Notes under the pieces: generated by a model
The model's database searches: none
The model's input: only the letters and a program-made list of their open reading frames with translations
What the model was told of the DNA's origin: nothing
Program-made: the position numbers and the translations under genes
Part shown: piece after piece, positions 1 through 64,000 of the stretch
Numbering within the stretch: position 1 is the stretch's first letter
Layout: each line of letters begins with the position of its first letter
Origin: a bacterium
Lineage (GTDB): Bacteria; Patescibacteriota; SICC01
Reading direction: 5' to 3'
NCBI GenBank assembly: GCA_030699935.1
Contig: JAUYKS010000002.1
Coordinates: 65,018 to 129,017 of the forward strand
Length of the DNA stretch: 64,000 nt

Positions 1-5
1 CGGTT

Positions 6-1046
6 TTGTTCGACGAGCTGCAGCTCGCCAAAGGTACGCGGACGCAGAGCGGCGCGCACGCCTCCACCGCCGCCGGCAAGATCGAGAAGTTGCGGGACGC
101 GCACCCGATCGTGCCGCTGATCCTCGAGCACCGCGAACTGTCCAAGCTTAAAGGCACCTACCTCGACGCGCTCCCGAACCTAGTCCGGAAGGACACCGGC
201 CGGCTGCACACTTCCTTCAACCAGACGGTGGCGGCGACGGGCCGGCTCAGTTCGTCGGATCCCAACCTCCAGAACATCCCGGTCCGCACCGAGGTCGGCC
301 GCGAGATCCGCAAAGCCTTCGTCGCCGGCCGCGGCTGCAAGCTGATCTCGGCGGATTATTCCCAGTTCGAGCTGCGGATTGCCGCGCACATCTCCGGGGA
401 TGCGAAACTCTCGGAGCAGTTCCGCGAAGGCAAGGACATCCATACCGCGACCGCGGCGGCGGTCGCCGGCGTCGCCGAGGCGGACGTCACGCCGGAGCAG
501 CGCTACGCCGCCAAGGCGGTGAACTTCTCGATCCTCTACGGCGCGACGCCGCACGGTGTGGCCCGCAGCACCGGCATGCCGGTCACCGAGGCCAAGGAAT
601 ACATCGACCGCTACTTCCGGACGTACCCCAAGATCCGCGACTACATGGACGAGATGATCGCCAAGGTCCGGACGGACGGTTACGTTGAGACGCTCTTCGG
701 CCGCCGCCGCTATCTGCCCGAGATTAATTCCAGTTCGCATCCGATCCGCGAGTCGGCCAAGCGGATGGCGATCAACATGCCGATCCAGGGCACGCAGGCC
801 GACATCCTCAAGCTGGCGATGATCCAGGTCGACGCCGGCCTGGCGAAGGTTTCGAAGGATGCCCACCTCTTGCTCACGGTCCACGACGAACTCGTCCTGG
901 AGGCGCCGACCAAGGACATCCCGAAGGTCGCGAAGTTCGTGGTGGAGACGATGCGCGGCGCCTACGCGCTCGACGTCCCGATCGAAGTCGAAGCGAAGGT
1001 CGGACCGAACTGGGGCGAACTGCAGCCGACCGGCGGCCCCGCTTGA
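6..1046 (+). CDS. polA: DNA polymerase I, C-terminal polymerase domain (5'-truncated by window edge)
   Basis: Conserved Pol A family motifs (…DPNLQNIPVRT…, …RRAAKAVNFSILYG…, …VHDELVLE…); the ORF runs from the window start. Confidence 0.9.
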   Translation: MFDELQLAKGTRTQSGAHASTAAGKIEKLRDAHPIVPLILEHRELSKLKGTYLDALPNLVRKDTGRLHTSFNQTVAATGRLSSSDPNLQNIPVRTEVGREIRKAFVAGRGCKLISADYSQFELRIAAHISGDAKLSEQFREGKDIHTATAAAVAGVAEADVTPEQRYAAKAVNFSILYGATPHGVARSTGMPVTEAKEYIDRYFRTYPKIRDYMDEMIAKVRTDGYVETLFGRRRYLPEINSSSHPIRESAKRMAINMPIQGTQADILKLAMIQVDAGLAKVSKDAHLLLTVHDELVLEAPTKDIPKVAKFVVETMRGAYALDVPIEVEAKVGPNWGELQPTGGPA

Positions 1047-1092
1047 TTGAGCGGAGGCTGCATTGTAAGTAGACTGGAAAGTTACTTCCTAA

Positions 1093-3126
1093 ATGCGCAT
1101 GCAAGAAGAATCACCCGACACAACTTTGGCAGACGAGGAAAACGCTGACCTCACTGGTGCAGCTGACTTCACGAGCGAAGAAGCGTCCGAAGATGAAGCT
1201 GACATTGAAGATGCGTTGGCGGAACTAGAGTCCGTCCTCAAGGAAAGACCGGCGGACTCGAACGGCAGCGGGGAGCTGACGGAGGGCGTGGCGGTCGTGT
1301 TCGATTCGGCTGACGAAGAACCGGAGCCCTCGCCCGAAGTGAGCCGGGAAGAGGGAATCCGGTCGAAAGTGTCGGAGCTGCTGCAAATCGCCGCGGAACG
1401 ATGCTCCACTACGACGAAGGACATGCGCGGACGCGGGCGCTCGATCCAGGCGGTCAGGGCCCGATGGGCCGCGGGACAGGCGCTTCGGCAAGCCGGTGTG
1501 CCGATAACGACGATCCGTGAAGCCCTCGACCGCGGTTCCGAAACCTCGACTTACCAGATGCTAAGGACGACTCGTCCGGATGCCATATCCGACTTACGGG
1601 CGATCCGCGAACGATTCGGGGATTGGACCTATCCCGAAGCGCCCGAAGCGCCCAAAGTGCCGGAATCGTTCGACCGGACGGCGGCGGAGCGGCTGGTCGT
1701 CGCGACCTTGAACTATTTCGGTACCGATCAAGCCGAACTTTCCAAGGTTCGGGGAAACAAGGCCGGCATGGATGCGCGCTGGGTCTCCGCGCAATTGTTG
1801 CGACATCTGAAAATACCGAAGATGGGCGTCAGGGACTTGCTGCACCGTCCGTCGATACAGTCCGTCTACTGTTTGTCTAACCGCCGGGCTCCGGAACTGC
1901 ACGGAGCGGTGGAGGAAATCTGGGAAGGCTTCCAGAACGGCGAGGACTTTTCTGAACGGGCCCGGCGTATCGCCGAAGCCCGGGCGGCGGCGGCGCGGCC
2001 GGAGCCGGAACCGGAAGAACCCCCGGCGCTTTCCGGCGAGGAAATCGACCGTCTGATCCTGACCGCGGCCAACTACGTCGGTGTCCGTCCGGAGCAAGTG
2101 ATCGACTCCCGAAAGAGCCGCCCGGAGGCGGTGCTGGCCCGAATCATCGTCCTGACGCTATTGGAAGAGGAACTCGGTATGCGGCGGAAGCATGTCGCCA
2201 AGCACTTCAACCGGGCGGCGGCATCCGTAACGTCCACGCTCCGCAACGACAACATCCGTCATTTGCTGCTCAACAACCAACGCGCGCGGATCGATATCCT
2301 CAAGGCGTTCAAGGCGGGAGATACGTTTGAGGAACGTGGCGAGGAGCTCTTGCGGGAACAGCGGGAGAAGGCGCGGAAGGAAGGCAAAGAACCTCCCTAT
2401 AGCCGCGAAGTCCCGGCGGAGGAGCGAGAGCTGTTCGAGCGGTTCAGCGAGGGGAAAGAAGACGCCGTGAAGACGGTCGAAGACGCGTACCTGCAGCCGG
2501 TGCAAGACGCGATGCGGAAACGTCTGGAGGGCTCCGCGATCGGTTTGCCGGAACGGAAGCCCCTGGAGGTCTTACACCTGACCGCCCGTAACTTCGCGCC
2601 CGTGGCCGAACGGCACCGGAACTTCAAGGAATGGGTATTGCGGGTCGCCCGTCAGGAAGCCGAGGAGATGCTCGAGACGGAACGGCAGAAGAAGAAGATG
2701 CGAGAGGTCGACACGCGGCGCTATTTCACGGAGACCTACGAAGCGTACCGATCGGGAAACGTCCGTGCCTCCATGGGGCGGGCCATCGACTTTAATAAGG
2801 AGGACGGCAAGCGGGTCATGGATACGGCTAAGTCGGTCTACGCTGCTGCCGCCGAAGCGGCCAAAAAGAAGCTGCCGATCCCGTACTATGAGTTCCAGCG
2901 CCAGATCAAGCTCCTCAACAAGACCAGCGTGATCCTGCAGGACCCCGAGAGAGCCAAGGGGAAGATCCCGGCTGAGTCCCTGGCCAGGCAGGTCACCCTG
3001 GGCGAATTCGAGGGTGAGAAACTGGAGGAGCTGCTCGGATTGTTGCTCGAATCGGTCGTCCGGGACGCCGGCCTCAAGCTGGGGACGAAGCCCGGGCCGA
3101 CGCGGAAGCCGAAAGTGCATATCTGA
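1093..3126 (+). CDS. Acidic hypothetical protein with three tandem DnaA C-terminal (domain IV)-like HTH repeats
   Basis: 677 aa with an extremely D/E-rich N-terminus. Three segments (approx aa 95-165, 205-275, 325-395) fit the DnaA_C pattern (…SR…aR…amyL…S…IG…HsTV…) but are divergent. Confidence 0.6.
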   Translation: MRMQEESPDTTLADEENADLTGAADFTSEEASEDEADIEDALAELESVLKERPADSNGSGELTEGVAVVFDSADEEPEPSPEVSREEGIRSKVSELLQIAAERCSTTTKDMRGRGRSIQAVRARWAAGQALRQAGVPITTIREALDRGSETSTYQMLRTTRPDAISDLRAIRERFGDWTYPEAPEAPKVPESFDRTAAERLVVATLNYFGTDQAELSKVRGNKAGMDARWVSAQLLRHLKIPKMGVRDLLHRPSIQSVYCLSNRRAPELHGAVEEIWEGFQNGEDFSERARRIAEARAAAARPEPEPEEPPALSGEEIDRLILTAANYVGVRPEQVIDSRKSRPEAVLARIIVLTLLEEELGMRRKHVAKHFNRAAASVTSTLRNDNIRHLLLNNQRARIDILKAFKAGDTFEERGEELLREQREKARKEGKEPPYSREVPAEERELFERFSEGKEDAVKTVEDAYLQPVQDAMRKRLEGSAIGLPERKPLEVLHLTARNFAPVAERHRNFKEWVLRVARQEAEEMLETERQKKKMREVDTRRYFTETYEAYRSGNVRASMGRAIDFNKEDGKRVMDTAKSVYAAAAEAAKKKLPIPYYEFQRQIKLLNKTSVILQDPERAKGKIPAESLARQVTLGEFEGEKLEELLGLLLESVVRDAGLKLGTKPGPTRKPKVHI

Positions 3127-3132
3127 CCCGCC

Positions 3133-3189
3133 ATACTAACGTCGTGCGAAAAGGACATTCTCGCAAGCACGCCGACCCCCTGATGCCGG
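3133..3189 (+). repeat. Direct repeat copy 1: degenerate duplicate of the 5' end of the PHP-domain gene (pseudo-start fragment)
   Basis: ~48/57 nt identical to 4588-4644. In frame it translates VRKGHSRKHADPLMP…, a degenerate copy of the PHP protein's first 15 residues (of 4599-5447), then hits a stop. Confidence 0.8.
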
Positions 3190-3288
3190 TTGTCGTCGAA
3201 ACTAAAGTGGGAGACAATTAGGGTGAATTGAAACAGACAAAATAAATGACAAAGCGCTTGACACTACTGATAGAAACAACATGACAGG

Positions 3289-3307
3289 GGGCCGGCAGGC
3301 CCTTTTT
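3289..3307 (+). terminator. Small GC hairpin + T5 (ggggcc-ggca-ggccc-ttttt), candidate intrinsic terminator inside the AT-rich inserted segment
   Basis: Hairpin followed by a TTTTT run, seen directly in the sequence. Confidence 0.4.
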
Positions 3308-3361
3308 ACGTACAAAAAAGCAACCAACCCCTAAAGACCGGACACTAAACATGAAAACGAC

Positions 3362-4549
3362 ATGAGCGAAGAAACGATAACCGCCACCGACCTGGCTGCA
3401 GAGTTGGGCATCGAAGCTGAGCTCAGGGGCGATGCGGGTATCGACCCGGACGTCGAGGTTGATGTCGACGAGGGCACCGATCCGGACATAATCGAGAGAT
3501 ACGAATCCGACCTCGCGATGTTGCCCGAGGTCGAGGATCGGGAAACAAGCATTACGTTGCCGAGCGAACGGACCGACGACGAAATCTTCGCCGGCCAAGA
3601 CGTGTATGCTTTCCCGGTCGTGTCCGCCGACGGCACCCACAAACTGATTCGCGGTACGGTCAGGGATGTAACCCTGTACGACTTTGAACACAGCAGCCCG
3701 GGCTTCGCGAGTCTCATGTTCAGGGAGCCTCCGTACCGGTATACCGGAGTCGACCTGAATCACAGCTCCCTGATCCCGGCCGTGGCCATGGATGCGTTCA
3801 AGCGGGATCCTGATCTTCTTGAACGATGGCTGCAAGACGGGACTCCGGAAGACCTGCGTGAGGTCGACGAGTTGCGCGATTCGATAGAGGCGGCCCTGGA
3901 GTTTCACGTCACTGACTCCGAAGCGTTCGAACCCATTCCAGTGCCGGAGGAGACGTCGAAGCCGAAACGAACCGGGGTTCGGAAGCGTTCCGTCGAGTAC
4001 GAGATCGCCGCGCTGAAAGACGAATACCTGGAGCGGGCCTGGCGCGACTCCCTGTATGCCATGTCCAAGAAAGAAGAACGGGCATTGCTGGCCGCGGTCC
4101 AGACCGGTGACAGAGGAGCTTTCGATCAGGTCTTCGAGGGGCACCTCGGCCTGGTCGCCTTTTTCGTCGAGCAACAGAACGCCAACGGTACCTCCCAGGA
4201 ACTGATGCGTCGCGGGTCGGAAATCCTGCGGGAAACCATCCACGGATTCCAAGCCGTCAACGGGAACCGCTTGGCCGATGCCGTTTGCGAGAGTCTCGAT
4301 GCGCGGTTGACGGCCGACCTGTTCGAACAACTGGATGAGCGTAAGGAAAAGGCGAGCGAGGCACGTGAAAAGTTCCGGGGCGTAGTGCAGTTGGATCCTC
4401 AGGAAAAGCCCGCCCGCGCCGCGAAGCCTGCCGCCGAGAGTTCTCCTACTTTTTGCGATATTGATGAAGATCTCGATGAAGCCTGTGCGGTGGCCTGGGC
4501 CGGAGTCCATCGGTCCCTGGCCGAAGCTAGTAATCCGTACATGGACTGA
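3362..4549 (+). CDS. Acidic hypothetical protein with a sigma-70 region-2-like segment
   Basis: 395 aa, D/E-rich N-terminus. Segment …EERALLAAVQTGDRGAFDQVFEGHLGLVAFFVEQQ…SQELMRRGSEILRETIHGF… resembles sigma-70 regions 1.2/2.1-2.2. No recognisable region 4. Preceded by a ~170-bp AT-rich stretch. Confidence 0.55.
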   Translation: MSEETITATDLAAELGIEAELRGDAGIDPDVEVDVDEGTDPDIIERYESDLAMLPEVEDRETSITLPSERTDDEIFAGQDVYAFPVVSADGTHKLIRGTVRDVTLYDFEHSSPGFASLMFREPPYRYTGVDLNHSSLIPAVAMDAFKRDPDLLERWLQDGTPEDLREVDELRDSIEAALEFHVTDSEAFEPIPVPEETSKPKRTGVRKRSVEYEIAALKDEYLERAWRDSLYAMSKKEERALLAAVQTGDRGAFDQVFEGHLGLVAFFVEQQNANGTSQELMRRGSEILRETIHGFQAVNGNRLADAVCESLDARLTADLFEQLDERKEKASEAREKFRGVVQLDPQEKPARAAKPAAESSPTFCDIDEDLDEACAVAWAGVHRSLAEASNPYMD

Positions 4550-4587
4550 CGCGCCGAGCGGGAATCGGATGAGTTAGCCGCAGAGGT

Positions 4588-4644
4588 ATACTAACGTCGT
4601 GCGAAAAAGACACTCCCGGACTCATGCCGACCCCCTGATGCCGG
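4588..4644 (+). repeat. Direct repeat copy 2 (native 5' end and start of the PHP-domain gene)
   Basis: Matches 3133-3189 and contains the GTG start at 4599. Confidence 0.8.
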
Positions 4645-5447
4645 ACGCCGGCAAGGCGGACCTGCACATGCATACCACCGCGTCCGACGGCAACGCTTCC
4701 CCGAAGCGCCTGCTGGACCATGTCGAGCAGCGGACCGACTTGGACGTGATCGCGATCACCGACCATGACACGATGGACGGCGCCCTGGAAGCCAAACGGA
4801 TCCACGAGGCCGGCGACTACCGGTTCGACCTGATCCTCGGCCAGGAGGTCACTTCGACCGCCGGCCACATCCTGGGACTTTTCATCGAGAAGCCGGTTCC
4901 CAAGGAACGCTCCGCGGAAGAGACGATCCGCCTGATCCACAAGCAAGGCGGCCTGGCGATCGCCGCGCACCCGATGCTGGTGATGCGGTACACCGATCCG
5001 GACATGCTGACGGCCGACGGCGTCGGTGCCGACGTACTGCTCGGTGAGCAGTTCGACGGCGTCGAGATCGTAAACGGCAGTCCGACCCTGGGGAACGAGA
5101 ACGCGCGGGCCCGGCTGCTCAACCGCACCATATTGTTCCGGGCGGAAACCGGCGGGTCGGACGCGCACATCCTCGACGCGATCGGCAAAGGGTACACGCT
5201 GTTTCCCGGCCGGACCGCCGCGGACCTGCGCCGGGCGGTCGAGCAGAAGACGACGGAAGCGGTGAGCACCAAGTACCGCATCCGCGAACTGCTTCGCTAC
5301 GGTCGTTTCTTCATGAAGATGAAGTTCCGTGAGACCGGCAAACGGATGTTCGCCCTGTTCGGCCAAGGGCGGCGCAAGGAACGGGCCAGGGCTTCGGCTT
5401 CGGCGGATCCGGCATTGCGCGCGCCAAGAAAAAAGGCGGCGCGATGA
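4599..5447 (+). CDS. PHP-domain metal-dependent phosphoesterase
   Basis: …DLHMHTTASDG…ITDHDT… PHP motifs, 282 aa, K/R-rich C-terminus. Confidence 0.75.
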   Translation: MRKRHSRTHADPLMPDAGKADLHMHTTASDGNASPKRLLDHVEQRTDLDVIAITDHDTMDGALEAKRIHEAGDYRFDLILGQEVTSTAGHILGLFIEKPVPKERSAEETIRLIHKQGGLAIAAHPMLVMRYTDPDMLTADGVGADVLLGEQFDGVEIVNGSPTLGNENARARLLNRTILFRAETGGSDAHILDAIGKGYTLFPGRTAADLRRAVEQKTTEAVSTKYRIRELLRYGRFFMKMKFRETGKRMFALFGQGRRKERARASASADPALRAPRKKAAR

Positions 5448-5878
5448 GCAAGAAGGACGCCAAGAAGCTCGGCGGCACCAAGGCGCTTTGGCTGGTGACG
5501 GCCGGACTGGGGCTGCTTTTCCTGGCGGTCTGGGCTGCCGACAGCGGTGGCCAAGTCATTCCGCGCCAGACCCCGCAACCGGCCGCGGCGGAAGCCACGC
5601 CGGACCAAAGCGAACAGCAGCGCGCCAACCTGAACGATCTCGCGATCAGCGACGCGCAAGGAAGGGTCGACTCCCGGGCCCGGGTCCGGGTGAAGTCGGC
5701 CGACATCCGTAGCTTCAAAGGCGCGGACTTGCGGGAGACGGGTCCGGGAGATCCGTCGGCGCAACTCGGCACGGTGATCGTGCTGGTGGCCACGGTCGAC
5801 GGCACGCCGGTATCTGAACTGACCTACCACGCCGTGGCGCCGGACCGCGTCGTGTTCGTCAAACAGGAAACGCCGTAG
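5444..5878 (+). CDS. Hypothetical membrane-anchored protein
   Basis: N-terminal TM helix (ALWLVTAGLGLLFLAVWAA). ATGA overlap with the upstream gene. Confidence 0.45.
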   Translation: MSKKDAKKLGGTKALWLVTAGLGLLFLAVWAADSGGQVIPRQTPQPAAAEATPDQSEQQRANLNDLAISDAQGRVDSRARVRVKSADIRSFKGADLRETGPGDPSAQLGTVIVLVATVDGTPVSELTYHAVAPDRVVFVKQETP

Positions 5879-5915
5879 CTCCTAGCCACTCGCTACTCGC
5901 TATAAGCTAGTACAT

Positions 5916-6845
5916 ATGCCCGAACTGCCGGAAGTAGAGACCATCCGCCGGGGACTGGACGAAGTCCTGCCCGGCAAGCGCGTGCGGAGCTTTTCCGTGA
6001 CCGTGCCCAAGATGTTCACGGCGATCAAGCCGGCCAAGCGCAAGGACCTGTTCGGGCCGCGGATTACCGGCGTGGACCGGCAGGGCAAGGCGCTGCTGAT
6101 CCGACTTGGCCGCGGCGACGCGCCGTCCGGCCGCACGGTGGTGATCCACCTCAAGATGACCGGGCAGCTGATCTTCCGCGACGCGCCGTCCGGCGGGGCC
6201 AAGGGGAGGATCGTGCTGGCGGGTGGCCATCCGATTCCCACCATCGACAACGGCCATCCGGACGGCATGGACCTGCCCGGCAAGGTGACGCATGCCACGT
6301 TCACCTTCACCGACGGGAGCCGGCTGTTCTATAACGACCTGCGGAAGTTCGGCTACCTCAAGTTGGTGCCGACGACCGCCGTCAACGAACTGACCTTCAT
6401 CAATTCGCTGGGGCCGGATCCGCTGGAGCGGTCGTTCTCACAGGCGGCATTCGACGCGTTGCTGCGCCGCCGCCCGGGGGCCAAGCTCAAGCCGCTGCTG
6501 CTGGACCAGACGGTGATCGCCGGACTCGGGAACATCTACGTCGACGAATCGCTCAACCTGGCGCGGCTGCATCCGTTGCGCACGGCGGGTTCGCTGACCA
6601 AGGCCCAGCGGACGGCCCTGCACCTCGCGATTAAGAAGGTGCTGCGCGCCGCACTGCGAGCCGGCGGTACGTCGGACAACACCTACGTGACCATCCGCGG
6701 TGAACGCGGCGACTATCTGCGCCGCGCCCGGGTGTATCATCGGGTCGGAGAGCCGTGCCGGCGCTGCGGCACGCCCATCGAACGCATCGTCGTAGTCGGC
6801 CGGGGGACGCACCTCTGTCCGCGCTGCCAACGTCCGCCTCGTTAA
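5916..6845 (+). CDS. mutM: Formamidopyrimidine-DNA glycosylase
   Basis: N-terminal MPELPEVE with catalytic Pro2/Glu3, H2TH region, C-terminal zinc finger CRRCG…CPRCQ. Confidence 0.9.
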   Translation: MPELPEVETIRRGLDEVLPGKRVRSFSVTVPKMFTAIKPAKRKDLFGPRITGVDRQGKALLIRLGRGDAPSGRTVVIHLKMTGQLIFRDAPSGGAKGRIVLAGGHPIPTIDNGHPDGMDLPGKVTHATFTFTDGSRLFYNDLRKFGYLKLVPTTAVNELTFINSLGPDPLERSFSQAAFDALLRRRPGAKLKPLLLDQTVIAGLGNIYVDESLNLARLHPLRTAGSLTKAQRTALHLAIKKVLRAALRAGGTSDNTYVTIRGERGDYLRRARVYHRVGEPCRRCGTPIERIVVVGRGTHLCPRCQRPPR

Positions 6846-6867
6846 CCCAAACGCTAATCCAATAACC

Positions 6868-7803
6868 ATGATCCTCGTCATCCACGGACCAGAAACGTAC
6901 TTAGTGCACCGCAAGCTCCGGCAAGCGTTCGACAAGGCGCGGGCCGCGGGCACTGTCGGCGTGACCGAATTGGACGCCGGCGACACCGACCTCAAGAAAG
7001 CCGGCGACGCGTTGCGAGGCGGTTCGTTGTTCGATGAGAAGGCGGTCGTGGTGTTCCGGAACTGGTTCATGGAGAAACCGGCGGACGACTCGAACAAGCT
7101 GGCCGAGTTGCTCGAGGCGGCTCCCAAGGAAACGGTCGTGATCGTCGCCGAGTCCGGCGAGGTTGACAAGCGCCGAAAGTCGTTCGCCAAGCTGGCGAAG
7201 CAGGCCGACAAGTCCTGGCACTTCCCGACTTTCGACGAACCGGCCGCCGCCGCCTGGCTGGTGAAACGGGCCGAGGAAGCTGGATCGAAGCTCTCGCCGG
7301 CGCTGGCCCGGAACATCGTATCCGCGCTCGGCACGGACGGCTGGATGCTGGCGACCGAAATCGACAAGCTGGTCGCGGCGAGCGACGGTGAAGTCACCGA
7401 GTCGCTGGTGGCCAACCTGACCGGCTCCAACCGCGTCTCCACGATCTGGGAGCTGGTGGACGCGGTTGCCGCCAAGGACTTCCGGAAGGCGCAGACGGCG
7501 CTGCGCAGCCTGCTGCAATCCGGCGAGCCGCCACAACGGATCTTCGCGATGGTCGTCCGGCAATACCGGATCCTGCTCGGCGTGCAGGCGGCCGAGGGCC
7601 AACCGGACGCTGCGGTCGCCAAACAGCTCGGCGTCCACCCGTATTCGGTGAAACAGGCGCGGCGGCAAATCTCCCGCTTTTCCCCGGACGAACTGCGCCG
7701 CATTTACGACGAACTGGCCGAGTTGGACGTTGCCGGAAAATCCGGCAAGCGCGACCCCGAACAGGCGCTCGAACTGTTCGTCGCGGAGCGGACCGTCGCG
7801 TAA
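6868..7803 (+). CDS. holA: DNA polymerase III delta subunit
   Basis: HolA-like N-terminus (ILVIHGPETYL…) and C-terminal domain pattern (…IFAMVVRQYRILLGV…LGVHPYSVKQARRQ…). 311 aa. Confidence 0.7.
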   Translation: MILVIHGPETYLVHRKLRQAFDKARAAGTVGVTELDAGDTDLKKAGDALRGGSLFDEKAVVVFRNWFMEKPADDSNKLAELLEAAPKETVVIVAESGEVDKRRKSFAKLAKQADKSWHFPTFDEPAAAAWLVKRAEEAGSKLSPALARNIVSALGTDGWMLATEIDKLVAASDGEVTESLVANLTGSNRVSTIWELVDAVAAKDFRKAQTALRSLLQSGEPPQRIFAMVVRQYRILLGVQAAEGQPDAAVAKQLGVHPYSVKQARRQISRFSPDELRRIYDELAELDVAGKSGKRDPEQALELFVAERTVA

Positions 7804-7806
7804 GCC

Positions 7807-8181
7807 TTACGAGACTTTTTTCGTCGCCGTCTTCTTGGCGGCGGGCTTCTTAACCGCCGTTTTGGCGGCCGGTTTCTTCGAAGCAGCCTTCGCCGCCGGT
7901 TGGGCCGCAGCCGGTTTCGTCTTCGCCCGCTTCAACACGTCGACGACCCGCGACTTGTACCGGGCCGCGGTCCGCGGGTGGATCGCCCGCACTTTGGCCG
8001 CCTTGTCGAGATACTTCTGCGCGGCCGGCAGCGCCTTGGCAGCCTCTTCGGCCTTGCCGGCGGCGGCCAGCGTACGCACCTGCTTGAGCGCCGTCCGGGC
8101 GCGGGAACGGTGAAGCGTGTTTTTCTCCGCCTGCCGGGCGGCGACCTTCACGCGTTTCTTGGCTGATTTGATCTGAGGCAT
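7807..8181 (-). CDS. rpsT: 30S ribosomal protein S20 with Ala/Lys-rich C-terminal extension
   Basis: MPQIKSAKKRVKVAARQAEKN… is a canonical S20 start. ~40-aa AK-rich tail. Confidence 0.9.
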   Translation of the reverse strand: MPQIKSAKKRVKVAARQAEKNTLHRSRARTALKQVRTLAAAGKAEEAAKALPAAQKYLDKAAKVRAIHPRTAARYKSRVVDVLKRAKTKPAAAQPAAKAASKKPAAKTAVKKPAAKKTATKKVS

Positions 8182-8244
8182 ACCCGAATAGCATACATGA
8201 CAACCCGCCCAGTCATCGAGGGCAGCCGGGGCATTGAACTGTCG

Positions 8245-9279
8245 TTAGTTTAGGCCCAGCCAGAAACGGGCGGATTCGGCCCAAGAGTTTCCGGTTCGCT
8301 GCTCGGCAGGATGCTCTTCAGCCGGCTGCATCGATTCGAATACCTTGATTATCTCTTCCTTCGGCAGTTGGCCGTCGAGAATTCCCTCCGTATCGCCGGT
8401 TTTGTAAGTGTAGCCGCCGAAGTCAGGGTCGGCGTAGATTGAACCGCTGTTTGTCTTGGCGTAAAACTGACACCCTTTCTGATCGGAGTACCCGTTGGCA
8501 GTCGGACCGCCGCAGTTTTCGGGAGGGTTGTATACGGAGGGTGATTCAAGCACCAGCACTTTGTAGAAGCCGTCATCGGATTCGTACCGTAAATCAACGA
8601 CGGGTTTGCCAGTAAAAGGTTCGTCATTAACGGATCGACTGAATAGCTTGTAGCCCGCAGGCTGGTAGGTGGGTATCAGCACGTTTTCCGGAGTGGTTTC
8701 TTTGACGACTTCGGTCTGGCGGCCCTGATCGGCGAAGGCCAGTCCCGCGTATATCACGATCATTCCGGCTACGGCCAGATAGAGCGGCCAACGGGTCTGC
8801 GCCTGCGGTTGCTCCACTCCTGGTTGAGTCGTCTTTACATACTGGTTGTAAGCGCGAAGCAAAGATCCCCAATAAGCCAGTAATGTCAGGTAACCGGCCA
8901 GCGTCAGCGTCACCAGGCCGCCTTTGATATAGAAAATGGTGAGCGCGCCGCATAGTCCTTCCAAGCAGTTTGTGATGGCGGAAATACGGAGTGCCACATA
9001 CAAGCCGATTATTGCGGCCAGACCGACTAGTCCAAACAAAAACGATAGACCGTGATAGGGGCGGAGGCCGAATTGCCAGCGCCAGTCATTTAGAACGCCA
9101 GTCAAACTTGTCTTCTCGGGGTTGATTCCCTGAGCGAGCTTAGGCCTGGTCACGAAGAACCAGTACAGCAGGTACGGAGGAAACAATGCGGCCAGAAGAA
9201 TATTGAGAAGGATCGGTTGCTTAATCGAGTGGCTCGCTTCCATGCGGCCATAGTACAACACCATTGACGTAAAGCCCAA
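8245..9279 (-). CDS. Hypothetical polytopic membrane protein with Cys-containing C-terminal extracytoplasmic domain
   Basis: 4+ TM helices. GC noticeably lower (~50-52%) than neighbours. The true start may be internal (MEASHS…). Confidence 0.5.
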   Translation of the reverse strand: MGFTSMVLYYGRMEASHSIKQPILLNILLAALFPPYLLYWFFVTRPKLAQGINPEKTSLTGVLNDWRWQFGLRPYHGLSFLFGLVGLAAIIGLYVALRISAITNCLEGLCGALTIFYIKGGLVTLTLAGYLTLLAYWGSLLRAYNQYVKTTQPGVEQPQAQTRWPLYLAVAGMIVIYAGLAFADQGRQTEVVKETTPENVLIPTYQPAGYKLFSRSVNDEPFTGKPVVDLRYESDDGFYKVLVLESPSVYNPPENCGGPTANGYSDQKGCQFYAKTNSGSIYADPDFGGYTYKTGDTEGILDGQLPKEEIIKVFESMQPAEEHPAEQRTGNSWAESARFWLGLN

Positions 9280-9310
9280 AAAGTGTTATCATTAAGCAAT
9301 TTTTCCGAGG
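9264..9310 (+). promoter_or_regulatory. Conserved promoter block, copy A: TTGACG-N17-TATCAT + taagcaatttt leader
   Basis: Shares the -35/-10 architecture and downstream AATTTT block with copies at 38580, 52946 and 55766. Confidence 0.5.
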
Positions 9311-9317
9311 TTTTTCA

Positions 9318-9346
9318 TTGACAGATGAGGAACCGGCCGATATGCT
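9318..9346 (+). promoter_or_regulatory. Second tandem promoter upstream of nrnA (TTGACA-N17-TATGCT)
   Basis: Consensus -35 with 17-nt spacer. Confidence 0.4.
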
Positions 9347-9380
9347 GGCAAGTTCATTTCACCGAGTCCGTACGTAACCC

Positions 9381-10823
9381 ATGGAACTAAGTCCCAAACA
9401 ACAAGTCACCGAATTGGTCAGGAAGTTCGATAACGTCCTGATCGTTACGCACGCCCGTCCCGACGGCGATGCGATCGGTTCGGCCTTGGCGATGCACCTC
9501 GTGCTCGAGCAGCTCGGCAAGCACCCGACGACGATCATCCGCGACGACATCCCGGGGATGTTCCGGTTCCTGCCGGCGCTCGACAAGGTCACCAAGGACC
9601 TGACCGGCAGCCGCGACCTCGTCGTCAGCGTGAACACGGCGCGGACCAAGGTCGACAAGCTGAAGTACAACACGACCGAAGACCGGCTGAACGTGGTGAT
9701 CTCGCCGAAGGACGGCCAGTTCGCCGACAAGGACGTGGACGTCCGACAGGGCGCGTACAGCTTCGACTTAGTAATCGTCCTCGACGCGCCCGATCTCGAC
9801 CGCCTCGGTTCGCTCTACGAGGACAACCCGGACCTCTTTTACGAGGCGCCGGTGGTGAACATCGACCATCATCCGTCGAACGACTACTTCGGCGCGGTGA
9901 ACCTGGTCGACCTCACCGCGACCTCGACTTCGGAGATCCTGGTCGGCGTAATCGAAGCGCTCGGCGAATCGCTGATGACCGAGGACGTGGCGACGCTGCT
10001 CCTGACCGGACTGATCACCGACACCGGCAGCTTCCAGAACGCCAACACCACCCCGAAGTCGCTGACCGTCAGCGCCCAACTGGTGGCCCAGGGCGGCCGG
10101 CAGCAGGAGATCGTCCAGCATTGCTACAAGACCAAGCCGCTCTCGACGCTGCGGCTCTGGGGCCGGGCCCTGACGCGGCTTCAGTACGATCCGACCACCC
10201 GCGTCGTCTGGGCCAGCTTGACCAACGCGGACTTCAAGGAGACGGGCGGTACGCCGACCGAAGCGAAGGAAGTGATCGACTCGTTGATGAGCTCCGCGCC
10301 GGACGCCGAAGTGATCCTGCTGCTCCGTGAACGCGAGGACGGACGGGTCGACGGCAGCGTCCACACCACCAAGGGCGTCGATGCCACCAAGGTAGTCGGC
10401 TTCTGGAACGGCGGCGGCCATAAGGGCGCGGCCGGTTTCGACACCGACGGTCCGCTCGAGAACGCGGAACGCAACGTGGTGCTCCAGGTCAAGAAATGGC
10501 AGGCGCAGCGCCTCGGCGTACAAGGCCCGACCGAGAACACCTCGTCCGGCCGCTCGCAGACCGCGGATCTGCCGCCCCGCCCCGCCGAACAAGTCCCGAC
10601 CCGGCCGACGCGCCAGCCGCAGCGTCCTAACCGGCCGCGTCAGAACGGCATGGTCAGCGGCGGCGTAGCCGGCAAGGCGCCTTCGAAACCGCCGCAGCAA
10701 CCGGACCAGCAACCCCAGCAACCGCTCTCCGATGACGAACTGGACGCCTACTTCAAGAAATCGTCCGGTCCGAACGGCCAAGTCATCGACCAGCAGCCGA
10801 AACGGGACGATGGCCGCAGCTGA
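9381..10823 (+). CDS. nrnA: DHH/DHHA1 phosphoesterase (NrnA-like oligoribonuclease/pAp phosphatase) with P/Q-rich C-terminal tail
   Basis: …VTHARPDGDAIGS… DHH motif. …GGGHKGAAGF… DHHA1 motif. ~110-aa low-complexity tail. Confidence 0.8.
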   Translation: MELSPKQQVTELVRKFDNVLIVTHARPDGDAIGSALAMHLVLEQLGKHPTTIIRDDIPGMFRFLPALDKVTKDLTGSRDLVVSVNTARTKVDKLKYNTTEDRLNVVISPKDGQFADKDVDVRQGAYSFDLVIVLDAPDLDRLGSLYEDNPDLFYEAPVVNIDHHPSNDYFGAVNLVDLTATSTSEILVGVIEALGESLMTEDVATLLLTGLITDTGSFQNANTTPKSLTVSAQLVAQGGRQQEIVQHCYKTKPLSTLRLWGRALTRLQYDPTTRVVWASLTNADFKETGGTPTEAKEVIDSLMSSAPDAEVILLLREREDGRVDGSVHTTKGVDATKVVGFWNGGGHKGAAGFDTDGPLENAERNVVLQVKKWQAQRLGVQGPTENTSSGRSQTADLPPRPAEQVPTRPTRQPQRPNRPRQNGMVSGGVAGKAPSKPPQQPDQQPQQPLSDDELDAYFKKSSGPNGQVIDQQPKRDDGRS

Positions 10824-11232
10824 GCGGCCCGACGGTCCGCCCGTCGTGGAACGGGACCCGAGGGGCCAAGTACACGAGGCGGCCCGCGACCTCGCGAAAC
10901 ATATCGCTGGATTGGAAAAGTGGGACTTGAATCGGTTGCGCCAACGCGGGACGGCGGTCGAATGGACCGATTATGCCACGTTCCACATCTCCGTCCATGA
11001 CCCGGAAGCCCCGCCTTGCATACGCGACTGCTTCTTCTGGGCGAATTTCGAACGGGGCGAGTTCGATTACAACACGCTGCCGCGCTCCCGGTCGCCCCGG
11101 GGAGCATTCCAGTCGGTCAAGAAACTCTTCGGTTCGGAGCCCGAAGAACGGGTGGGGGAAGCGGTAGCGGTGCCGCCGCACCGGTCGAAAGAACTGCTGG
11201 AGTATCTCAAGGCTGCGAGGGGCCATGACTGA
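10810..11232 (+). CDS. Hypothetical protein
   Basis: ORF with internal Met start; overlaps the nrnA end by 14 nt; no recognisable motifs. Confidence 0.35.
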   Translation: MAAAERPDGPPVVERDPRGQVHEAARDLAKHIAGLEKWDLNRLRQRGTAVEWTDYATFHISVHDPEAPPCIRDCFFWANFERGEFDYNTLPRSRSPRGAFQSVKKLFGSEPEERVGEAVAVPPHRSKELLEYLKAARGHD

Positions 11233-11644
11233 GCCGTTACCGGAGAACGTCGTGCCTCCGACCGAACTGGTACGCCGGCGGGAGCTCCGGAACGGCGGGG
11301 AAAGTGTCGCGCATGCTGAGTTCAGCGAATGCGTCTTCGAAGCGCAGGGCGGATTCCCCCGCACGATCCGAGTCGGGGATAGCGAATCCGTCCTGAGCGT
11401 CCGGGTGGCGGAGGAAGCGGTGGTGTTCTGTCTCATAGAGCAGGACCGTGTCTTTCTCGCAAAAGACCGGGAAGTCAGGGAGTTGCCGATGCAAGACAAT
11501 TCGATAGAAGCGGTCATCCGTATTTCCCGCGGACGCCTCCACACCGAGACGATGTTGGCACGAAAGCTCTCCACGAAGAAGCTGGCGGAAGTGGCGGATA
11601 CCTTCCAACAGGTGCTCAGGGACAGTCCCGATCCGGCCGTATAG
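11225..11644 (+). CDS. Hypothetical protein (position of rbfA upstream of truB, but no RbfA signature)
   Basis: ATGA-type overlap with the upstream ORF. 139 aa. Confidence 0.35.
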   Translation: MTEPLPENVVPPTELVRRRELRNGGESVAHAEFSECVFEAQGGFPRTIRVGDSESVLSVRVAEEAVVFCLIEQDRVFLAKDREVRELPMQDNSIEAVIRISRGRLHTETMLARKLSTKKLAEVADTFQQVLRDSPDPAV

Positions 11645-11651
11645 TAGGGAC

Positions 11652-12344
11652 ATGCAGACCGACGGATTCCTGCTCGTAGACAAGCCGTCCGGCTGGACCA
11701 GTCACGACGTGGTGGCCCATGTCCGGAAGATGAGCGGGATCAAGAAAGTGGGACACGGCGGCACGCTCGACCCGATGGCGACGGGGCTCTTGGTGATCGG
11801 GCTTGGTAAGGCGACCAAGGAGTTGGAGCGATTCGTCCAGGGCGACAAGACGTACGTCGCCGAGGTGACGCTCGGCGCGACGACGGCGACGGACGACGCG
11901 GAAGGGACGGTCGAGCCGGCGCCGGATGTTGCGGATGCGGCGCAGCCGTCGCACGCGGACGTGGCCGCGGCGCTGAAACGGTTCGAAGGCGAGATCGAGC
12001 AGCTGCCGCCGGTCTACTCCGCGATCAAGACCGGGGGCAAGAAGGCGTACGTCGAGGCGCGGAAAGGCCGGACGGTGGAGCGGAAGCCGCGCAAGGTGAC
12101 GATCCATGACATCGAACTGCTGGAATACGAATGGCCGATCGTGCGGTTCAGGACGACGGTCTCCAAAGGCACCTATATCCGATCGATCGCGCGCGACCTC
12201 GGCGAACGGCTCGGTACCGGCGGATACCTTTCGGCGCTCCGGCGGGAGGGAGTGGGCACGTTCGACGTGAAGGACGCGCTCGGTGCCGACGTGCTCGACG
12301 GCCCGTGGTGCGATCTAGCGGAAAAACTGATTCCGCTCACCTAA
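11652..12344 (+). CDS. truB: tRNA pseudouridine(55) synthase
   Basis: …GFLLVDKPSGWTSHDVV…KVGHGGTLDPMATGLLVIGLGKATK… catalytic Asp motif. Confidence 0.9.
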   Translation: MQTDGFLLVDKPSGWTSHDVVAHVRKMSGIKKVGHGGTLDPMATGLLVIGLGKATKELERFVQGDKTYVAEVTLGATTATDDAEGTVEPAPDVADAAQPSHADVAAALKRFEGEIEQLPPVYSAIKTGGKKAYVEARKGRTVERKPRKVTIHDIELLEYEWPIVRFRTTVSKGTYIRSIARDLGERLGTGGYLSALRREGVGTFDVKDALGADVLDGPWCDLAEKLIPLT

Positions 12345-12425
12345 CCTAATCTGCGCTTTTCTTCATCACTTCGCGTGGATCGTCGGGTCGCGAAAGGGGT
12401 TACAATTTTGGTAAGGTAATACGCT

Positions 12426-12722
12426 ATGACCGAACTCGCATCAGAATCAGAATCGTTTGAAGCCGACGAGCGTCAGCAATACGAAGCCGGCCGTGCCGAG
12501 GTACTTACCGCCATCGCCGCCGGCGAATACGATCCGGCGACGACACCGCAGGAAATCGCCGAGAAGACCGGAGTCGGCCTGATCAACGTCCGGCAACTCA
12601 CGTTCGGCATGATCGCGTACCGGGAAATCACCTGGGGTACCGACCCCGAAACCGGCATATTACGGATGGTACTGACCGAATCCGGCGAGGAACACCTGGC
12701 CCGATTCGCCGAGACCTGCTAG
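12426..12722 (+). CDS. Small acidic hypothetical protein
   Basis: 98-aa ORF between truB and rpsO. Confidence 0.4.
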   Translation: MTELASESESFEADERQQYEAGRAEVLTAIAAGEYDPATTPQEIAEKTGVGLINVRQLTFGMIAYREITWGTDPETGILRMVLTESGEEHLARFAETC

Positions 12723-12735
12723 TCTGAAACCCGTT

Positions 12736-13002
12736 ATGCCCACAACCGAGCAGAAATCAGCCGTTATCAAGGAGCACGCCACGTCGAAGGACGACGTCGG
12801 TTCGGCTCCCGTGCAGATCGCGCTGTTGACGGCCCGGATCACCGAGCTGACCGGTCACATGAAGGCGCATCCGAAGGACAACCACTCGGAGCGCGGATTG
12901 GAGCTGCTGGTGGGCAAACGACGCCGACTCCTGGACTATCTCGCCCGTACGGACGAGCCGGCCTACCAGGAATTGGTAAAGAAGCTTAAGCTGCGCAAGT
13001 AG
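12736..13002 (+). CDS. rpsO: 30S ribosomal protein S15
   Basis: Canonical S15 sequence (…GSAPVQIALLTARITELTGHMKAHPKDNHSERGL…). Confidence 0.9.
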   Translation: MPTTEQKSAVIKEHATSKDDVGSAPVQIALLTARITELTGHMKAHPKDNHSERGLELLVGKRRRLLDYLARTDEPAYQELVKKLKLRK

Positions 13003-13149
13003 CGATTAATAAGGATCGTTTAATAATTTAATTCATAAGCGGCACGGAGCGTGTCGAGACCTGAGCGCCGAAGGACGATCGGAACGACCGACGAGACAAC
13101 CCTTCGACTCCCGGACTTCTACATGCTCCCGCCACGATAGGAGGAACGC

Positions 13150-15372
13150 ATGTTCAACGTGCAAACCGCAGAAGGAGCCTTCGGCTCCGAGACACTGAAG
13201 TATGAGACCGGCAAGCTTGCCGGATTAGCCGACGGCGCCGTCCGGGCGCAGTACGGCGACACCGTCGTCCTGGTGACGGCCGTGGTCGGCGACCAGAAGC
13301 CGGGATTCGATTACTTCCCGATGATGGTCAGCTACGAGGAGAAGATGTACGCCGCGGGCAAGATCTCCGGCGGATTCTTCAAGCGCGAAGGCCGGCCCAG
13401 CGAGGAAGCGACCCTGATCTCGCGGCTGATCGACCGGCCGATCCGGCCGCTGTTCCCGAAGGGGACGCGCAACAATATCCAGGTGATCGCGACGGTCCTG
13501 TCCGTCGACGGCATCCATCACCCCGACATGGTGGCGATGAACGCGGCGTCGACGGCGCTGCATCTGGCCGGCTCTCCGATGGTCGAGATGATCGGCGGCG
13601 TCCGGATCGGCGAGATCGACGGCGAGCTGATTGTGAACCCGACAGAGGAACAGCGCGAGCAGTCGAAGCTGGACCTGGTCGTCGCCGGCACCAAGGAAAA
13701 GATCATGATGGTCGAGGCCGGTGCCAACGAAGTCACCGAGGAGCGGATGCTGAAGGCGTTCGACCTGGCCCTGGCCGAGATCCGGAAAGCGATCGCGATC
13801 CAAGAGGAGATCGTCGGTAAGGTCGCGCCGGAGAAGCGCGAGCCGGCCCTGGCCGAGACCGACCCCGACCTCGAGCGCGAAGTCGCCGAGAAGACCCGGA
13901 CGAAGTTGCTCGAGATCACGCTGAACTCCACGCAGGAGGAACGCGAGAAGAAGATCGCCGAGCTGACCGGCTGGCTGAAGGAGGAACTGGTTCCGGAAGA
14001 AGCGGCCGAGGATGCGAAGTGGACCGCCGGACAAGTCACGGACGCGTTCACCAAGGTCGAACAGGAGACGATCCGCGAGGCGATCCTGAAGCACGATGTG
14101 CGCCCGGACGGACGCAAGCTCACCGAGATCCGTCCGATCAGCTGTGAAGTCGGCGTACTGCCGCGCACCCACGGCTCGGCGCTGTTCACGCGCGGCCAGA
14201 CCCAGGCGCTGTCGCTGACCACGCTCGGCACCCCGGGCGACCAGCAGATCATAGACACCATGCTCGAGGACACGAAGCGGCGTTACATGCACCACTACAA
14301 CTTCCCGCCGTACTCGGTCGGCGAAGCGCGGCCGGTGCGCGGCGCCGGTCGCCGCGAGATCGGCCACGGGGCGCTCGCGGAACGGGCGATCTTCCCGATG
14401 CTTCCGGAGCAGGACGACTTCCCGTACACGATGCGGGTGGTCAGCGAGATCCTGGCCTCGAACGGCTCGACCTCGATGGCTTCGGTCTGCGGCTCGACCC
14501 TCTCGCTGATGGACGCGGGCGTGCCGATCAAGAAGCCGGTCTCCGGCATCGCGATGGGACTGGTTACCGACGGCGACACCACCAAGGTACTCACCGACAT
14601 CCAGGGCGCCGAGGACTTCGCCGGCGATATGGACTTCAAGGTCGCCGGTACCAAGGACGGCATCACCGCGTTGCAGATGGACATGAAGGTCTGGGGCATC
14701 CCGCTGGAAGTGATGACGCAGGCGCTCGAGCAGGCCAAGACGGCCCGCCTCGAGATTATGGACAAGATCCTGGCGACGATCCCGGAACCGCGGGCGGACC
14801 TGGCGGCCAACGCGCCGCGCATCACGACGATGAAGATCGACCCGGAGAAGATCCGGATCGTGATCGGACCGGGCGGCAAGATGATCAACGAAATCACCGC
14901 CGAGACCGGCGTCTCGATCGACCTCGAGGACGACGGCACCGTGATGATCGGCTCCAGCGACGGCGAAGCCTCCAAGAAGGCGATGGAATGGATCAAGGCG
15001 CTCACCGCCGAGCCGGAAGTCGGCAAGGTCTACGACGGCAAGGTCACCAAGCTGATGCCGTTCGGCGCGTTCGTCGAGTTCATGCCGGGCAAGGAAGGCA
15101 TGGTCCACGTCTCGCAGATCGCCGACGAACGGGTGGCTTCGGTCGAAGACGTGCTCAAGGTCGGCCAGGAAGTGAAGGTCATGGTGATCGAAGTCGATTC
15201 CCAGGGCCGGAACAACCTCTCGATCAAGGCGGCGGCCAGCGGCGCCGACCCGAAGGTGATCGCCGACGAAGTCCGACAGTCGCGTGCGCCCCGCAACGGT
15301 GGCGGCGGTCGGGAACGCGGCGGCCCGGGAGGCGGTTTTCGCCGCGGCCCCGGCGGACCCCCGCGACGGTAG
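13150..15372 (+). CDS. pnp: Polynucleotide phosphorylase with G/R-rich C-terminal tail
   Basis: Two RNase PH domains, then KH and S1 domains. 740 aa. Classic rpsO-pnp arrangement. RBS ggagga. Confidence 0.95.
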   Translation: MFNVQTAEGAFGSETLKYETGKLAGLADGAVRAQYGDTVVLVTAVVGDQKPGFDYFPMMVSYEEKMYAAGKISGGFFKREGRPSEEATLISRLIDRPIRPLFPKGTRNNIQVIATVLSVDGIHHPDMVAMNAASTALHLAGSPMVEMIGGVRIGEIDGELIVNPTEEQREQSKLDLVVAGTKEKIMMVEAGANEVTEERMLKAFDLALAEIRKAIAIQEEIVGKVAPEKREPALAETDPDLEREVAEKTRTKLLEITLNSTQEEREKKIAELTGWLKEELVPEEAAEDAKWTAGQVTDAFTKVEQETIREAILKHDVRPDGRKLTEIRPISCEVGVLPRTHGSALFTRGQTQALSLTTLGTPGDQQIIDTMLEDTKRRYMHHYNFPPYSVGEARPVRGAGRREIGHGALAERAIFPMLPEQDDFPYTMRVVSEILASNGSTSMASVCGSTLSLMDAGVPIKKPVSGIAMGLVTDGDTTKVLTDIQGAEDFAGDMDFKVAGTKDGITALQMDMKVWGIPLEVMTQALEQAKTARLEIMDKILATIPEPRADLAANAPRITTMKIDPEKIRIVIGPGGKMINEITAETGVSIDLEDDGTVMIGSSDGEASKKAMEWIKALTAEPEVGKVYDGKVTKLMPFGAFVEFMPGKEGMVHVSQIADERVASVEDVLKVGQEVKVMVIEVDSQGRNNLSIKAAASGADPKVIADEVRQSRAPRNGGGGRERGGPGGGFRRGPGGPPRR

Positions 15373-15407
15373 TCTCCGTTAAGCCGTTTTTTCCAAAAAC
15401 GACGCAA

Positions 15408-15446
15408 CCATCCCCGCACCGTGCACATTGACGGGCGCGGGGATGG
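15408..15446 (+). terminator. GC-rich hairpin (ccatccccgc / gcggggatgg, 19-nt loop) after pnp; the loop embeds the -35 (TTGACG) of the next promoter
   Basis: Perfect 10-bp inverted repeat. No U-tract. Confidence 0.35.
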
Positions 15447-15457
15447 TGGCATACTCT
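15428..15457 (+). promoter_or_regulatory. Promoter TTGACG-N18-TACTCT, immediately upstream of ATG 15466 (near-leaderless)
   Basis: -35/-10 spacing read from the sequence. Confidence 0.4.
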
Positions 15458-15465
15458 AAGGCGTT

Positions 15466-16128
15466 ATGGAAGCTAGAACAGCACGACTTTTGGACTTTCC
15501 GTTAGGGCCCCGACGCACCGCCCGGCGCGCCCGCCCTGCGGGCGAGCGGATCGATTACCTTGCTATGGCCAAGCAGGAGAGCCAACGCGAGATTACCGAG
15601 GAATTGCTGCGCCGCCTGACCGATGTCGATCCCCGGGAGTTGGAGCGCTTGCGGATTCGGACCGAGCGGAAGCCGGACAAGATCACGCTCGAACAAGAGG
15701 TACGCCTGCACGAGGGAGTTATGCAATTGGCCGGGGTCCGGCTGAAGGGCGCCATGGAGGTCGAACTCCGGAAGCCCGGCAGTGAGGAGATGGTCAGGAT
15801 CGTGGCTGGCTCCCATCGCGGCGGCATCGAGCGGATCGTCCACCTTTCGCCCGAACATCAGGAGATCGGTACGCCCGACGGGGTCGTCTCAATCCGGCCT
15901 ACCTATGTCCCGCATTTCCGCAAGATTGATGACGTGGACCGCGAGATGCTGATGCAGGACAACTCGGTGAGCTCGTTCGACCAGAAAGGTCGGCTGATCG
16001 GTACGCGGATCCATCCGCGGCAACCGTCGCCGATCGAGGTCGCGCGGCTGATCCCGCTCCTGCGGGACGGCGAGGTGACGGGCCGCACCGCGGAATCCGC
16101 CGTGGCCGACACCGCGGACGAAGCCTGA
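15466..16128 (+). CDS. Hypothetical protein
   Basis: ORF; alternative start at MAKQESQ (15565). Confidence 0.4.
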   Translation: MEARTARLLDFPLGPRRTARRARPAGERIDYLAMAKQESQREITEELLRRLTDVDPRELERLRIRTERKPDKITLEQEVRLHEGVMQLAGVRLKGAMEVELRKPGSEEMVRIVAGSHRGGIERIVHLSPEHQEIGTPDGVVSIRPTYVPHFRKIDDVDREMLMQDNSVSSFDQKGRLIGTRIHPRQPSPIEVARLIPLLRDGEVTGRTAESAVADTADEA

Positions 16129-16158
16129 TTTTTACCAGGGTTTGCTACAATACGCCGG

Positions 16159-17748
16159 ATGGCAGCTAGGAAGGAAAAGCGTCGGTTACGGAACTCCGTG
16201 ACCAGTATCCAGTCGATACCAGCGTTGGTCGCGGGCTTGCTGTTGCTCGCGGCGGGAACGGCATTGTGGCTAACCCTGGCAGGTGCCGCCGTGACCAAGG
16301 ACCTCTTCGTGAAGCTGCCGGAAAACAGCCGGATCGCTGGCGTGGCCCGTCTGGCGGCGTTCGACTACGGGACGCTGGAACAAGTGAGTTCGTCGGCCGC
16401 GATCTATCCAGACGAGGTCAAAGCCCTGATGCCGGTCATCCGGACCGCCGCCCCGCCGGAACTGATCGGCCAGGCGTTGGGAGACGAGATCGGGTTCGCC
16501 CGGACGCCGGACGGACGGACGCTGGCTGTCGCTACCGTGCGGGATAACGCCCTCTATTCGCAATTGGCCGCCGCGGTTTACGAACAGTTGGACGGCGCCA
16601 AGCAGGTCAAGGTTGACACGCCGGAACGCGGCCGGCTGACGTTTGCTGCGGGTCGTTTGCCGGGCTCGAAGATCACGATCTTCTCCTATCGCGAGGGAAG
16701 TTACGTCTACTTCGCGACGGACCGGAACCAGATCCTGGCGGCGCTGCACCGCACCGAAGGGTTCGACCGGCACGAACATTTCGCGGAAGTTTCGGGCGAT
16801 CTGCCGGGCTCGCAGGACGCGTACGTATTCCTGGACAGCGCGTTGTCCGAGCGGTATCCGCGACTGGAATTCTCGTTGGTCGGATTGGCGATCAAGGAGG
16901 ATGACGGGACGCTGCGGATCGAAGCGGCCAACGACGGCCCGCCGCCGGCCCGGGCCGAACTCAAGCGGACATCCGGCGATCTGCTGCCGCCCGTTTCCGC
17001 CGCCCCGGTCAGCATCTCTGGAACCGACGCCGCCGGGTTCTTCCGGCTGTTGGAGGAGCAGCGGTCGGCGCAGGATCTTCCCGGCGTGTTACGGTTCCAG
17101 AACGGCGTCGCGGCCCTGGACCGCCAGCTCGGGATCGACATAGAACGCGAATATCTGGCCGCCGCGGACGGTCCGTTCGTCTACGCGCGGTATCGGGACG
17201 GCGGCAAGGGGACTAAGGGCGCGAAAGCCGGTGCGCGACAGTGGATGGTGCTGCTCGAGTTCGACAGTCCGGAAAATGCCCGGCAAAAGACCGCGGAACT
17301 GCAACGCCTCCTGAAGACGAAGGCGAGAGTCCCGGTGCGCCGCGAAGTGGTCAAGGTCCTTCCCGACGGGACGCGCTCCCGGGAGATCGAATCGCAGCGG
17401 AACGAGCCGTTGTCCATCAAGACAGTGACGGTCGAGCGCCGGCCGGCCGCCTCGGCGCAGTTCCCGTCGATGGGCCGGTTGGTCTGGCAGGTGCGCGGTC
17501 CCCATCTCCTGATCGGCAGCTCGGAAGAAGCGGTCGCCAGGCTGGTGCGCAATCTGGCGGATCCGTCGCCAGCGGACGCGAAAGGACAGCTCGTGACCAG
17601 GATCGACCTGGCCGAAGCGGCATCCGTGACCGGCCAGGAGGACGGGCTCCTTGCCTGGATCCTGTTCGCCCGTCCCGAACGCGGCAGCTTCTCGCTCGAC
17701 AAGGCGACCGGGGAACTTACCGGCGGCATGACGTTCCCGGAGCGCTGA
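16159..17748 (+). CDS. Hypothetical membrane-anchored extracytoplasmic protein
   Basis: Single N-terminal TM helix, 529 aa. Extended -10 (tgcTACAAT) just upstream. Confidence 0.5.
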   Translation: MAARKEKRRLRNSVTSIQSIPALVAGLLLLAAGTALWLTLAGAAVTKDLFVKLPENSRIAGVARLAAFDYGTLEQVSSSAAIYPDEVKALMPVIRTAAPPELIGQALGDEIGFARTPDGRTLAVATVRDNALYSQLAAAVYEQLDGAKQVKVDTPERGRLTFAAGRLPGSKITIFSYREGSYVYFATDRNQILAALHRTEGFDRHEHFAEVSGDLPGSQDAYVFLDSALSERYPRLEFSLVGLAIKEDDGTLRIEAANDGPPPARAELKRTSGDLLPPVSAAPVSISGTDAAGFFRLLEEQRSAQDLPGVLRFQNGVAALDRQLGIDIEREYLAAADGPFVYARYRDGGKGTKGAKAGARQWMVLLEFDSPENARQKTAELQRLLKTKARVPVRREVVKVLPDGTRSREIESQRNEPLSIKTVTVERRPAASAQFPSMGRLVWQVRGPHLLIGSSEEAVARLVRNLADPSPADAKGQLVTRIDLAEAASVTGQEDGLLAWILFARPERGSFSLDKATGELTGGMTFPER

Positions 17749-18641
17749 TGCGGCTGGGAGCGCATCTTTCCGTAGCCAAAGGACTGCCCGCGCTGCTGGC
17801 TAACGCCGACGAGCTCGGTGCGACAGCGATCCAGATCTTCGCACGTAACCCGCGCGGACGCGGCGAGACTAAGGTGACCGACGGAGAAGCGGCGGCGTTC
17901 CGGAAGGGACTGCGGGCCCGGAACGCCGCGTTGTACATCCACGCGCCGTACTACGTGCAAGTCGGCGCAGCCGACGCGCGGAACCGCCGCATCTCCGCGG
18001 AAGTCGCGGCAGCCGACTTGGTGAAGGGCGACCGGCTCGGCGCCGCGGGAGTGATCGTCCATTTCGGCGGTACCGTCGACGAGGAAAATCCGGACGCGAG
18101 CACCAAGCACACGGTCGGGACGATCAAGGCGGCGCTCAAGCAGGCCGGACCGACGAAGTGCCGGCTGTTGCTCGAGGTCTCGGCCGGCCGGAAGCGCGTC
18201 GGAGCGACGTTCGAGCAGATCCGCGACATCCTGGACGGAGTGGATGAACCGTCCCGGTTGGGAGTCTGCCTCGACACCTGCCACCTGTTCACGGCGGGTT
18301 TCGACATCCGCGGCGCCGGAGCGACCAAGACGCTCGACCGGTTCGCGAAGACGGTAGGGCTGCGGAAACTGAAGGCGATCCACCTGAACGACACCCAGTC
18401 CGACCTCGGGCAGGGACTGGACCGGCACTTCCATATCGGCCAAGGCCGGATCGGCGAGGCGGCGTTCCGCAACCTGCTCCGCGACCCGCGGCTGAAGAAC
18501 ATGGATTTTCTGCTGGAGACGCCGAAGGAAGGTTGGGGCGAACCGAAGCGATTGCCGAAGGGCAAGGGCGCGCCGCCCCTCGACGCGGACGCCAAGAACC
18601 TGTCGACGCTCCGGCGGCTCGCCGGAACGGCCGCCCGCTGA
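17748..18641 (+). CDS. nfo: Endonuclease IV (AP endonuclease, TIM-barrel)
   Basis: MRLGAHLSVAKG… start with TGATG overlap to the upstream gene. His motifs (…VHFGG…, …CLDTCH…, …HLNDT…). The upstream in-frame extension 17241-17747 is rejected. Confidence 0.85.
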   Translation: MRLGAHLSVAKGLPALLANADELGATAIQIFARNPRGRGETKVTDGEAAAFRKGLRARNAALYIHAPYYVQVGAADARNRRISAEVAAADLVKGDRLGAAGVIVHFGGTVDEENPDASTKHTVGTIKAALKQAGPTKCRLLLEVSAGRKRVGATFEQIRDILDGVDEPSRLGVCLDTCHLFTAGFDIRGAGATKTLDRFAKTVGLRKLKAIHLNDTQSDLGQGLDRHFHIGQGRIGEAAFRNLLRDPRLKNMDFLLETPKEGWGEPKRLPKGKGAPPLDADAKNLSTLRRLAGTAAR

Positions 18642-18653
18642 TACGCTTAGACC

Positions 18654-19088
18654 GTGGCGAAAACATCGACCAACCCGCTGGCCTACGTCGCCTGGACCCA
18701 GGCGCTGCTCGCCACGTCCGGCAGCCTCTACTTCAGCGAAGCCGCCGGATACCTGCCCTGCCTGCTCTGCTGGTACCAACGGATCGCGATGTATCCGCTC
18801 GTGATCATCCTGGCGGTCGGCATCCTGCGCCGCGACAACAAGGTCTATCAATACGTGTTGCCGCTGGCGATTATCGGCGCCCTGATCGCGCTTTATCACG
18901 TCCTGCTCTACTATGGCGTCTTCGCCGAATCCGAGCAGACCTGCCGTGCCGGCGTCTCCTGCACCACCGAATACATCGAGTATCTCGGCTTCATCACGAT
19001 CCCGCTGCTCTCACTCGGTGCCTTCCTGGTGATCATCGCCTGCATGGTGCTACTCTGGAAATCGGTTAGGAAATCCGCCAAGAAATGA
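18654..19088 (+). CDS. bdbC: Disulfide bond formation protein B (BdbC-type)
   Basis: …SGSLYFSEAAGYLPCLLCWYQRIAMYPLV… and …ITIPLLSLGAFLVII… closely follow the Bacillus BdbC pattern. Confidence 0.8.
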   Translation: MAKTSTNPLAYVAWTQALLATSGSLYFSEAAGYLPCLLCWYQRIAMYPLVIILAVGILRRDNKVYQYVLPLAIIGALIALYHVLLYYGVFAESEQTCRAGVSCTTEYIEYLGFITIPLLSLGAFLVIIACMVLLWKSVRKSAKK

Positions 19089-19720
19089 ACACCGAATCGA
19101 AAGTCCTGATCGCCATCGCCGCCGTGATTACCGTCGCGGCCAGCGTTTTGCTGGTGATGGCCGGCGGCAAGGACGATGCCAAGCCGGTCGCCGACCCAGG
19201 CAAGTTGGTCCGCTCCGACTCCATCCAAAGCAACCCGAAGGCCAAGGTCACGCTGGTCGAGTTCGGTGACCTACAGTGCTCGGCTTGCGCTGCGGCCAAT
19301 CCCACCGTGCAGCAGGTCAAGAAGCGTTACGGCGCCAAGATCAACTTCGTCTGGCGGCACTTCCCGCTGAACATCCATCGGAACGCGCTGACCTCAGCTA
19401 ACGCCTCCGAAGCCGCGAACGCACAAGACAAGTTCTTCGCGTTCGCCGACAAGCTGATGGCGACGCAGAGCGCCTGGGGCGAAGCCGGCACCCCCGCCGC
19501 GATCCAACTGTTCGTCTCATACGGCGGCAGCCTCGGAGTCAGCGGTCCGGCGATCGAAAAGGCCGTCAAGGAGCAGCAGTACAAGGCCAAGATATCCAAG
19601 GATTACGCGGACGGCGAGGCGCTCGGCGTGAACTCGACCCCGACCTTCTTCTTGAACGGAAAAAAGGTCGAGACGACGGAACTGCTCAAGGCGGTCGGCG
19701 CCGCGGTCAGCCAGAAGTAA
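19085..19720 (+). CDS. DsbA-family thiol:disulfide oxidoreductase (BdbD-like)
   Basis: Thioredoxin-fold CxxC (CSAC), N-terminal TM anchor; the 5' end overlaps the bdbC 3' end by 4 nt. Confidence 0.75.
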   Translation: MNTESKVLIAIAAVITVAASVLLVMAGGKDDAKPVADPGKLVRSDSIQSNPKAKVTLVEFGDLQCSACAAANPTVQQVKKRYGAKINFVWRHFPLNIHRNALTSANASEAANAQDKFFAFADKLMATQSAWGEAGTPAAIQLFVSYGGSLGVSGPAIEKAVKEQQYKAKISKDYADGEALGVNSTPTFFLNGKKVETTELLKAVGAAVSQK

Positions 19721-19742
19721 TTCGTACCTTATAAGTCCTTCA

Positions 19743-19771
19743 TTGACACGAAAGGGCGGATGAGGTACCAT
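19743..19771 (+). promoter_or_regulatory. Promoter TTGACA-N17-TACCAT upstream of the UDG gene
   Basis: Consensus -35, 17-nt spacer. Confidence 0.45.
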
Positions 19772-19799
19772 TACCACCACTTAACAGGAACGCAGTCGC

Positions 19800-20594
19800 T
19801 TGATTTCAAGCGCACAGCGTCCACTCAACAGCCTCGGCGCCGAGGGCCTTCTCCAGGAAGACTTCGCCGCCAACTCTACGGGCTACGGAAAAAGTTTGAA
19901 GACTCTTGACCAGATCGCGGAAGAAATCCGCGCCCATAACGGGTGCGGTTTCGAGCCGTGCGAACAGGCGACCAACCTGGTGCCTGGTGAGGGTAACCCG
20001 CAGGCCGACGTCATGTTCATCGGGGAAGCGCCCGGCAAGAACGAGGACCTGCAGGGGCGGCCGTTCGTTGGTGCGGCCGGCAAGCTCCTCGACGAGCTGA
20101 TCGAGTCGATCGGCATGAAGCGGGAAGACGTCTTCATCGGGAACGTCCTGAAGGGTCGTCCGCCGGGGAATCGCGATCCGAAGCCGGAGGAGATCGACCA
20201 TTCCTGGCCGTGGCTGCGCGACCAGATCGCGGCGATCCAGCCCAAGCTGATCGTGCTGCTGGGCCGCCACGCGATGGACTGGTTCCTGCCGGATCTCAAG
20301 ATCTCGGTCGACCACGGCCGGGCCAAGCGGTTCCGCGGGCAGACCTACCTGCCGGTGTATCATCCCGCTGCCGCGCTCTATACGGGCTCACTTCGACAGA
20401 CCCTATTCGATGACTTCGCGCAGATCCCGCAGCTGCTGAAGAAAGTCGATAAGCTGCCGAAGGAGAAGGCCGAGATCGAACCGGTCTTCAAGCTGAAGAT
20501 TCGGAAAGCGCTGGCCCAGAATGCCGGAAAAGAAGACGGCGCTGACGCGCCCGAATCGACAAAGAATACTACTAATCAAGAAAGTTTACTCTGA
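19800..20594 (+). CDS. Uracil-DNA glycosylase, family 4
   Basis: …GEGNPQADVMFIGEAPG…GRPFVGAAGKLL… family-4 UDG motifs. TTG start is uncertain. Confidence 0.8.
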   Translation: MISSAQRPLNSLGAEGLLQEDFAANSTGYGKSLKTLDQIAEEIRAHNGCGFEPCEQATNLVPGEGNPQADVMFIGEAPGKNEDLQGRPFVGAAGKLLDELIESIGMKREDVFIGNVLKGRPPGNRDPKPEEIDHSWPWLRDQIAAIQPKLIVLLGRHAMDWFLPDLKISVDHGRAKRFRGQTYLPVYHPAAALYTGSLRQTLFDDFAQIPQLLKKVDKLPKEKAEIEPVFKLKIRKALAQNAGKEDGADAPESTKNTTNQESLL

Positions 20595-20595
20595 A

Positions 20596-22581
20596 ATGAA
20601 TCAACCAAACCAACCAAACCAATCGAATCAACCTAACCGCCCGAACCGATCGGGACAATCCCGCCCCTCCGGACAACAGGGACAACAGGGAGGACCAGGG
20701 CGCGATAACCGCTCCGGTCGTCCCAACCGCTCCAGCAAGCCGGGCGGACGGGGCAATGCTCCTGGGAACCACCCCGGAAACCGGGGCGGACGCCCCGGCG
20801 GCGGAGGCAGCGGAGGCGGACCCAAGAAACGCCGACGCAACGGACCGCCGCCGAACCGCTCGACCGGGCTGAACCTCAGCCGGGCCGAGATTGACACGAA
20901 GAAACCGGCGCCGCCGGGACCGAATCACCTCCGGATCATCCCGATGGGCGGACTCGGCGAGATCGGCATGAACTGCACCGCGCTGGAGTTCGGCAATGAC
21001 ATTATCGTCATTGATGTCGGCTTCATGTTCCCGGACGAGACGATGCCGGGCGTCGACTACGTCATTCCGGACATCTCGTACCTGGAGGCCCGCAAGGACC
21101 GGATCCGCGGCATCTTCATCACCCACGCGCACCTCGACCACATCGGCGGTGCGCCGTACCTGATCCCGAAACTCGGCTTTCCCCCGGTCTTCGCTACCAA
21201 GCTGGCCGACGGGTTCATCAAGAACCAACTCGAGGAACACAAGCTCGACACCCGCGTGAAAGTCACTCGCTTCAAATTCGACGATCGACTCAAGGCCGGC
21301 GTGTTCACGGTGGAACCGTTCCACGTCAATCACAGCATTCCGGAAGGAGTCGGATTCGCGATTACCACGCCGGTCGGCGTGATTACGACCAGTGGTGACT
21401 TCAAGTTCGACAAGACGCCGATCGCCGACACGCCGGCCGAACTCGAAAAGATCAAACGCATCGGCGAGCGCGGCGTGCTCCTGGCGATGAACGAGTCGAC
21501 GAACATCGAAAAACCGGGTCACACGGTTTCCGAGCTGGAGATTGAAAAAAGCCTGATCGAGCAGATCGGCAAGGCCAAGGGGCGGGTGATCATGTCGACC
21601 TTCTCCTCGTTGGTGGCCCGGATCCAGGAGACCATCGACGCGGCTGACAAGAACGGCCGCAAGGTATCGATCGTCGGACGTTCGATGATCAGGAACGTCG
21701 AGACTTGTCAGCGTCTCGGCTACATGAAGATTCCCAAAGGGATCCTCGTCGACGTCCGCCGGGCCCAGAACATTCCGGACCGGGAGCTCCTGGTGATCTG
21801 CACCGGCTCCCAAGCGACGGAGTACTCGGCCTTGCTCCGGATGTCCTTGGGTGAGCACAAGCAGATCAAGATCAAGCCGAGCGACACGGTGCTGCTCTCC
21901 AGCTCACCGGTACCGGGTAACGAACGGGCAGTGCATTCCATGATGGATGACCTCTTCCGGCAGGGCGCCGACGTGGTGTATTCGAAGGAATACGGCATCT
22001 ATACGTCTGGACACGCTCATCGCGAGGAACTCCGGGAGATGATCCAAATGCTCAAGCCGAAACACTTCATGCCGATCCACGGCGAATACCATAAGCGGGT
22101 GTTGCACGGCCGGTTGGCCAACGAAGAAGGCGTTTCGCCCGCGAACGTCCACCTGATCGATAACGGCAAGGTGCTCGAGGTCCGCGGTCCGGATGACGTC
22201 CGGCTCAGCAAGGAGCGGGTCGGCGGCGGCCTGGTGTTGATAGACGGTCTCGGTGTCGGCGACATCGGCGAAGTGGTGCTGCGGGACCGCAAGCACATGG
22301 CGGAGGACGGCATGGTCGTGGCGATCGTCACGGTCGACCGCCGGAACGGCAAACTGGTCGGCAGTCCGGACATCATTTCCCGCGGCTTCGTCTATCTCAA
22401 GGAGTCCGGGAAACTGATTGGCCAGGCGAGGGACCGTATCCGGAAAATCGCTCAGTCCCAAGGCAACCGACAGCCGGAACGTGACGCGCTGAAGAACAAG
22501 TTGCGGGACGACCTCGGCGACTTCTTTTACGACCAGACGGAACGCCGCCCGATGGTGATCCCGGTCATCATCGAAGTCTGA
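20596..22581 (+). CDS. rnj: Ribonuclease J with ~115-aa N/Q/P/G/R-rich N-terminal extension
   Basis: Metallo-beta-lactamase HAHLDHIGG, beta-CASP and RMMBL regions. Start at MNQPNQPN… just after the UDG stop; the longer in-frame extension from 20521 is rejected. Confidence 0.85.
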   Translation: MNQPNQPNQSNQPNRPNRSGQSRPSGQQGQQGGPGRDNRSGRPNRSSKPGGRGNAPGNHPGNRGGRPGGGGSGGGPKKRRRNGPPPNRSTGLNLSRAEIDTKKPAPPGPNHLRIIPMGGLGEIGMNCTALEFGNDIIVIDVGFMFPDETMPGVDYVIPDISYLEARKDRIRGIFITHAHLDHIGGAPYLIPKLGFPPVFATKLADGFIKNQLEEHKLDTRVKVTRFKFDDRLKAGVFTVEPFHVNHSIPEGVGFAITTPVGVITTSGDFKFDKTPIADTPAELEKIKRIGERGVLLAMNESTNIEKPGHTVSELEIEKSLIEQIGKAKGRVIMSTFSSLVARIQETIDAADKNGRKVSIVGRSMIRNVETCQRLGYMKIPKGILVDVRRAQNIPDRELLVICTGSQATEYSALLRMSLGEHKQIKIKPSDTVLLSSSPVPGNERAVHSMMDDLFRQGADVVYSKEYGIYTSGHAHREELREMIQMLKPKHFMPIHGEYHKRVLHGRLANEEGVSPANVHLIDNGKVLEVRGPDDVRLSKERVGGGLVLIDGLGVGDIGEVVLRDRKHMAEDGMVVAIVTVDRRNGKLVGSPDIISRGFVYLKESGKLIGQARDRIRKIAQSQGNRQPERDALKNKLRDDLGDFFYDQTERRPMVIPVIIEV

Positions 22582-22608
22582 TCGGTTATTTGCAGCCTGT
22601 GCAGCCGG

Positions 22609-24423
22609 TCATTGCGTGACCGGTTCGCACGGGCCGCTGGCCGAATCACAGACCACCTCGCGCCAGCCTCCGACGGCGAAGCTGCCGCCGGGGCCGTTGC
22701 TGAAGTTGATATCGTTCAGGCCGGAGACGTAGGTCACCACCGCGTTGTTGTCCAGCACCAGCCGGTTCGCGGTCAGGGCATTCGCGCCCGCGTTATTGTG
22801 CAGCCGGATCGTCCCCTTCGGCGCGGCCAGGATGATGTTGGTCGCGTTGTTCGAGACGTCGATCGCGTTGTCGGACGTACTGGTGGTCCCGAGCAGCAGG
22901 AAGCTGTTCGGCGTGCCGCTGCCGGTGAAGAGTACGTTGTTGCTGATGGTGACCGTCCCGTCCCCGACGATGACGCCGCTGTCCGCGCCGTAGCCGGGAT
23001 CGAGCACGATGGTCGCGTTGTTCGAGAACAGCATCGTTCCGGTCACATACAGGGTCCCCGTTATCCGCAAGGTGGAGCCGTTCTCGACGGTCAGGTTTCC
23101 GTCGATCTTGAGCGGCCCCATCGTCTGGCTCGTGCCGAGGGCGATCGTCACGTCACCGGTGTACGTTCCGCCCGACGCTCCCTGGGTCTTGAAGTCGATG
23201 ATGTTGGCGTCGGTGATCGGCAAGTCTCGCTGCGGCGGGTCCTCGCTGCCGGGGAAGCTGCTGCCGGCGATCGTGGAACCGTTGTCGGCCTGGAAGTACG
23301 CGTCGCCGCCCACGGTGAGCTGGTTAAGCGTGTTGGCATGGACATCTCCGCCGATGTCGACGCCTTGGGCGTAGGTCGGCGGGCTGCCCATGAACGCTTT
23401 GAACGCGAAGTCCTTACCGACCGGACTCCAGGTCATCGTCCCGCTGCTCCGCCAGCGGTCGGAGCTCTTGCCGGTGCCGTTCGGGTAACCGTTGTCATCG
23501 CCGACGCCCCAGGCCCAGTAGTTCGTCGCGGACCCGGACGTGTCGACGACGATCCAGTACTTCTGGCCGTTCGTCAGGGTCGGAGGGTTCGTCAGGCTGA
23601 CGTCGATGAATTGCAGGGTCGATCCGACCGACGACGCGTTCAGCGTGCCGCCGGCGACCTGCGTCCCAGAAGGTTGGTTGTTGTTGTCGGTGACGATCCG
23701 GATGGTCGCGTTGGCCGGATTGCCGAATTTCTTCACCTTGAGCGCCACCTTGACCAGCTTGCCGCTCTGGGACGTGTCGGCGGTGAACGCTTGGGCGACA
23801 TCGATCACGTTAGGACTGGAAGATTTCCCGAAGATGAAGTCGGTCACCGTGGCCGGATCGTGCTCGGGTGACGCGTCGGGGGCTGCCGTTCCGGCCACCC
23901 AGACGTCTCCCGACACAGAGGCGTTGTTCTCACCCGTGTGGTTGCCGTTGGAATAAGTGCTACCGATGATATCGGCGTTGTTGCCCATGGTAATGCCACC
24001 GGCACCGGCCTGCAGAGCGTATACGAAGTCCGCGTCGACCGACGGCTGCGGGCAGTCGTCGACCTGGATCCGTCGGACCAGCGTGTCATGATAGCCGGAC
24101 GCCATGATCTGGCGGACGTCCTGGCACGATTCCGTGTCGATCGTCTCGACCCTGTATTCGGTGCGGTTCCGGTCGTCGAAGGATGTCTCTACGGTGGCAC
24201 CGCCCGCTCCGAATCCCGGGCTGCGCTTTACCTGCAGCAGGCCGTCCTCGACGCCGCTCTCGGCGTTCACGATGCTCTGCGTCGAATCCAACCGCTCCTG
24301 GCTCTGCTGCATGGAGAGAACGGAAGTGGTCACCATCGCGCTGCCGATCACCACGATGATCGCGGAAAAGATCATCACCCCGAGGATGCCGACGACGCCG
24401 GACTGACCGCGTCCTCTGATCAT
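22609..24423 (-). CDS. Large pilus-associated protein: N-terminal hydrophobic anchor + beta-helix-like repetitive domain (ComGG/PilX-like non-canonical minor pilin or tip adhesin)
   Basis: Last gene of a four-gene operon after three prepilins. N-terminus GQSGVVGILGVMIFSAIIVV lacks Glu5. Long N/T/G-rich pseudo-repeats (…NNATIVLDPG…NNVLFTGSG…NNATNIILAAP…NNAGANALTAN…). Confidence 0.6.
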   Translation of the reverse strand: MIRGRGQSGVVGILGVMIFSAIIVVIGSAMVTTSVLSMQQSQERLDSTQSIVNAESGVEDGLLQVKRSPGFGAGGATVETSFDDRNRTEYRVETIDTESCQDVRQIMASGYHDTLVRRIQVDDCPQPSVDADFVYALQAGAGGITMGNNADIIGSTYSNGNHTGENNASVSGDVWVAGTAAPDASPEHDPATVTDFIFGKSSSPNVIDVAQAFTADTSQSGKLVKVALKVKKFGNPANATIRIVTDNNNQPSGTQVAGGTLNASSVGSTLQFIDVSLTNPPTLTNGQKYWIVVDTSGSATNYWAWGVGDDNGYPNGTGKSSDRWRSSGTMTWSPVGKDFAFKAFMGSPPTYAQGVDIGGDVHANTLNQLTVGGDAYFQADNGSTIAGSSFPGSEDPPQRDLPITDANIIDFKTQGASGGTYTGDVTIALGTSQTMGPLKIDGNLTVENGSTLRITGTLYVTGTMLFSNNATIVLDPGYGADSGVIVGDGTVTISNNVLFTGSGTPNSFLLLGTTSTSDNAIDVSNNATNIILAAPKGTIRLHNNAGANALTANRLVLDNNAVVTYVSGLNDINFSNGPGGSFAVGGWREVVCDSASGPCEPVTQ

Positions 24424-24905
24424 TGCGGCCTCGTCCCTACCGAGATGGATATGTCCGTGGTCTTGGTCCGCCCCGAAGCCGATTTGGAAAGCGTGGCCTT
24501 GAACCGCAGCGTGACCAGAGCCGTCCCGTCGCAGGTTGGGAAGAAGCGGACGCTGGAGGCGCTGGTGCCCGGCGACAACAGGTTCTCGGCGGTGCCGCCT
24601 TTGACGAATTCGATCTGCGCCCCGTTACGTTGGTAGGTCACGGCTCCGCCGGGAGCGGCCAAGGTGATCTGGTCTACGCTTTCGACGTTGCAGACGGAGC
24701 CTCCCGACACCCCAGTGGTTTCCGCGACCGTCCGTCCCAGGTGGGCGGTCACCCGGTCCGACTCGCGCTGCAGGCTCTGGACCAGCCGGTCGTCGACTTG
24801 CTGTCGGATGACCGTCACATAAAGCGTCCCGGCCGCCACGATCAGCAGGATGAATATCGAGATTGCGACCAGCAGTTCGATCAGCGTGAAGCCGGATTCC
24901 TTCAT
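24420..24905 (-). CDS. Type IV (pseudo)pilin with prepilin-peptidase motif
   Basis: MKESG^FTLIELLVAISIF… has the G/FTLIE motif with Glu+5. ATGA coupling. Confidence 0.7.
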   Translation of the reverse strand: MKESGFTLIELLVAISIFILLIVAAGTLYVTVIRQQVDDRLVQSLQRESDRVTAHLGRTVAETTGVSGGSVCNVESVDQITLAAPGGAVTYQRNGAQIEFVKGGTAENLLSPGTSASSVRFFPTCDGTALVTLRFKATLSKSASGRTKTTDISISVGTRPQ

Positions 24906-25417
24906 TGCCAGTCCGTCAGGTAACCGAATACGCTGCGCGATTTGTCCTGATTGCCCTGCTGCCAAGTCACCGTCACCGTGACCTTCTTCGTCTCTGGGTC
25001 CTCGAAGCTGCCGCAGGTCGCGCCCTGGCAGATCTTGTCTCCCGCGGACAGCGCGCCGTTACCGTCCGTATCGCTGCGCCGGACGGACGCGATGGTGACC
25101 CGGCGGGTGAACGTCCCCAGCGTCTCGCTGCCGGCTTGCAGGGCCCACGGCGGGTTGGTGCCGGGTTGGGCCGAGAGGCCGTAGGTACCGTCGGTGGCGA
25201 TCGCGTCCCAGTCGTCGTCCCGGATGACGCGGACCGCGTCCATGCCTTCTTTGAGGTGGCCGCCGACCGTGACCAAATCCGCGCCGTAGTCCGAGGTGGA
25301 CCTGGCGACCAGGACGACCTGGATCATCCCCACGACCCCGATTACGAATACGGAGATCGCGACGACCGCTTCCATCAGGGTGAACCCGCGTTCGCGCTGG
25401 CGTTGGCTACTCCTCAT
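24902..25417 (-). CDS. Type IV (pseudo)pilin
   Basis: …RERG^FTLMEAVVAISVFVIG… class III signal. Confidence 0.7.
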   Translation of the reverse strand: MRSSQRQRERGFTLMEAVVAISVFVIGVVGMIQVVLVARSTSDYGADLVTVGGHLKEGMDAVRVIRDDDWDAIATDGTYGLSAQPGTNPPWALQAGSETLGTFTRRVTIASVRRSDTDGNGALSAGDKICQGATCGSFEDPETKKVTVTVTWQQGNQDKSRSVFGYLTDWQ

Positions 25418-25889
25418 GGATTCCTCCGTTCGGGTCGACCTTCAGGGTCCGGGTCCGGTCGGGATCGGTCAGGGTCAGCGTGAGCGTGGCCTGGCTGCTA
25501 CCCTTGGTGCGGCCGGTGATGCGCTGGAAGACGATGCGGTCCGACGACGGGCTGATTTCCACGCCCATCGCGGCGACCCGGAAAGTCTCGGACCTGATTT
25601 TCCCGGCGAAGCCGGATTCGCAGGGATCGGCGGTCGAGTCGCTCGGGATGGAGAAGGAGGTCCAGCCGCCGGACGCGAAGCACATGCCGAATTCCTCGTT
25701 ACCCTTGGCCGCCCGGGCGTCGGATTGGAGAGACCGCAGGTTGGCGGTCAGTTCGTCGAAGTCCTGTCCGAACTTGGCGGGACGGTCGCCGCCGGTCATG
25801 CTGAACGCGATCGCTACCACGACCGCGATGATCGCCATGACCACGACGACCTCGACTACGGTATACCCCCGATTGCGCGTTCCGATCAT
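25407..25889 (-). CDS. Type IV (pseudo)pilin
   Basis: …NRG^YTVVEVVVVMAIIAVV… class III signal. Confidence 0.7.
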   Translation of the reverse strand: MIGTRNRGYTVVEVVVVMAIIAVVVAIAFSMTGGDRPAKFGQDFDELTANLRSLQSDARAAKGNEEFGMCFASGGWTSFSIPSDSTADPCESGFAGKIRSETFRVAAMGVEISPSSDRIVFQRITGRTKGSSQATLTLTLTDPDRTRTLKVDPNGGIHEE

Positions 25890-25970
25890 TTGTTTTCGTT
25901 CATCCGTTTTCGTCCCAAGTATATGCGAGTTTGCGCCCGTGCGAAGCCGGTCACCCTTATACTGATAGCC

Positions 25971-27785
25971 ATGGGTTCAAATCAGGAAAACATCCGCAAT
26001 TTCTGCATCATCGCGCATATCGACCACGGCAAGTCCACGCTGGCCGACCGGCTGCTCGAGCTGACCGGCACGGTCCAGAAGCGCGACATGCAGGATCAGC
26101 TGCTGGACTCGATGGAACTCGAGCGGGAACGCGGCATCACGATCAAGCTCCAGCCGGTGACGATGCAGTGGACCCCGAAGGCCGCCGGATCGGACGCTCC
26201 GCTGACGATGAACCTGATCGACACGCCGGGGCACGTCGACTTCTCTTACGAGGTCTCGCGGACGTTGTCGGCTTGCGAGGGGGCGCTGCTGCTGGTCGAC
26301 GCCACGCAAGGCATCCAAGCCCAGACGCTGGCCCACGCGACGCAGGCGAAGGCGCAGGGGCTCACGCTGATTCCCGTTATCAACAAGATCGACCTGCCGG
26401 CCGCCGAACCGGAGGACACCGCCCTGGCGATCGCCGAGACGTTGGAGATTTCCGCGGACGACGTGATCTTCATCTCGGCCAAGACCGGCGAGGGCGTGGA
26501 CGAGGTCCTGCAGGCGATCGGGGATCGTGTTCCCGCGCCGGAAGGCCAGGCCGGTGCGCCGCTCCGGGCGTTGGTATTCGACTCGCGTTACGATCCGTAC
26601 CAGGGCGTGGTCGCCTCAGTTCGGGTGGTCGACGGCTCGTTGCCGGCCCGCTCGAAGATCAAGCTGATGGCGGTCGGAAAGTCGGCGGAGTCGAACGACG
26701 TCGGCGTGCTGCGGCCGCAGCCGGAGGCGCGACCGCAGCTGGAAACCGGCGAGATCGGCTACCTGGTCACGGGATTCAAGTCGATCGTCGAAGTCCGGGT
26801 CGGCGACACGGTGACGCTGGCGGCGGAGCCGGCCGGCGAGCCGCTGCCCGGCTACCGCGAAGTCTCACCGATGGTGTTCGCCGGAATCTTCCTGGAGTCG
26901 TCCGGCGGCGACTTCGGCAAGCTCCGCGAAGCGCTCGGCAAGCTGGCGCTCAACGACGCCTCGCTCAGCTACGAGCCGGTGCAGTCGCAGGCGCTCGGCC
27001 AAGGCTTCCGGGCCGGCTTCCTCGGGCTGCTCCACCTCGACATCATCCGCGAGCGGCTGACGCGCGAATTCAATCTGAACCTGGTGGTTACCGCGCCGAC
27101 GGTACCGTACGAGATTCGGCTGACCGATGGCAGCGAGCTCACCCTGACCGACCCGGCCGAGCTGCCGGACGTGACCCGGATCGCCGAGATCCGCGAGCCC
27201 TGGGCGGAGTTGGAGATCGTCTGCCGGTCGCAGGACCTCGGCGCCGTCCAGCGGCTGATTGCCGACCGACGCGGCACGTTCGGCGACACGCGGTTCGCCG
27301 CTTCCGAGCGAGTGATCGTCAAGGCGGAAGTCCCGCTCGCCAACCTGGTCGCCGACTTCTACGATCAGCTCAAGGGAGCGACCGCCGGATACGGGTCGCT
27401 CTCATACGAACTCACCGACTTCCGTCCGGCCCCGTTAGTCCGCCTGGACTTCCTGGTCGCGGGCGACGCGGTCTCCGGACTCTCGGTAATCGTCCACAAG
27501 AGCGAAAGCGACCGCCGGTCGCGGGCGGTGTTGGCAAAACTCAAGGAGGTCATCCCGCCGGCGATGTTCCAGATCGCCTTACAAGCGGTCGTCGGCGGAA
27601 AGGTGTTGGCCCGCGAGGACATCAGCGCCCGCAAGAAGGACGTGACCGCCGGGCTGTACGGCGGCGACGTCACCCGGAAGCGCAAGCTTCAGGAGAAGCA
27701 GAAGAAGGGCAAGGCCCGAATGAAGTCCGAAGGCAGCGTGCGCGTGCCGCCGGAGGCGTTCGTGGCGGTGCTCAAGCAGGACTGA
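25971..27785 (+). CDS. lepA: Elongation factor 4 (LepA)
   Basis: NFCIIAHIDHGKSTLADRLL… GTPase G1-G4 motifs, LepA C-terminal domain. Start at Met226 of the listed ORF; the upstream extension is rejected. Confidence 0.95.
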   Translation: MGSNQENIRNFCIIAHIDHGKSTLADRLLELTGTVQKRDMQDQLLDSMELERERGITIKLQPVTMQWTPKAAGSDAPLTMNLIDTPGHVDFSYEVSRTLSACEGALLLVDATQGIQAQTLAHATQAKAQGLTLIPVINKIDLPAAEPEDTALAIAETLEISADDVIFISAKTGEGVDEVLQAIGDRVPAPEGQAGAPLRALVFDSRYDPYQGVVASVRVVDGSLPARSKIKLMAVGKSAESNDVGVLRPQPEARPQLETGEIGYLVTGFKSIVEVRVGDTVTLAAEPAGEPLPGYREVSPMVFAGIFLESSGGDFGKLREALGKLALNDASLSYEPVQSQALGQGFRAGFLGLLHLDIIRERLTREFNLNLVVTAPTVPYEIRLTDGSELTLTDPAELPDVTRIAEIREPWAELEIVCRSQDLGAVQRLIADRRGTFGDTRFAASERVIVKAEVPLANLVADFYDQLKGATAGYGSLSYELTDFRPAPLVRLDFLVAGDAVSGLSVIVHKSESDRRSRAVLAKLKEVIPPAMFQIALQAVVGGKVLAREDISARKKDVTAGLYGGDVTRKRKLQEKQKKGKARMKSEGSVRVPPEAFVAVLKQD

Positions 27786-27804
27786 CCAACGACCGTTCCC
27801 ATCC

Positions 27805-27833
27805 TTGACAAGTAGGCAATAATTGGCTATACT
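27805..27833 (+). promoter_or_regulatory. Promoter TTGACA-N17-TATACT
   Basis: Near-consensus sigma-70 promoter 20 nt upstream of ATG 27854. Confidence 0.5.
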
Positions 27834-27853
27834 AGGCCAATTACCTTCGTATT

Positions 27854-28873
27854 ATGTCAAAACATTCTTCAGCTGAAACCGGACTTCCGAACCCCGCCGA
27901 GTTCGTAACTCGTCTCGGACCAGTAGCCGAGCGTGTGAAAGAGCTATTTTCGGAGGTCAAGGAAACAGTCGTCGATTACGACCTTGAAGGCAATGCCTCG
28001 AGGTTGGAAACGTTGCAGGAGAAATTCTCCGGGGAGCAAACCCGCGCCGTCGCTCGCGATGACTTCGGTCCGGAGTTCGCCGAGAACGAGATCAGGCTGG
28101 CTGCCGTGAATGCCGAGCAAGTCGATAATACGTTCCTGCGAGAACAGCACGCTGGAATGAAACCGGATCTTGAGCACGCTGGCATGATGAAGCACACGTA
28201 TGAGGAGAACGCCGAACTATGGGCGCGAGTCCTTGGCGGAGAATCGACGGAGAAAGACAAAGAAATGCTTGGCGGATACATTGAGAACAATCGGAAGCGT
28301 CTTGATGAAGAGGTCGCAAGGGGTCATGAATTCGGATTCGATCGTTTGAAGGAGACTTCCGACGATCCCTCAAGCGTCGATGATTTGATCGAATACGCCA
28401 AACGTACCGATCAGTACGAGACCGGAAATCGGGACACTGAACGGGCCAACCGGGAACCCGTCGATCAGGAACGCTCCGACGAGGACCGTCAGAAAGAAGC
28501 GAACCGCTCCATAGCTTTCTCCAAGGAGGAATTCAGCAGGGCTCTTGGTTTCGAAATGCCGTTCCAACGTCTTGAGCTTGGTGACGACATCAGGTTGCGG
28601 GAAACGCTGGCCAAGCGTCTTGGCGAGATTCGTAAGACAATGACACGGGAGCGTGGCGCGGACTTCCGTGAGCAGAAGCAGAGGTTCGCCCCGCAAGTCC
28701 GCTCGTTATTCGAGGAGTTCGCACCGTCGAGCCAGGCTCGCGACAAAATCAGGCGCGATTTCGAGCGGGGCATGGAAGATCCCCGCGCCAGGGCACGCAA
28801 GGAGCAGGAGGAGCGGGTGAATCGCGCCAGGCAGCGGAACCGGACCGACCGCAATCATCGTACCGGTCGTTAA
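27854..28873 (+). CDS. Hypothetical highly charged (E/R/D-rich) protein, coiled-coil-like
   Basis: 339-aa ORF; GC slightly lower than context. Confidence 0.5.
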   Translation: MSKHSSAETGLPNPAEFVTRLGPVAERVKELFSEVKETVVDYDLEGNASRLETLQEKFSGEQTRAVARDDFGPEFAENEIRLAAVNAEQVDNTFLREQHAGMKPDLEHAGMMKHTYEENAELWARVLGGESTEKDKEMLGGYIENNRKRLDEEVARGHEFGFDRLKETSDDPSSVDDLIEYAKRTDQYETGNRDTERANREPVDQERSDEDRQKEANRSIAFSKEEFSRALGFEMPFQRLELGDDIRLRETLAKRLGEIRKTMTRERGADFREQKQRFAPQVRSLFEEFAPSSQARDKIRRDFERGMEDPRARARKEQEERVNRARQRNRTDRNHRTGR

Positions 28874-28948
28874 TCCGTCCAGTTTGCTAGAGCTGAACGA
28901 GAACAATCCCCAGGGTGCGGGACTCGCTCGAACCCAGGCTGAATTGTC

Positions 28949-29197
28949 TCAGAACTGGACTTCGGCGGCTGCGGTAGCCTCGGGCGACGGTTCGACCGTG
29001 GCTTCCGGAGAAGCGGTCGACTCTTCGACCGGCACGACGACGGCGTCTTCGATCTCGACATCCGCGGTCTCATCGGCGATCTGCCAGGCATAAAGTACGG
29101 CGCCGACCACGAGGCCGCCGACGATGAATCCACCGACGAACGTCGTGAACGGGTGTGCGTGGTTCTTTCCCCACTGGAATACTGTACGATGCGGCAT
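28949..29197 (-). CDS. Small single-TM protein with acidic C-terminal tail
   Basis: Strong SD (aaggagga) 8 nt upstream of the ATG on the minus strand. One TM helix. Confidence 0.45.
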   Translation of the reverse strand: MPHRTVFQWGKNHAHPFTTFVGGFIVGGLVVGAVLYAWQIADETADVEIEDAVVVPVEESTASPEATVEPSPEATAAAEVQF

Positions 29198-29316
29198 AAA
29201 ACTACTCCTCCTTTAGTTAGGCCTTGTTTGCTGTATTCATTGTGCGCGGGCGGGAAGCGGCGCGTCAACTAGCCTGAAATCTCCCGCCCCGCCTGAAATG
29301 CCCCCGATCCTTCTCG

Positions 29317-29343
29317 TTAGCACTCTCATTTACAGAGTGCTAA
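29317..29343 (+). promoter_or_regulatory. CIRCE operator (TTAGCACTC-N9-GAGTGCTAA), HrcA binding site
   Basis: Perfect match to the CIRCE consensus, immediately upstream of hrcA. Confidence 0.9.
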
Positions 29344-29355
29344 AAAACTGATAAA

Positions 29356-30072
29356 TTGCATCCTGTCATGCTTTCCGCACGAGAAAACCAGATCTTGAGG
29401 GCGATCGTCCACGAGTATCTGAACTCGGCCCAGCCGGTCGGTTCCAGCGTGCTTCGGGTCCGCTACGGATTCGGGGTGTCCCCGGCCACGATCCGGAACG
29501 TGATGTCGGCGCTGACCGAGGCCGGATTCCTCGAGCAGCCTCACGTCTCGGCCGGGCGGGTGCCGACGGACCGGGCGTTCCGGTTGTTCATGGAAAGCGC
29601 CCCGACCAAGGACCCGTCCATCTCCGAACAACAGAAGTTAACGCGGCGGCTGGAAAAGGCCGGATCGGCGCCCGAAGCGTCGCGCCGGCTGGCCGAGCAG
29701 CTCTCGGAAACCGCAGGCGCGGCGGGCATTCACATGGACGCGGATGGCGTCCAGCTGTATAACCTGGCGAACGTATTCGGCCAGGCGGAATTCCAGGATC
29801 CGCACGTCGCGTCGTATTTGGCGGAGCTGCTGGACCGTGCGAAGGAGTGGTTTCCGAAGCTGGCGGGCCGGACCACGCGGCTGGGTATCCGGATCGGCGC
29901 CGAGCATGAGGACTTCCGGGCCCGCGCGGTGGCGATTCTCGGGCTCAAGCTGAAGCCGACTTCGCAATACGAGTCGCGGGTCGGCGTGATCGGCTCCACG
30001 CGGATGCCGTACCAGCGCCTGACCGCGCTGTTCGACTATGGCAGGAAGGAGCTGAGTCGTGTCTACGGATAA
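29356..30072 (+). CDS. hrcA: Heat-inducible transcription repressor HrcA (short, 238 aa)
   Basis: N-terminal winged helix (…LSARENQILRAIVHEYLNSAQPVGS…) follows the HrcA pattern. Preceded by CIRCE. Confidence 0.85.
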   Translation: MHPVMLSARENQILRAIVHEYLNSAQPVGSSVLRVRYGFGVSPATIRNVMSALTEAGFLEQPHVSAGRVPTDRAFRLFMESAPTKDPSISEQQKLTRRLEKAGSAPEASRRLAEQLSETAGAAGIHMDADGVQLYNLANVFGQAEFQDPHVASYLAELLDRAKEWFPKLAGRTTRLGIRIGAEHEDFRARAVAILGLKLKPTSQYESRVGVIGSTRMPYQRLTALFDYGRKELSRVYG

Positions 30073-30667
30073 ACGCCAGGATCCGGCGAAGGACGACCAG
30101 AAGGGCCCGAAGGTCACGATCAAGCAGAAGGGCCCGCGGATCGAGCGGGATCCGGCGAAGGACGCCGGGAAACAGGCTCAGACCGGCGACCAAGCGCGCC
30201 AGGAGGTCGGATACGCCGGACCGTCTCCCGAAGAAGAGAACCTTCGCGAACAGATGGCGCGGCTGCAGGCCGACTTCACGAACTTCAAACAACGGACGGA
30301 ACGGGATCGGCTCCAGATGGTCGCGGATGCGCACGGCGACCTCGCCGTCCAGCTCCTACCGGTGATCGACAACTTCGACCGCGCCGCGGAGCACGTGCCG
30401 GAACAAGTCAAGAATGACCCGTGGTACACGGGCGTCGAGGGCATCCGCAAACAGTTCAACGACTTACTCAAGGAACTCGGAATCGAACGGATCGAGGCGG
30501 TCGGTCAGCCGTTCGACCCCGAGCTCCATGAAGCGCTCGGCCACGAGCCGAACGACGAGTACGGCAAGGACGTCGTCACCAAGGAGTTCGAAGCCGGCTA
30601 CAAGATGGGTGAGAAGGTCATCCGCCCGGCGAAAGTACAAGTATCAAGTGGGAAGCAAGGGTCATGA
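30059..30667 (+). CDS. grpE: Nucleotide exchange factor GrpE
   Basis: …LREQMARLQADFTNFKQRTERDR… and the C-terminal beta-domain are GrpE-like. Confidence 0.85.
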   Translation: MSTDKRQDPAKDDQKGPKVTIKQKGPRIERDPAKDAGKQAQTGDQARQEVGYAGPSPEEENLREQMARLQADFTNFKQRTERDRLQMVADAHGDLAVQLLPVIDNFDRAAEHVPEQVKNDPWYTGVEGIRKQFNDLLKELGIERIEAVGQPFDPELHEALGHEPNDEYGKDVVTKEFEAGYKMGEKVIRPAKVQVSSGKQGS

Positions 30668-30999
30668 CCGTCGAATCTCCGGAATTGCAACGGGCTCGTG
30701 AACTGAGTGAACGCTTGGATGCGGTTGAGGAATACCTCCGCGATAACCGAGTATCCTGGGAAGACTACATGGGCGATTGTCTCCGTGACACGATTCAGTA
30801 CATGAGCGTGTCTGGGAACACTCAGAACCCGGAGCTAAAGGAACTTTTCGGCGAGTTGTGCGAAAAACACGGAAGCGTTATGTGGGGAGGCAGCGAAGCA
30901 CAGTTGAAGAATCGTTTGGATATAGCAGGGCTTTTGTTGAAGCTTTCAGATAAGGGAGTTTCATTCCCGGATGAGTTAAATAAGAAAGGAGAAAAGTAA
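30664..30999 (+). CDS. Hypothetical small protein inserted between grpE and dnaK
   Basis: 111 aa; ATGA overlap with grpE; ends at the dnaK start; lower GC in its 3' half. Confidence 0.45.
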
Positions 31000-32984
31000 T
31001 GACTAAGATCATCGGTATCGACCTCGGTACCACAAACTCGGCCGCAGCCGTCCTCGAGGGCGGCGAGTCGAAGATCATCCCGAACAAGGAAGGCGGCCGG
31101 CTGACCCCGTCCGTCGTCGCGATCGGCAAGAACAAGGAACGGCTGGTCGGGCAGGTCGCGCGGCGCCAGCAGGTGACCAACCCGGAGAACACGATCTACT
31201 CCGTGAAGCGCCTGATGGGCCGGAAGTTCAAGGACCCGATCGTCCAAAAGGAGACCAAGCTGCTGCCGTACAAGCTGGAAGAGGCCAGCAACGGCGACGT
31301 GAAGGTGAAGATGGGCGACAAGTCGTATTCGCCGCAGGAAATCTCGGCGATGGTGCTGCAGAAGATCAAGACGGACGCGGAAGCGTACCTCGGCGAGAAG
31401 GTCACCGACGCGGTGGTCACCGTACCGGCGTACTTCAACGACTCACAGCGGAACGCCACCAAGGATGCCGGCAAGATCGCCGGGCTGAACGTGAAGCGGA
31501 TCATCAACGAGCCGACCGCCAGCTCCCTGGCCTACGGACTCGACAAGAAGAAGGAAGAGAAGATCGCGGTGTTCGACCTCGGCGGCGGCACCTTCGACAT
31601 CACGATCCTCGAGCTCGGGGACGGCGTGTTCGAGGTGAAGTCGACCAACGGCGACACGCACCTCGGCGGCGACGACTTCGACCAGGTGATCATCGACCAC
31701 CTGGTGGCCGAGTTCAAGAAGGACCAGGGCGTTGATCTGGCGCAGGACCGCCAGGCGCTGCAGCGGCTCAAGGAAGCGGCCGAGAAAGCGAAGATCGAGC
31801 TCTCGACCACCGGCGAGTCGGAAATCAACATCCCGTTCGTCACCGCGGACGACTCCGGTCCGAAGCACCTCAACCTGAAGCTGACGCGCGCTAAGCTCGA
31901 ACAGCTGGTCGGCGACCTGATCAAGCGGACCACGGAACCGTGCCACAAGGCGCTCGAGGACGCGGGCCTGAAGACCAGCGACATCGACGAGGTGATCCTA
32001 GTCGGCGGCATGACCCGGATGCCGTCGGTGCACGCGGCGGTGAAGGACATCTTCGGCAAGGAACCGAACCGGAACGTGAACCCCGACGAAGCGGTCGCGC
32101 TCGGCGCGGCGATCCAGGGCGGCGTGCTTTCCGGCGACGTGAAGGACCTGCTGCTGCTCGACGTCACCCCGCTGACGCTCGGTATCGAGACTCTCGGCGG
32201 CGTGTCTACCCCGCTGATCGAACGGAACACCACGATCCCGACCAGCAAGAGCCAGGTCTTCTCGACGGCGGCGGACAACCAGAACTCGGTGGACGTCCAC
32301 GTGCTGCAAGGCGAGCGAAAGATTTCCGCGGACAACAAATCGCTCGGACGGTTCGTGCTCGACGGCATCCCGCCAGCGCCGCGCGGCGTACCTCAGGTCG
32401 AGGTCACCTTCGACATCGACGCCAACGGCATCCTCAACGTCTCGGCCAAGGACAAGGGCACCGGCAAGGAGCAGAAGATCACGATCCAGGGTTCCAGCGG
32501 CCTGTCCGACACCGAAGTCGAGAACATGCGGAAAGACGCGGAATCGCACGCGGCCGACGACGCCAAGAAGGCGGAGCTGATCGAAGCGCGGAACGCGGCC
32601 GACAACCTGATCTACTCCAGCGAGAAGACGGTCAAGGACGCCGGCGCCAAGGTCTCCGAAGCGGACAAGAACGAGGTCGACGAGAAGATCAAAGCGGTCC
32701 GCGAAGTGCTGGACGGTGAAGACGCCGAGGCGATCAAGACGAAGACGAACGAGCTGTCCGAGGCGATCCAGAAGGTCGGCGCCGCGATCTACCAACAGGG
32801 CGGCGGTGATTCGGGCGACGCCGGAGGCGGATCGGAGTCCGCCCAATCCGAAGAGTCTGCCGGAGACGGCGTGGACCACACGACCTCCGCCGACCAGACT
32901 CCGGACGAGGAGAAGCCGGAGGGCGATTCCAAGGAAAAGACCGAGAAACCCAAGGACAAACCTGACGAAGAAGAGAAGAAGTAG
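30999..32984 (+). CDS. dnaK: Chaperone DnaK (Hsp70)
   Basis: [10 protein letters not shown]…, DLGGGTFD…, the substrate-binding domain and a D/E/G-rich tail. Confidence 0.95.
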
Positions 32985-32993
32985 CGTTATGGT

Positions 32994-33020
32994 GGTCCGG
33001 CGCTCGCCCGGCGCCGGACC
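32994..33020 (+). terminator. GC-rich hairpin (ggtccggcgc-tcgcccg-gcgccggacc) after dnaK
   Basis: 10-bp perfect stem with 7-nt loop; no U-tract. Confidence 0.4.
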
Positions 33021-33038
33021 GCACGGTACGATGGTCCC

Positions 33039-33680
33039 ATGCGGATAAGGCGTATAGGGGAGCTGGCGCGGATCATCGGAGTCATCGTCGCGGGGACGGC
33101 GGTGCTCGGCATCGCCGGCTGCGGCAAACAGCCGAACGCCGGCCCGGCGCCGGACATCATCGCGACCAAGACGCCGAACCCGATCGAACAATCCAAGGAG
33201 CGCTATACCGAATCGCTGGAGCGGGCCAAGGCCTGGCAGCAAAACGCCGAGCTGGCCCGCGTCTATCGGAAGTACAGCGGCACGCTGGCGCCGTCCTCGC
33301 CGACGCCGCTGGTCTATGCCTTTTCCTCATTGGCGGATCCGAAGTCCACGTTCGAAGTCGAATTCCAAGGGGAAGACGTCTCCGACCGGGCCGTGAAGAA
33401 GCAACCGTTCGAACTGCTTTTCAATCCGATCGACGTGGCGCAGTGGAAGGTAGCACCCGAGGACGCGCTGCGGATCGCGGAGGAAGCCGGCGGCGAAGCC
33501 TTCCGCGAGGATCACCTTGCCGGATACCGCGTCCTCCAGCAGTTGTCGAAGATGGGCTCGCATCCGCTCCAGTGGTACTTCCGGTACGACGCCGGCGACG
33601 GCAGCCGGGCGAGGCTGGAAGTCTACGTGAACGCCGGGACCAAGGCGGTCGAATTCAAGAAGCAGTCGAAGCAGCCCTGA
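33039..33680 (+). CDS. Hypothetical lipoprotein
   Basis: Signal peptide with lipobox (LGIAGC). Confidence 0.5.
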   Translation: MRIRRIGELARIIGVIVAGTAVLGIAGCGKQPNAGPAPDIIATKTPNPIEQSKERYTESLERAKAWQQNAELARVYRKYSGTLAPSSPTPLVYAFSSLADPKSTFEVEFQGEDVSDRAVKKQPFELLFNPIDVAQWKVAPEDALRIAEEAGGEAFREDHLAGYRVLQQLSKMGSHPLQWYFRYDAGDGSRARLEVYVNAGTKAVEFKKQSKQP

Positions 33681-33684
33681 CCGG

Positions 33685-34971
33685 TTAGAAGTGAGCGTCC
33701 AGAGTTTTTTGCAGGCTGGCTTCCTTTGGCAAGTGGTTACCCCCGACGACCAGTAACCAGTTATCACGAGTGAGATAACGTTGTGCGGTATCGATCAGCT
33801 CCCCACGGTCTACCGCAGCGTATTCTCGGCGCCGCATTTCCGGACTGATGAGAGAACGATCCTCTGCGAACCGCTCTCCGTACCAGTCGGCGTAATCCCG
33901 CGGCGTTTCGTATGTCCGGGCCATACCGCCGATAACGTTTCCCCGGGCCAGTTCCAATTCGGAGTCTGTGAACCGTCCCCGGCGGAGCGCGGAAAGTTCG
34001 GATACGACCAACCCTAGAAGCGGCAGGAACTTACGCGGGTTGGTTTCAGCGCTGACCGTAAGGCCGGTCATATCACGATCGCTTCCCCTATCTACGTCGA
34101 TCCCATAGGCTAAGCCAGCCCGGCGTACTTTTTGGTACAACCGAGCCGAAGGGGATTCATCGCACAGAGCACAGAGTAAGCGCAGGCTAGCGAGGGAGCG
34201 TTCGTCGTAACCGGCCCGGGCGAAATCCAGCGAAAAGTACTGTTGGCTCCAACTCGCCGGCAGCAACTTGATTTTCCGCTGGAAGTTTCCCAGCCGGGCC
34301 GGCTGCCAGTCGATGCGCCGACCCCGCGGCCGGCCAGCTAGTAATCGGTTCAGTTCTTTCCTTAACCGCCTTACTCGCGCTGAGCCGAAAGGACCGGCTG
34401 CTACGAACCGCATGTTTCGGGTGCCGTACATTTCGCGATGGAAGCGGACGATATCAGACCGCCCGATGGTTTTCATGCGACGGACCCGGGCTTTCCAGGA
34501 CGGCCGGAGCGATGGGATCTGAGTCTGGTTCAACCGGTATCCCACCCGCCGCTCAGGGTCCTCTTGGTATTCATTAAGCTCCGATTCTATCACCTGTTTT
34601 TCTTGTTCGATCGAGCGTGTTTTGAACAAGGGTTCGAACAGCTGAGACACGGCCAGCGGAAGAATATTCCAAATCTGTTCCGGCGAAGTCGAAAATTCGT
34701 AGACGTTCTCATCCGGATTAGTGAGCGCGTTAGCGTACGAGCCGGTCCGGTCTATTGGTTCATTGAACGCCGGGCCGTTTGGATACCGTTTCGTACCTTC
34801 AAACGCCAGGTGCTCGAGCAAATGAGGAAGTTCGTAGTGTTGGGGGTTCGCGTACCGGTATCCGCTTCGCACATAAGTATTGAATTGGACAGACCCGGAG
34901 TGAGGGAGGTTGACCGCCAAGAGCTCTGCCCCGCTCTTTAGTGAATGGGTGCTGACCTGATGTTTCATCAT
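33685..34971 (-). CDS. M16-family zinc peptidase (pitrilysin-like)
   Basis: Inverted zinc motif HLLEHLAFEG (HxxEH) near the N-terminus. 428 aa. Confidence 0.75.
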   Translation of the reverse strand: MMKHQVSTHSLKSGAELLAVNLPHSGSVQFNTYVRSGYRYANPQHYELPHLLEHLAFEGTKRYPNGPAFNEPIDRTGSYANALTNPDENVYEFSTSPEQIWNILPLAVSQLFEPLFKTRSIEQEKQVIESELNEYQEDPERRVGYRLNQTQIPSLRPSWKARVRRMKTIGRSDIVRFHREMYGTRNMRFVAAGPFGSARVRRLRKELNRLLAGRPRGRRIDWQPARLGNFQRKIKLLPASWSQQYFSLDFARAGYDERSLASLRLLCALCDESPSARLYQKVRRAGLAYGIDVDRGSDRDMTGLTVSAETNPRKFLPLLGLVVSELSALRRGRFTDSELELARGNVIGGMARTYETPRDYADWYGERFAEDRSLISPEMRRREYAAVDRGELIDTAQRYLTRDNWLLVVGGNHLPKEASLQKTLDAHF

Positions 34972-35003
34972 GTTTAGTATAGGCAGTAATGTAATCTGTA
35001 AGT

Positions 35004-36038
35004 ATGGCGAAGGAAACCTACTACGATGTTCTCGGCGTCGCGCGGACGGCGACGGAAGACGATATCAAGAAGTCCTACCGGACGCTGGCGAGGGAATACC
35101 ATCCCGACGTCAACAAGGGCGCGGAGGCCGAGGAGCGCTTCAAGAAGATCAACGAGGCATACGGCACGCTGTCCGATTCGCTGAAGCGCGCCGACTACGA
35201 TCAGTCGCTGGCCGATACGGGCGTGAAGGGTGCCGGCCCGGCACCGGCGGGTGGACCGGCGGGAGCTGCCCAAGCGGAGGCCGCCGCGGCCGAGACCCCG
35301 TTCCGCCAAGCGATGGTACGCGCCGCGCTGCTCCGGACGTTCATATTCGGGATGATCGCGGCGCTGGCCGGAGGACTGCTGGCGGTCGCGCTCGGCTTCC
35401 TGACCGAATCCGCGTTCAGCGTCACGACGACTATCCAAGGCGCGATCCCCGGCCTGCTGGTCGGGCTGCTCTGGGGGGCGGACTATAACTTCAAGGTAGA
35501 GTCCTTCCTCGGCACCGGATGGCTCGGCCGGAGCTACACGCTGGCCCGGACCATCCTGATGAGCCTCGGCCTGGCCTACTACGGCGGCCTGCTCGGCGGG
35601 ACGGTCGATGCCGCCGTGGACACGAATGTGTTCACGCTGCCGCTGATCCTGATCGGCGTGCTGGCCGGGGCGGTGATCGGCTCCGACGGAGACACGGTCG
35701 ACAAGCTGCGCTCCGGGGCCGGCCGGTTCAACCTGTTCTACACGCTGATCCGCGGCGCCGAAGTCGGCGCGGTCGGCGCTTTCGTCGGCGCCGGGCTCGG
35801 CGCGATCCTGGCGGTCTCCGGCCAGCCCGCCGCCGCGTTCGGCTGGAGCGTCTTCACCGGCTTCGTGCTCGGGATGATCGCCGGCTCGATCAAACCTCCG
35901 AACCTGGCGGCCTATGCCAGCTACGCCTCGGCGTCCGTGAAAAGCATCATCATCGTGCTGATGGTGCTCGTTGCGCTGGTAGTCGGCATCTTGTTCGGGA
36001 TGGTGGTGGATCCGGCCACGTTCGGACTATCGGGGTAG
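35004..36038 (+). CDS. J-domain protein fused to a polytopic Gly/Ala-rich membrane domain
   Basis: N-terminal J domain ([10 protein letters not shown]…YHPDVNKG with HPD), followed by ~6 hydrophobic helices. Confidence 0.7.
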
Positions 36039-36050
36039 ACTGGATACGTT

Positions 36051-37205
36051 ATGCCTACCAGCAGGGATTATTACGATATCTTAGGCGTCGGGAAGACCGC
36101 CTCGGTTTCCGACGTCAAGAAAGCCTACCGTAAGCTCGCGCACAAGTATCATCCCGACAAGGGCGGCACGGCCGAGGACGAGAAGAAGTTCAAGGAAGTG
36201 CAGGAGGCCTACGAAGTGCTGTCCGACCAGCAGAAGCGGGCGGCGTATGATCAGTTCGGCAAGGCTGGCGCCCACGGCGCGGGCCCGGGTGCCGGACCGG
36301 GCGGAGCAGGATTCGGCGGATTCAACCCGCAGGACTTCGCGGGACAGGGATTCGACTTCGGTAACCTCGGCGACCTGTTCGAGCAGATGTTCACCGGCGG
36401 ATTCGGAGGCGGCGGCGGCACGCGGCGGCGCGGTCCGTCGCGCGGCTCCGACCTGCAGATGACGGTGACGATCGATTTCGACGAAGCCGTCCGCGGCGTC
36501 ACCAAACAGGTGTCGCTGAACCGGCGGGCGACCTGCGAGACTTGCGGCGGGAGCGGCGCGGCCAAAGGTTCGAAGATCGTGACCTGCGACCGCTGTGGCG
36601 GCCAAGGCCAGGTGCAAGTCACCCGGCGAACGGTGCTCGGCACGATGGCCCAAGTCGCGGAGTGCCCGGAATGCCACGGCGAGGGCAAGCGCCCGGAAAA
36701 GCCGTGCCCGGCGTGCGCCGGCGAAGGCCGCAAGCAGAAGAAAGAGACGCTGACCGTGGAGATCCCGGCGGGAATCGACGAGGGCCAGACGATCCGGATC
36801 CAAGGCGCCGGCGAAGCGGGCGAGCGCGGCGCGCCGTCGGGCCACGCCTACGTGATCGTCCACGTGAAGCCGTCGAAAGTCTTCGAGCGCGACGGTACCA
36901 TGCTCGGCGTGACCGTCCCGATCAGCTTCCCGCAGGCGACGCTCGGCGACACGGTCGAGGTACCGACCGCGACCGGCAAGACGACGCTGAAGATTCCGGC
37001 CGGTACCCAGAGCGGCGAGACGTTCACGGTCAAGGGCCAGGGCATGCCGAAACTGAACGCGGCCGGAGCCGGCGACCTCAAGGTAACCGTCCAGGTCGCG
37101 GTACCGCAGAAGCTGACCGCCGAAGAGAAGCGTTTAGTCGAGGAGCTCGGACGGAAGGAAGGCCCCAAGCCGAAGAAGGGCTTTTTGGATAAGCTCGGGC
37201 TGTAG
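36051..37205 (+). CDS. dnaJ: Chaperone DnaJ
   Basis: J domain with HPD, G/F-rich region, four CxxCxGxG zinc-finger repeats, C-terminal domains. Confidence 0.9.
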
Positions 37206-37308
37206 TCCCGTCGCCTACTTTATTGTTCTCTTGTTCATTTGTGCTTTGCCGCCTCGGGCGTATAGTATGAAACTAACTTTGCAGAAAGCCTCAAAGTAAA
37301 AAAGAAAC

Positions 37309-37836
37309 ATGATACCCGTACAATTTTTCACCGGACTTGACGTGAACAGTCCCAGTTGGGATTTGTTCATCTTTTTGTTCTTCATCGTCGCGACGTTCGT
37401 CTACGGCTTCACGCTCGGCCGCTCGCGGATCATGGTGCTGCTGGTCAGCACCTACATGGCGTTGGCACTCGTCTCGGTCGCACCGTTCCTCGACCAAACG
37501 CCCTCGGTGACGGTCGGCTCCAGCCCGTTCTTCATCATCCAGATCACCGCCTTCATCGCCACGATGCTGCTGATCTTCTTCTTCCTGTCGAACTCGGCGC
37601 TCCGCCGGGCGTTCGCCGCGCAGGAGATCCAGGGCAAGGCCTGGCAGATCATCGCGTTCTCGATCCTGCACGCCGGACTGTTGGTCGCGATCGTGCTCTC
37701 GTTCGTGCCGGAGGAACGCCGCGCCGCGTTGCTCGATGTCACGCAAGGAATGTTCGCCACGGACACGGCGTTGTTCATCTGGGCGGCGTTGCCGATCGTC
37801 GTGATGATGTTCGTCCAGGATCCGGAAGAAGAATAG
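37309..37836 (+). CDS. Membrane protein, possibly CvpA family
   Basis: 4 TM helices; weak resemblance to the CvpA pattern. Confidence 0.4.
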   Translation: MIPVQFFTGLDVNSPSWDLFIFLFFIVATFVYGFTLGRSRIMVLLVSTYMALALVSVAPFLDQTPSVTVGSSPFFIIQITAFIATMLLIFFFLSNSALRRAFAAQEIQGKAWQIIAFSILHAGLLVAIVLSFVPEERRAALLDVTQGMFATDTALFIWAALPIVVMMFVQDPEEE

Positions 37837-37858
37837 CTTCGGGTACAATGAGACCGCT

Positions 37859-37931
37859 GCCCCGGTAGCTCAGTTGGCAGAGCAGTGGGCTTTTAACCCA
37901 TGTGTCACAGGTTCGAGACCTGTCCGGGGCA
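37859..37931 (+). tRNA. tRNA-Lys (anticodon UUU)
   Basis: Acceptor stem gccccgg/ccggggc, D-arm tagctcagttggcagagc, anticodon loop cuUUUaa, T-arm ggttcgagacc. No encoded CCA. Coordinates +/-1. Confidence 0.85.
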
Positions 37932-37961
37932 CAGTGACGATGGGCAAATAGCGAACCGGGT

Positions 37962-38522
37962 TCAGACCGAGCTGACCTGGAACCCCAGGTCTCGGGCGAT
38001 TGCCTGGTGCGCGGGTTTTCGGTCGACGAAGATGATTCCGTTCGGATCCGCCTGCAGCCGCCCGGCGGCCAACTGCAGCAAGCCGGCGTAGTCGCGCTCT
38101 TCGTCCAGTTCCGAGCCGATCACATGCACGTGCAGCAGCTCGTCGAGCTGGTAGCGCTTCCGGAACTGCCCGACGAAGTCCGGCGCGGCATCCGAGACCA
38201 GCCCCAGCACGTGGTCCGCCGACTGGACCCGGATCTTTCCGAGCGCGGCCTGGTCCACGGTGGCCGCGTTGATCGCGAAAGCCTGGAGGATGTCGACGTC
38301 CTCTAGCGCGAGCTTCAGCGCGACGCGCCCCCAGTGCTCGACTTGGGTGATCTCGCCGCGGTCGTAGGCGGGCTTGGAATCGTCGATCGCCGCCGCCACC
38401 TCGTCGAGCGGCCGCTCGAGGCCCTCCGCGAGATCCTCGGCACTGGGCGACAGGTCGTCGGTGACGATGACGCCGAGGTCGTAGAGGACGGTCGGCTTCG
38501 AGGATGTAGGCTTGGAACCCAT
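37962..38522 (-). CDS. HAD-superfamily hydrolase (subfamily IA-like)
   Basis: Motif I …VLYDLGVIVTDD…, C-terminal …IFVDRKPAH… motif. Start at the internal Met (MGSKPT…). Confidence 0.6.
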   Translation of the reverse strand: MGSKPTSSKPTVLYDLGVIVTDDLSPSAEDLAEGLERPLDEVAAAIDDSKPAYDRGEITQVEHWGRVALKLALEDVDILQAFAINAATVDQAALGKIRVQSADHVLGLVSDAAPDFVGQFRKRYQLDELLHVHVIGSELDEERDYAGLLQLAAGRLQADPNGIIFVDRKPAHQAIARDLGFQVSSV

Positions 38523-38579
38523 GCGTCCAGGATACCAAGGAAGTGCCATATAATTATGGGTACGCAACGGCACCCAGTC

Positions 38580-38626
38580 TTGACAAAGTGCCCAAAATTT
38601 GCTATGTTAAGGCAATTTTCAAAGAT
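38580..38626 (+). promoter_or_regulatory. Conserved promoter block, copy B: TTGACA-N17-TATGTT + aaggcaattttcaaa leader, 18 nt before ATG 38627
   Basis: Same architecture as copies A, C and D. Confidence 0.55.
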
Positions 38627-41600
38627 ATGAACACGGGCATCACACATAAGGTAATCCTCGCGGCGGTAGTCGCGGCAGCGGGCGCGGTCATGGTAACGGC
38701 GCTCAGCCAAACGGCGTCGGACCCTTACGTCGCGAAGTCGCCGCCCGCCCCCCAAGCCGGCAAGGAAATCCGGAGCTTGACCAAGGTGAGCGGCCATTCG
38801 CTTGAGACGGTCAAGCTGAAGGACGGCAAGGAAACCAAGGCGGCCGCCGGGCATCTGGTGGTCCGCTTGGAGAATGACGCCGCCAAGCGGCAATTCGGGG
38901 ACCGGTTGACCGGGACCAGCATTCCGAATATCTATCTGTTGTCCGTCGACGAACCGGTCAGCCAGGCCCGCACCAAGGTCGCGGCGCTGCCGGGAGTGCG
39001 GAGCGCCACGCCGGACTTCGTCGTCGCGGCGACCCGCACGCCCGACGATCCGCACTACCCGTACCAGTGGGGACTGCCGAAGATCAAGGCGCCAGCCGCC
39101 TGGGACCGGACGGTCGGTTCTTCGTCCGTCATCATCGCCAGCATCGACACCGGGGTGAACGCCTCGCACCAGGACCTCTCCGGCAAGATGTGGACGAACC
39201 CGGGCGAGACCTGCGGCGACAACGATGACGACGACGGGAACGGCTACATCGACGACTGTAACGGCATGGACTTCGTGAACGGGACCAAGCCGGGCGGCGT
39301 CTTCAAGAACGACGCCAACGGCCCGGACGACGATCAAGGTCACGGGACGCTGACGTCGTCGGTCTTCGCGGCTGACACTGACAACGGCCTTGGCGTTGCC
39401 GGCGTCGATTGGAACGCGAAGGTATTGGCGATCAAGGTATTGGACTCCGACGGCTACGGGTTATTTTCCGACGTCGCGGAGGGAATCCGGTACGCTGGCA
39501 TAGTCGGCGCGGACGTCGCCAACATGAGCCTCGGCGCGGACGGACTGACCACCGAGACGATGACCGACACGGCGATCAACGAAGCGATCGCGGACGGCGT
39601 CATCCTAGCCGCCGCTTCCGGTAACGATGGTTACACGAACTCCATCAACTATCCGGCGATCAACCCGTACGTGATCTCGGTCGGGGCCACTACCTCGACC
39701 GACGCGCGAGCCGGCTATTCGAACGGCGGTTCGCAGCTCGACCTGGTCGCGCCAGGGTCGGGCATCCGCGGCGCCTACCTCGGCAACACGAGCTACGTCT
39801 CGGCCTCCGGCACCTCGCTGTCCACGCCGCACGTCGCGGGCGTGGCGGGATTGCTCCGAGCGCTGGACCCGGACGTCAGCTACTCCCGAGTCCGGACGAT
39901 CCTGAAGAGCACCGCCGATACCGTCTCCGGCATGAACGGAGCCACCCGCACCAACCTCTACGGCGAGGGCCGGCTCGATGCGAACGGCGCCCAATCCCTG
40001 ATCAAGGCCTACTCCAGCGAATGGGTCCGGCAGTCCGCGACCGCGACCGCGGCATCCGGAACCGACCGCGCGGTCTACGTCGACTACAAGAACGTCGGCC
40101 TGAACCCCTGGTCGAATACCGGATCGAACCCGGTCCGTCTCGGGACCAGCCACACCAAGGGGCATTCATCCCAGTTCTACAACACGTCCTGGCTGAGCAA
40201 GAGCCGTCCGGCCAGCTTCACGGGACGGGTCGAAGGCGACGGCAGCGTCACCGAGACCGACACCATTCAGCCCGGCGAGACGGCGCGGTTCAGCTTCACG
40301 ATGACCTCGCCGCCGCGGACGACCACCACGACGTTGCGCGAGTACTTCCAACCGGTCGTCGAAGGCGTGACCTGGCTCGAAGACCAGTCGAAGTACATCA
40401 CGACGACGGTACCGGGGCGGTACTACCGCGGCCAGTTGGTCGGGAAGACCAATCCGCCGCCGGTGGTCCTGGCAAACCAGCTCAGTCCGGTGACCGCCGA
40501 CGTGAAGAACACCGGCACCGCCACCTGGCGGAACGATACCTCCTACGACATGAGGCTCGGTACGGTCAATCCGGTAAGCCACAACAGCACGTGGTACGAC
40601 AGCGGTACCTGGCTGACGCGAAACCGGCTCGGCACGTTCGTCGGCAAGGTGTCGGGAGGCGTACTCACGCCGACTAATTCCATCGCTCCCGGCGAGACCG
40701 CCCGATGGTCGTTCCAAGTGAAGGCACCGTCCCGCGGCGGCACGTATCATGAATACTTCAGTTCGCTGATCGACTACTTCGGTTGGCAGAAGAACCTTAA
40801 CCTTGGTTGGACCCAGTTCGTGCCGAGCACCGCGTATGATTACAAGTTCGTAAGCAAGGCACCGCACTACCAGTACCTGGCCCGCGACGAGACGAAGACG
40901 ATCTACATCCGGCTCCGGAACATGGGATACGCCACCTGGCGCTCCAGCGGATCGGGTTCCGTCCGGCTCGGAACCGATCGTCCGCAGAACCGCGGCAGCG
41001 GATTCTCGGACGGCGGTACGGCGGCCGGCTGGATTACCAGCAACCGGATCAAGCTGGGCAGCAACCTGACGGATGCCGACAAGAACGTCGGCGGGGAAAC
41101 CAGCGTGGCGCCCGGCGAGATCGGTGAATTCGAGTTCGACATCGTCGGCAAGCCGCGATCGGGAACGTACAAGGAGTACTTCCGGCCTCTCGTCGAAGGC
41201 CGCGGCTGGATGAAGGACATCGGCATCAACTGGTCGATCACGGTGGAGAACCCGATCGACGTCGCGCTGACCAGCCAGTCCAGCGCGACCATGAGCGGCA
41301 CGAACACGGTTACGATCGTGGATGTGAACGGGACGAACCGCGGTACCGTCGCGCCCGCGACGGACTTCATTATGCGCAAGAACGGATCGCGCTATCAGGT
41401 ACTCCTGCCCGGCCCGGACATCGACTCCTGTTGCGTCCTGACGGCCCAGCAGGCGCCGGGCAACCGGTTCCTGGTGACGAACCTGGCTGACAACGGCAGC
41501 CAAAACTACTTCCGGGGCGAGATGTCGATCCGGACCGGCAGCGCCGGTACCCATCTGGTGAATTCCCCGAACCTCGAGCATTACTTGCGCGGCCTGGGCG

Positions 41601-42322
41601 AAGTGCCGGACAGTTGGCCGATCGAATCGATCAAGGCCCAGATCACGGCGGCCCGGACCTTCGCGGCCCGGAAGATTCAAAGTCCCCGGTCGAACACCTT
41701 CGACATCTATGACGATACGCGCGACCAGGTCTACAACGGCTACAACAGCGAACTGGCCAAGCCGAACCACGTCACGGCGGTCAATGCGACTACCGGCAAG
41801 GTGGTCAAACGGGACGGATCGCTGATCCAGGCATTCTACAGTTCGAACGCCGCCGGCCGCACCGCGGACAATGAGGATGTCTGGGGCGGCAGCCCGATCA
41901 ACTACCTGCGCGGCAAAGCGGACTCCTACTCGCTGGTCAGTTACACTTCCCACCTCTGGCCGGATACCACCTCGCGGGCGACAATCAAGGCTAACTACGG
42001 CTTCGGCTGTACGGTGACCGGCGTCGGCGTGGTCTCGAAGTACCCGGGCGACCGCATGCGGACGGTGCGGCTGGCCGGCTCGGGATGTGCCACTCGGGAT
42101 TACACGCTGGCCGCCGACACTCACCGCAGCCGGCTCGGCCTACCGTCCTCGCAGGTGACGAGCATCACCAAGAGCGGCACGAACTTCGTGTTCGGCGGGA
42201 AGGGCTTCGGGCACGGGATCGGCATGAGCCAATACGGCGCCTACAACCGCGCCGCGAACGGCCAGAGCTACGTAACGATCCTCCAGTTCTACTACACCGG
42301 CGTGACGATCGGGAACCTCTGA
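38627..42322 (+). CDS. Giant secreted multidomain protein: signal/TM anchor + subtilisin-like S8 peptidase + 3x ~110-aa repeats + C-terminal SpoIID/LytB domain
   Basis: S8 catalytic triad contexts DTGVN…, HGTLTSS…, GTSLSTPHVAG…. Three repeats ending in GTY(K/H/R)EYF…G(W/V)…. C-terminus …QVYNGY…AFYSSNAAGRTADNEDVWGG… is SpoIID-like. Start at MNTGITHKVILAAVV… (signal peptide); the upstream in-frame extension is rejected. Confidence 0.8.
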   Translation: MNTGITHKVILAAVVAAAGAVMVTALSQTASDPYVAKSPPAPQAGKEIRSLTKVSGHSLETVKLKDGKETKAAAGHLVVRLENDAAKRQFGDRLTGTSIPNIYLLSVDEPVSQARTKVAALPGVRSATPDFVVAATRTPDDPHYPYQWGLPKIKAPAAWDRTVGSSSVIIASIDTGVNASHQDLSGKMWTNPGETCGDNDDDDGNGYIDDCNGMDFVNGTKPGGVFKNDANGPDDDQGHGTLTSSVFAADTDNGLGVAGVDWNAKVLAIKVLDSDGYGLFSDVAEGIRYAGIVGADVANMSLGADGLTTETMTDTAINEAIADGVILAAASGNDGYTNSINYPAINPYVISVGATTSTDARAGYSNGGSQLDLVAPGSGIRGAYLGNTSYVSASGTSLSTPHVAGVAGLLRALDPDVSYSRVRTILKSTADTVSGMNGATRTNLYGEGRLDANGAQSLIKAYSSEWVRQSATATAASGTDRAVYVDYKNVGLNPWSNTGSNPVRLGTSHTKGHSSQFYNTSWLSKSRPASFTGRVEGDGSVTETDTIQPGETARFSFTMTSPPRTTTTTLREYFQPVVEGVTWLEDQSKYITTTVPGRYYRGQLVGKTNPPPVVLANQLSPVTADVKNTGTATWRNDTSYDMRLGTVNPVSHNSTWYDSGTWLTRNRLGTFVGKVSGGVLTPTNSIAPGETARWSFQVKAPSRGGTYHEYFSSLIDYFGWQKNLNLGWTQFVPSTAYDYKFVSKAPHYQYLARDETKTIYIRLRNMGYATWRSSGSGSVRLGTDRPQNRGSGFSDGGTAAGWITSNRIKLGSNLTDADKNVGGETSVAPGEIGEFEFDIVGKPRSGTYKEYFRPLVEGRGWMKDIGINWSITVENPIDVALTSQSSATMSGTNTVTIVDVNGTNRGTVAPATDFIMRKNGSRYQVLLPGPDIDSCCVLTAQQAPGNRFLVTNLADNGSQNYFRGEMSIRTGSAGTHLVNSPNLEHYLRGLGEVPDSWPIESIKAQITAARTFAARKIQSPRSNTFDIYDDTRDQVYNGYNSELAKPNHVTAVNATTGKVVKRDGSLIQAFYSSNAAGRTADNEDVWGGSPINYLRGKADSYSLVSYTSHLWPDTTSRATIKANYGFGCTVTGVGVVSKYPGDRMRTVRLAGSGCATRDYTLAADTHRSRLGLPSSQVTSITKSGTNFVFGGKGFGHGIGMSQYGAYNRAANGQSYVTILQFYYTGVTIGNL

Positions 42323-42325
42323 CTA

Positions 42326-42348
42326 ACCGGCCGGGCTGACCGGCCGGT
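42326..42348 (+). terminator. Hairpin accggccgg-gctga-ccggccggt after the giant gene
   Basis: 9-bp GC stem read from the sequence. Confidence 0.35.
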
Positions 42349-42387
42349 CTGACCAGTAAACAACCTACCTTATGATACGCTGGTTGC

Positions 42388-43767
42388 ATGAAGCAACCAG
42401 CCTTAATGTTGGCGCTGGGAGTGATCGTCGGCGTGGCCGCGGCGTCCTGGCTGCCGGTATGGTTGGCGCTCGGGTTGGCGGCCGTTGCGTGCTACCGGTC
42501 GCTTCTGCTGGCAATCGGCCTGGCGATCGGCGCTTACCGGATCATGCTGAGCCCACTCCTGCCCCCGGAAGCGGACTTGGCGGACCTTGCCGGGCGGGAA
42601 CGGACGGTGCGCGGGGTGGTAGACTCGTTCCCGGATTATCGGCAGGAATACCAGCAGTTCGTCGTCAAAGGGACGGCGGAGGGCAAAGAGGGCAGGACGC
42701 TGGTCCAGACCGACCCCTTGCTCGAGTTCTCGCCAGGCGACCGCGTCGAGGTGACCGGCCTGCTGACCGCGCCGCGCAACTTCGACGGTTTCGACTATCG
42801 GAGCTTCCTGGCCAAGGACGGCGTCCACTCGATCATGCGCCGGGCCGACGTCAACATCGCAGGAAGCAAACAAACGCTGGCGCGGACTTTTTACGCGATC
42901 CGGAAGCGCTGGGTGCTGCAGACGGAACGTACGTTCCCCGAGCCGGCCGCCGGGTTCAGCCTGGGTATCCTGATCGGCGAACGCTCGACGTTGTCCGACT
43001 CCCATATCGAGGCGTTCCGGAAGACCGGCACGACCCACATCCTGGCGCTGTCCGGATTCAACGTCAGTATCATCATCACGGCGATCGTCTGGGTGCTCGG
43101 ACGGAAGCCGGCGGCGCTGACCGCGTCCCTGGGACTGATTGCGGCATTCGTCCTTCTGGTCGGTCCGTCCGCGACGGTGGTACGAGCCGCGCTGATGGGC
43201 GGCTTCCTCCTGCTCGGACAACTTTTTGGACGTCCGCAGGCGGCCATGTACGGCGCGGTGATCACGGCCGCCGCGATGCTGTTGATCCAACCCCACGCTT
43301 TGCGCTATGACCTCGGTTTTGACCTCTCCTTCCTCGCCACCCTCGGCATCCTCTGGCTGGAGCCGGACATCCGCTCCCGGATCACGCGCGTCCCCGAGCT
43401 GGCCCGTGGAATCGTATCCGCGACGCTTGCCGCCAGCGGGGCGACGGCGCCGCTGATCGCGCTGACGTTCGGGACGGCCAGCCTGGTGTCGCCGCTGGCG
43501 AACCTGCTGGTGGTCCCGGCGATTCCTCTCCTGATGCTCGGCGGTTTCGTCAGCGTGATGATCTCGTTCGTTTCGTCCGAGTTGGCCGCCTTGCCGGCGG
43601 CGTTGACCGCCGCCGCGACCGTCCGTCTGCTCGGCGGAATCAGTTGGCTGGCCGACCTGCCGGCCGCCTCGGTCACGTTCGCGGAGCTGAAGGGACCCAC
43701 GGCGATCCTGCTGTCGGTGGTCGCCGCCGCCGGGATCTTCCAATTGAAACGGCCACGGTATGCGTAA
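42388..43767 (+). CDS. comEC: ComEC/Rec2 DNA internalisation channel, competence (membrane) domain only
   Basis: …HILALSGFNVSIIITAIVWVLG… competence-domain signature and many TM helices. Confidence 0.8.
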   Translation: MKQPALMLALGVIVGVAAASWLPVWLALGLAAVACYRSLLLAIGLAIGAYRIMLSPLLPPEADLADLAGRERTVRGVVDSFPDYRQEYQQFVVKGTAEGKEGRTLVQTDPLLEFSPGDRVEVTGLLTAPRNFDGFDYRSFLAKDGVHSIMRRADVNIAGSKQTLARTFYAIRKRWVLQTERTFPEPAAGFSLGILIGERSTLSDSHIEAFRKTGTTHILALSGFNVSIIITAIVWVLGRKPAALTASLGLIAAFVLLVGPSATVVRAALMGGFLLLGQLFGRPQAAMYGAVITAAAMLLIQPHALRYDLGFDLSFLATLGILWLEPDIRSRITRVPELARGIVSATLAASGATAPLIALTFGTASLVSPLANLLVVPAIPLLMLGGFVSVMISFVSSELAALPAALTAAATVRLLGGISWLADLPAASVTFAELKGPTAILLSVVAAAGIFQLKRPRYA

Positions 43768-44653
43768 GGCGGCCTACACGCTCGCGTTGGTTCCGCTGCT
43801 CGCCATCGTCTTAGCCGCCGTCTTCCTATCGTGGCCCGGCACCGGCACCGGCTTCAGCTCTGGCACCGGCTTCGGCGCTCCCGAGGCCCGGGTGTATTTT
43901 TTCGACGTCGGGCAAGGGGACGCGGCGCTGATCGACGTCGGACACGGGACGCAGATCCTGATCGACGGCGGTCCCGACCGGGCGGTCCTGCGCGGGCTCG
44001 GCGAAATCATGCCGAGGTTCGACCGCCGGATCGAGTTGGTCATCCTGAGCCATCCTCACCTCGACCACTACGGCGGCCTGATCGATACCGTGTCCCGGTA
44101 CGACGTCGGAGCGGTGATGCTCAACCAATCCGGATCAGGCAAGCCGTACGAACGGCTGGTCGAGGACGTACGGGCCGGCAGCCGGATCATTCCGGCCGCG
44201 GGTCAGCGTATCCCGCTGCCCGGAGGCGTGATCGAAATCTTGGAACCCGGCGTGCCGGGGACGGACTCCGCGAACCGGAAGCGGTTCTCCAATCCCAACG
44301 ACGCGTCGGTGGTCGCGCGCCTCGAGCTGCACGGGCACACTTTCCTGTTTCCCGGCGACGCCGAAGAAGCCGAAGAACGCCGTTTGCTCAGAAGCGGCGG
44401 CTTGGACGTCGAGGTACTGAAGGTCCCGCATCACGGCAGCAGCACCTCATCGACGGAAGAATTCCTCCAGGCCGTCACCCCGGATTGGTGCATCGTCTCG
44501 TCCGGCAAGGATAACCCGTACGGACATCCGAATCCGGGGACCTTGTCCAGGTTGGAAACCGCGGGTTGCCGGACCGTCCGGACGGACCGGCACGGGACGA
44601 TCACGTTCCGGCTGACCGGATCGCAGATGCGGGTAGTGCCACAGCGCCGTTAG
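43760..44653 (+). CDS. ComEC C-terminal metallo-beta-lactamase domain as a separate ORF with its own N-terminal TM helix
   Basis: …VYFFDVGQGDAALID…HPHLDHYGG…KVPHHGSS… MBL motifs. 8-nt overlap (ATGCGTAA) with the upstream ORF. Confidence 0.75.
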   Translation: MRKAAYTLALVPLLAIVLAAVFLSWPGTGTGFSSGTGFGAPEARVYFFDVGQGDAALIDVGHGTQILIDGGPDRAVLRGLGEIMPRFDRRIELVILSHPHLDHYGGLIDTVSRYDVGAVMLNQSGSGKPYERLVEDVRAGSRIIPAAGQRIPLPGGVIEILEPGVPGTDSANRKRFSNPNDASVVARLELHGHTFLFPGDAEEAEERRLLRSGGLDVEVLKVPHHGSSTSSTEEFLQAVTPDWCIVSSGKDNPYGHPNPGTLSRLETAGCRTVRTDRHGTITFRLTGSQMRVVPQRR

Positions 44654-44674
44654 GTTCCGAGGCCGGCGGACCGG

Positions 44675-45322
44675 CTACTCGAAGTCCCTTGGCAAGTCCT
44701 GCGAATCGAGGTGTCGGGAGTCATCCGTCTGCTTCGGCTGATCCGCCGCCGCCTCGGCCTTCTCCGCACTGGCTTCCGCGTTCTCGCGAGCGGACTCCTT
44801 GCGCTCCTCGGATTCGCCCATGCCCTGGGACTTGGCGACGAGCTCCTGCACGCGGTCCGGATTCGGGATGCCCTCGAACGTGAAGTTCCGGCGCTCACCG
44901 GCGGTCTGGATCTCCACGGTCCCGAAGTTGAAGAGCGTCTGCAGCAGTCCGTGCTTGGCGGCGCTGACGTCCTGGATCATCTTGCAGTCGAGCTCGTCGA
45001 CCGTCCGGCGGAACAGACCGCGCTGGTCGATATCGACGATCCGGTCGGAGGTGACGATCGCGATGTCGAGATAGAAGTCGATCCAGCGGACGAAGAAATA
45101 AGTGACCAGCGCCAGGTAATACGCGGAGGTGGCCGCGACGGCGATGGCGCGGCCGATACCGGAGATCTCAAGCCCGGCGGCTGGAATCGCCACGAAGATG
45201 ATGACCGGGACGATCGCCAGCAGTCCGGTGACCAGGACGGCCGGCAGTAGCGTCAGCCAATGGGGCCGCGCGATGGTCAGGACCTTTTCGTCCGGACGCT
45301 GGCCGGGGAAGTATTCCATCAT
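44675..45322 (-). CDS. Bacterial PH-domain (YdbS/YdbT-like) membrane protein
   Basis: Two N-terminal TM helices followed by a bPH_2-like domain. Confidence 0.55.
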   Translation of the reverse strand: MMEYFPGQRPDEKVLTIARPHWLTLLPAVLVTGLLAIVPVIIFVAIPAAGLEISGIGRAIAVAATSAYYLALVTYFFVRWIDFYLDIAIVTSDRIVDIDQRGLFRRTVDELDCKMIQDVSAAKHGLLQTLFNFGTVEIQTAGERRNFTFEGIPNPDRVQELVAKSQGMGESEERKESARENAEASAEKAEAAADQPKQTDDSRHLDSQDLPRDFE

Positions 45323-45522
45323 CCGCCCCCCGTGACTTCGATGCCGCCGATCGTGACAAACGTCGCGATGACGATCGCGACGACGGTGAACAGGTAAAGA
45401 CCGGCCGCCACCTGGGTCTTGTCGCCCGGGAACCCGAACCGCCGCGTGTGATACACCCCGGCGACCGCGAAGCCGCCGATGATGACTAGGTAGACTAGAT
45501 AGGAAATAATGACGGTTGTCAT
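45319..45522 (-). CDS. Small two-TM membrane protein
   Basis: 67 aa; 4-nt overlap with the downstream PH-domain gene. Confidence 0.4.
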   Translation of the reverse strand: MTTVIISYLVYLVIIGGFAVAGVYHTRRFGFPGDKTQVAAGLYLFTVVAIVIATFVTIGGIEVTGGG

Positions 45523-45561
45523 GGTTTCTCGAGCGTACCGCTGCCGGATGCGATTAGCAAC

Positions 45562-46629
45562 CTAGACCAGCTTCTTCTGTCCGGCCGGTGCTTGTCCGGC
45601 GGCCCGGCCAGCAGACGTCGCGATTCCGAGATGGGTGTAAGCCGCTTCCGTCGCCTTGCGGCCGCGCGGCGTGCGCTCGACCAGTCCGAGCTGGATCAGG
45701 AACGGCTCGTAGACCTCCTCGATAGTCTCCGATTCGTCGCTGACGGCGGCTGCCAGCGTACCGAGTCCGACCGGGCCGCCCTTGAACTTCTTGATGATCG
45801 TTTCCAATAGCCGCCGATCGGTCGCGTCCAGGCCGAGTTCGTCCACGCCCTCGAGTTTCAGCGACTGCTCGGCGGCGGCGGCGTCGATCGTGCCGGTGCC
45901 GCGGGTCTGTGCCCAATCGCGGGCGCGCTTCAGCAAACGATTCGCCACGCGCGGCGTGCTGCGGCTGCGGCCGGCCAGCGCCTTCAGCGCCGCCACCTCG
46001 GCGGTCACGCCCAGGATCTTCGCGGAACGCCCGAGGATCTTCCGCATCTCGTCTTCCGCGTAGAACGCCAGCTGGTAGGTGGCCCCGAACCGGTCGCGGA
46101 GCGGCGAGCTCAACGCGCCGATCTTAGTGGTCGCGCCGATGATCGTGAACGGTTCCAAGTCGAGCCGCACCGACCGGGCACCGGGACCCTTGCCGAGCAC
46201 GATGTCGATCTTCCGGTCCTCCATGGCGGGGTAGAGCATCTCTTCGACCACCTTCGGCAGCCGGTGGATCTCGTCGATGAACAGGATGTCCCCCGGACCG
46301 AGGTTGGTGAGGATCGAGGCAAGGTCGCCGGCCCGCTCGATCGCCGGCCCGCTGGTGGTTGTGAGTGAAGCCTCGGTCTCGTGGGCGATCACCCCGGCCA
46401 GCGTCGTCTTGCCGAGCCCGGGCGGTCCGTAGAATAGCAGGTGGTCGACCGTCTCCTTCCGCCCCTTGGCCGCCTCGATCATGATCCCGAGCGATTCCTT
46501 GATCTCGTTCTGGCCGACGTAGTCCTTGAGCGTTTTCGGCCGCAGCGCCACGTCGAGCGCGACGTCGGTCTCGCTGGTGGCGGGTGAGAGCAGCCGGTCC
46601 TCGGTCTCCTTGCTCACTTCCTTGCTCAT
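45562..46629 (-). CDS. ruvB: Holliday junction helicase RuvB
   Basis: AAA+ Walker A GPPGLGKTTLA, sensor motifs and the RuvB C-terminal winged helix. Confidence 0.95.
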   Translation of the reverse strand: MSKEVSKETEDRLLSPATSETDVALDVALRPKTLKDYVGQNEIKESLGIMIEAAKGRKETVDHLLFYGPPGLGKTTLAGVIAHETEASLTTTSGPAIERAGDLASILTNLGPGDILFIDEIHRLPKVVEEMLYPAMEDRKIDIVLGKGPGARSVRLDLEPFTIIGATTKIGALSSPLRDRFGATYQLAFYAEDEMRKILGRSAKILGVTAEVAALKALAGRSRSTPRVANRLLKRARDWAQTRGTGTIDAAAAEQSLKLEGVDELGLDATDRRLLETIIKKFKGGPVGLGTLAAAVSDESETIEEVYEPFLIQLGLVERTPRGRKATEAAYTHLGIATSAGRAAGQAPAGQKKLV

Positions 46630-47192
46630 CGCGCCAACTCCTTGAGCGCCGCCTTGATCACGGCTTCGGTCGAATCGGCCGCGGCCGCCACCTTGCCGAC
46701 CGCCTTGCGCGCCTCGGCGTTCGAGTAGCCGAGCGAGACCAAAGCCTCGACCGCTTCGTCCTGTCCGCGCGGCGCGCCTTCGCTGGTCACCATTTCCATC
46801 TTGTCCTGCAGGTCGACCACCACCCGCTCCGCCGTCTTCTTGCCGATGCCCGGCACCGAGGCCAGGAACTCCGAATCGCCGGATGCGATCGCGGCCCGGA
46901 TGTCGTCCGGCGTCGAGAGCGACAGGATCGCCAACGCGACCTTCGGTCCGATGCCGGAGACACCGAGCAACTGGGTGAACAGCCGCCGCTCGGACGTGTT
47001 CGAGAATCCGTACAGCGCCAGCACGTCCTCGCGGACGTATTGATGCGTGTGCAACGTCACCTCGCTGCCGGTTGCCGGCAGGTCGGTCAGCGTCGAGACC
47101 GGCACCATCACCAGGTATCCGACCCCGCCGACTTTGACGACGACGCCGCTCGGCTCCTTGCTGACCAGCGTGCCTGTCAGTTGGGCGATCAT
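46626..47192 (-). CDS. ruvA: Holliday junction DNA-binding protein RuvA
   Basis: MIAQLTGTL… OB fold and HhH pairs (…LLGVSGIGPKVALAIL…). Start at the internal Met; 4-nt overlap with ruvB. Confidence 0.9.
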   Translation of the reverse strand: MIAQLTGTLVSKEPSGVVVKVGGVGYLVMVPVSTLTDLPATGSEVTLHTHQYVREDVLALYGFSNTSERRLFTQLLGVSGIGPKVALAILSLSTPDDIRAAIASGDSEFLASVPGIGKKTAERVVVDLQDKMEMVTSEGAPRGQDEAVEALVSLGYSNAEARKAVGKVAAAADSTEAVIKAALKELAR

Positions 47193-47226
47193 GTATACAG
47201 TATAAAGCCCTTGGCGGCCGCGGGAC

Positions 47227-48423
47227 TCAATCCGCCCCAAGCACCTTGGCGACCAGGGTGAGGTCGTCGCGGACCAGACGCGGCATCAGGAACTTTTCCT
47301 CGACGATCTTCCGTCCGGCGGTGCCCATCCGCTTTGCCTTGGCCGGGTCGGCTGCCAGCTCCGCCATCCGGTCGGCGGCCTTCGGGATCGTCGAGACGAG
47401 GTAGCCGTTCCGGCCTTCCTCGATCTGCAGGGGTATGCCGCCGACGTTGCTGGCGATGACCGGCGTGCCGGCCCACAGCGCCTCGGTGACGGACAGCCCG
47501 AATCCTTCCCGCAGCGACTTCTGGACCGCCGCGACCGCCAAGGTCTGGAACGCCTTCACGGTCCGGTCGTCGGCTTCGTCGACCAGGATCAGCAGGCCGT
47601 CGTCGCCCTTGGCGGCTCCGCGCAGTTCCTTGACGATCATCGGTGCTTGCGGATCGTCGTCGGCGGTGTCGCCGACCAGGGCCAGCTGGAGTTCGGGCAC
47701 CTTCTGTTTGGCCAGCCGCCAGGCCTCGAGCACCCCCAGCGGATCCTTCCACTGGTCGAACCGCGATACCTGCACGACGAACGGCCGCGACAAATCGAGC
47801 GGGTAGGCGCGCAGAATCTCCTGCGCCTCGTCCTTGTCCATCGGACGGTTCTTCTTCGAATCGGCGTCGATCGCCGGCGGGATAATCGCCAGGTGCTCCG
47901 GCGAGAATCCCGGCAACCGGAACGACTCCAGGCTGAAGATGCCGCCAGCATAAGGCAGCAGGTACTTGGCCATCCGGTTCGCGACCCCGCCGTGCGGATC
48001 CGAGCTGTCGAGATGACAGCGCCAGATCCACTTGGTATCCGAAGCGTCGACCCGGAAGTACGGGATCGCCGCCGGCTGCGGATCGTGGACGATGATCGCG
48101 TCCCACTGGGCCGGGGCCACCTTCTTGGCCATGTCCTTGCTGACCGCCTCGTAGTATCGCCATTCGGTAGGAGAGAGGCCGGTGTGTTCGCCCTGCAGGG
48201 CGTTGTGGATCTTCTTCGTGACCTCGAAGAACCCGGCCGGCGGTTCAATCACCTGCCAGTCGGCCTTGATCCCGAGGTCCTGCAGCATCGGCACCTCGGA
48301 ACGCAGGATTTCCGCCACCCCGCCGCCGTTGGCAGTGGCGCTCAGGTGGAGGATACGCTGGCCTCGGAGCGCATCGGTCAGGCCTTTGATTTCGGTGTCC
48401 AACGATTTCACTTCGTTCATCAT
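47227..48423 (-). CDS. GT4 glycosyltransferase, TreT (trehalose glycosyltransferring synthase)-like
   Basis: N-terminal …SATANGGGVAEIL…WQVIE…FFEVTKKIHNALQG… resembles the TreT family. C-terminal GT1/GT4 fold. Confidence 0.6.
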   Translation of the reverse strand: MMNEVKSLDTEIKGLTDALRGQRILHLSATANGGGVAEILRSEVPMLQDLGIKADWQVIEPPAGFFEVTKKIHNALQGEHTGLSPTEWRYYEAVSKDMAKKVAPAQWDAIIVHDPQPAAIPYFRVDASDTKWIWRCHLDSSDPHGGVANRMAKYLLPYAGGIFSLESFRLPGFSPEHLAIIPPAIDADSKKNRPMDKDEAQEILRAYPLDLSRPFVVQVSRFDQWKDPLGVLEAWRLAKQKVPELQLALVGDTADDDPQAPMIVKELRGAAKGDDGLLILVDEADDRTVKAFQTLAVAAVQKSLREGFGLSVTEALWAGTPVIASNVGGIPLQIEEGRNGYLVSTIPKAADRMAELAADPAKAKRMGTAGRKIVEEKFLMPRLVRDDLTLVAKVLGAD

Positions 48424-48503
48424 AGAGGACTATTGGCGCTGGGCTTAGCCGAAGGTCGGCGGCATCGCTTGCTGGGCGTACGCCGTTACAGTTAACTGAA
48501 ACC

Positions 48504-49625
48504 ATGCCGAAAACAAAAAAGAGGCTTCGGGTCGCGATGTTCGCGGGGAATACCCACCCGATACCTCCGAAGGACATCATCATGGCCAATTTTTCGATTG
48601 CCTTGGCGATCGCGGATGGCATGAAGGCCCGCGGTCATGATGTAACGCTCTTCGCGGCGGAAGGAACCCGCACCAAGGCCAAGCTGGTGACCAATGGAAT
48701 GCTTCCGTTGACCGAGACTTCCTTGTCCAGTCTGATCAAGGAGCAACCGACGGGATTCACGGCCCGCGAACCTGAGCGGTCGACGGCCTTTTATGCCCAG
48801 ACGATGATCAGCGAATTGTATCGTCGGCACCTCGCACGTCCTTTTGATCTTATCCATCACCATCAAGTGATGCGTCCGATCCATTACGCCAAACTGACCA
48901 AGACTCCACACCTCTTCACCGTTCACGATCCGGTTACCCCCCTCTCGAAATGGCTCTACGGTTTTTACGCCAAGACGAAGAACGTCAATTTCGTCGCATT
49001 GAGCCGGAACCAGCGGCAATGCGCCCCGAAGTTGCCGTGGGCAACTACGATACACAACGGCGTGGATGTCAAAGAGTACCCGTTTAAGGAAACTCCAAAG
49101 GACTTTCTCATGTTTGCCGGACGGATTACCGCGGAGAAAGGTCCGCATCGTGCCATCATCGCTGCAAAACAAGCGAAAGCCCCGCTGAAGATTTTCGGCC
49201 CGTACGGAGGACAGGGTACTGATAATCAGGATTTCTGGGAGGAAGAAATCGCTCCTCGTCTGAGCGCAAAGGTGACGTTCGAAGGTTTTCGTGAGCGCCT
49301 GTCCCTCATTCGCGAATACGCCAAAGCCCGGGCGGTCCTCATGCCGATCACCTGGGAGGAACCTTTCGGCCTCGTTGCCATCGAGGCGATGGCCTGCGGG
49401 ACACCGGTGATCGCCTTCAAGCGGGGCGCCCTGCCGGAAATCGTCGTCCATGGTAAGACGGGCTTCCTCGTGAACTCAGTGGACGAGATGGCCCGTGCGA
49501 TCAAGCGGATCGACCAGATTGACCGGGCTGCCTGCCGCCGCCACGTGGAACAGCACTTTTCGATCGAACGGATGGTCGACAGGTACGAGCGGGCGTACTA
49601 TGCGTTGGCCAAAAGGCCCAAATAG
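48504..49625 (+). CDS. GT4-family glycosyltransferase
   Basis: …EEPFGLVAIEAMACGTPVIAFKRGALPEIVVHGKTGFLV… E-x7-E donor-binding motif. Confidence 0.75.
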   Translation: MPKTKKRLRVAMFAGNTHPIPPKDIIMANFSIALAIADGMKARGHDVTLFAAEGTRTKAKLVTNGMLPLTETSLSSLIKEQPTGFTAREPERSTAFYAQTMISELYRRHLARPFDLIHHHQVMRPIHYAKLTKTPHLFTVHDPVTPLSKWLYGFYAKTKNVNFVALSRNQRQCAPKLPWATTIHNGVDVKEYPFKETPKDFLMFAGRITAEKGPHRAIIAAKQAKAPLKIFGPYGGQGTDNQDFWEEEIAPRLSAKVTFEGFRERLSLIREYAKARAVLMPITWEEPFGLVAIEAMACGTPVIAFKRGALPEIVVHGKTGFLVNSVDEMARAIKRIDQIDRAACRRHVEQHFSIERMVDRYERAYYALAKRPK

Positions 49626-50620
49626 GTACGTTCGTATTCATCTACCATCCGGCGCAAGGAAAAATGCTCGATGGCGTGCTGGCGGGCCGTCCGCCGATCC
49701 AGTTCACCGATCCGGCGGACGTATTTGGTAAGTCCCGCCGGTGTCTTCGCTAAGAAGCCGGTCTTGCCATGGACTACGAGCTCCGGCATCGCCCCGCGCG
49801 GTGTAGTCAACACGGGCGTGCCGCAGGACATGGCTTCGACCGCGACCAATCCGAACGGTTCCTCCCAGCGGAGCGGTGAAAGCAGTCCGACGGCGCTTCT
49901 CAGTAGTCGGACCTTTTCGGTCAGGCTGACTTCTCCCACGTACCTGATTTGCTTGGAGAGGTATGGCCGTATCTTCGTTTCGAAGTAACCCCGGTTTTCC
50001 TTCGCAATCATTCCCGCGATGACCAGAGGCACCTTGGCTTTGCGCGCGATTTGTACGGCATCGCCCGCACCCTTCTTTTCGGAAATCCAACCGAGCCAAA
50101 GGAAATAGCCCCCGCCGCCTTTTCCGAAGGCGTGGCGATCGGTATCGACCCCGTTATAGATGGTCTTGGTAAACTTCGCGCCTCGATACAATGTCCGCTG
50201 CTGCTTCGAAATGGCGATCAGGTGCGTGTACTTGCTGGCGTCGCGGAAAAAGACCTCTCGCTCCTTGTTCCATCCGTTATGGATAGTCGACGCCATCGGT
50301 GCTTTCAGGAGAGGTGCGAAGGATAGGGCGACGTTATCGAAGTGGTTCGACCAGAGTTCTATTCCGCGATCCCGCGAGAAAATCTTGAGGAGATGGTCGG
50401 CATGCACGATCCCGCGCAAGGACTCGGAAATGTCCCTGATTTCCCGTGGCCACGTGGTGACGAGATTCCCTTTGAATTTGGAACCACTGGCTGCGAATAG
50501 CGTGACCTTATGTCCGCGCTCCAAGAGACCGTTCGCGAGTTGGTCGATAATCCTTTCGACGCCCGCATGACCGGTCGGGGGAATTTTCCTGTATAGCGGC
50601 GCGATGACTCCGACGTGCAT
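49598..50620 (-). CDS. GT4-family glycosyltransferase (paralog of 48504-49625, convergent, 3' ends overlap 28 nt)
   Basis: …EEPFGLVAVEAMSCGTPVLTTPRGAMPELVVHGKTGFL…. Confidence 0.75.
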   Translation of the reverse strand: MHVGVIAPLYRKIPPTGHAGVERIIDQLANGLLERGHKVTLFAASGSKFKGNLVTTWPREIRDISESLRGIVHADHLLKIFSRDRGIELWSNHFDNVALSFAPLLKAPMASTIHNGWNKEREVFFRDASKYTHLIAISKQQRTLYRGAKFTKTIYNGVDTDRHAFGKGGGGYFLWLGWISEKKGAGDAVQIARKAKVPLVIAGMIAKENRGYFETKIRPYLSKQIRYVGEVSLTEKVRLLRSAVGLLSPLRWEEPFGLVAVEAMSCGTPVLTTPRGAMPELVVHGKTGFLAKTPAGLTKYVRRIGELDRRTARQHAIEHFSLRRMVDEYERTYLGLLANA

Positions 50621-50787
50621 ACGACAATCTTAGCTAAAAAAAGGAACGCCGACCTGCTGAGAGCATGCTGCCGGCAATTGTACCCTCAGCACAAGTAACT
50701 GGTATGAGGGTATAAATGCCTGAGCGTGACGATTTATCTGTTGGATACCCGACGGTTGTTACTCTCCGCTGGTGGTACGATTTGCGC

Positions 50788-51381
50788 ATGACAGTCGTTA
50801 TCGCTAGCAAATGCCAAGAAGGTGTGCTGTTGGCTTCGGATACACGAGGAAGGCAGTATATCCCAGACGTTCGTGAGAAGGAATCGGTAGATGGTGTTAG
50901 TAAGATTTTCCCCATGAGCGACAAGGTGGCTGTGCTGTCTTTTGGAGCAGGCCTGCAAGACTTCGACAAAAGGCTAGAAGGCCACGCTAAATCACAAAAA
51001 GCGAACATTGCTGCTGGCTTGATTAAGGATCAACCGGACTTAGATTTGTTCAAGAACACACTTCCTCACTTCTTCAATTACACCTACCTTGACCAGCCAG
51101 ACGACATGGAAGATTCTGCTGGGTTCTTGCTGGTTAGTAAGAATGAAACATATAGTCTGCACTCTAACTCCGATTTTGCGCCAGAAAAAATAGATGCTGA
51201 CTACAAAGTGGCTGGTGTTCCAGATATTCTGTTTGAGGGGGATAAGAAACTGACGGCCAGAGAAACCGCTGATCGAGCCATTAAAGCCATAGAGTATTGC
51301 GCCAAGAAGTATAAAGACGACGTAAACAACGATGTTCAGATGTGGCTTATCACTGACTCCGGTATGTCCCGCTTTACATAG
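50788..51381 (+). CDS. Orphan HslV/proteasome-beta-like Ntn-hydrolase
   Basis: After Met: TVVIASKCQEGVLLASDTRG… (Thr1, Asp17, Lys ~33-38) and …VAVLSFGAGLQDF…, parallel to HslV TTIV…GDGQ…AGFAGG. Low-GC (~45%) islet; no HslU nearby. Confidence 0.5.
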   Translation: MTVVIASKCQEGVLLASDTRGRQYIPDVREKESVDGVSKIFPMSDKVAVLSFGAGLQDFDKRLEGHAKSQKANIAAGLIKDQPDLDLFKNTLPHFFNYTYLDQPDDMEDSAGFLLVSKNETYSLHSNSDFAPEKIDADYKVAGVPDILFEGDKKLTARETADRAIKAIEYCAKKYKDDVNNDVQMWLITDSGMSRFT

Positions 51382-51411
51382 TCAAACCACCGCCATACGA
51401 TAACTCCGTTA

Positions 51412-51912
51412 ATGCCTAAGAAGCAGCCAGCCACCGAAAAAGAGAAGACTATCGTCGGGGCGGTAATTCTCGCGGTATTCTCTGTATTCGCACTAACGGC
51501 CTGTACCGGTGGGAGCGACGACAGCGATACAAACGACACGACAAACAATCAGGCTAACGAATCTGTTAAAGAAACCCCGAAAAACGAAGAGTCTTTAGTC
51601 GATAAGGTCGAGGTAGCACTGGATAAATTGGGCGAAGGATATAAAAGTGAGCTGGCTTCAACGAACGGCGGCTATCGGGGCGATATAATTAGCGTTGAAC
51701 CAGCCGTAGGTGACGATACCGTTAAAGTTAATGTATCGACTCGCTTTAAAGACTCGGGTGATGAACCTGATGGCGGTAGAAACATAGCTCGCAGGATATT
51801 CGGCAGTATTTGTCTTGATGTTCCAGAGCTTGAAAGTCTGTATGTGGTAAGCAGTTCTGGATTGGAAAGTAAGTCAGTATATCGCAGTCAAATACCTGGC
51901 TGTAAGCAGTAG
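51412..51912 (+). CDS. Hypothetical lipoprotein (low-GC islet)
   Basis: Signal peptide + lipobox LTAC. Confidence 0.5.
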   Translation: MPKKQPATEKEKTIVGAVILAVFSVFALTACTGGSDDSDTNDTTNNQANESVKETPKNEESLVDKVEVALDKLGEGYKSELASTNGGYRGDIISVEPAVGDDTVKVNVSTRFKDSGDEPDGGRNIARRIFGSICLDVPELESLYVVSSSGLESKSVYRSQIPGCKQ

Positions 51913-51974
51913 ATCAGTAGTCGGCAGAAGCGAGTAGAATATGAGTGTGGCTGAGAAAAACCCAGTATCCCTCA

Positions 51975-52990
51975 ACGCTTTCAACCGATTGCTTAACCGC
52001 GCTTCGCAACCGGCAGCGAAACCTGCGAAACCAAAGCGTCGAACATCCCGCCCTGCAAAGTCCGGTGGGAATACCGCCAGCCGTACTCGTTAGCGTAAAG
52101 CTGTAGGTACTTCGGGCTGACGTGCCGGTACACGCCGGTTATGCCTCGTTTGAGGTGTGACCAGATATTCTCGATGTTCTGGGTGTGAACCGATCCGCTG
52201 ACGTACTGCTTCCGCTGGTGCTTGATACCGTCGTGGGTAAAGCCGACCTTGTGGAGTTTCGAGTAAACCCCATGTTCGTCATGGTAAATGGTCGCGTCCG
52301 GCGCGACGTTGAGGACAATAGGCGGGGTCAGGGCTTCGGTTCCGGTGTGGGGGACATGGACGAGCTTGGCCTTTCCGCCTCGTGAAACCATGCCGAACAC
52401 AACGGCCTTATCCTGATGTCCGCCTCGGTTACTGTGCTTCTTATCAGGGTGCCGGTTCTGGTCTGCCCCGCCGACAAACGTTTCATCCACCTCGACTTCG
52501 CCGGACAGCATTTCGCCGTCCTCGGCAGACATGAGCGTTCGTATCTGCTTGGCGATCCGCCACGCTGTCTTATAGGTCACGCCAAGCTCCCGCTCCAACT
52601 GCTTGGCCGAGATACCAGCGCGGGTCTGAACCATGAGGTACATGGCGTAAAACCACAGCCAGAGTGACGTGGTGGACTTCTCAAAGACCGTACCGGCCAA
52701 CGGGTAGACTTGGTACCCGCAGTTGCAGGCATAGCTGGTACGTCCCTTAACACGGGACAGCTCGTTTTCCCGTCCGCACTTCGGGCAGGTGAAATCACGG
52801 AAGCGGATTTGCCGTATTTCCTCTAGGCACGCAGCGTCATCAGGGAACCGCTTACGGAAGTCTGCGATGGTGAACCTGTCGTCCATAGGCACATATTAGC
52901 AGCTAACCTACTTGTAGTCAAGGTATAAGTGCCATGCTGCCAGCCTTGACTATTAGCACCTTTTGTGTTATGGTTAAGCAATTTTCAAAC
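51975..52990 (-). mobile_element. IS1595-family (ISXO2-like) insertion sequence, ~1 kb, bounds approximate
   Basis: Single transposase ORF. 11-bp terminal inverted repeats ATTGCTTAACC (51988-51998) and GGTTAAGCAAT (52972-52982). Sits in a low-GC islet. Confidence 0.7.
51993..52892 (-). CDS. IS1595-family transposase (DDE, N-terminal Zn-finger)
   Basis: …FTCPKCGRENELSRV…YACNCGYQV… zinc ribbon, HTH (…LGVTYKTAWRIAKQIR…), ISXO2-like DDE domain. Confidence 0.85.
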   Translation of the reverse strand: MPMDDRFTIADFRKRFPDDAACLEEIRQIRFRDFTCPKCGRENELSRVKGRTSYACNCGYQVYPLAGTVFEKSTTSLWLWFYAMYLMVQTRAGISAKQLERELGVTYKTAWRIAKQIRTLMSAEDGEMLSGEVEVDETFVGGADQNRHPDKKHSNRGGHQDKAVVFGMVSRGGKAKLVHVPHTGTEALTPPIVLNVAPDATIYHDEHGVYSKLHKVGFTHDGIKHQRKQYVSGSVHTQNIENIWSHLKRGITGVYRHVSPKYLQLYANEYGWRYSHRTLQGGMFDALVSQVSLPVAKRG

Positions 52991-52992
52991 CT
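52946..52992 (+). promoter_or_regulatory. Conserved promoter block, copy C: TTGACT-N17-TATGGT + taagcaattttcaaa leader; outward-facing at the IS right end, ending at the galT ATG
   Basis: Same block as copies A, B and D; contains the IS right inverted repeat. Confidence 0.55.
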
Positions 52993-54000
52993 ATGGAAAA
53001 TTATCCCTCAGAGCTGCGGCGCGGACATCTCGACCATCGGTGGGTGCTGATCGCCTCCGGACGGGCCGACCGTCCCCAGGACTACATCAATCACACGCCG
53101 TCCAAGGTGCGGCGCGATCCCTTCTCCCCGGAGAACATCCGGAAGGAGGACATCATCGACCTGATCCCGAACAACGACGGCACCGAGTACGAGACGCCGA
53201 GCACCTGGAAGGCGATGGCAGTGAGGAATCTCTACCCGTTCGTCGGGAAGGTCGCAGGCCGGAAGCCGCGCTCCACCGGCGACATCCGAGACGGCGTCGG
53301 CGCGCACGAGATCATCATCCACTCGCCGGATCCCGACCGGGACTTCGGAAGCTTCGAGTCTGAACAGGCGCAGGCGGTCCTCGAGCTCTACCTGAAGCGG
53401 TACAACCACCTCTCGCACATGCCGGAGGTCAAGCATGTGCAGATCTTCACCAACCGTGGCAAGGAAGCGGGAGCCTCGGTCGTGCACCCGCACACCCAGG
53501 TGGTTGCCTTGCCGGTCGTTCCGCCGTACATCAAGGACCTGGTCCGGATCGCCGGCAAACACTACGACAAGAGTCAGTCCAAGCTGAGCGAGGACGAGGT
53601 CGAACGGGAAATCCACGAGGCGTCCCGGGTGATTTACGAGAATTCGAAGTTCCTGGTGTACTGCCCGTTCGCGCCCTTGGCCGACTACCACATCCGGATC
53701 ATGCCTAAGGAGCGGGGTTCCTACTTCCATGAGATCACCCAGGAGCAGGTCGAGCACCTGTCGCGGGTCCTCAACCTGGTCTTCCGGCGGCTGGACCGGA
53801 TCGCCGGCATCCCGCCCTACAACGCTTACATCCGGACGGCGCCGGTCGGTGCCGACGAGAAAAGGCTGCGCGGGTTCCGCTGGCACATCGACATCCTGCC
53901 GCACCTGGCGATTCCCGGCGGCCTCGAGATTTCCACCGGACTCACCGTGGTGACGGTCTTCCCCGAGGACGCGGCGCATGCCCTAAGGCAGGATTCATGA
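52993..54000 (+). CDS. galT: Galactose-1-phosphate uridylyltransferase (HIT-like class II GalT)
   Basis: …ASGRADRP… and the HxHxQ motif (VVHPHTQVVALP). Confidence 0.7.
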   Translation: MENYPSELRRGHLDHRWVLIASGRADRPQDYINHTPSKVRRDPFSPENIRKEDIIDLIPNNDGTEYETPSTWKAMAVRNLYPFVGKVAGRKPRSTGDIRDGVGAHEIIIHSPDPDRDFGSFESEQAQAVLELYLKRYNHLSHMPEVKHVQIFTNRGKEAGASVVHPHTQVVALPVVPPYIKDLVRIAGKHYDKSQSKLSEDEVEREIHEASRVIYENSKFLVYCPFAPLADYHIRIMPKERGSYFHEITQEQVEHLSRVLNLVFRRLDRIAGIPPYNAYIRTAPVGADEKRLRGFRWHIDILPHLAIPGGLEISTGLTVVTVFPEDAAHALRQDS

Positions 54001-54449
54001 TCATGTCTGACGAACGCAAACAACCCGACCAACCCGGCAAGGACGGCTCCGACAAGGACCGACCCGGACGGAACGAAGTCCGGCTGGAGCGCGACGGAAT
54101 CCTCCGGATCTACTACCGCGGCCGGCAGACCGCGGAGGGGATTAAGGCGCTCGGCGAGGAGTCCGATGCCATCGCCGAAGCGCTGCAGGAGCGCGGCGAG
54201 CCGGTGATCATCCTGGTCGACGTCGCCGACCTGGGCGCGTTCGGGCAGCCGGAGATCGCGGCCTGGCGCCGCCTGATGGCCACCCGTTCGTTCGAGCGGA
54301 TGGCGATCGTACACCTGAACCCGGCGCTGCAGGTCGTGTTGCACTTCCTGGTCAAGATGTCGAACCGCAAGGACAAGGTCGAGGCATTCGACGACGAGGT
54401 CAAGGCGATCGACTGGCTGCAGGAAGCCGCGACCGGACAGCAGGACTAA
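53997..54449 (+). CDS. Hypothetical protein (possibly STAS-like)
   Basis: 150 aa; 4-nt overlap with galT. Confidence 0.4.
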   Translation: MIMSDERKQPDQPGKDGSDKDRPGRNEVRLERDGILRIYYRGRQTAEGIKALGEESDAIAEALQERGEPVIILVDVADLGAFGQPEIAAWRRLMATRSFERMAIVHLNPALQVVLHFLVKMSNRKDKVEAFDDEVKAIDWLQEAATGQQD

Positions 54450-54946
54450 CCGGCAGGATCCGCCGGGAACGCGCGCCGCGACGCGTGGCAGATCGCCACG
54501 GCGATCGCGTCCGTGACGTCGTCGGGTTTCGGGGCTTCCTTCAGTCCGACCAACCGGCAGACCATCAGCGCGACCTGGTCCTTGGGCGCTTTGCCGAATC
54601 CGGTCAGTTGTTGCTTGACGGTGCCGGGCCCGTATTCCGCGGCGGAAAGTCCGGCCGCCGCCACTGCCGCCAGGATCACGCCGCGCGCCTCGGCGACCCG
54701 CATGGCGGTCTTGGCGTTCTTCGAGAAGAACAGTTCTTCGATCGCGACCGAATCCGGCCCGTGCTTTTCCAGCACCGTCCCGACGTCCTTGGCGATGCTC
54801 GCCAGCCGCCGCTCCGGCGTCTGGTTGCTTTCGGTCGAGAGCAACCCGGCCTCCACAAGTTTCAAGGCGTTGCCGTCGGCGTCGAGGATGGCGTACCCGG
54901 TCCGGGCGTTACCGGGGTCGAAGCCAGCGATCCGCACCCTGGCCAT
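54446..54946 (-). CDS. ruvC: Crossover junction endodeoxyribonuclease RuvC
   Basis: …IAGFDPGNARTGYAIL…AIEELFF…DAIAVAICHA… RuvC catalytic motifs. Start at the internal Met. Confidence 0.85.
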   Translation of the reverse strand: MARVRIAGFDPGNARTGYAILDADGNALKLVEAGLLSTESNQTPERRLASIAKDVGTVLEKHGPDSVAIEELFFSKNAKTAMRVAEARGVILAAVAAAGLSAAEYGPGTVKQQLTGFGKAPKDQVALMVCRLVGLKEAPKPDDVTDAIAVAICHASRRAFPADPAG

Positions 54947-54947
54947 C

Positions 54948-55691
54948 TCAGCCACCGACCAGTTCCGGCTCGATATCCGCGTTGGTCGAGACGTCCGACA
55001 CGTCGTCGAGCGATTCCAAATCGTTCACCAGCGCCACGATGGATTCCGCGGTCTTCCGGTCGTTGACCGGCACTTCCGACTTCGGGACCTTCGCCAGCTC
55101 CGCGCCCTGCACGGGGAAGCCGGCGGCAGTCAGGGCGTCGCGGACCTTCGCCAGGTCCTGCCGGCCGGTCTCGACTTCGTACGCGCCGTCGCCAGCGTCG
55201 ACGTCGGTGGCTCCCGCATCGGCCGCGGCCAAGGTCAGTTCGTCCTCGTCGGCGTCCGCGCCGACCTTGAGGATTCCTTTCTCGTCGAAGAGGTAGGCCA
55301 CCGATCCCGACTCGCCCAGCGATCCGCCCCGTTTGGTGACGGCGGCGCGGACGTCCGAGACGGTCCGGTTCTTGTTGTCGGTCAGGCAATCCACCAGCAG
55401 CGCCACGCCGCCGGGACCGTATGCTTCGTAAGTGACCGATTCGGGAGGCCGCTGGCCGGCCAGTTCGCCGGTGCCGCGCTTGATCGCCCGCTCGACGTTG
55501 GCGTTCGGCATGTTCTCCGCGCGGGCCTGGTCGATCGCCATCCGGAGCTGGACGTTCATGCCGGGGTCGCCGCCGCCTTCGCGCGCCGCGATGGAAATCA
55601 GGTTCGCCAACCGCGTGAATACGGCCCCGCGCTTCGCGTCGGCCGCACCCTTTTTCCGCTTAATGGTGCTCCATTTACTGTGTCCGGACAT
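54948..55691 (-). CDS. yebC: YebC/PmpR family DNA-binding regulator
   Basis: MSGHSKWSTIKRKKGAADAKRG…. The upstream extension is rejected. Confidence 0.85.
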   Translation of the reverse strand: MSGHSKWSTIKRKKGAADAKRGAVFTRLANLISIAAREGGGDPGMNVQLRMAIDQARAENMPNANVERAIKRGTGELAGQRPPESVTYEAYGPGGVALLVDCLTDNKNRTVSDVRAAVTKRGGSLGESGSVAYLFDEKGILKVGADADEDELTLAAADAGATDVDAGDGAYEVETGRQDLAKVRDALTAAGFPVQGAELAKVPKSEVPVNDRKTAESIVALVNDLESLDDVSDVSTNADIEPELVGG

Positions 55692-55765
55692 ATCGAATCC
55701 ATTGTACCGCAGGTCTGAGCCTCGCCAGCCGGCGCCAGCGCGACGACGGACCCGCACGCCGCACA

Positions 55766-55823
55766 TTGACATTTACGCCAAATAATGTTATGGTTGTCTA
55801 ATTTTGCAACACAAATACCACGC
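55766..55823 (+). promoter_or_regulatory. Conserved promoter block, copy D: TTGACA-N17-TATGGT + tgtctaattttgcaac leader upstream of pilN
   Basis: Same architecture as copies A, B and C. Confidence 0.5.
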
Positions 55824-56429
55824 ATGTACTCGCACACGTTAAACCTACTTCCGCGCAAAGAGCAGCGGCGCCGCCGGACCGACCTGCTCAACTACTACAC
55901 GCTCGTCGCGGGCATCGTGACCGTGACCGGCGCCCTGGTGATGGCCGGACTCCTGCTGGTGTTCGACCAAATCTACAAGGTCAATCTTGACGATCTCCAG
56001 GCCGACAAGCAGCTAGTGGAAAGCCAGGCCGTGGCGTACCTGGACATCGAGAAGGAAGCGAAAGGCCTGGAAGTCCAACTGGACAACCTCCGCCAGGCCG
56101 AAGGGCAGACGACGCGGTGGGCGGCCTTGGTCTCGGCGCTCCGCACCATGACGCCGGAGGGCGTGTCGATCAAGACGGTCGCGTTCATCGGCAAGGATGC
56201 CGCCGGCCAAGGGGCCGTCGACAACCAGAGCCAAAACCAAAATAACCAGAGCCAGATCACCGGCGTCACGACGAGCCGCCGTGCACTCGGCCAGTTCCAG
56301 CTGGCGTTGTCCGAATCGGCGTTCCTCAAGGAATCCCAGATCCTGAACACCACCCGGGAGGGCAAGGTCATCCAATACACCATGTCGATCGAAATCGACC
56401 AATCCGAGCTGGAGGCGTCGCAATCATGA
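55824..56429 (+). CDS. pilN: Type IV pilus assembly protein PilN
   Basis: …LNLLPRKEQRRRRTD… PilN signature, then a TM helix and coiled coil. The MLWLSNF… extension is rejected. Confidence 0.7.
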   Translation: MYSHTLNLLPRKEQRRRRTDLLNYYTLVAGIVTVTGALVMAGLLLVFDQIYKVNLDDLQADKQLVESQAVAYLDIEKEAKGLEVQLDNLRQAEGQTTRWAALVSALRTMTPEGVSIKTVAFIGKDAAGQGAVDNQSQNQNNQSQITGVTTSRRALGQFQLALSESAFLKESQILNTTREGKVIQYTMSIEIDQSELEASQS

Positions 56430-57058
56430 ACGTCGACCTCACCAATCTCCGGATCAAGCCGGAGCAGCGGTTCTACTACCTGATCGCCGGGAACGTGGTC
56501 ATCCTGGCCCTGATCGGAATCTTCGTGCTGCGTCCGGTGATGGGACTGCTCAACAAGCACGCCGACCAGATGACGGCGATGAAGGCGGACATCGCCACCG
56601 CCCAGCAGAAGATGGATACCTTGCGCAAGCTGAAGGCATCGCTGCCGGCGACCAAGGCGGTGTACGCGCCGGTGATCAGGAACGCGCCGAAACACAAGGA
56701 CATCGCCGGATACCAGACCGAGCTCGAGGACCTGGCGGCGTTGACCCGGGTCGACCTCATCACGGTCGATACCAGCGGCGCAGCCAAGGGTCAGAGCCCG
56801 GCCGCGGCCCAGACCGACCTGACGGTCGGCGGTTTCCCGGCCTTCCCGGTCAGCATCGACGTCTCCGGCAGTTACGCGAACACTTTGGACTTCGTGAACC
56901 GGCTCGAGACCATGGACCGGTTCACGCGGGTCGTCGCCCTGAGTTTTGTCCAGGCCGACACCTCCGGCGAGGTCAAGCTGACGATCACCGCGCAGTCGTT
57001 GTACTTCGGCGGCGCGGACACGACGAGTAAGACTGGTAAGGCGGGGAAGGCATCATGA
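56426..57058 (+). CDS. pilO: Type IV pilus assembly protein PilO
   Basis: N-terminal TM helix, coiled coil, PilO-like C-terminal domain; ATGA coupling to pilN. Confidence 0.65.
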   Translation: MNVDLTNLRIKPEQRFYYLIAGNVVILALIGIFVLRPVMGLLNKHADQMTAMKADIATAQQKMDTLRKLKASLPATKAVYAPVIRNAPKHKDIAGYQTELEDLAALTRVDLITVDTSGAAKGQSPAAAQTDLTVGGFPAFPVSIDVSGSYANTLDFVNRLETMDRFTRVVALSFVQADTSGEVKLTITAQSLYFGGADTTSKTGKAGKAS

Positions 57059-58221
57059 GATACCTGCGCTACCCGCGTCCGCGAAAAATCCTCGGTTCGA
57101 TCCGGCGGTTTGTCTTCCGGGCCGATCATGCCCTGATGGCGCTGGTCGGCAAAGCGGATGAAGGGGTCGTCGGTTTCGTGGAATGGGTCGAGCACGGCAT
57201 CGGCCGGATGACCCGGGCGGTCGTTGCCGCGGAACGTTTGGGGGCGCGGAAGGTCGTCGCGGCCCTCCGCATCGCGATCAGCCCCGTGCTGTACCTCGTC
57301 CGGACGGTGGTCGCACAACTGGTGTTCGAGGTCGCCGCGGTATGCGGAGGCGTCTTCCGCGCCCCGGGCCGTCTTGGCCGGTCCGCCGAAGCCCTCGTCG
57401 CCTACTGGACGGCGGGCGTGTGGCGCTTCTTCGGACGGATCACGCTCTGGGTGAGCGCTCCGATCCGCAAACGCGTCGCCAACCGCGCGAAGCGGCAAGC
57501 GCTCGACGCGGTCACTATGACCCCGGACCATAAGTCGCATCGCGAATTGCTGGCGTTGCTCGTTGTCGCCGCCGTCCTGATCGCCGGCGCGGCCGTACTG
57601 TTCGGAGGCGACCTGCTGTCCAGTAACGTCCTTTCCGGCATCTTCCAGCTGGAGCGTTTGGCCGGATTGCCGTCAGCGGCGTGGCACTGGGCCGTCACCC
57701 TCTCTCCGATCAAGCTGACGGTGATGTTCGCCGCCGCCGCGCTGACCGCCGCCACGATCGTCTTCTGGTTCCGGATGTTGCGCGACAGCTACCGCCGCGA
57801 ATATCCGACCGCGGTCGAGCAGACCCAATGGCGTCTCGTCACGACACTGTTGTTCATCCCGGGCGCGGTGCTGTACTTCTTCAAGCAATACAACCGACTC
57901 ACCGTACGGAAGTTCGCGGCCCGTCACGTCGTCTCCCTGATGGTCAGCGGCGTCACCGTGCTGGTGGCCACCTCGACCTATGGCACGCTTTGGTACTTCA
58001 ACCAGCAGGCCGCGGCGGAAGTGGCCGGTGCCGGTTACCAGGCTCCGGTAATCCGGCTTGATCCGAACGATCGCCGCCAGATCCTTTCCCGCGACCAATA
58101 TGGCCAGCCGCTAAAGCCGGCCACGACCAGCCGCCGCGACCCGTTCGCGCCGATCCCCGGCGAAACGACGGAGGCAGCGCCGAGTCCGTCACCGAGTCCG
58201 ACGTCGGCGCCGCAGCCCTGA
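57055..58221 (+). CDS. Hypothetical polytopic membrane protein with P/S/T-rich C-terminus, co-operonic with pilNO
   Basis: ATGA overlap with pilO; multiple TM helices. Confidence 0.45.
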   Translation: MRYLRYPRPRKILGSIRRFVFRADHALMALVGKADEGVVGFVEWVEHGIGRMTRAVVAAERLGARKVVAALRIAISPVLYLVRTVVAQLVFEVAAVCGGVFRAPGRLGRSAEALVAYWTAGVWRFFGRITLWVSAPIRKRVANRAKRQALDAVTMTPDHKSHRELLALLVVAAVLIAGAAVLFGGDLLSSNVLSGIFQLERLAGLPSAAWHWAVTLSPIKLTVMFAAAALTAATIVFWFRMLRDSYRREYPTAVEQTQWRLVTTLLFIPGAVLYFFKQYNRLTVRKFAARHVVSLMVSGVTVLVATSTYGTLWYFNQQAAAEVAGAGYQAPVIRLDPNDRRQILSRDQYGQPLKPATTSRRDPFAPIPGETTEAAPSPSPSPTSAPQP

Positions 58222-58236
58222 TCCGACCGCCGCGAC

Positions 58237-58803
58237 TCAGTTGTCGTAGAAATCGCCCGGATCGACGTTGGTCCGGGTCTTCCCGGCCGTGACGGCGATC
58301 GTGATCGGGGAGTGGTCGGTGCACTCGGCGTGGTATCCGCACACCACGAAGGCGGAGTAGAAGGCCTGGTATCCGGGATCGAACGAGGGCACCACCGCGT
58401 AAACCTGGTACTTGCCCGGCGAGACGGCCAGCCGATAGCCGCGGCCGCTCTTGAACCGCCAATGCCGGATTACTTTCTTGGTGCAAACCTCGCGCGAGGT
58501 GGCAAGGTTCGCCGCGCAAACTCGTATGTCACCCGGAATCCCCTCGCCGGGGTAGACCAAGGAACCTTCGATCGATCCCTTGCCGCGGGAAGCTCCTGAG
58601 CTTCCGGAATCACGTGAGTTTGTCCGTCCGGCCGTCCCGGACTTTTTCGCCGTTCCGGAAGATTTGGCGGCGGGTTTCGCGGAGACGGTCGGACTAGGGG
58701 AGGGGCGCTCCTTCGGTCCGTCCTGCGACCGTCCGACCGCTACCAGGCCGGCCGCTCCGACGACCGCTACTGCAATGACGACAAGGATGATTCGTTTTTT
58801 CAT
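58237..58803 (-). CDS. Hypothetical secreted protein (signal peptide, S/G/K-rich linker, 4 Cys)
   Basis: ORF with N-terminal signal peptide. Confidence 0.5.
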   Translation of the reverse strand: MKKRIILVVIAVAVVGAAGLVAVGRSQDGPKERPSPSPTVSAKPAAKSSGTAKKSGTAGRTNSRDSGSSGASRGKGSIEGSLVYPGEGIPGDIRVCAANLATSREVCTKKVIRHWRFKSGRGYRLAVSPGKYQVYAVVPSFDPGYQAFYSAFVVCGYHAECTDHSPITIAVTAGKTRTNVDPGDFYDN

Positions 58804-58918
58804 CTGTACTTCTTAATAGTTGCTTTCTTATCCACAGGATATCCTAATCACAACTAGCAGTCAAGCATATATACTGAATCCGGTTCCTTAATAACGAGGT
58901 CCACGACTCCACCAGGAG

Positions 58919-60292
58919 GTGGTACGCATGATCGGAGCATTCTTCCGCTTCATACTCTGGATCGTGATTTGGATGGTGGGCTTGGCCGTGCTGTTCACGC
59001 TGTTGGTCAGCGACGCCCATGCCCAGCCAACTACATACCTGCCCTGGGATTACGGCAGGACCTACCGTGTCACGCAAGGTAACGGCGGCGGGTGGTCTCA
59101 TTACGACCGCTACAACCGGTACGGGTGGGACTTCGCCATTCCGGCCGGGACGCCCGTCCGATCGTCCGCGCCGGGAACGGTGCGGCGGGCCGGGTGGGAC
59201 GGAGGCTGGGGCATCGCCGTAGTGGTGTGCTATGCCGACGGCACCTGTTCGCGGTACGCACACCTGTCCGCGGAGTACGTTTCCGCGGGACAGCGGGTCG
59301 GGCAAGCGGCGCCGCTGGGGAGGGTCGGTTCGACCGGCAACTCCACGGGGGCGCACCTGCACTACCAGCTGGACAACGGTTGGGGCATCAGCCTGCCCTC
59401 GCGGTTCACCGAGGCCGGCGTGCCGTATGCCGGCCAAGCGGTGACCAGCCGCAACCGCCCGGCTCCGCCGGTCCCGCAGTACCCGACGTTCTCATCGATC
59501 GACGTACATTCGTCGAACGTCCTGAGCGTCCGGGCGGGCGGGGAAGTCACCGCGGTGGTGACGGCTCGCTACGAGGGTCCCTGGCGGATTCCGTGCGGGG
59601 ACTCCAATCTGGCGGTCCGGGGCGACTCACCGGCCCGCTTCGCGGACTACCGCGCGGGGTGGTGGCCGGGCTCGACCTGGCGCCGCCCGAGCCGGGTGGC
59701 GGCGGTTAATTGCACCGGCTATCTGGATCCCGGCGACAAGGCGCGTTGGGACCTCCAGTTCTACGTGCCGCCGGACACGGTGGACGGTACCTACCTGACC
59801 GGCATCTACGCGCCGGTTTACGAAGGCAAGGCCTGGTCGCCGTACAAGATCCCGATCTCGCTCCAGGTATCCGGAGCGTATCGGGCGGAAAGGACCGGCC
59901 AGACCTATGTGCGCGAGCCGCTCGTCGCGGGCGGTACCGCGGAAGTATCGGTCACGTTCCAGAACACGGGATGGGCCACCTGGTATGCGCACGGACGATA
60001 TGCGGTCCATCTCCGGACGATCCGGCCCGTGGACCGCCACAGCGCGTTCCTCGACCTCGAGGATCCGCGGACGCTGGGTGACGGCATCGCCGTCGCCTTG
60101 CCAAAAGATGTTCCGCCGGGCGATACGGTAACCGTAACGTTGCCGATCAAAGTCGCCGGCACGGTCAAGCCCGGAACGTACCGCGAGTACTTCCGTCTGC
60201 TGGCCGAGCACAAAGCGTGGCTGGGAACTGAGGGGCTCTATTGGCCGTTTACGGTCAAATCCCCGACAGTCACATACCAACCGGCCGAGTAG
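58919..60292 (+). CDS. M23/LytM-family metallopeptidase with N-terminal TM anchor and 2x C-terminal ~110-aa repeats shared with the S8/SpoIID protein
   Basis: …YGWDFAIPAGTPV…HYQLD… with the HxH motif (GAHLHYQL). The repeats end …GTYREYFRLLAEHKAWL…. Confidence 0.8.
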   Translation: MVRMIGAFFRFILWIVIWMVGLAVLFTLLVSDAHAQPTTYLPWDYGRTYRVTQGNGGGWSHYDRYNRYGWDFAIPAGTPVRSSAPGTVRRAGWDGGWGIAVVVCYADGTCSRYAHLSAEYVSAGQRVGQAAPLGRVGSTGNSTGAHLHYQLDNGWGISLPSRFTEAGVPYAGQAVTSRNRPAPPVPQYPTFSSIDVHSSNVLSVRAGGEVTAVVTARYEGPWRIPCGDSNLAVRGDSPARFADYRAGWWPGSTWRRPSRVAAVNCTGYLDPGDKARWDLQFYVPPDTVDGTYLTGIYAPVYEGKAWSPYKIPISLQVSGAYRAERTGQTYVREPLVAGGTAEVSVTFQNTGWATWYAHGRYAVHLRTIRPVDRHSAFLDLEDPRTLGDGIAVALPKDVPPGDTVTVTLPIKVAGTVKPGTYREYFRLLAEHKAWLGTEGLYWPFTVKSPTVTYQPAE

Positions 60293-60327
60293 CGGTCGGC
60301 CACATATAACGAGCGAGGACCGCGCGG

Positions 60328-61608
60328 TTGGGGATGATTACGAATTCGATGCCGAGGCATCGTCTGTCAATCATCCTCAGCCGCGCCCCTCGCTCTTTTT
60401 TCATTGGTACAATAACCCTTGTGAAAGAAGCGCTCCGGAACATCTGGCGCCGCAAGGCCCGCTCCGCCCTGACCATCTTCGGGGTCGGGATCGGGATCTT
60501 CGCGCTGGTCACGATGGGGGCGCTGTCCCAAAGCCTGAACAAGTCGATCCAGGTCGGCATCGACTATTTCAGCAGCCGGATCCTCGTCACCAAGGCCAGC
60601 GGCGGCTTCGGCGGCCCGTTCGCGATCGGTCCGCAGTTGCCATCCAGCGTCACGGACCGGATCAAGGTGATCGACGGGGTCGACCGCGCTTACCCGACGC
60701 TCTCGTTGACGGCCAAGGAAGACAGCGAGCTCTCGTTCACCTCGTCGCCGGAAACGATCCAAGGCGCGCCGCCGACCGAGGTCGCCAAGGACGAGTTCAA
60801 GCTGGAGCTCAGCGAAGGCCGCGAGTTGAAGGCCGGCGATACCGGCAAGACCGTGATCGGCTCGAACATCGTCCAAAAGGAGAAACTCGGCGTTGGCGAC
60901 ACGGTGAAGCTGCGCGGCAAGAAGTTCAAGGTGGTCGGCGTCCTGAGGCGGACGACGGCCGACCCGGATTCGTTCTATCTGGTGACGCTCGACGATGCAC
61001 TGGAGCTGTCGCGGCGTCTCTCGCGGCTCTCGGCCGGCGGCACCGGAACCGTCGGCGCCGGCACCGAGGAGCTGGTGACGAACATCAATGTCTTTCCCGA
61101 GGAGGGCGTGGACTCGACCAAGCTGACCAAAAGGATCGAGTCGACGATCAGCGGCGTGGACGGCACCCCGCCGGAACAACTGAAGAAGACGCTGGAAGAC
61201 GCCTCGGCGGTGTTCAACCTGATCGTCCTCGGCAGCGCCCTGATCGCGGTGCTGGTCGGCAGCCTTTCCGTGATCAACACGATGATCATGAGCGTGACCG
61301 AACGGCGCAAGGAAATCGGTGTGAAACGGGTGGTCGGCGCGCGGGCGCGGCACATCCTCCGCGAGACCGTCGTCGAGACCGGGCTGATCGGACTGATCGG
61401 CGGCGTGATCGGGTTCCTCGGCAGCGCGGGGCTGGTCTCGATCGTCAACGCGATTACCAAGCAGAGCGGCCTGGAATTGTTCCTGCTGACGCCGAAGCTG
61501 GCCGTCGTGGCGATCGGCTTCGCGGTGGGGCTCGGCGTGTTGGCCGGCATCTACCCGGCCTGGCGGGCGACCCGGATCAAGCCGGTTAACGTGTTGCGGG
61601 AGGAATGA
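60328..61608 (+). CDS. ABC transporter permease (MacB/FtsX family)
   Basis: N-terminal TM helix, large periplasmic domain, C-terminal 3-TM FtsX domain; the exact start is uncertain. Confidence 0.8.
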   Translation: MGMITNSMPRHRLSIILSRAPRSFFIGTITLVKEALRNIWRRKARSALTIFGVGIGIFALVTMGALSQSLNKSIQVGIDYFSSRILVTKASGGFGGPFAIGPQLPSSVTDRIKVIDGVDRAYPTLSLTAKEDSELSFTSSPETIQGAPPTEVAKDEFKLELSEGRELKAGDTGKTVIGSNIVQKEKLGVGDTVKLRGKKFKVVGVLRRTTADPDSFYLVTLDDALELSRRLSRLSAGGTGTVGAGTEELVTNINVFPEEGVDSTKLTKRIESTISGVDGTPPEQLKKTLEDASAVFNLIVLGSALIAVLVGSLSVINTMIMSVTERRKEIGVKRVVGARARHILRETVVETGLIGLIGGVIGFLGSAGLVSIVNAITKQSGLELFLLTPKLAVVAIGFAVGLGVLAGIYPAWRATRIKPVNVLREE

Positions 61609-62468
61609 TGGCGCTCGGGAAGAGATTGCGGCGGACCTTGCGTCGGCGGCCAAAGAAATCGGACGGACGGATGAAGGGCAAGCTCTTCACCAAGCAGGAC
61701 GTGAAGGACCTGCCGCCGATGGTCGAGGTCACCGGCCTGCATCGGACGTATGAGGGCGCCGAGCCGGTGCGGGTACTTAAAGGCACCAGCCTCAAGGTTG
61801 AGCGCGGCGAGATGGTCGCGTTGATGGGACCGTCCGGTTCCGGCAAGACGACGCTGCTCAACGTGATCGGCCTGCTGGATACGCCGGATTCCGGGACGGT
61901 GAAGTTCGCCGGGGTCGACGTCACCGAGCTAAAGCGGCGGAAGGTGCCGCTGTTCCGGCAGAACGAGGTAGGCATGATCTTCCAGCAGAAGAACCTGATC
62001 CAGTCGCTGACCGCGTTCGAGAACGTCTACCTGCCGTTCCGATACGCCCGTGGGGCGCGGCGCAAGCAGGGCCGCGAGCAGGCGCGCGAGGCGCTGCGGC
62101 TGGTCGGGATGCTGGAGCGGGAGAACCATCTGCCGAACCAGTTGTCCGGCGGCGAGCAGCAACGGGTGGCGGTGGCGCGGGCGTTGGTACTGTCACCGGC
62201 GGTGGTACTGGCCGACGAGCCGACCGGCGAACTCGACCGGAAGACGTCGGACCAGGTGGTGGACCTGATCCGGGAGCTCAACAAGCAGACCGGCCAGACG
62301 TTCATTATCGTGACGCATGACCGTTCGGTGGCGGAGCGCGCCGACCGGATCCTGACGATGGACGACGGCAAGGTGGTGCCGGAAAAGGGTGGGAGCGGGC
62401 GGAAGCGTCCGACGGCGAAGCGGCCCGCCACGAAGCCGGGTAATCAGCCGCGCAAGAGGAAGGCCTGA
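61605..62468 (+). CDS. ABC transporter ATP-binding protein (MacB/LolD-like)
   Basis: Walker A GPSGSGKTT, signature LSGGEQQRVAVARAL, Walker B; ATGA overlap with the permease. Confidence 0.85.
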   Translation: MMALGKRLRRTLRRRPKKSDGRMKGKLFTKQDVKDLPPMVEVTGLHRTYEGAEPVRVLKGTSLKVERGEMVALMGPSGSGKTTLLNVIGLLDTPDSGTVKFAGVDVTELKRRKVPLFRQNEVGMIFQQKNLIQSLTAFENVYLPFRYARGARRKQGREQAREALRLVGMLERENHLPNQLSGGEQQRVAVARALVLSPAVVLADEPTGELDRKTSDQVVDLIRELNKQTGQTFIIVTHDRSVAERADRILTMDDGKVVPEKGGSGRKRPTAKRPATKPGNQPRKRKA

Positions 62469-62677
62469 TGTTTGGCTATTCGCTCCCGCTCCTCTTCGGC
62501 CGGCTATTCGGCGTCGCGCTGTTCGTGCTCGGGCTGATCTTCCTGAAGCGGTTCCGCCGCGACGACGATCCCAAGGCTGTGTTGAAGTCGTGCCTGAAGA
62601 GCCCGTGGGTGTGGTTCTTCATGGTGCTGGCCTGGGTCGCGTTCGGGTTCGAGATTGTCTATCTGGCGAACCGCTAG
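62468..62677 (+). CDS. Small two-TM membrane protein translationally coupled (TGATG) to the ABC ATPase
   Basis: 69-aa ORF. Confidence 0.4.
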   Translation: MFGYSLPLLFGRLFGVALFVLGLIFLKRFRRDDDPKAVLKSCLKSPWVWFFMVLAWVAFGFEIVYLANR

Positions 62678-62740
62678 GATCGTTAGGGTCGTTGGGGTTC
62701 GGGCCTGTCTCTCTCCGGCGGCTTTTCCTATATCTTTTTC

Positions 62741-62816
62741 GTTACTTCCGAGAATCTGCAAAACATCTGCAAAACATTGGAGATGTTTGGAAGTAACAAA
62801 AAAAGGATATGTTTGG
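62741..62816 (+). promoter_or_regulatory. Operator-like repeat array/nested hairpin upstream of murD (4x ATGTTTGG-type half-sites in inverted arrangement)
   Basis: ctgcaaaacat tandem x2 (62756-62777) facing gagATGTTTGG (62781-62790) and atATGTTTGG (62807-62816). Outer stem gttacttcc/ggaagtaac. AT-rich. Confidence 0.4.
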
Positions 62817-62838
62817 TCCCTGAGGGTAACCTAAGGAC

Positions 62839-64000
62839 ATGCATAAACGGCACAGGGCACCAAAACGTTACACGGAGTTGAAGGGCCTCCAGGTCGCGGT
62901 ACTCGGAGCAGGGGTCGAAGGCACCTCCTCCGCCAAATGGCTGCTGCGGCAGGGGGCGGAGGTGACGATGTGCGACCGTCGGGACCGGAAGACGCTGGCG
63001 CCGGTCATCAAGGAGCTGCCCGCCGTCACTTGGCGGCTCGGCCCGAGTCACGCCGAACGGCTTGCGAACTTTGATCTGGTGGTCCGCACCCAGAGCCGTC
63101 CGTACCTCAGCCCGCAGATCCAGCGGGCGCTGCGGGCCGGGGTCCAAGTCACCTCGATGACCAAGCTGTTCTTCGAGCGGAACCCCGCGCGGACGATCGG
63201 CGTCACCGGCACCAAAGGGAAGGGCACGACCAGTTCGCTGATCGCGAAGATGCTGCGGGCCGGCGGCAAGCGGGTCTGGCTCGGCGGCAACATCGGCCAA
63301 TCGCCCTTGGACTTCCTGAGCCGCGTGCGGCCGACGGACGTCGTCGTACTCGAACTCTCCAGTTACCAGCTGCAGGATCTGAAGTGTTCGCCGGACGTGG
63401 CGGTCGTGACGAACGTCACCGCCGACCACCTCGATTACCACCGGAGCGTCCGGGAGTACCGTAGCGCCAAGCGGCCGCTGACCAAGTACCAGCGGCGGAC
63501 CGGCGTCGCGATCCTGAACGCCGACGATCCCAGCAGCCGGCCGTTCGCCAAGGACCCGGGGCGGGTCCGTTGGTTTTCGACGCGCCAACCCGCGGACGCC
63601 ACGCTTCGGGACGGTTGGCTGGTCGTCCGCGGCCGGCGGATCCTCCGGGCCGACGACCTCAAGCTGCCCGGCGAGCACAACCGGCAGAACGTCCTGGCGG
63701 CGGCGTTGGCGGCGACGGAGTTCGGCATAGGCCCGCGCCCGATCGCGAAGGCTGCCAAGGACTTCCGCGGCCAGCCGTACCACCTCGAATACCTGGGGAC
63801 CAAGCAGGGCGTCCGTTACTTCAACGACTCCTACGCCACCAACGAGACCGCCGCGATCCCGGCCGTCGCCAGCATCGATGCCCCGCTGGTGCTGATCGTC
63901 GGCGGACAGGGCAAGGGGCTCGCGTCCGACGAGCTGGCCAAGACGATCGCAGGAAAGGACGTCCGCGGTATCGTCGCCATCCCGCCCGAGGGGGCTGCCA
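62839..64000 (+). CDS. murD: UDP-N-acetylmuramoylalanine--D-glutamate ligase MurD (3'-truncated by window edge)
   Basis: …LKGLQVAVLGAGVEGTSSAKWLL… Rossmann fold and Mur ligase motif …IGVTGTKGKGTTSSL…. Not in the ORF track because no stop is reached. Start +/-1. Confidence 0.75.
   Translation, partial: MHKRHRAPKRYTELKGLQVAVLGAGVEGTSSAKWLLRQGAEVTMCDRRDRKTLAPVIKELPAVTWRLGPSHAERLANFDLVVRTQSRPYLSPQIQRALRAGVQVTSMTKLFFERNPARTIGVTGTKGKGTTSSLIAKMLRAGGKRVWLGGNIGQSPLDFLSRVRPTDVVVLELSSYQLQDLKCSPDVAVVTNVTADHLDYHRSVREYRSAKRPLTKYQRRTGVAILNADDPSSRPFAKDPGRVRWFSTRQPADATLRDGWLVVRGRRILRADDLKLPGEHNRQNVLAAALAATEFGIGPRPIAKAAKDFRGQPYHLEYLGTKQGVRYFNDSYATNETAAIPAVASIDAPLVLIVGGQGKGLASDELAKTIAGKDVRGIVAIPPEGAA

Follow-up and report, generated by a model that had tools for sequence, protein, structure and literature searches.

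The closest described relatives of the element reported here are the extended −10 (TGn) promoters of sigma-70/sigma-A, including those with the Gram-positive TRTG "−16 region", which share with it a TTGACA −35, a 17-bp spacer, TG and a TANNNT −10. A study of promoters in 49 species (Kuo et al., NAR 2025, PMC12641261) described a four-region spacer, an Ex element, a discriminator and a Y-R-Y/R "start" triplet. It also described a C with which the UP region closes at its 3′ end, and 5′ T-tracts of the initial transcribed region that are specific to certain lineages. The only start-site set for Saccharibacteria comprises 188 N. lyticus sites that were inferred from RNA-seq coverage and flagged as imprecise (PMC12641261). 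For the polymerase to slip, the start site must coincide with, or directly precede, a homopolymer of ≥3 nt (PMC8812562). In E. coli, TTT or AAA starts combined with a conserved −10 and a 5–6-nt gap lead to high slippage and are enriched at cell-wall genes (PMC12709180), and the initial transcribed region of E. coli pyrBI, AATTTG, is slippage-prone (PMC7039003). A literature search found no description of an AATTTT block motif or of any Saccharibacteria promoter consensus.

The DNA analyzed here (the window) is a stretch of 64,000 nt with a G+C content of ∼63%. A scan of the window with the pattern TTGAC-N18-TATNNT-N5-AATTTT gave four exact matches, at 9264, 38580, 52946 and 55766, all on the + strand, against 0.02 expected by chance from dinucleotide-preserving shuffles; none of 100 shuffles reached five matches. 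A fifth match at 27805 (+), with two mismatches, is degenerate. The window holds 11 AATTTT hexamers on both strands together, and 4 of these 11 lie exactly 5 nt past a consensus −10. The features discussed below are the following.

9264–9310, + strand: block A, promoter P1 of nrnA, with −35 TTGACG at 9264–9269, a 17-nt spacer and TG at 9284–9285
9287–9303, + strand: 3′ part of block A, with −10 TATCAT at 9287–9292, discriminator TAAGC and AATTTT at 9298–9303
9318–9346, + strand: promoter P2 of nrnA, without the block, TTGACA-17-TATGCT, between block A and the ATG at 9381
27805–27853, + strand: degenerate copy E, without TG, TTGACA-17-TATACT-aggcc-AATTAC
38580–38626, + strand: block B, promoter of the gene for a 1231-aa S8/SpoIID secreted protein, with −35 at 38580–38585
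38603–38619, + strand: 3′ part of block B, with −10 TATGTT at 38603–38608 and AATTTT at 38614–38619, followed by ATG at 38627
51993–52945, − strand: IS1595 transposase, outside the block, with ATG at 52886 and its own leaderless-type promoter at 52921–52893
52946–52992, + strand: block C, promoter of a galT-like gene, with −35 TTGACT at 52946–52951 and −10 TATGGT at 52969–52974
52980–52985, + strand: 3′ part of block C, AATTTT at 52980–52985, followed by ATG at 52993
55766–55823, + strand: block D, promoter and 24-nt leader of pilN(-pilO), with −35 at 55766–55771 and −10 TATGGT at 55789–55794
55800–55805, + strand: 3′ part of block D, AATTTT at 55800–55805, followed by ATG at 55824

The four exact copies had been quoted in a sequence-only reading of this DNA, which described them as a promoter plus leader block. 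The sequences are present where that reading placed them and the description is right; its count of "four or more loci" holds for four exact copies, the fifth being degenerate. The −35 hexamers of A, B, C and D are TTGAC followed by G, A, T and A, respectively, the spacer is exactly 17 nt in all four and each carries the TG of an extended −10. The −10 hexamers are TATCAT, TATGTT, TATGGT and TATGGT, so that the TATGNT claimed for every copy is correct for B, C and D and not for A. Similarly, of the AATTTT(C/G)CAA reported as conserved, AATTTT is present in all four copies and CAA in only three, the tail of A reading AATTTTTCC. An independent scan for sigma-70 consensus promoters between 37.5 and 57 kb ranked B, D and C among its best sites, with TG before each −10. 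Counted from the first A of AATTTT, the ATG is 13 nt away in B, 13 nt in C and 24 nt in D. These values agree with the 12–30 nt given earlier, whereas block A lies 83 nt before the ATG at 9381, the first possible start, with P2 intervening. Pfam domains (DHH/DHHA1 of the NrnA-like type, S8 with SpoIID, GalT-like and PilN) back the genes named downstream: nrnA, S8/SpoIID, galT and pilN. Copy E lies 15 nt before the ATG at 27854 of a 339-aa ORF without a Pfam match. Alignment of ±60–100 nt around the blocks revealed no homology beyond the ∼45-nt block, and a repeat finder run on the window did not return the blocks as a longer repeat family. A search of the window against Rfam gave no family at the blocks, the sole match being a tRNA-Lys at 37859–37931.

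To judge from its sequence, the window is from a high-GC (∼63%) Saccharibacteria (TM7) genome. The MAG GCA_034375485.1 encodes a GalT identical to that of the window, GalT and NrnA have homologs of 81%–86% identity in Saccharimonadia MAGs, and gene order around both genes is conserved. Further orthologous loci (L030 and L035–L043) were fetched by protein, blind to the motif; a metagenome scan with GalT yielded one usable ortholog, L030. The state of the block in these loci is given below, with percentages that refer to protein identity to the gene in the window.

NrnA loci, block kept in five of five: L039 (86%), L040 (72%), L041 (65%), L042 (61%) and L043 (56%)
GalT loci, AATTTT kept: L030 (62%), L035 (69%) and L036 (63%)
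GalT locus with AATTTC: L037 (53%)
GalT locus, block lost: L038 (43%)
PilN loci: AATTTT in L035, AATTTG in L037 and AATTTC in L038
S8/SpoIID locus, block kept: L038 at 579 (+)

Orthologs of blocks C and D are also found in L008 and L010, and an ortholog of block B in L012 at 3442 (−). In the NrnA orthologs, P1 reads TTGACA-17-TATAAT, TATACT or TATTAT, followed by taagc (taacg in L042) and AATTTT, and the second TTGACA promoter, P2, keeps its position in all five loci. The check on related genomes that had been suggested for the block places it at orthologous genes in six to nine of them. The blocks of the nrnA, galT, pilN and S8/SpoIID orthologs persist down to ∼45%–60% protein identity, and the same ortholog alignments show free divergence in the flanks upstream, in the mid-spacer and in the leaders past ∼+8. 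The retention of the AATTT core while its flanks diverge indicates purifying selection comparable to that on the −35 and −10 within the Saccharimonadia clade. Conservation at orthologous positions is established for these near-consensus promoters of the extended −10 type and for the block fixed in their start region. At the NrnA locus of one Kazan-group bacterium no block was found at the orthologous promoter, which indicates that the element is not universal in Patescibacteria. A stricter pattern was also scanned over one genome per species, 185,579 species in all. It gave 29 matches, 18 of them in six high-GC (0.51–0.65) MAGs, which are titled Saccharimonadia, Saccharibacteria or Patescibacteria, with CAM bin17 linked by orthology. 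The remaining 11 occur singly, dispersed over taxa that are AT-rich or unrelated.

Because relatives keep the same arrangement before the same genes, the block is a lineage-typical control signal rather than a stray or mobile repeat. The possibility that the blocks are dispersed remnants of a mobile element, either the end of an IS1595 or a MITE with an outward promoter, had been raised from the window itself, where some features invite it. The IS1595 lies directly upstream of the −35 of block C, within a low-GC island that is absent from relatives. An 11-nt perfect inverted repeat (51988–51998 and 52972–52982) brackets the transposase gene with one arm in block C, and 64 nt upstream of A this word has another inverted partner, of 9 nt. 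The blocks thus resemble IS1595 ends and MITEs in being a short repeated AT-rich block, one copy of which abuts a transposase and shares an 11-nt inverted repeat. They differ in being orthologous between species, in having no flank homology and in that three of four copies are without an IS. The transposase next to C is the only one in the window, no IS lies near A, B or D (which disposes of the case, named beforehand as refuting, that instances are always adjacent to IS1595) and no transposase homolog was found in 28 related loci. Neither alignable flanks nor target duplications were seen. In L008 and L035 there is no IS, and the galT promoter lies ∼40 nt from the neighboring glycosyltransferase gene. 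Including its spacer, the galT promoter of L010, TTGACTATTAAGCACTATTGTGTTATGGTTAAGCAATTTTCAAACC, is nearly identical to that of the window, TTGACTATTAGCACCTTTTGTGTTATGGTTAAGCAATTTTCAAACC. Since the arm of the inverted repeat in C is the native promoter in IS-free relatives, the repeat cannot define a promoter-carrying IS. The IS1595-end or MITE candidate was rejected: IS-free relatives keep their promoters, without inverted copies of the word, all four blocks occupy orthologous positions and the insertion sites are not variable. A mobile origin is accordingly barely credible.

A positional profile was compiled from 28 non-redundant instances, many of them from a motif-seeded scan, in which TTGAC, TA...T and AATTT were imposed by the pattern. 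At the sixth base of the −35, which was not imposed, A is favored. C is enriched just upstream of the −35, and there is otherwise no signal upstream of it. The spacer contains a G/C patch near its middle, with C at one position in 19 of 28 instances, followed by a T-tract 4–7 bases before the −10, a place occupied by an A-tract in copies A, B and D of the window. TG precedes the −10 in 26 of 28 instances, under a pattern without a TG requirement, and the fourth base of the −10 is G in 22 of 28. The first base of the discriminator is W throughout (28/28) and is followed by A in 19. The base right before AATTTT (−1) is a pyrimidine in all 28, although it was not imposed, and every instance thus carries a C/T-A-A form of the "start" triplet. 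T occupies +6 in 26 of 28, so that TTTT spans +3 to +6 in 26 and TTT is found in all. At +7 a pyrimidine is present in 26 of 28 and A never. Past +8 every position of the profile carries <0.45 bit.

In addition to sharing the −35, spacer, TG and −10 of extended −10 promoters, the blocks lie upstream of, and oriented towards, genes and are conserved at orthologs. They depart from that class in the TATGNT form of the −10 and in the invariant AATTT(T), the latter being outside the class definition. The likeness to the modules of the 49-species study is closer. Y-A-A occurs 6–7 nt after the −10, the discriminator is W-rich as in Terrabacteria, a 5′ T-tract is present, the spacer runs from an AT tract through a GC patch to a second AT tract and TG, and C is enriched just upstream of the −35 (PMC12641261). 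The modules there are statistical enrichments, with the T-tract mainly in Gracilicutes, whereas here a 6–7-nt string is near-invariant at orthologous promoters of Patescibacteria. Every part of the block matches a known core-promoter module; what stands out is how nearly invariant AATTT(T) is. Since each component is a known kind of promoter element, the block is a lineage-specific variant and not a new category. The internal similarity of the spacers, singled out by the sequence-only reading, is on this comparison expected promoter architecture. That conservation extends beyond the needs of RNA polymerase is likewise not borne out for the spacer pattern, TG, discriminator and Y-A-A, all described modules (PMC12641261). 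It does hold for AATTT(T), whose invariance over the first transcribed bases goes further than the generic rule. Among the earlier proposals, this element comes closest to a "conserved 5′ UTR element".

Several conserved consensus promoters (TTGACA-17/18-TANNNT) of the same genomes have no block. They include P2 of nrnA, those of a back-to-back 188-aa/M23 gene pair and of an rpoD-like gene, those of two ncRNA-like transcripts and a leaderless promoter with an 18-nt spacer (window position 15428). Their hexamers, TTGAC(A/T) and TATGNT/TAYNNT, are the same as those of the block promoters, which makes a separate sigma factor unlikely; an alternative-sigma regulon is not supported, as the −35 and −10 are not distinct from those of the genome's other promoters, and neither is the regulon-specific sigma suggested earlier. 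The existence of conserved block-free promoters also indicates that AATTTT is not obligatory for the polymerase, an observation that counts against the reading preferred below.

The genes led by the block encode PilB, PilN-PilO, the S8/SpoIID protein (followed by comEC), NrnA and GalT, as well as M23 peptidases, giant surface proteins, a TrbL-like protein, a Kef-like transporter and ORFans. Many of the products are envelope, pilus or secreted proteins, and the discriminator and start word T-W-A-R-G-C-AATTTT is recurrent among instances. Both features would suit an operator, in which a dedicated transcription factor or alternative sigma reads TAAGCAATTTT and coordinates surface, competence and host-attack genes. 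One half of the CodY box of Firmicutes is AATTTTC, a further point in favor of this idea. The gene set is nevertheless heterogeneous, the −35 and −10 are identical to those of block-free promoters, and the 28-instance profile contains no dyad, direct repeat or second half-site, with flat information outside the promoter modules. Against the 15-bp palindrome of the CodY box, AATTTTCWGAAAATT, only the left 7–8 nt are present, and the low information from +8 onward led to its rejection. A palindromic operator formed by AAAATTTGC...GCAATTTT around the −10 was seen in B; the other instances have T-tracts there, so it is not general. A Bacteroidetes-type −7 motif, TAnnTTTG, fits D only. The regulator site proposed earlier is not supported by a block that carries no information outside known core-promoter positions, and an operator or regulon of this kind is very unlikely.

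On balance, the blocks are probably native, conserved housekeeping-sigma (sigma-A/sigma-70) promoters of high-GC Saccharimonadia, in which AATTTT would be a lineage-specific start and initial-transcribed element that acts at initiation. Each block is a string of modules in near-consensus form: the −35 TTGACA, a 17-bp spacer with a G/C patch followed by a T- or A-tract, TG, the −10 TATGNT, W-A as the discriminator, pyrimidine-A-A as the start element and, over the bases transcribed first, a T-tract. From the Y−1 R+1 rule and the distance, transcription is predicted to start at one of the two A's of YAATTTTY, 6–7 nt after the −10. In that case the 5′ end of the mRNAs would read 5′-A(A)UUUU(Y), followed by a short (7–43 nt), G-poor and weakly structured leader, usually without a Shine-Dalgarno sequence. 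Acting at the level of DNA and initiation, AATTTT may determine where transcription starts and adjust initiation and escape at promoters to which the polymerase binds very tightly, with a U-rich, unstructured 5′ end of the transcript as a by-product. The block would recur, in this proposal, because it is an optimum for this polymerase and has been selected at each gene, and not because it was spread by copying. The RNA-DNA hybrid over the T-tract at +3 to +6 would be weak, with no obvious benefit to promoter escape, and this speaks against the proposal. A start and initial-transcribed element at initiation is ranked as the most likely role of AATTTT, and slippage, a 5′ RNA signal and a pause, considered below, are not mutually exclusive with it.

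The first of these is suggested by the resemblance of the block to UTP-sensitive promoters. In pyrBI (AATTTG), codBA (ATTTTTTG) and upp-uraA (GATTTTTTTTG), as in the blocks, one or two purines are followed by at least three T's at the transcript start. The block is the pyrBI arrangement with one additional T, and the pilN ortholog in L037 is exactly AATTTG (PMC7039003). High UTP (or ATP) might cause the polymerase to stutter at AAUUU, so that output would follow the nucleotide pool through reiterative initiation, without a protein regulator. With TTT in all 28 instances, the predicted start is followed by a homopolymer of the ≥3 nt on which slippage depends (PMC8812562), and the 5-nt gap, the near-consensus −10 and the absence of A at +7 would favor slippage too. 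The products PilB, PilN, NrnA, M23 and S8/SpoIID hydrolases and a UDP-sugar enzyme are also compatible with it. The block-led genes differ from those of pyrBI, codBA and upp-uraA in that they do not serve pyrimidine synthesis or salvage, and the element is spread over many unrelated operons. They do not form a pyrimidine regulon and include unrelated functions such as the Kef-like transporter and ORFans. A run of four or five T's after AA may slip differently with this polymerase, and slippage alone leaves the conserved Y at −1 and the W-A discriminator unexplained. Nucleotide sensing by slippage is considered unlikely, though by no means negligible. The broader claim that AATTTT is a protein-free nucleotide-pool sensor, through which perhaps a tenth of transcription units (a frequency extrapolated genome-wide from ∼64 kb and 8-kb loci) would respond jointly to UTP/ATP, is speculative and rather improbable.

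The position of AATTTT relative to its neighbors bears on whether it works in DNA or in RNA. Its offset from the −10 is always 5 nt, whereas its first A lies 7, 13, 13, 15, 15, 17, 20–24, 33, 34, 43 and 83 nt from the start codon in different instances. The fixed offset together with the variable distance ties AATTTT to the −10 or the 5′ end of the transcript and not to the start codon. An RNA element at the 5′ end is necessarily fixed to the −10 as well, and the spacing therefore fits equally well a 5′-terminal RNA element, in which A(A)UUUU(Y) would be a loading or stability signal for translation independent of Shine-Dalgarno (SD) sequences, for example through a ribosome that binds the single-stranded U-rich end.

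Features of the leaders agree with such a signal. They are A/C-rich and G-poor (13% G against 28% across all gene upstream regions), and SD-like tetramers are rare, found before 2 of 20 block-led genes against 60 of the 161 genes called across eight related loci (p = 0.02 by Fisher's test, in small and non-independent samples, given that orthologs are included). A clear GGAG before dnaK in the window indicates that the anti-SD is in use. AATTTT is absent from consensus promoters of SD-led, leaderless or ncRNA-like transcripts, and the SD depletion of block-led genes fits a role in RNA or translation at least as well as it fits one at initiation. The first 45 nt fold weakly, with a mean of −4.1 kcal/mol compared to −11.6 kcal/mol for random genomic 45-mers, but shuffles of the leaders give −4.2, and weak folding is thus fully explained by base composition. 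The variable distance to the start codon, with a second promoter intervening at nrnA, does not favor a loading signal, and nothing complementary to a known rRNA site, the 16S of this lineage not included, came to light. A leaderless frame hidden behind the ATG, starting from AUU at +2, was tried and rejected, as it is in frame with the annotated ATG in ∼6 of 14 instances, which is chance level. A translation or stability signal at the 5′ end has only a small chance of being the reason for the block.

At lambda PR′ and many E. coli promoters, −10-like elements within the initial transcribed region cause pauses that depend on sigma-70. Like pause elements of the lambda PR′ type, the blocks have, behind a strong promoter, an nAnnnT hexamer over the first bases to be transcribed. 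YAATTT could thus act as a second −10-like hexamer that recaptures sigma and holds the polymerase ∼10–15 nt downstream. All instances have nAnnnT at −1 to +5, 12 of 28 read TAATTT and the two −10-like hexamers are 5 nt apart; however, the match of A at the second and T at the sixth position arises by construction, AATTT being part of the search pattern. The preference for T at +6 and +7 is not needed by a −10-like element, and in these conserved extra T's the blocks differ from elements that serve sigma recapture. A promoter-proximal pause appears quite improbable as the function of the block.

Most Saccharibacteria, like most other Patescibacteria, have never been cultivated; their genomes are tiny and contain few recognizable regulators, and their transcription initiation is barely known. 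The analysis gives an evolutionarily validated definition of a class of strong native promoters in high-GC Saccharimonadia, which can be used in annotation, in operon and start-codon calling and for expression cassettes in emerging genetic systems. It also provides, in YAATTTTY, a sharply defined cis element whose conservation, over the orthologous promoters compared here, matches that of the −35 and −10, and which has the layout of the slippage-prone pyrBI start. This raises the question of whether reduced genomes use promoter-encoded, nucleotide-dependent control, or a translation signal at the 5′ end, in place of protein regulators. If the element were a nucleotide sensor, the type IV pilus, S8/SpoIID next to comEC, NrnA, cell-wall hydrolases and giant surface proteins would be among the units that respond, and they would amount to a promoter-encoded "hunger" regulon across a Saccharimonadia clade of nucleotide-scavenging, regulator-poor epibionts. 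The block as such is relevant to the genetics of Patescibacteria and to promoter-encoded regulation. Should AATTTT be only a local optimum of the polymerase, the finding is modest but solid promoter biology; slippage, if true, would be considerably more interesting.

Two stretches of inserted DNA end close to promoter blocks of the window. Upstream of block A, the promoter and AATTTT start block ahead of nrnA, the following genes are found:

7807-8181, rpsT, next to the 332-aa ORF
8245-9243, minus strand, 332-aa ORF without a Pfam match, between rpsT and nrnA

The rpsT-nrnA gap is only ∼150–230 nt in five related genomes. The region of the 332-aa ORF (8245-9243) is a window-specific insertion that stops ∼20 nt short of the −35 of block A. 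Upstream of block C, which precedes galT, a low-GC island (50634-52945; GC ∼0.50) has been inserted, separating the galT promoter from the GT4 glycosyltransferase gene. In addition to the IS1595 transposase, it carries two ORFs:

50716-51381, ORF without a Pfam match
51412-51912, ORF without a Pfam match

The island is absent from the related loci L008 and L035.

An 8-mer, TTAAGCAA, occurs four times in the window against ∼0.5 copies expected:

9217-9224, inverted, upstream of block A
9292-9299, inside block A
51989-51996, inverted, upstream of block C
52974-52981, inside block C

The inverted 8-mer near block A is 64 nt upstream, and that belonging to block C is 973 nt upstream, overlapping the stop codon of the transposase. 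Both inverted copies are held by window-specific inserted DNA, and none was found in relatives carrying the same blocks. This arrangement possibly reflects insertion beside DNA similar to the end of the inserted element itself.

A further segment, of ∼1.4 kb, is flanked by the copies of a 57-nt direct repeat (3133-3189 and 4588-4644; 88% identical) and contains one listed feature:

3362-4549, 395-aa ORF without a Pfam match

Its neighbours, a 677-aa DnaA_C-like gene and a PHP-domain gene, are directly side by side in two relatives (L039 and L040). The start of the PHP gene itself (GTG, 4599) falls inside the second repeat copy. The segment looks like an insertion with a duplicated target or attachment sequence.

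In one related genome (L036, 20060-21014), a bAvd-like gene adjoins a reverse transcriptase, a pair that looks like a diversity-generating retroelement. At other related loci, conserved consensus promoters are followed by structured, non-coding-looking sequence:

L005, 4820, minus strand
L021, 1652, plus strand
L023, 5687, minus strand
L023, 5989, minus strand

The sequence after these promoters includes ggctggcttctggaaatcgcac... and a hairpin with a T-run; the transcripts are possible small RNAs, and their promoters lack the AATTTT block. Within the window, the region that leads from the S8/SpoIID stop codon into comEC (42349-42401) holds a weak promoter-like site, and a 9-bp hairpin there overlaps the comEC ATG (42388). 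Block B, the promoter ahead of the S8/SpoIID gene, might drive comEC as well.

The AATTTT block is on neither promoter of the divergent pair formed by a 188-aa gene (minus strand) and an M23 peptidase gene (plus strand) at ∼58830-58900. Their −35 hexamers overlap back-to-back (TTGACTGCTTTGTCAA in L035, 15783-15798), an arrangement kept across the clade, with equivalents in L036-L038. Elsewhere, a −10, often TACAAT, stands 6–9 nt ahead of the start codon in leaderless-type arrangements:

15428-15466, plus strand
52921-52886, minus strand
yebC, ftsX and ruvA starts in relatives L035-L038

Given these leaderless-type sites, genes of the lineage appear to start in three ways: leaderless, Shine-Dalgarno-led, or with short leaders that carry the AATTTT block.

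Follow-up and report, generated by a model that had tools for sequence, protein, structure and literature searches.

Little is understood of the means by which ultrasmall Patescibacteria reshape the wall around them and open that of a host, and the genetically tractable Saccharibacteria, which are few, need candidate enzymes. The window of 64,000 nucleotides analysed here provides two conserved candidates with predicted secretion, a peptidase fusion (protein A) and an M23 peptidase (protein B), and raises the question of what the repeat shared by both does and on which wall they would act. The source organism is a Saccharimonadia (TM7, Patescibacteria) bacterium, and an ortholog with 77% identity was found in a Candidatus Saccharimonadia MAG.

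Protein A is encoded at positions 38627..42322 of the forward strand and comprises 1231 aa counted from its ATG. The ORF was confirmed, and Pfam and NCBIfam searches bore out the composition proposed in the initial annotation, a fusion of an S8 peptidase, repeats and a SpoIID domain; the order is putative propeptide, S8 subtilase, three tandem repeats and SpoIID/LytB domain. Peptidase_S8 (PF00082) matched aa 166-447 with an E value of 4.6e-44 (151.3 bits versus a cut-off of 21.8). The Asp/His/Ser contexts that had been recognised in the translation correspond to a complete triad with its oxyanion Asn, as D174, H239, S397 and N333 aligned with D32, H64, S221 and N155 of subtilisin BL (1ST3) and were invariant in 19 orthologs; the S8 catalytic domain looks intact. 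Its nearest matches were subtilisin, thermitase and deseasin, with the mycosin model sub-threshold, and protein A scored far below the mycosin and dentilisin equivalog cut-offs. The segment of aa 29-140 is a putative inhibitory propeptide, judged by its expected position and by a faint resemblance to PF22148, the N-terminal prodomain of fervidolysin, that stays below the cut-off (E 0.012).

At the C-terminal end, a SpoIID_LytB match covered aa 977-1229 (E 8e-54, Pfam/NCBIfam), with 183.4 bits against TIGR02669 (cut-off 83.3) and 56.6 against PF08486 (cut-off 23); the score against the equivalog of the sporulation protein SpoIID itself was 116.6, below the cut-off of 234.75. It had been considered that this region might lack the catalytic glutamate, but the residue is present: E992 aligned on the 'SEM/GEM' Glu of the SpoIID structures 4RWR and 5I1T, the catalytic residue of the lytic transglycosylase according to the SpoIID literature, and it was invariant in 19 orthologs. 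By these alignments, the SpoIID domain looks catalytically intact. The preceding stretch (aa 877-972) matched no Pfam family of its own and is conserved in orthologs, with a mean identity of 42%. In Bacillus and Clostridioides, SpoIID serves the engulfment DMP machine as its lytic transglycosylase; proteins of the LytB type are amidase enhancers, and members of the family act on denuded glycan strands together with an amidase, SpoIIP or LytC. Protein A resembles them in its TIGR02669 match, its catalytic Glu and the motifs 'AARTFA' (consensus 'AARTY'), 'FYSS..G.T' and 'GHGIGMSQ.GA'. Unlike SpoIID, it comes from an organism that is no spore former and joins the domain to a subtilase and to repeats; no SpoIIP/SpoIIM partner was seen in the window, and neither an Amidase_3 nor a SpoIIP-like gene was found among the window genes scanned. 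Two relatives lack the SpoIID domain at the orthologous locus, so glycan cleavage is not essential to the role of the core formed by the S8 domain and the repeats.

Protein B (58919..60292) carries an M23 domain followed by two repeats. The start at 58919 had to be revised, the likely true one being the ATG at 58928, which has AGGAGG 8 nt upstream and agrees with the length of 454 aa that NCBI gives for this protein. PF01551 matched aa 67-152 (E 5.6e-25, 87.8 bits versus 28.7), and the closest PDB relatives of the domain were 3SLU/6MUK (4e-17), LytM and lysostaphin. The HxH motif (H146-L-H148) and the catalytic His (H114, 'YAHLS') were found both by alignment to PDB structures and by conservation in the lineage. 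The zinc-binding HxxxD motif reads R66-Y-G-W-D70, with an Arg where 2HSI has His; a conserved 'SH' (H61), located 9 residues ahead of the Asp and strict throughout the lineage, may substitute for the missing His. With its Asp, catalytic His and HxH, the M23 domain looks intact, the region of the first zinc ligand being unusual. When signal peptides were checked, as the initial annotation had suggested, proteins A and B each showed one hydrophobic segment, at the N-terminus, and none elsewhere (19-residue window with a Kyte-Doolittle score >1.6), which fits secretion of both. All features are listed in Table 1.

Table 1. Features of the protein A and protein B genes and their surroundings, in window coordinates.
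Feature	Coordinates	Strand	Evidence or remark
Sigma70-like promoter, extended -10 (TTGACA-17-TGcTATGTT)	38580..38608	+	consensus match only
Protein A signal peptide or signal anchor, aa 1-28	38627..38710	+	sole hydrophobic 19-residue window
Protein A putative subtilase propeptide, aa 29-140	38711..39046	+	position and weak PF22148 match
Protein A S8 subtilase domain, aa 141-460	39047..40006	+	PF00082; D174, H239, N333, S397
FW (NBR1-like) repeat A1, aa 462-597	40010..40417	+	E 1.9e-50 versus family profile
FW repeat A2, aa 598-734	40418..40828	+	PF16158, 23.4 bits alone
FW repeat A3, aa 735-876	40829..41254	+	lineage-conserved insertion 'NLTD..KNVGGET'
Beta-rich N-terminal part of SpoIID/LytB unit, aa 877-972	41255..41542	+	contiguous with SpoIID match
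SpoIID/LytB domain, aa 973-1231 and stop codon	41543..42322	+	TIGR02669; catalytic Glu992
comEC (DUF4131+Competence), 42388-43767, then separate MBL-fold gene, 43760-44653	42388..44653	+	context directly downstream of protein A
Protein B signal peptide, AHA|QP cleavage-like site	58928..59023	+	single hydrophobic N-terminal segment
Protein B M23 (LytM) domain	59024..59458	+	PF01551; D70, H114, H146xH148
FW repeat B1, aa 188-318, divergent	59480..59872	+	hhalign profile-profile
FW repeat B2, aa 319-457 and stop codon	59873..60292	+	profile without B sequences

The claim that one type of repeat is common to both hydrolases, three copies in A and two in B, held. A1, A2 and A3 are 29-38% identical in pairs (BLASTP E 1e-14 to 1e-19), and B2 was recognised by a model from which all B sequences had been left out (E 1.5e-22) and by BLASTP to A3 (3e-15). 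B1 matched the same model marginally (E 0.011) and, because it is divergent, its homology is taken solely from profile-profile comparison, in which hhalign aligned a profile of B1 orthologs with the repeat profile at a probability of 97.6% (E 4e-12). No sixth copy turned up when the window was scanned in all six frames over its full length. The unit is about 131-142 aa long instead of the approximately 110 aa first estimated, and the end motif GTY(K/R/H)EYF…W, described for all five copies, is exact in A3 and B2 and only approximate in A1, A2 and B1.

The shared repeat is a bacterial form of the FW / NBR1-like immunoglobulin-fold domain (PF16158). Protein A as a whole scored 34.9 bits against this family (gathering threshold 28), single repeats 14-23 bits, and B1 gave no match; PF16158 is also among the precomputed annotations of the orthologs, and in two sets of proteins retrieved with the repeat profile, of 60 and 49 members, it was found at E<1e-4 in 57 and 47, respectively. 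The Ig-like beta-sandwich that had been predicted was recovered in an AF2 model (pLDDT 96.7), whose top Foldseek matches were the FW structures 4OLE (human NBR1), 6VHI (human ILRUN) and 7VQO (Chaetomium Nbr1-Ams1). FW domains have four conserved tryptophans; the repeats contain 4-6 Trp each, W37 being invariant and W68 and W127 conserved in at least 90%, with W or Y at the first position. Compared with the PF16158 model of about 108 aa, the extra length lies in an inserted 'RPxDRxSxF...W..NR' segment.

FW domains in bacteria were already noted in the literature (PMC3357945). Described bacterial forms are single and C-terminal, in cytoplasmic XRE-FW regulators, whereas the repeats here are predicted to be extracellular, occur in tandem (2-16) and sit on wall hydrolases. 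The only role characterised for FW domains is in autophagy receptors of eukaryotes, where they bind proteins, not carbohydrates (PMC9233695, PMC9582228), the ligands being proteins such as Ams1, MAP1B and TAX1BP1 (PMC9233695, PMC3357945, PMC9582228), and the context of NBR1, unlike that predicted here, is not extracellular. No Pfam match to LysM, SH3b, SPOR, PG_binding, choline-binding or SLH modules was obtained in A, B or the isolated repeats at E values up to 10; the FW repeats may work like established wall-binding modules without being members of those families.

We also searched a library of 1.84 billion proteins with the repeat profile, which yielded 7852 clusters at 50% identity, and classified the best-scoring 150, a list biased to multi-copy proteins near the query lineage. 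A peptidoglycan-hydrolase domain was also carried by 62-66% of these best 150 of 7852 clusters: SpoIID in 14, Amidase_2 in 16, M23 in 6 and CHAP in 2, while 61 have an unannotated N-terminal domain for whose model the structural matches were confined to GH73, g-type lysozyme and lytic transglycosylases, a lysozyme-like call that rests on weak Foldseek matches (E 0.04-0.9, TM 0.35-0.48). Without this lysozyme-like class, a Pfam-recognised wall hydrolase is present in 21-25% of the best 150. Copy number varied from 2 to 16 per protein, and other partners included glucose/sorbosone dehydrogenase, GH6, GH113 and S8 alone. The initial annotation had proposed a dedicated wall-targeting module, possibly carbohydrate-binding; the co-occurrence with hydrolases favours wall targeting by association, but the FW role established so far is the binding of proteins and not of carbohydrates. 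From these associations, the bacterial FW repeat is probably a wall-targeting module.

In their overall design, A and B are a modest variation on modular wall hydrolases. Like the autolysins and endolysins of Gram-positive bacteria (AtlA/AtlE, LytA, lysostaphin), they combine a predicted signal peptide with a catalytic part of one or two domains and with tandem non-catalytic repeats that several hydrolases of the organism share, and lysostaphin and LytM are M23 enzymes, as is protein B. They differ in that the FW repeat is unrelated in sequence to the LysM, SH3b, choline-binding, SLH and GW modules of such enzymes, without a Pfam match to any of them, and in that a subtilase forms part of the same polypeptide. 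Protein A also resembles wall-associated subtilases of monoderm bacteria (Bacillus WprA and Vpr, fervidolysin, mycosins) in its S8 domain, propeptide-like N-terminus and C-terminal beta-sandwich domains, but neither SpoIID nor an FW repeat occurs in any of these.

The fusion of S8, FW and SpoIID domains is confined to the Saccharimonadia, and genes A and B co-occur on the same contigs in relatives. Both are single-copy, syntenic core genes amid housekeeping genes, and no other autolysins were seen in this window. In all relatives examined, also where SpoIID is lacking or the neighbours differ, comEC directly follows protein A, and protein B comes after pilN-pilO and two genes without assigned function in three genomes. 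Because these small genomes are collinear throughout the region, adjacency is weak evidence.

Our preferred reading, which we consider slightly on the probable side, is that A and B are exported modular envelope hydrolases anchored in the wall by their FW repeats, with the cell's own wall as the likeliest substrate. Once the proteins had been exported by Sec and the subtilase propeptide had been removed, the tandem repeats would keep the enzymes at or within the peptidoglycan layer through multivalent binding to a wall component; there SpoIID would break glycan strands by lytic transglycosylase action, M23 would cut peptide cross-links and S8 would cut wall-associated proteins, in growth, in division or to make room for the type IV pilus/ComEC DNA-uptake machinery encoded nearby. 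This reading is opposed by the protein rather than glycan ligands of characterised FW domains (PMC9233695, PMC3357945), by the absence of the repeat from all 50,697 phage genomes searched, where endolysin wall-binding domains are common, by the occurrence of other partners, by the lack of SpoIID in two relatives and by that of the HxxxD His in M23. The repeats could instead be passive Ig-like spacers without a ligand, a rigid stalk that keeps the catalytic domains at a set distance from the membrane-proximal end, or S8 from SpoIID, across a thick wall. The wide range of copy number and weak cross-matches to CARDB, NPCBM_assoc and DUF4832 speak for such a stalk, but we regard it as unlikely: across orthologs the repeats are nearly as conserved (44-57% identity) as the catalytic domains (61-62%), orthology holds position by position, the last repeat of each ortholog being closest to A3, and the polar residues N31, S57, R73 and E116 are kept in at least 90% of 63 repeats that are 20-77%, mostly about 30%, identical to A3, which would be odd for a mere linker.

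Quite improbable, in our judgement, is that the repeats act as protein-protein modules as in NBR1, docking the hydrolases on each other, on the pilus/ComEC or on an S-layer and making them wall openers dedicated to one machine. The protein ligands of characterised FW domains, the constant adjacency of protein A to comEC and the place of protein B behind pilN-pilO agree with docking, but collinearity weakens the adjacency, comEC has a promoter-like site of its own, and FW repeats accompany many unrelated hydrolases in many genomes, for which a common wall ligand fits better than many specific partners. Offensive use of A and B is rather doubtful, though the least so of these alternatives: cultivated Saccharimonadia are obligate epibionts of other bacteria (PMC11623550), and such a cell might digest its host's wall, with S8 acting on surface proteins, SpoIID on glycans and M23 on cross-links while FW recognises the host wall, for attachment, nutrients or DNA. 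Ordinary autolysis needs no protease fused to a glycan-cleaving domain, and the conserved position beside the DNA-uptake channel ComEC also agrees with offence. It is disfavoured by single-copy syntenic core genes lacking the diversification expected of host-range determinants, by a genome of about 0.8 Mb that needs autolysins for its own division, and in that neither evidence of host specificity nor an immunity gene was apparent. We would give little credence to the boldest version, in which tandem extracellular FW would be a widespread unrecognised wall-binding module for glycosidases/lytic transglycosylases, amidases and endopeptidases, and A and B a host-wall-breaching kit coupled to ComEC/type IV pilus DNA uptake that feeds nucleotide-auxotrophic cells.

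The preferred reading of wall-anchored hydrolases suggests that FW, known so far just for binding proteins in eukaryotic autophagy receptors, may have a much larger bacterial life as an accessory of peptidoglycan hydrolases. If the repeats bind a wall polymer, they would represent a new class of wall-targeting domain, of use for annotating thousands of metagenomic proteins and for lysin engineering, and would shed light on how the NBR1 cargo-recognition domain arose in evolution; if they are only spacers, the proteins stay ordinary, though unusually fused, autolysins.

A longer form of protein A starting at the GTG at 38543 is unlikely, because the extended -10 promoter (Table 1) lies downstream of that codon and database orthologs begin at the ATG. 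The initial annotation had protein A driven by 'promoter block B'. This promoter, a good sigma70-like site, agrees with the consensus at 10 of 12 positions, has a TG ahead of the -10 and sits 19 nt upstream of the ATG; its pattern occurs 3 times in the window versus 0.02 expected.

Profile and pairwise comparisons recovered five homologous copies of one repeat in the two hydrolases of the window, three (A1 to A3) in protein A, the S8 subtilase that also carries a SpoIID/LytB domain, and two (B1 and B2) in protein B, an M23 peptidase, so that the repeat type which the initial annotation had assigned to both proteins was indeed the same. The copies A1 to A3 shared 29-38% pairwise identity (BLASTP E-values of 1e-14 to 1e-19). 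With a profile built without any B sequence, B2 was found at E 1.5e-22 and B1 was marginal (E 0.011), and a profile of B1 orthologs aligned with the repeat profile over 113 columns (hhalign probability 97.6%, E 4e-12). The profile match of B2 and the profile-profile match of B1 therefore make all five copies homologous, and a six-frame scan of the window revealed no sixth one. The repeat unit, initially taken as about 110 residues, had to be corrected to about 137, and the ending 'GTY.EYF..L.EG..W', described as common to all five copies, was exact in two of them and not in the other three.

The Pfam family PF16158 (N_BRCA1_IG, FW or NBR1-like) matched protein A with a total of 34.9 bits, compared to a gathering score of 28, and single repeats with only 14-23 bits. 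From an alignment of 63 repeats, taken from the window and from its homologs, AlphaFold2 produced a very confident all-beta model (pLDDT 96.7). Foldseek comparison of this model with the PDB ranked the FW domains of human NBR1 (4OLE, E 3e-6) and human ILRUN (6VHI) at the top, and the Nbr1 FW-Ams1 complex 7VQO was also among the matches. On the basis of this ranking the repeat, as modelled, is a bacterial FW domain that an insertion has made larger, and represents no new fold or family, and the proposal of a new module gave way to this known one. Searched against PDB sequences, the repeat profile returned chance-level matches only (nitrite reductase, E 0.24 or worse), so the kinship with FW domains came from the fold comparison only; NCBIfam holds no model for the repeat. 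FW domains recorded in bacteria are single and belong to cytoplasmic XRE-FW regulators, and the functional data on FW domains are all eukaryotic and all concern protein binding (PMC3357945, PMC9233695, PMC9582228). In the literature searched, FW domains were nowhere connected with peptidoglycan hydrolases, and no paper on SpoIID-type enzymes in Saccharibacteria was found.

The ORF of protein A proved to be real and is read from an ATG, which was preferred to a GTG at 38543 that would give a longer product because of the position of a sigma70-like promoter with an extended -10 element and the starts of the database orthologs. The extended -10 pattern TTGACA-N14-TGnTAnnnT was present three times in the window, compared to 0.02 copies expected by chance, and these sites may be the promoter blocks of the initial annotation. 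The sole Rfam match in the window is one tRNA gene some 700 bp upstream of protein A; a 203-aa gene transcribed divergently stands between the two, and the tRNA gene is found just past its 3' end. Pfam and NCBIfam searches placed Peptidase_S8 at aa 166-447 of protein A (E 4.6e-44), and SpoIID/LytB at aa 977-1229 (TIGR02669, 183 bits against a cut-off of 83). Alignment to subtilisin BL located D174, H239, the oxyanion Asn333 and S397, and Glu992 aligned with the Glu of the 'SEM/GEM' motif in the SpoIID structures 4RWR and 5I1T; the remaining conserved SpoIID blocks were likewise present. All five residues were invariant in 19 orthologs, and the SpoIID domain retains its catalytic Glu.

As for protein B, the GTG at 58919 with which the gene had been annotated was rejected, and ATG 58928 is likely the true start of this M23-FW gene, since a Shine-Dalgarno sequence (AGGAGG) is located 8 nt upstream and the identical NCBI protein has 454 aa. 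Its M23 domain (aa 67-152, E 5.6e-25) is followed by the two repeats and retains D70, H114 and H146xH148, all conserved; Arg66 occupies the His position of the canonical HxxxD, and an 'SH' that is strictly conserved throughout the lineage stands 9 residues before the Asp, that is, with a six-residue insertion; its His may complete the zinc site. From its sequence, the domain may be either an active variant or a LytM that has degenerated. The conservation of D70, H114 and H146xH148, together with that of a His shortly before the absent one, led us not to adopt the reading of a non-catalytic LytM like EnvC, NlpD or SpoIIQ. The variant motif is not described in the literature searched. Both A and B possess one N-terminal hydrophobic segment, with no further membrane segment and no sortase motif found in either of them, features from which both are predicted to be exported, either secreted or N-terminally anchored.

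Positions of the features considered in this section
Feature	Position (strand)	Residues	Remarks
Protein A	38627-42322 (+)	1231 aa	from ATG
Repeat A1		A, aa 462-597	
Repeat A2		A, aa 598-734	
Repeat A3		A, aa 735-876	
Protein B	58919-60292 (+)		likely from ATG 58928
Sigma70-like promoter, extended -10	38580-38608		TTGACA-17-TGcTATGTT; 10/12 consensus positions
TTGACA-N14-TGnTAnnnT copies	29329-29357, 38580-38608, 55766-55794		pattern match
Split ComEC	42388-44653		DUF4131+Competence membrane part and metallo-beta-lactamase (nuclease-like) part as separate genes, 8-nt overlap
pilN-pilO region	55785-58803		pilN and pilO followed by the 388-aa ORF; the 188-aa ORF is also in this region
388-aa ORF	57055-58221		
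188-aa ORF	58237-58803 (-)		
Non-canonical M23 zinc motif	59099-59128	B, aa 61-70	across whole lineage
SpoIID-less counterparts of A	L012 6001-9342; L013 6001-9378		loci of two relatives; end after four FW repeats
tRNA gene	37859-37931		
LepA	25296-27785		
RNase J	20521-22581		
604-aa ORF	22609-24423 (-)		
529-aa ORF	16159-17748 (+)		
395-aa ORF	3362-4549 (+)		
344-aa ORF	8245-9279 (-)		
Low-GC patch and adjoining transposase gene	50000-52892		GC 0.50, window about 0.63
IS1595-family transposase gene	51993-52892 (-)		

An exhaustive search of 1.84 billion representative proteins with the repeat profile matched 7852 clusters at E<=1e-3, of which 3807 also passed E<=1e-10; some proteins had as many as 16 FW copies. 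Such a search was needed; the alignment of the five repeats gave only 2 matches in a word-indexed protein search. Partner domains were counted in the 150 best-scoring of the profile matches, a sample biased to multi-copy proteins near the query. The commonest partner among them was an unannotated N-terminal domain of about 250 aa, termed 'LQKE' (61 proteins, namely P0147, P0251, P0268 and 58 others); Amidase_2 was present in 16, SpoIID in 14 (two also with S8), M23 in 6, S8 alone in 6 and CHAP in 2, a few carried glucose/sorbosone dehydrogenase, GH6, GH113 or other domains, and 16 were FW-only or fragments. Wall hydrolases made up 62-66% of these 150 proteins when 'LQKE' was included and 21-25% without it, and in this biased sample the partners span glycosidic (lytic transglycosylase/lysozyme-like), amidase and endopeptidase cuts of peptidoglycan. 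That extracellular FW repeats are joined to such a broad range of peptidoglycan hydrolases is not described in the literature searched.

The 'LQKE' domain is marked by two motifs, 'LQKE(Q/E)SL', whose Lys-Glu is invariant, and 'GYGCPD', and had no sequence match in Pfam, NCBIfam or PDB. Its AlphaFold model (pLDDT 86.9) matched only peptidoglycan glycosidases, weakly (E 0.04-0.9, TM 0.35-0.48), with GH73 AtlE, a Clostridium perfringens autolysin, pneumococcal LytB and SagB first, followed by g-type lysozymes, FlgJ and lytic transglycosylases. The model suggests that this domain may constitute an undescribed wall-glycosidase family.

Immediately downstream of protein A, after 65 bp, lies comEC (DUF4131+Competence) and then a separate MBL-fold gene, an order retained in four independent relatives. 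The relatives have the same ComEC split, and in two of them the MBL gene is missing from the locus. comEC has its own promoter-like site, and its adjacency to protein A was rejected as proof of an operon, as the entire neighbourhood is collinear in these genomes. Upstream of protein B are pilN, pilO and two unknown genes, and a MacB/FtsX-like permease with its ATPase is usually found downstream. The 388-aa and 188-aa ORFs near protein B had no Pfam or NCBIfam match. In two relatives, tblastn detected conservation of the 388-aa ORF beside the M23-FW gene, and the position of the 188-aa ORF was taken by an unknown ORF on the minus strand with a similar length. The two ORFs may encode uncharacterised parts of the pilus or the envelope. 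Because of the collinearity over the whole region, the proximity of competence and pilus genes is suggestive and not specific.

Proteins A and B were classified as modular wall hydrolases with accessory repeats. The initial observation as a whole was confirmed, whereas its interpretation held in part: the repeat falls into a known family, and the best support available for wall targeting is the attachment of FW repeats to diverse peptidoglycan hydrolases, an association only, drawn from a biased sample of 150 proteins. What the two proteins directly display of such a mechanism are catalytic motifs that look intact, in M23 with the variant zinc motif, and export signals and FW repeats common to both. 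After export and removal of the propeptide, multivalent binding by the tandem FW repeats would keep the enzymes in the wall, and the SpoIID domain would then cut glycan strands, the M23 domain peptide cross-links and the S8 domain wall-associated proteins; we give retention and cleavage, taken as one reading, a slightly better than even chance. A tblastn search of 50,697 phage genomes with the three A repeats and the FW lysozyme-like protein P0147 as queries found no FW repeat, which speaks against a generic wall-binding FW domain and gives no support to FW repeats as parts of cultured-phage endolysins.

Two observations speak against a purely passive spacer, a role that we find unlikely for the repeats: their mean identity among orthologs (44-57%) nearly reaches that of the catalytic domains (61-62%), and the polar positions N31, S57, R73 and E116 show conservation of at least 90% in repeats that share only about 30% identity. 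A part in protein docking like that of NBR1, perhaps to the pilus/ComEC machinery, appears more improbable still. With regard to the target of the enzymes, we favour the cell's own wall somewhat over a host wall, to which we would assign a rather low probability, because the genes are single-copy and belong to the syntenic core of a genome of about 0.8 Mb that must divide.

The exact protein A is present in NCBI as a MAG-derived 'SpoIID/LytB domain-containing protein'. About 19 orthologs with the S8-FW-SpoIID architecture were found at 45-77% identity, from sources that name Patescibacteria, and the one with 77% identity comes from a Candidatus Saccharimonadia MAG, where its contig measures 810 kb. 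The S8-FW3-SpoIID fusion is confined to one Saccharimonadia clade and is not described in the literature searched. FW proteins A and B co-occur on the same contigs in relatives. At the protein A locus of two further relatives, an S8 domain with four FW repeats and no SpoIID domain was encoded, with comEC directly downstream; S8-FW is therefore the constant unit and SpoIID an add-on. Other relatives carry a fourth FW repeat and an S8 insertion of about 110 aa that looks fibronectin-III-like by sequence pattern. The architecture of protein A is evolving through domain gain and loss.

The window otherwise encodes housekeeping functions (DnaK, DnaJ, RuvABC, PNPase, RNase J and LepA). About 230 residues in LepA and 150 in RNase J precede the first recognised domain, and could be real extensions or the product of over-extended start codons. 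The large ORFs of 604 and 529 aa, as well as those of 395 and 344 aa, show gene-like GC3 and had no Pfam match. A low-GC patch adjoins an IS1595-family transposase gene, and the glycosyltransferase gene and galT that flank this patch are adjacent in one relative, so that it looks like a recent insertion.

Follow-up and report, generated by a model that had tools for sequence, protein, structure and literature searches.

A putative stand-alone proteasome-beta-like Ntn hydrolase on a low-GC islet beside an IS1595-family element in a Patescibacteria-like genome

Introduction

Anbu, BPH and 22 further orphan families of proteasome homologues have been described, and none of them has a co-occurring AAA+ partner (Fuchs, Alva and Lupas 2021, PMC8665760). 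The C-terminus of Anbu is a long, coiled-coil-forming helix (PMC8665760). Its operon contains COG2307, COG2308 and a transglutaminase-like gene (PMC3235984). The first-pass annotation of the DNA studied here called a stand-alone proteasome-like protease unusual. With these families already described (PMC8665760), that description does not hold.

We analyzed a gene for such a protein in a 64-kb stretch of DNA, the whole of which is called the window. The gene lies on a low-GC islet, next to a lipoprotein gene and an insertion sequence (IS). To our knowledge, no dedicated proteasome-like family has been described in Patescibacteria or Saccharibacteria.

Results

Judged by its sequence, the first gene of the islet encodes a stand-alone proteasome-beta-like Ntn hydrolase (MEROPS T1 / PF00227 superfamily) with its catalytic residues intact. 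Taken alone, the window protein matches the Pfam Proteasome model (PF00227) only over residues 3-53 (E 0.027), and its 14.6 bits fall under the gathering score of 22.4. Zero matches were returned for it by NCBIfam, PADLOC and PHROGs. On the other hand, PF00227 matches six of the seven family members, with a best E of 4.1e-8. So, the homology of the window protein is supported transitively. A phmmer search of PDB sequences with the window protein as query gave nothing relevant. With the seven-member profile, 49 of the 51 PDB matches at E <= 1 were 20S subunits, and the best (E 2e-4) was nearly full length.

Four residues, T2, D18, K39 and G53, are invariant in the seven members at about 30% pairwise identity. 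Since they are conserved despite such divergence, the active site seems to be subject to purifying selection. In the HMM alignment they line up with T1, D17, K33 and G47 of Plasmodium beta5. This agrees with the first-pass annotation, which had placed Thr, Asp, Lys and a GAG loop as in HslV and 20S beta subunits. The Met-Thr pair is also invariant (7/7), and four members begin there. The family does not keep the Ser129/Asp166/Ser169 network found in active beta subunits. Most members have glycine at position 129, with serine in P0002 only, and in place of region 166-169 all members have a V-N-x-N motif (VN.N). Because this network is not conserved, catalytic competence is not assured.

The structural model, built on seven sequences only, predicts the alpha-beta-beta-alpha sandwich (strands S1-S10, helices H1-H4). 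This predicted fold agrees with what had been proposed, and the catalytic residues, the N-terminal threonine among them, are superposed on it through the sequence alignment. The model has helices at 59-75 and 85-100 and ends in a strand at 192-195. Its H3 region is shorter. A single-sequence AlphaFold model, with a pLDDT of 32.7, was discarded.

The Ntn proteins are a small new clade within a known superfamily that is rich in orphans. An exhaustive HMMER scan (phmmer) of 1.84e9 representatives found four relatives and a profile search two more, bringing the clade to seven sequences out of about 15 billion proteins. At least two of the six relatives come from Ca. Saccharibacteria MAGs, and all the named sources are Ca. 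Saccharibacteria or Patescibacteria MAGs. The identical, intact protein is present in three more contigs (one from another MAG assembly, two from sequencing-run assemblies). The word-index homology search returned only the protein itself. In the GTDB genome scan, the contig of L008, a Saccharibacteria relative, was the sole match. No relative was found in IMG/VR, nor in the JGI metagenomes with a protein pattern. In tblastn, 50,697 phage records gave chance-level matches and 72,556 plasmids gave none. Searching with a DNA pattern built on the WWYD..MT region gave 21 loci, all of them unrelated.

Table 1. Positions of the features described in the text, numbered along the window.
Feature	Position	Strand	Remarks
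Long ORF, 221 aa	50716..51381	+	NCBI record call, P0001, 'hypothetical protein'
Ntn-hydrolase (proteasome-beta-like) domain, 197 aa including Met	50788..51381	+	in-frame internal ATG at 50788; predicted from sequence
Codon of Thr1	50791-50793	+	
Codon of Asp17	50839-50841	+	
Codon equivalent to Lys33	50902-50904	+	
Codon equivalent to Gly47	50944-50946	+	
Hairpin (RNA/DNA)	50664..50728	+	3' arm holds Shine-Dalgarno GAGGG and the upstream ATG (50716)
Conserved block ATGAGGGTATAA + ATG + CCT	50704..50721	+	Shine-Dalgarno, 5-nt spacer, start codon of the long (221-aa) form
Putative 24-residue N-terminal extension/propeptide MPERDDLSVGYPTVVTLRWWYDLRM	50716..50787	+	last residue Met(-1), then Thr1
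TGG-TACGAT, extended -10-like element	50773..50781	+	exactly 6 nt 5' of the internal ATG
Promoter-like site TTTACA-17 nt-TACGAT	51373..51401	+	promoter scan; overlaps the end of the Ntn gene, 5' of the lipoprotein gene
Lipoprotein gene, 166 aa	51412..51912	+	signal peptide, lipobox LTAC with Cys31
Low-GC islet	50621..51987	.	Ntn gene, lipoprotein gene and 75-nt tail
Islet border, one side: start of GT4 glycosyltransferase gene	49598-50620	-	
Islet border, other side: left end of the IS			
IS1595-family IS, about 995 bp, discrete unit	51988..52982	-	Ntn and lipoprotein genes lie outside it
IS1595-family transposase ORF	51993-52892	-	Pfam DDE_Tnp_IS1595, E 8e-39, plus Zn ribbon

The internal ATG gives a form that begins MTVVIASKCQEGVLLASDTRG. 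It is the Met-Thr protein of about 197 aa that had been described, in frame inside the longer ORF (Table 1). The N-terminus is ambiguous from the sequence, given that a conserved upstream Shine-Dalgarno and start codon would add a propeptide of 24 aa. The block with these two signals is the same as in L008 at 17 of 18 nt, although the proteins are just about 33% identical. Its sole difference is in the start codon, A to G (ATG vs GTG). The extension is in frame and stop-free in both, with 24 codons in the window and 29 in L008. The stretch ...VV(T)LRWWYD(L/F)(R/H)M is kept between them, and one leucine of the extension is encoded by different codons, CTC and TTG.

Alternatively, the segment between the two ATG codons may be a 5' UTR or promoter rather than a coding extension. 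All four short-form relatives present a perfect TATAAT exactly 6 nt ahead of ATG-ACN, and at the same position the window and L008 have TACGAT. In beta subunits, residue -1 is usually glycine; the long form here would have Met(-1). The hairpin over the upstream signals has an MFE of -32.1 kcal/mol (z = -5.5), which 0/200 shuffles equal. It was rejected as a conserved regulatory element, being missing in L008.

The Ntn gene was probably taken up as mobile-element cargo by a high-GC Patescibacteria-like genome. The GC content of 50640-51912 is 0.470, compared with a mean of 0.635 (sd 0.028; z = -6.0) over every 1273-bp window of the stretch outside 48400-53000. This is the lowest-GC point of the whole window. 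In 100-bp steps, GC across the islet stays at 0.42-0.52, against 0.63 window-wide. Codon usage also points to a foreign islet, with GC3 values of 0.50 for the Ntn gene and 0.44 for the lipoprotein gene, vs about 0.85 for typical native genes. Among the remaining ORFs of at least 120 aa in the window, GC3 ranges from 0.63 to 0.90. So, the measurements bear out the first-pass annotation both in the contrast of about 45% vs about 65% and in the position of the gene on a foreign islet beside an IS, which is of the IS1595 family. Elsewhere in the window, a 111-aa ORF at 30664-30999 has a GC3 of 0.54.

The terminal inverted repeats that bound the IS, ATTGCTTAACC, are perfect over 11 bp and lie at 51988-51998 and 52972-52982. 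The flanks of the IS, TTTCAACC and TTTCAAAC, match at 7 of 8 positions. In L008, the Ntn gene is inside a 3516-bp IS1595-family transposon, together with an IS1595 transposase. The element has 24-bp inverted repeats at 9957-9980 and 13449-13472 (19/24 match), and a perfect 10-bp direct repeat, CATACACAAG, flanks it as target duplication. So, the gene is a passenger in L008, between terminal repeats and with a target-site duplication. In the window, no outer inverted repeats unite the Ntn gene, the lipoprotein gene and the transposase as one transposon. A 13-nt repeat pair (50577/52995) was rejected as transposon ends, because it lies within two native-looking genes and is attributed to chance. 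An IS1595 transposase adjoins the Ntn gene in three of the five loci.

The absence of an HslU or ARC partner from the window, noted earlier, was borne out among the 28 ORFs scanned with Pfam, about half of those in the window. They include no HslU-, ARC- or Mpa-type ATPase, and RuvB is their only AAA+ protein. At the five Ntn loci (window, L004, L006, L008 and L012), no AAA+ gene adjoins the Ntn gene (0/5), and no neighbour is conserved across them. A role in defence or virulence had also been suggested. We found nothing in its support, and PADLOC gave zero matches for the Ntn protein or its neighbours in four loci.

The lipoprotein has a low-complexity linker followed by a conserved domain, about 100 aa long, in which two cysteines are invariant. 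Its gene runs in the same direction as the Ntn gene, 30 nt away. It belongs to a family of 15 proteins, separate from the Ntn family. Its PHROG 'Sie-like' matches fall mostly on its signal peptide and linker; we gave them no weight as functional evidence. In a Patescibacteria MAG, a copy with 79% identity has another upstream gene and another IS1595 element beside it. Both homologue loci examined (L015 and L017) are without an Ntn gene. Homologous DNA shared between loci stops at the promoter-like site, precisely between the two genes. This site contains the 14-mer TACGATAACTCCGT, common to three loci, and is conserved in L008, where it follows the Ntn gene, and in L015, where it precedes the lipoprotein gene. 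The protein downstream of the Ntn gene in L008 is small and membrane-anchored, with no homology to the lipoprotein (blastp E 0.1). L004, L006 and L012 have no comparable downstream gene. In a strain variant, the lipoprotein gene is frameshifted and the Ntn gene intact. We rejected the lipoprotein as a conserved partner, considering that each family occurs without the other. It is a neighbour, since its own family is found elsewhere without the Ntn gene.

Discussion

Taken as a whole, the gene probably encodes a stand-alone Thr1 hydrolase of a tiny proteasome-like clade that moves horizontally as accessory cargo. The mature protein would begin with the threonine at residue 25 of the 221-aa ORF. 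The O-gamma of this Thr1 would be the nucleophile, Lys33/Asp17 would relay the proton as in 20S beta subunits, and Gly47 would form the oxyanion hole. The enzyme would most likely work as a peptidase or amidase that needs neither ATP nor a dedicated AAA+ unfoldase, possibly as a ring oligomer. The free threonine could result from removal of Met after initiation at the internal ATG, perhaps leaderless like the short-form relatives. It could also result from autocatalytic cleavage of a 24-residue propeptide, with initiation at the upstream Shine-Dalgarno and ATG. The Ntn gene would travel horizontally, here on an islet beside an IS1595 element and in a relative as a transposon passenger. The lipoprotein gene and the IS would be independent neighbours with no functional partnership.

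A more specific version appears doubtful. In it, the window/L008 branch makes a proprotein whose propeptide of 24-29 residues, up to Met(-1), is self-processed to expose Thr1. The clade would be a transposon-borne ATP-independent protease, exchanged among episymbiotic Saccharibacteria as adaptive cargo (e.g. for nutrient peptide turnover or host interaction). If true, this would be the first propeptide-bearing proteasome homologue besides beta subunits and HslV.

Other explanations were weighed. We consider it unlikely that Thr1 is used for a non-degradative reaction, as in a connectase-like sequence-specific ligase/transpeptidase or a small-molecule amidase, acting as a monomer or small oligomer instead of a self-compartmentalising protease. 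The lost Ser129/Asp166/Ser169 network and the shortened H3 region of the window protein are consistent with this, and connectase performs ligase chemistry on the same fold (PMC8665760). One family member weakly matches the model of the connectase N-terminal domain (E 0.046). Connectase (MJ0548 family) also resembles the window protein in the proteasome fold, in Thr1 and in working without an unfoldase. Nevertheless, it lacks H1/H2 and has a two-helix S3-S4 insertion, while the predicted structure here has both helices and no insertion. Somewhat less likely still is a decaying, functionless cargo, a pseudo-enzyme unexpressed in its host. The strongly foreign GC3, the upstream start signals occluded by the hairpin, the degenerate -10-like element (TACGAT vs TATAAT) and the extreme rarity of the family fit such decay. 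Against it speak an intact ORF, the occurrence of the identical protein in three further contigs, four catalytic residues that do not vary among members at about 30% identity, and a Shine-Dalgarno block kept with a change that preserves a start codon.

It is very improbable that the protein is an HslV-type subunit of an ATP-dependent protease, with an HslU-like (or ARC/Mpa-like) partner encoded elsewhere in the genome. The compact size (about 197 aa), the Met-Thr N-terminus, the bacterial origin and the lack of a C-terminal H5 helix are all HslV-like. Nevertheless, there was no match to curated HslV models, HslV was not the closest structural class, and no AAA+ (HslU) gene is adjacent in the five loci. 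The least probable explanation is a defence or virulence module of two genes, the Ntn hydrolase and the lipoprotein. They are co-directional and close to each other, on foreign DNA next to an IS, and in L008 a small membrane-anchored protein is also encoded downstream. However, that protein is unrelated to the lipoprotein, three other Ntn loci have no such gene and two loci of the lipoprotein family have no Ntn gene. The break in DNA homology between the genes, the empty PADLOC result and the strain variant also go against the module. The lack of co-occurrence largely refutes it.

The stand-alone Thr1 hydrolase, our preferred reading, can be compared with the described systems. The 20S beta subunits (PF00227, MEROPS T1A) have the Ser129/Asp166/Ser169 network, which the window protein does not keep. 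Unlike them, it is under the Pfam gathering threshold, is predicted to lack the H5 helix, has no alpha-subunit gene or proteasome operon nearby, and would have any propeptide end in Met and not Gly. The Ntn gene also differs in riding mobile islets of Patescibacteria-like genomes. The H5 helix of Anbu seems to be missing too, as the modelled protein ends directly after its last strand. The COG2307, COG2308 and transglutaminase-like genes are absent at all five Ntn loci.

The window protein resembles BPH and the 22 orphan families (e.g. PPH and AAH, which are spread by phages, and the compact group I), which are also stand-alone, with uninformative gene context and narrow distribution (PMC8665760). 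Other orphan families named there include WPH, PHI, PMI, CPH, DPH and FC1-5. The orphan families retain the catalytic triad and Gly47, as here, and some are spread on mobile elements or phages. Bacteria are already known to harbour many proteasome relatives without a partner, so the clade is not a new kind of system. The general picture is unchanged, with orphan proteasome homologues without ATPase known as numerous, diverse and common in bacteria. To this family the locus adds a tiny, previously unannotated clade, and documents a proteasome homologue as passenger of an IS1595-family transposon. The protein is also a compact candidate for biochemical work on minimal Thr1 hydrolases without the Ser129/Asp166/Ser169 network.

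The low-GC islet and its surroundings

With a GC content of 0.470, the islet deviates more in composition than any other part of the window. Equal-sized windows outside it have a mean of 0.635 (sd 0.028), which gives z = -6.0. GC3 is 0.50 in the Ntn ORF and 0.44 in the lipoprotein ORF. The other window ORFs of at least 120 aa range from 0.63 to 0.90, with typical native genes near 0.85, and a 111-aa ORF (30664-30999) has 0.54. Composition and codon usage both bear out the low-GC islet described in the first-pass annotation. Reduced GC3 (0.54-0.63) also occurs in four ORFs, an M16 peptidase gene among them, which may likewise be foreign or have been acquired recently.

The islet breaks up what would otherwise be a yebC-ruvC ... 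ruvA-ruvB neighbourhood. The same stretch carries three GT4-type glycosyltransferases, a GalT/HIT-like gene and a STAS-like gene. An insertion of about 7 kb separates ruvA-ruvB from ruvC-yebC and comprises a native-GC TreT-like glycosyltransferase, two GT4 paralogues, the islet, the IS and the GalT/HIT-like and STAS-like genes. The paralogues are convergent and slightly overlapping, with intermediate GC, 35% identity and GC3 of 0.70. This arrangement points to layered acquisitions. Elsewhere, a 1259-aa ORF combines subtilase (S8), SpoIID and Ig-like domains, an unusual fusion.

Features of the window and of related loci (window positions unless a locus is named)
Feature	Position	Strand	Details
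Low-GC islet	50640-51912		
Ntn ORF	50716-51381	plus	from ATG 50716, 221 aa; in-frame ATG 50788, 197 aa, MTVVIASK...
Lipoprotein ORF	51412-51912	plus	signal peptide and lipobox LTAC
IS1595-family transposase gene	51993-52892	minus	Pfam E 8e-39
IS terminal repeats	51988-51998; 52972-52982		ATTGCTTAACC, 11 bp, perfect
Direct repeat, 14 nt	51966-51979; 53002-53015		just left of IS; 5' end of GalT-like gene
Hairpin	50664-50728		-32.1 kcal/mol, z = -5.5
Three-codon mini-ORF	50704-50718		ATG AGG GTA TAA
TGG-TACGAT	50773-50781; with ATG, 50773-50790		
Promoter-like site	51373-51401		TTTACA-17-TACGAT
Breakpoint 14-mer	51396-51409; L008:10700-10713; L015:5985-5998		TACGATAACTCCGT
TATAAT and start	L004:9989-10003; L012:9520-9534; L006:10007-10021; L010:359-373		short-form relatives
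IS1595-family element	L008:9947-13482		3516 bp
Other IS1595-family transposases	L015:5501-7500; L012:10322-11260; L008:12544-13425		
Gene cluster ending with P0006	L006:5273-10648		
Insert in ruv stretch	47240-54446		
ORFs of reduced GC3	8245-9279; 27854-28873; 30664-30999; 33685-34971		
1259-aa fusion ORF	38543-42322		

Identity and fold of the Ntn protein

Taken alone, the window protein reached Pfam Proteasome with E 0.027 and 14.6 bits (threshold 22.4), over residues 3-53 only. It had no match in NCBIfam, PADLOC, PHROGs or PDB sequences. A word-index search returned only the protein itself, annotated 'hypothetical protein'. Exhaustive HMMER searching of 1.84 billion cluster representatives yielded four relatives with 30-40% identity. 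Two more came from a profile search, giving seven members in all; one of these additions, P0003 from a Ca. Saccharibacteria MAG, carries the name 'Proteasome subunit'.

All but one of the seven members match PF00227 (best E 4.1e-8). When the family profile was compared with the PDB, 49 of the 51 sequences with E <= 1 were 20S proteasome subunits. The best match was Plasmodium beta5 (E 2e-4), and beta2 alignments span positions 5-197. T2, D18, K39 and G53 of the window protein align with Thr1, Asp17, Lys33 and Gly47 of the 20S subunits, and all four are invariant across the family. AlphaFold2 gave a pLDDT of 32.7 with the single sequence. With the seven-sequence alignment it gave 81.8 and a pTM of 0.82, and strands and helices follow the expected order. 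Foldseek with this model retrieved over 1000 PDB chains (E <= 1e-3), the top 50 all being 20S beta subunits. The predicted fold and the residue conservation show a proteasome-like Ntn hydrolase. An Ntn fold with corresponding Thr, Asp and Lys had been read from the sequence at first pass; the HMM search and the structure prediction uphold it, through family-profile alignments and fold scores of the predicted model rather than coordinate superposition.

Long and short forms of the N-terminus

The 197-aa protein originally described is obtained from the in-frame ATG within the longer ORF. The window and L008, the locus of the closest relative (P0002, 33% identity), have in common a near-identical 18-nt block, ATGAGGGTATAA-(A/G)TG-CCT. 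The block can be read as a GAGGG Shine-Dalgarno and a start codon with a 5-nt spacer between them. Its single difference is ATG in the window against GTG in L008, both start codons. From this conserved start the frame runs on for 24 codons in the window, and for 29 in L008, to VV(T)LRWWYD(L/F)(R/H)-Met-Thr. These features argue for a translated extension, a putative propeptide that would need cleavage before Thr1. The short form has its own evidence. All four short-form relatives start with Met-Thr and have a perfect TATAAT exactly 6 nt before ATG-ACN, which suggests leaderless mRNAs in these Saccharibacteria-like genomes. TGG-TACGAT occupies the equivalent position in the window and L008. Since it sits exactly where these relatives carry TATAAT, the 'WWYD' conservation could be a relic of an extended -10 element, or one still active, for an internal leaderless start.

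A very stable hairpin in the window buries the upstream Shine-Dalgarno and ATG. L008 has no equivalent, and the hairpin is specific to the window insertion site because the segment shared with L008 does not include its left arm. We consider the long-form and short-form routes about equally likely, and either would give a Thr N-terminus. Among proteasome-like proteins, only beta subunits and HslV are known to have propeptides (Fuchs et al., PMC8665760), so a genuine propeptide would be a distinguishing trait. The mini-ORF of three codons abuts the long-form start and is kept in L008.

Gene neighbourhoods and mobility

Five loci gave usable gene context (window, L004, L006, L008 and L012). None has an adjacent AAA+ gene or a conserved neighbour. 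In L004 (Saccharibacteria, 474-kb contig), opposite-strand genes lie on both sides of the Ntn gene. In L006, the gene (P0006) closes a run of four co-directional genes, with a convergent gene after it. An IS1595 transposase gene comes directly after it in L012. In L008 (uncultured Candidatus Saccharibacteria), the genes for a 184-aa membrane-anchored protein, not homologous to the window lipoprotein, a DUF3800 protein and an IS1595 transposase follow, all within a low-GC patch of a 62% GC contig. In line with the first-pass annotation, the 28 window ORFs scanned with Pfam, about half of the total, include no HslU/ARC ATPase or other unfoldase, and RuvB is the only AAA+ protein among them. The suggested defence context found no backing, as no PADLOC model matched the Ntn protein, or its neighbours in four loci.

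The L006 cluster before P0006 encodes a bPH_2 protein, a 1070-aa SF2 helicase and a 293-aa protein with a weak DUF2779 match. It adjoins two serine recombinase genes and an AAA_25 gene, has no specific PADLOC system and looks like an integrative element.

The L008 Ntn gene lies inside an IS1595-family element. It ends in inverted repeats of 24 nt (GCTCCTATATATCTGACAAACCCA and GCAATTATATACTTGACAAACCCA), and a perfect direct repeat of 10 bp outside them, CATACACAAG, is the target duplication. The transposase gene is at one end, and the passengers are three genes, for the proteasome homologue, the 184-aa membrane protein and the DUF3800 protein. This element is a transposon with a proteasome homologue as passenger. 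An IS1595 transposase adjoins the Ntn gene in three of the five loci, serine recombinases lie near P0006, and in two high-GC hosts the Ntn genes are compositionally foreign. By these signs the family behaves as cargo of mobile elements. Searches of phage, plasmid and IMG/VR collections returned no member.

The window IS forms a discrete unit (about 995 bp) flanked by TTTCAACC and TTTCAAAC, with the Ntn and lipoprotein genes outside it. We found no outer repeat in the window enclosing both genes with the IS. The 14-nt direct repeat reads TATCCCTCA(AC/GA)GCT. A short ORF at 51941 opens with a stretch (..EKNPVSL..) resembling the GalT N-terminus MENYPSEL. Repeat and ORF may represent a duplicated gene start. 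The four IS1595-family transposases (window, L008, L012 and the lipoprotein locus L015) are different, with 36-46% pairwise identity where compared, and adjoin small accessory genes. They lie in low-GC patches in all three high-GC contigs. IS1595 seems to be the dominant IS type tied to these islets.

The lipoprotein gene as a separate cassette

The lipoprotein belongs to a family of 15 proteins with a common C-terminal domain of about 100 residues and two invariant cysteines. A TM anchor is present in most of them; the lipobox is confined to the three closest members. A 79%-identical copy lies in a low-GC patch of L015 (Patescibacteria MAG), after an unrelated gene of 142 aa and ahead of a different transposase of the IS1595 type (46% identity). 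Neither L015 nor L017, another lipoprotein locus, has an Ntn gene nearby. DNA homology between the window and L015 is limited to 51396-51912, and that with L008 stops at 51409. Both overlap in a 14-mer, also written TACGATAACTCCG(T/C); around it, the three loci have in common either the Ntn gene upstream or the lipoprotein gene downstream. The 14-mer supplies the -10 element, and the bases after it, of a promoter-like site found by consensus scan. As homology breaks there, the two genes are separate cassettes joined at a promoter, which suggests that promoter boundaries are sites of cassette shuffling.

A 1-nt deletion (GG to G) near 51860 frameshifts the last 16 conserved lipoprotein residues, including an invariant Cys. 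It is present in other contigs of the same population (GCA_034375485.1, L001:2330 region, and one read-set assembly, L003), where the Ntn protein is unchanged. It reflects either variation in the population or an assembly error.

Proposed mechanism and comparison with known proteasome homologues

We infer the activity, substrate class, oligomeric state and maturation route of the enzyme. It would be a threonine hydrolase of the T1 type. Once Met has been removed or a propeptide cut off by autolysis, Thr1 would attack the scissile bond. Lys33 and Asp17 would act as proton relay, and Gly47 would stabilise the oxyanion. The enzyme would act with no unfoldase dedicated to it, in line with what has been proposed for Anbu, BPH and the orphan families; its gene has no adjacent partner and is mobile.

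The family departs from active 20S beta subunits at several sites. The Ser129 equivalent is Gly in most members, and an invariant V-N-x-N motif stands in place of the Asp166/Ser169 stretch. In the predicted model, the C-terminal H5 helix of canonical beta subunits is missing and the H3 region of the window protein is shortened. No member matches the NCBIfam HslV or bacterial proteasome models; the sole NCBIfam matches are to archaeal beta (E 1e-3). Beyond its own six, the window protein has no phmmer-level relatives.

A stand-alone protease of this kind was at first considered unusual. However, such proteins are already well documented. They include Anbu and BPH (Valas and Bourne 2008, PMC3235984) and 22 further proteasome-like families with no co-occurring AAA+ partner (Fuchs, Alva and Lupas 2021, PMC8665760). 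According to the latter authors, phages spread some families and many more are predicted to exist. Our sequences fit among these homologues. They are best filed as a new small clade of them, the named families being compared by description only. This clade is set apart by its occurrence only in Patescibacteria/Saccharibacteria MAGs where the source is named, its IS1595-linked mobility and a possible Met(-1) propeptide.

Follow-up and report, generated by a model that had tools for sequence, protein, structure and literature searches.

The IS1595 family of insertion sequences (IS) is characterised by a DDE transposase domain, a zinc finger in all groups except IS1016, and an 8-bp target-site duplication (PMC8101967). 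Members of the "tIS" type, which carry passenger genes, are known from tISCpe8 and MTnSag1 (PMC5704250). Promoter targeting has been described for TnGBS, ISLre2 and ISKra4, elements with Mutator-like DDE transposases that insert in a fixed orientation 15-17 bp upstream of sigma-A -35 boxes; the authors of that work called promoter-upstream targeting unusual among prokaryotic transposases and pointed out that it avoids gene disruption (PMC3942029). IS elements with outward-facing or hybrid promoters have been reviewed elsewhere (PMC9330008). Our literature search turned up no account of IS1595 elements, or of elements in Patescibacteria, that target promoters.

The stretch of DNA analysed here, 64,000 nucleotides long and referred to below as the window, carries an IS1595-family element upstream of galT. 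Like tISCpe8 and MTnSag1, this element combines an IS1595-type DDE domain and zinc ribbon with inverted repeats (IRs) of about 25 bp, an 8-bp duplication and passenger genes between the IRs. It differs from them in its cargo, which is a proteasome-like hydrolase and a lipoprotein and not lincosamide resistance, in its host, an uncultured high-G+C Patescibacteria lineage, and in that its clade sits at a fixed distance from -35 hexamers. In this last respect it resembles TnGBS, ISLre2 and ISKra4, which are likewise inserted in an oriented manner at a fixed short distance upstream of a sigma-70-type -35, leaving the promoter intact, though here the distance from tip to -35 is 11-12 bp and not 15-17 bp. 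Unlike in those elements, the transposase is of the unrelated IS1595 type, its sole Pfam matches being IS1595 domains and not those of a Mutator-like (p-MULT 3/4) enzyme; the promoter-side end is the transposase-proximal one; and the specificity is inferred from 43 flanks, not from experiment. With the outward-promoter and hybrid-promoter elements it shares an IS end immediately upstream of a gene with a promoter within a few tens of bases, but both promoter hexamers here lie outside the duplication and are older than the insertion.

Related copies, the 8-bp duplication and IS-free orthologous sites placed the mobile element at 50673-52933 on the minus strand, a length of 2,261 bp. Its termini are imperfect 25-nt inverted repeats, GGCAATTGTACC... 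and ...GGTATAAGTGCC. We regard it as very probable that this anatomy and the native origin of the galT promoter, taken together as one claim, are correct. The features are as follows (promoter calls here and below are consensus matches and therefore predicted):

50673-52933, minus strand: the element, a complete IS1595-family transporter IS with the transposase and two passenger genes.
52909-52933, minus strand: IRL, the transposase-proximal terminal inverted repeat, GGCACTTATACCTTGACTACAAGTA, read inward from 52933.
50673-50697, plus strand: IRR, the distal terminal inverted repeat, GGCAATTGTACCCTCAGCACAAGTA.
50665-50672, no strand: target-site duplication, left copy, ATGCTGCC, abutting the IRR tip.
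52934-52941, no strand: target-site duplication, right copy, ATGCTGCC, abutting the IRL tip.
51993-52886, minus strand: IS1595-family transposase gene, 297 aa, with its ATG at 52886 and its stop codon at 51993-51995.
52887-52921, minus strand: predicted transposase promoter inside IRL, with -35 TTGACT at 52921-52916, a 17-nt spacer and -10 TAATAT at 52898-52893.
50716-51381, plus strand: passenger gene 1, a divergent proteasome-beta/HslV-like Ntn hydrolase of 221 aa with an N-terminal propeptide.
51412-51912, plus strand: passenger gene 2, a small lipoprotein-like protein of 166 aa with the signal ...LTAC/TGG.
52946-52992, plus strand: block C, the native promoter of galT, lying beyond the IS, with predicted -35 TTGACT at 52946-52951 and -10 TATGGT at 52969-52974 (TGT before it).
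51988-51998, no strand: left arm of an 11-bp repeat, ATTGCTTAACC, overlapping the transposase stop codon; not an IS end.
52972-52982, no strand: right arm of the 11-bp repeat, GGTTAAGCAAT, within the native promoter block; not an IS end.

The proximal boundary was given by two contigs, L001 and L002, which carry near-identical IS copies. L001, L002 and the window all lose their mutual similarity exactly at GGCACTTAT(A/C)CCTTGAC. This point of divergence (GGCAC) corresponds to 52933 in the window, 12 bp short of the galT -35 and about 40 bp short of the right arm of the 11-bp repeat. On the other side, the homology with L001 continues for about 75 bp beyond the transposase stop, running through the left arm; the L001 contig ends with ...CTACTTGTCCTCATGGTATAAGTGCC, an inverted copy of its first end at a distance of 2,208 bp, and between the two ends lie a lipoprotein-like gene homologous to that of the window and a small ORF. 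In the window, IRL and IRR are 76% complementary over 25 nt and form the longest inverted repeat of the region. Both termini start with GGCA, the GG-type start of IS1595-family inverted repeats, the 8-bp duplication usual in this family is present as ATGCTGCC on both flanks, and the only two IR-like sequences in the 64-kb window are the element's own ends. GGCACTTAT also fits an end consensus of the type ggnnatTAT, as given for the ISNwi1-like subgroup (ISfinder/Siguier 2009).

When metagenome contigs were scanned for exact matches to the 25-mer pattern of the proximal end, 44 further loci were found. Among the elements with the IRL pattern, 16, the window's included, combine an identifiable distal repeat with a perfect 8/8 duplication at the homologous boundaries; the smallest of them, a non-autonomous derivative, measures 666 bp and the largest 4,041 bp. 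A further element, L057, which was found via its transposase, shows the same architecture and a perfect 8-bp duplication. A scan of genome contigs with the transposase as query detected no close copy, the matches being only relatives of 40-57% identity. From the divergence of L001 and L002, the matched 25-nt IRs, the abutting copies of ATGCTGCC and the 16 duplicated elements of the clade, we concluded that the element extends from 50673 to 52933. The intact ends, the intact ORF and the perfect duplication suggest that it may still be active.

A shorter element of about 1.0 kb (about 51917-52933), lying beside host genes, was also considered; the IR at 50673 and the repeat of ATGCTGCC would then be fortuitous or the trace of an older event. 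The nucleotide homology between the window and L001 does end at 51917, and positions 51923 and 52933 both read GGCA inward. However, at 51923 there is neither an inverted repeat past GGCA nor a duplication, and the adjacent gene is still homologous to its L001 counterpart at the protein level, the C-terminal codons being common to both; the nucleotide homology stops at 51917 because the cargo has diverged. The chance of an 8/8 duplication falling exactly at the tips of two 25-nt IRs is about 1 in 65,000, the passengers are of foreign codon composition, and members of the clade are typically 1.6-4.0 kb long with cargo between the IRs. An IS end near 51917-51923 was rejected on the evidence of the distal IR of L001 and of the duplication in the window at 50673, and we consider the short version very improbable.

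The sequence-only reading had proposed a different element of about 1 kb, bounded by the 11-bp repeats ATTGCTTAACC and GGTTAAGCAAT (51988-51998 and 52972-52982), whose right end would drive galT and of which three similar promoter blocks in the window (A, B and D) would be solo ends or MITEs. Part of it held. The ORF that it noted does encode an IS1595-family transposase (DDE_Tnp_IS1595, E=8e-39, plus zinc ribbon), the perfect inverted pair that brackets this ORF exists, its right arm does lie inside promoter block C just past the -10, and the element and the galT promoter are physically linked; the arms are, however, not the IS ends, and the size is not about 1 kb but 2.26 kb with cargo. Such an 11-bp pair at an IS-like spacing occurs in only about 2.6% of random sequences of 1.3 kb and equal composition, which can be counted in favour of the pair as boundaries; a frequency of this size nevertheless leaves the observation without great strength, and the 1.3-kb region contains 20 inverted pairs, this one among them. 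Further against it, no target duplication flanks the pair: the sequences directly outside the repeats are TTCAACCG and TTTCAAAC, and those outside 51975 and 52990, where a duplication had also been suggested, are ATCCCTCA and CTATGGAA. Related copies diverge at 52933, not at 52982. The left arm overlaps the stop codon, and the related IS of L001 and L002, which stands at unrelated sites where there is no promoter block, preserves the TAAGCAAT of this arm; the TAAGCAAT of the right arm, in turn, is conserved in the host promoter/leader upstream of galT in IS-free genomes. Since the arms are conserved separately, one in IS copies and the other at IS-free galT sites, they are of independent origin, and the comparisons indicate that the repeat is a coincidence of two independently conserved sequences. 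A direct repeat of TATCCCTCA (51966 and 53002) was likewise judged to be due to chance. The two observations that the sequence-only reading had itself named as counting against the proposal, namely that other copies have different ends and that no duplication brackets 51988-52982, were thus both made, and together with the evidence on the promoter blocks given below they leave almost no probability for it.

To locate the origin of the galT promoter we used sites without the IS, which were reached via the GalT orthologues P0122 and P0124. In the window the transposase-proximal tip is 12 bases upstream of the galT -35; the element stops at 52933 and is followed by the duplication (52934-52941) and by the -35, from 52946 on, so that both hexamers are beyond the duplication and not, as had been proposed, inside the IS end. 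From the promoter, the conserved taagcaattttcaaacct of block C runs to the galT ATG at 52993. Four contigs of related Patescibacteria (L009-L012), whose GalT orthologues are 81-85% identical, have no IS at the site, and in each of them the galT ATG is immediately preceded by TTGACTATT-N-TGTTATGGTTAAGCAATTTTCAAACC; the promoter block is intact in three related IS-free genomes. In these relatives the spacer varies but hardly any base changes between the -10 and the ATG, and the downstream genes (SpoIIAA-like, ruvC, yebC, pilN and pilO) are kept. The promoter thus neither lies within an IS terminus nor is absent from the empty site, and delivery of a promoter to galT by the IS is contradicted by the presence of the unchanged block at IS-free orthologous sites. 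Because the block is outside the duplication and intact at IS-free galT sites, we concluded that the predicted galT promoter is native, with no part derived from the IS. An IS-free allele of the exact species was not found, both other assemblies (L003 and L008) carrying the IS at the site, and the empty-site evidence therefore comes from relatives at the above GalT identity; their upstream gene order differs from that of the window, which limits the comparison to the promoter-proximal DNA.

The other three blocks gave a similar picture. Within 400 bp of blocks A (9264), B (38580) and D (55766) there is no IR-like sequence (at most 8 mismatches in 25) and no inverted 12-mer match worth noting, and relatives without the IS have a conserved block D in front of pilN as well. 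With neither an inverted partner nor an IS-end-like sequence, these blocks lack the make-up of MITEs or solo ends, and the searches indicate that they are not IS remnants. A false lead is thereby removed, the promoter blocks being neither IS-borne nor MITE-borne; as native and vertically inherited sequences they are to be studied as a host promoter/leader consensus.

These data point to the following course of events. The element very probably moved into the intergenic DNA in front of galT, duplicated the 8-bp target ATGCTGCC and came to rest with its tip 12 bp upstream of a pre-existing -35, with the transposase divergent from galT and the promoter left intact. The predicted junction of the element-free allele reads ...GAGAGCATGCTGCCAGCCTTGACT....

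The idea held in reserve by the sequence-only reading, that the IS targets a native promoter, fared better than its main proposal, for it fits the insertion pattern of the whole clade. Loci were oriented on the proximal tip, and 43 distinct flanks remained once duplicates had been collapsed. In the direction leading away from the IS, TTGAC begins at offset 12 in 11 of the 43 flanks and at offset 13 in two (the window and L002); among the 29 remaining offsets, up to 31, it turns up only once, a distribution with a binomial P of about 3e-25 against the flanks' own background. When matches to TTGACA in at least 5 of 6 positions were counted, 17 of the 43 flanks had one at offsets 12-13. Ten of the 12 TTGAC-bearing flanks that could be tested have TAnnnT at a spacer of 16-18 nt, usually 17 nt on; these flanks look like real sigma-70-type promoters facing away from the element. 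The C at +9 is also enriched. The target can therefore be read as [8-bp duplication]-N3(4)-TTGACA, where N3 is the mode and the window and L002 are one base longer. The same geometry is seen in more distant relatives: L005 and L006, which come from Saccharibacteria MAGs, at 40% identity, and L057 at 53%. The 30 contigs of P0049 proved to be one locus in many samples and add one insertion site, not many. On the distal (IRR) side, the motif occurs at the equal offset in two of 16 elements, as against 13 of 43 on the IRL side; the orientation is thus biased, not absolute. About half of the flanks are without the motif. Identical IS interiors were found in different flanks, and this, together with the fact that the window's promoter pre-dates the IS, assigns the hexamer to the target and not to the element.

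The clade-wide pattern of insertion upstream of promoters is statistically strong, and similar behaviour is already known in TnGBS and ISLre2; the position of the element upstream of galT is probably not accidental. How the pattern comes about can be read in two ways. Intergenic regions in Patescibacteria genomes are short, and promoter adjacency might result from purifying selection on random insertions, with the boundaries as described above and no targeting at integration. In line with this are the short intergenic regions themselves, the half of the flanks that lack the motif, and the distal IR, which offers no evident mechanism of recognition, as it is usually without TTGAC; the latter finding also argues against simple recognition of a repeat-like sequence. 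But survival of random intergenic insertions would not yield single-base precision, with TTGAC at offset 12 in 11 of 13 cases, at 13 in the other two and once elsewhere, nor does selection predict the orientation bias (13/43 for IRL vs 2/16 for IRR) or the enrichment of C at +9. We consider selection alone unlikely to explain the pattern, and targeting at the level of integration is favoured: an origin of the bias in the integration step, and not in selection alone, appears somewhat to fairly likely. In targeting of this kind, the transposase would recognise either the -35 hexamer directly or promoter-bound RNA polymerase, and the clade would integrate preferentially with its transposase-proximal end usually beside the promoter, a harmless spot in a compact Patescibacteria genome. 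The fuller proposal, to which we incline only slightly, is that this IS1595 tIS clade, widespread in Patescibacteria, has evolved targeting of sigma-70 promoters independently of TnGBS and ISLre2, by reading the -35 directly or via the polymerase, as a safe-haven strategy; the duplication would end 3-4 bp upstream of TTGACA, and a leaderless transposase promoter would stand back-to-back with the host promoter.

If the pattern does reflect target choice, it would mean that targeting of sites upstream of promoters arose a second time, independently, in bacterial DDE transposons, and it would show how mobile elements persist in streamlined genomes of the candidate phyla radiation. It would also offer a compact system, with a 297-aa transposase and 25-bp ends, for studying or exploiting promoter-directed integration. 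The safe-haven strategy, if true, would allow cargo-carrying elements to spread in very compact genomes.

Compatible with the anatomy and the course of events described above, as an added effect, is the possibility that the IS alters galT expression without supplying a promoter, through competition for polymerase or supercoiling coupling. The two predicted -35 hexamers, 52916-52921 on the minus strand and 52946-52951 on the plus strand, are 24 bp apart, which is a matter of geometry only; the same 24-nt separation is seen in L002 and L005, and the IS replaces the DNA upstream of -47 and brings in the divergent transposase promoter. On the other hand, the upstream DNA of IS-free relatives is G+C-rich and not UP-element-like, and the core promoter and leader are unchanged, so such an effect is possible but doubtful.

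The transposase matches Pfam DDE_Tnp_IS1595 (PF12762) over profile positions 1-152 of 153, and Zn_ribbon_IS1595 (PF12760) with 25.4 bits, exactly at the curated cut-off. It is full length compared with its homologues and keeps the conserved Cys and acidic residues; in the alignment with these homologues the zinc-ribbon residues Cys34, Cys37, Cys54 and Cys56 are invariant. The closest public transposase, P0001, is 88% identical and is found on contigs L001 and L002. The ORF may also be read from a GTG (51993-52892, 299 aa); the 297-aa product with the ATG start is recorded exactly in public assemblies, and an exact-protein look-up of the 299-aa version gave no match. The sole promoter in the IS end points inward, toward the transposase. 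In the consensus scan the ATG is only 6 nt past the -10 TAATAT, an arrangement shared by 20 of 39 distinct IRL-proximal sequences of the clade, and a leaderless mRNA is therefore predicted: the transposase message, whose transcription is judged from the consensus match, is probably leaderless.

Passenger gene 1 encodes a protein with a sub-threshold match to Pfam Proteasome and only 5 remote relatives among 1.8 billion representatives; four of these five match Pfam Proteasome, three of them at or above the Pfam curated threshold. In the alignment, a Thr after Met25, one Asp and one Lys are invariant downstream of a conserved propeptide, as in proteasome-beta/HslV-type hydrolases. A sequence search of the PDB gave no match for this protein, PADLOC reported nothing, a word-indexed homologue search returned only the protein itself, and its single-sequence structure prediction had a pLDDT of 33. 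In a 99.98%-identical MAG contig the product of passenger gene 2 is 174 aa long, the difference being due to an additional G in the window near 51859. Its counterpart in L001, encoded at the same position, is a homologous protein of 180 aa, and the C-terminus VVGRSE is common to both. The GC3 of the passengers is 0.44-0.50, as against about 0.85 in the host. Elsewhere in the clade the cargo comprises SocA/Panacea, Bro-N, NUDIX, a nucleotidyl transferase, a sugar-kinase-like protein, Replic_Relax and NYN.

The four conserved promoter blocks of the window share the same architecture, in which TTGACN-N17-TATNNT precedes the sequence (t)aag(g)caattttcaaa, and are located as follows.

Conserved promoter blocks of the window
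9264-9310, block A
38580-38626, block B
52946-52992, block C (native galT promoter, outside the IS1595-family element)
55766-55812, block D (before pilN)

In blocks B and C, the distance from the -10 to the ATG is exactly 18 nt, and therefore a Shine-Dalgarno sequence cannot fit. Among the four related Patescibacteria contigs that lack the IS at the orthologous galT site (L009-L012), the block C spacer is variable, whereas the part from the -10 to the ATG is nearly invariant. This suggests that the stretch is a constrained leader or initiation signal, beyond a mere promoter. A second promoter-like site, TTGACA-N17-TATGCT, was found at 9318-9346, 54 nt 3' of block A and before the gene starting at 9381; it is possible that block A and this site are tandem promoters.

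The two glycosyltransferase genes directly left of the IS (48000-50620) are lower in G+C and GC3 (0.70) than the remainder of the window. They are arranged in another order and orientation than in L009-L012, and the 340-aa protein encoded there shows just 35% identity to that of the same-position gene of L009. Taken together, these features suggest a variable glycosyltransferase island next to the insertion site. The Logan contig of SRR13727534, from the window's own species, matches 49580-52992 with 100% identity. It stops precisely one base short of the galT ATG on one side and within the glycosyltransferase region on the other; these end points may reflect variation between strains or branching of the assembly graph.

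The distal IS end (50673-50720) contains a local inverted repeat of 16 nt (GGCAATTGTACCCTCA / TGAGGGTATAAATGCC, 88%), so that the tip sequence is repeated, inverted, 36 nt further inward. This repeat overlaps a TATAAA box and the 5' end of the 221-aa ORF, and the two IS ends can be aligned over about 50 nt. The 221-aa passenger (50716-51381) is nearly an orphan: among 1.8 billion representatives it has 5 relatives, all remote. Its conserved propeptide ends in WYDxxM|T, its Thr, Asp and Lys are invariant, and it looks like a proteasome-beta/HslV-type Ntn hydrolase; single-sequence structure prediction gave a pLDDT of 33 and no usable model. In the lipoprotein passenger, one extra G near 51859 (TCTGGATT in the window, TCTGATT in the 99.98% identical MAG contig JAXMKC010000076.1) causes a frameshift. 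The product is shortened from 174 aa to 166 aa and lacks the C-terminus VVGRSE that the longer form shares with the related copy on contig L001. The extra base could be a genuine mutation or a homopolymer sequencing error.

Among the IS relatives from metagenome contigs, a 666-bp element (Ga0114923_10031929) is a non-autonomous derivative of the clade; it has both terminal repeats, a perfect 8-bp duplication (AAATTTGA) and TTGAC at offset 12 on the distal side, and contains no transposase. The cargo of the 2.3-4.0 kb elements (L018, L021, L022, L035, L037 and L051) is varied, comprising two SocA/Panacea antitoxin-like proteins, Bro-N, NUDIX, a nucleotidyl transferase, an SBD_N/NBD_C kinase-like protein, Replic_Relax and an NYN nuclease-like domain.
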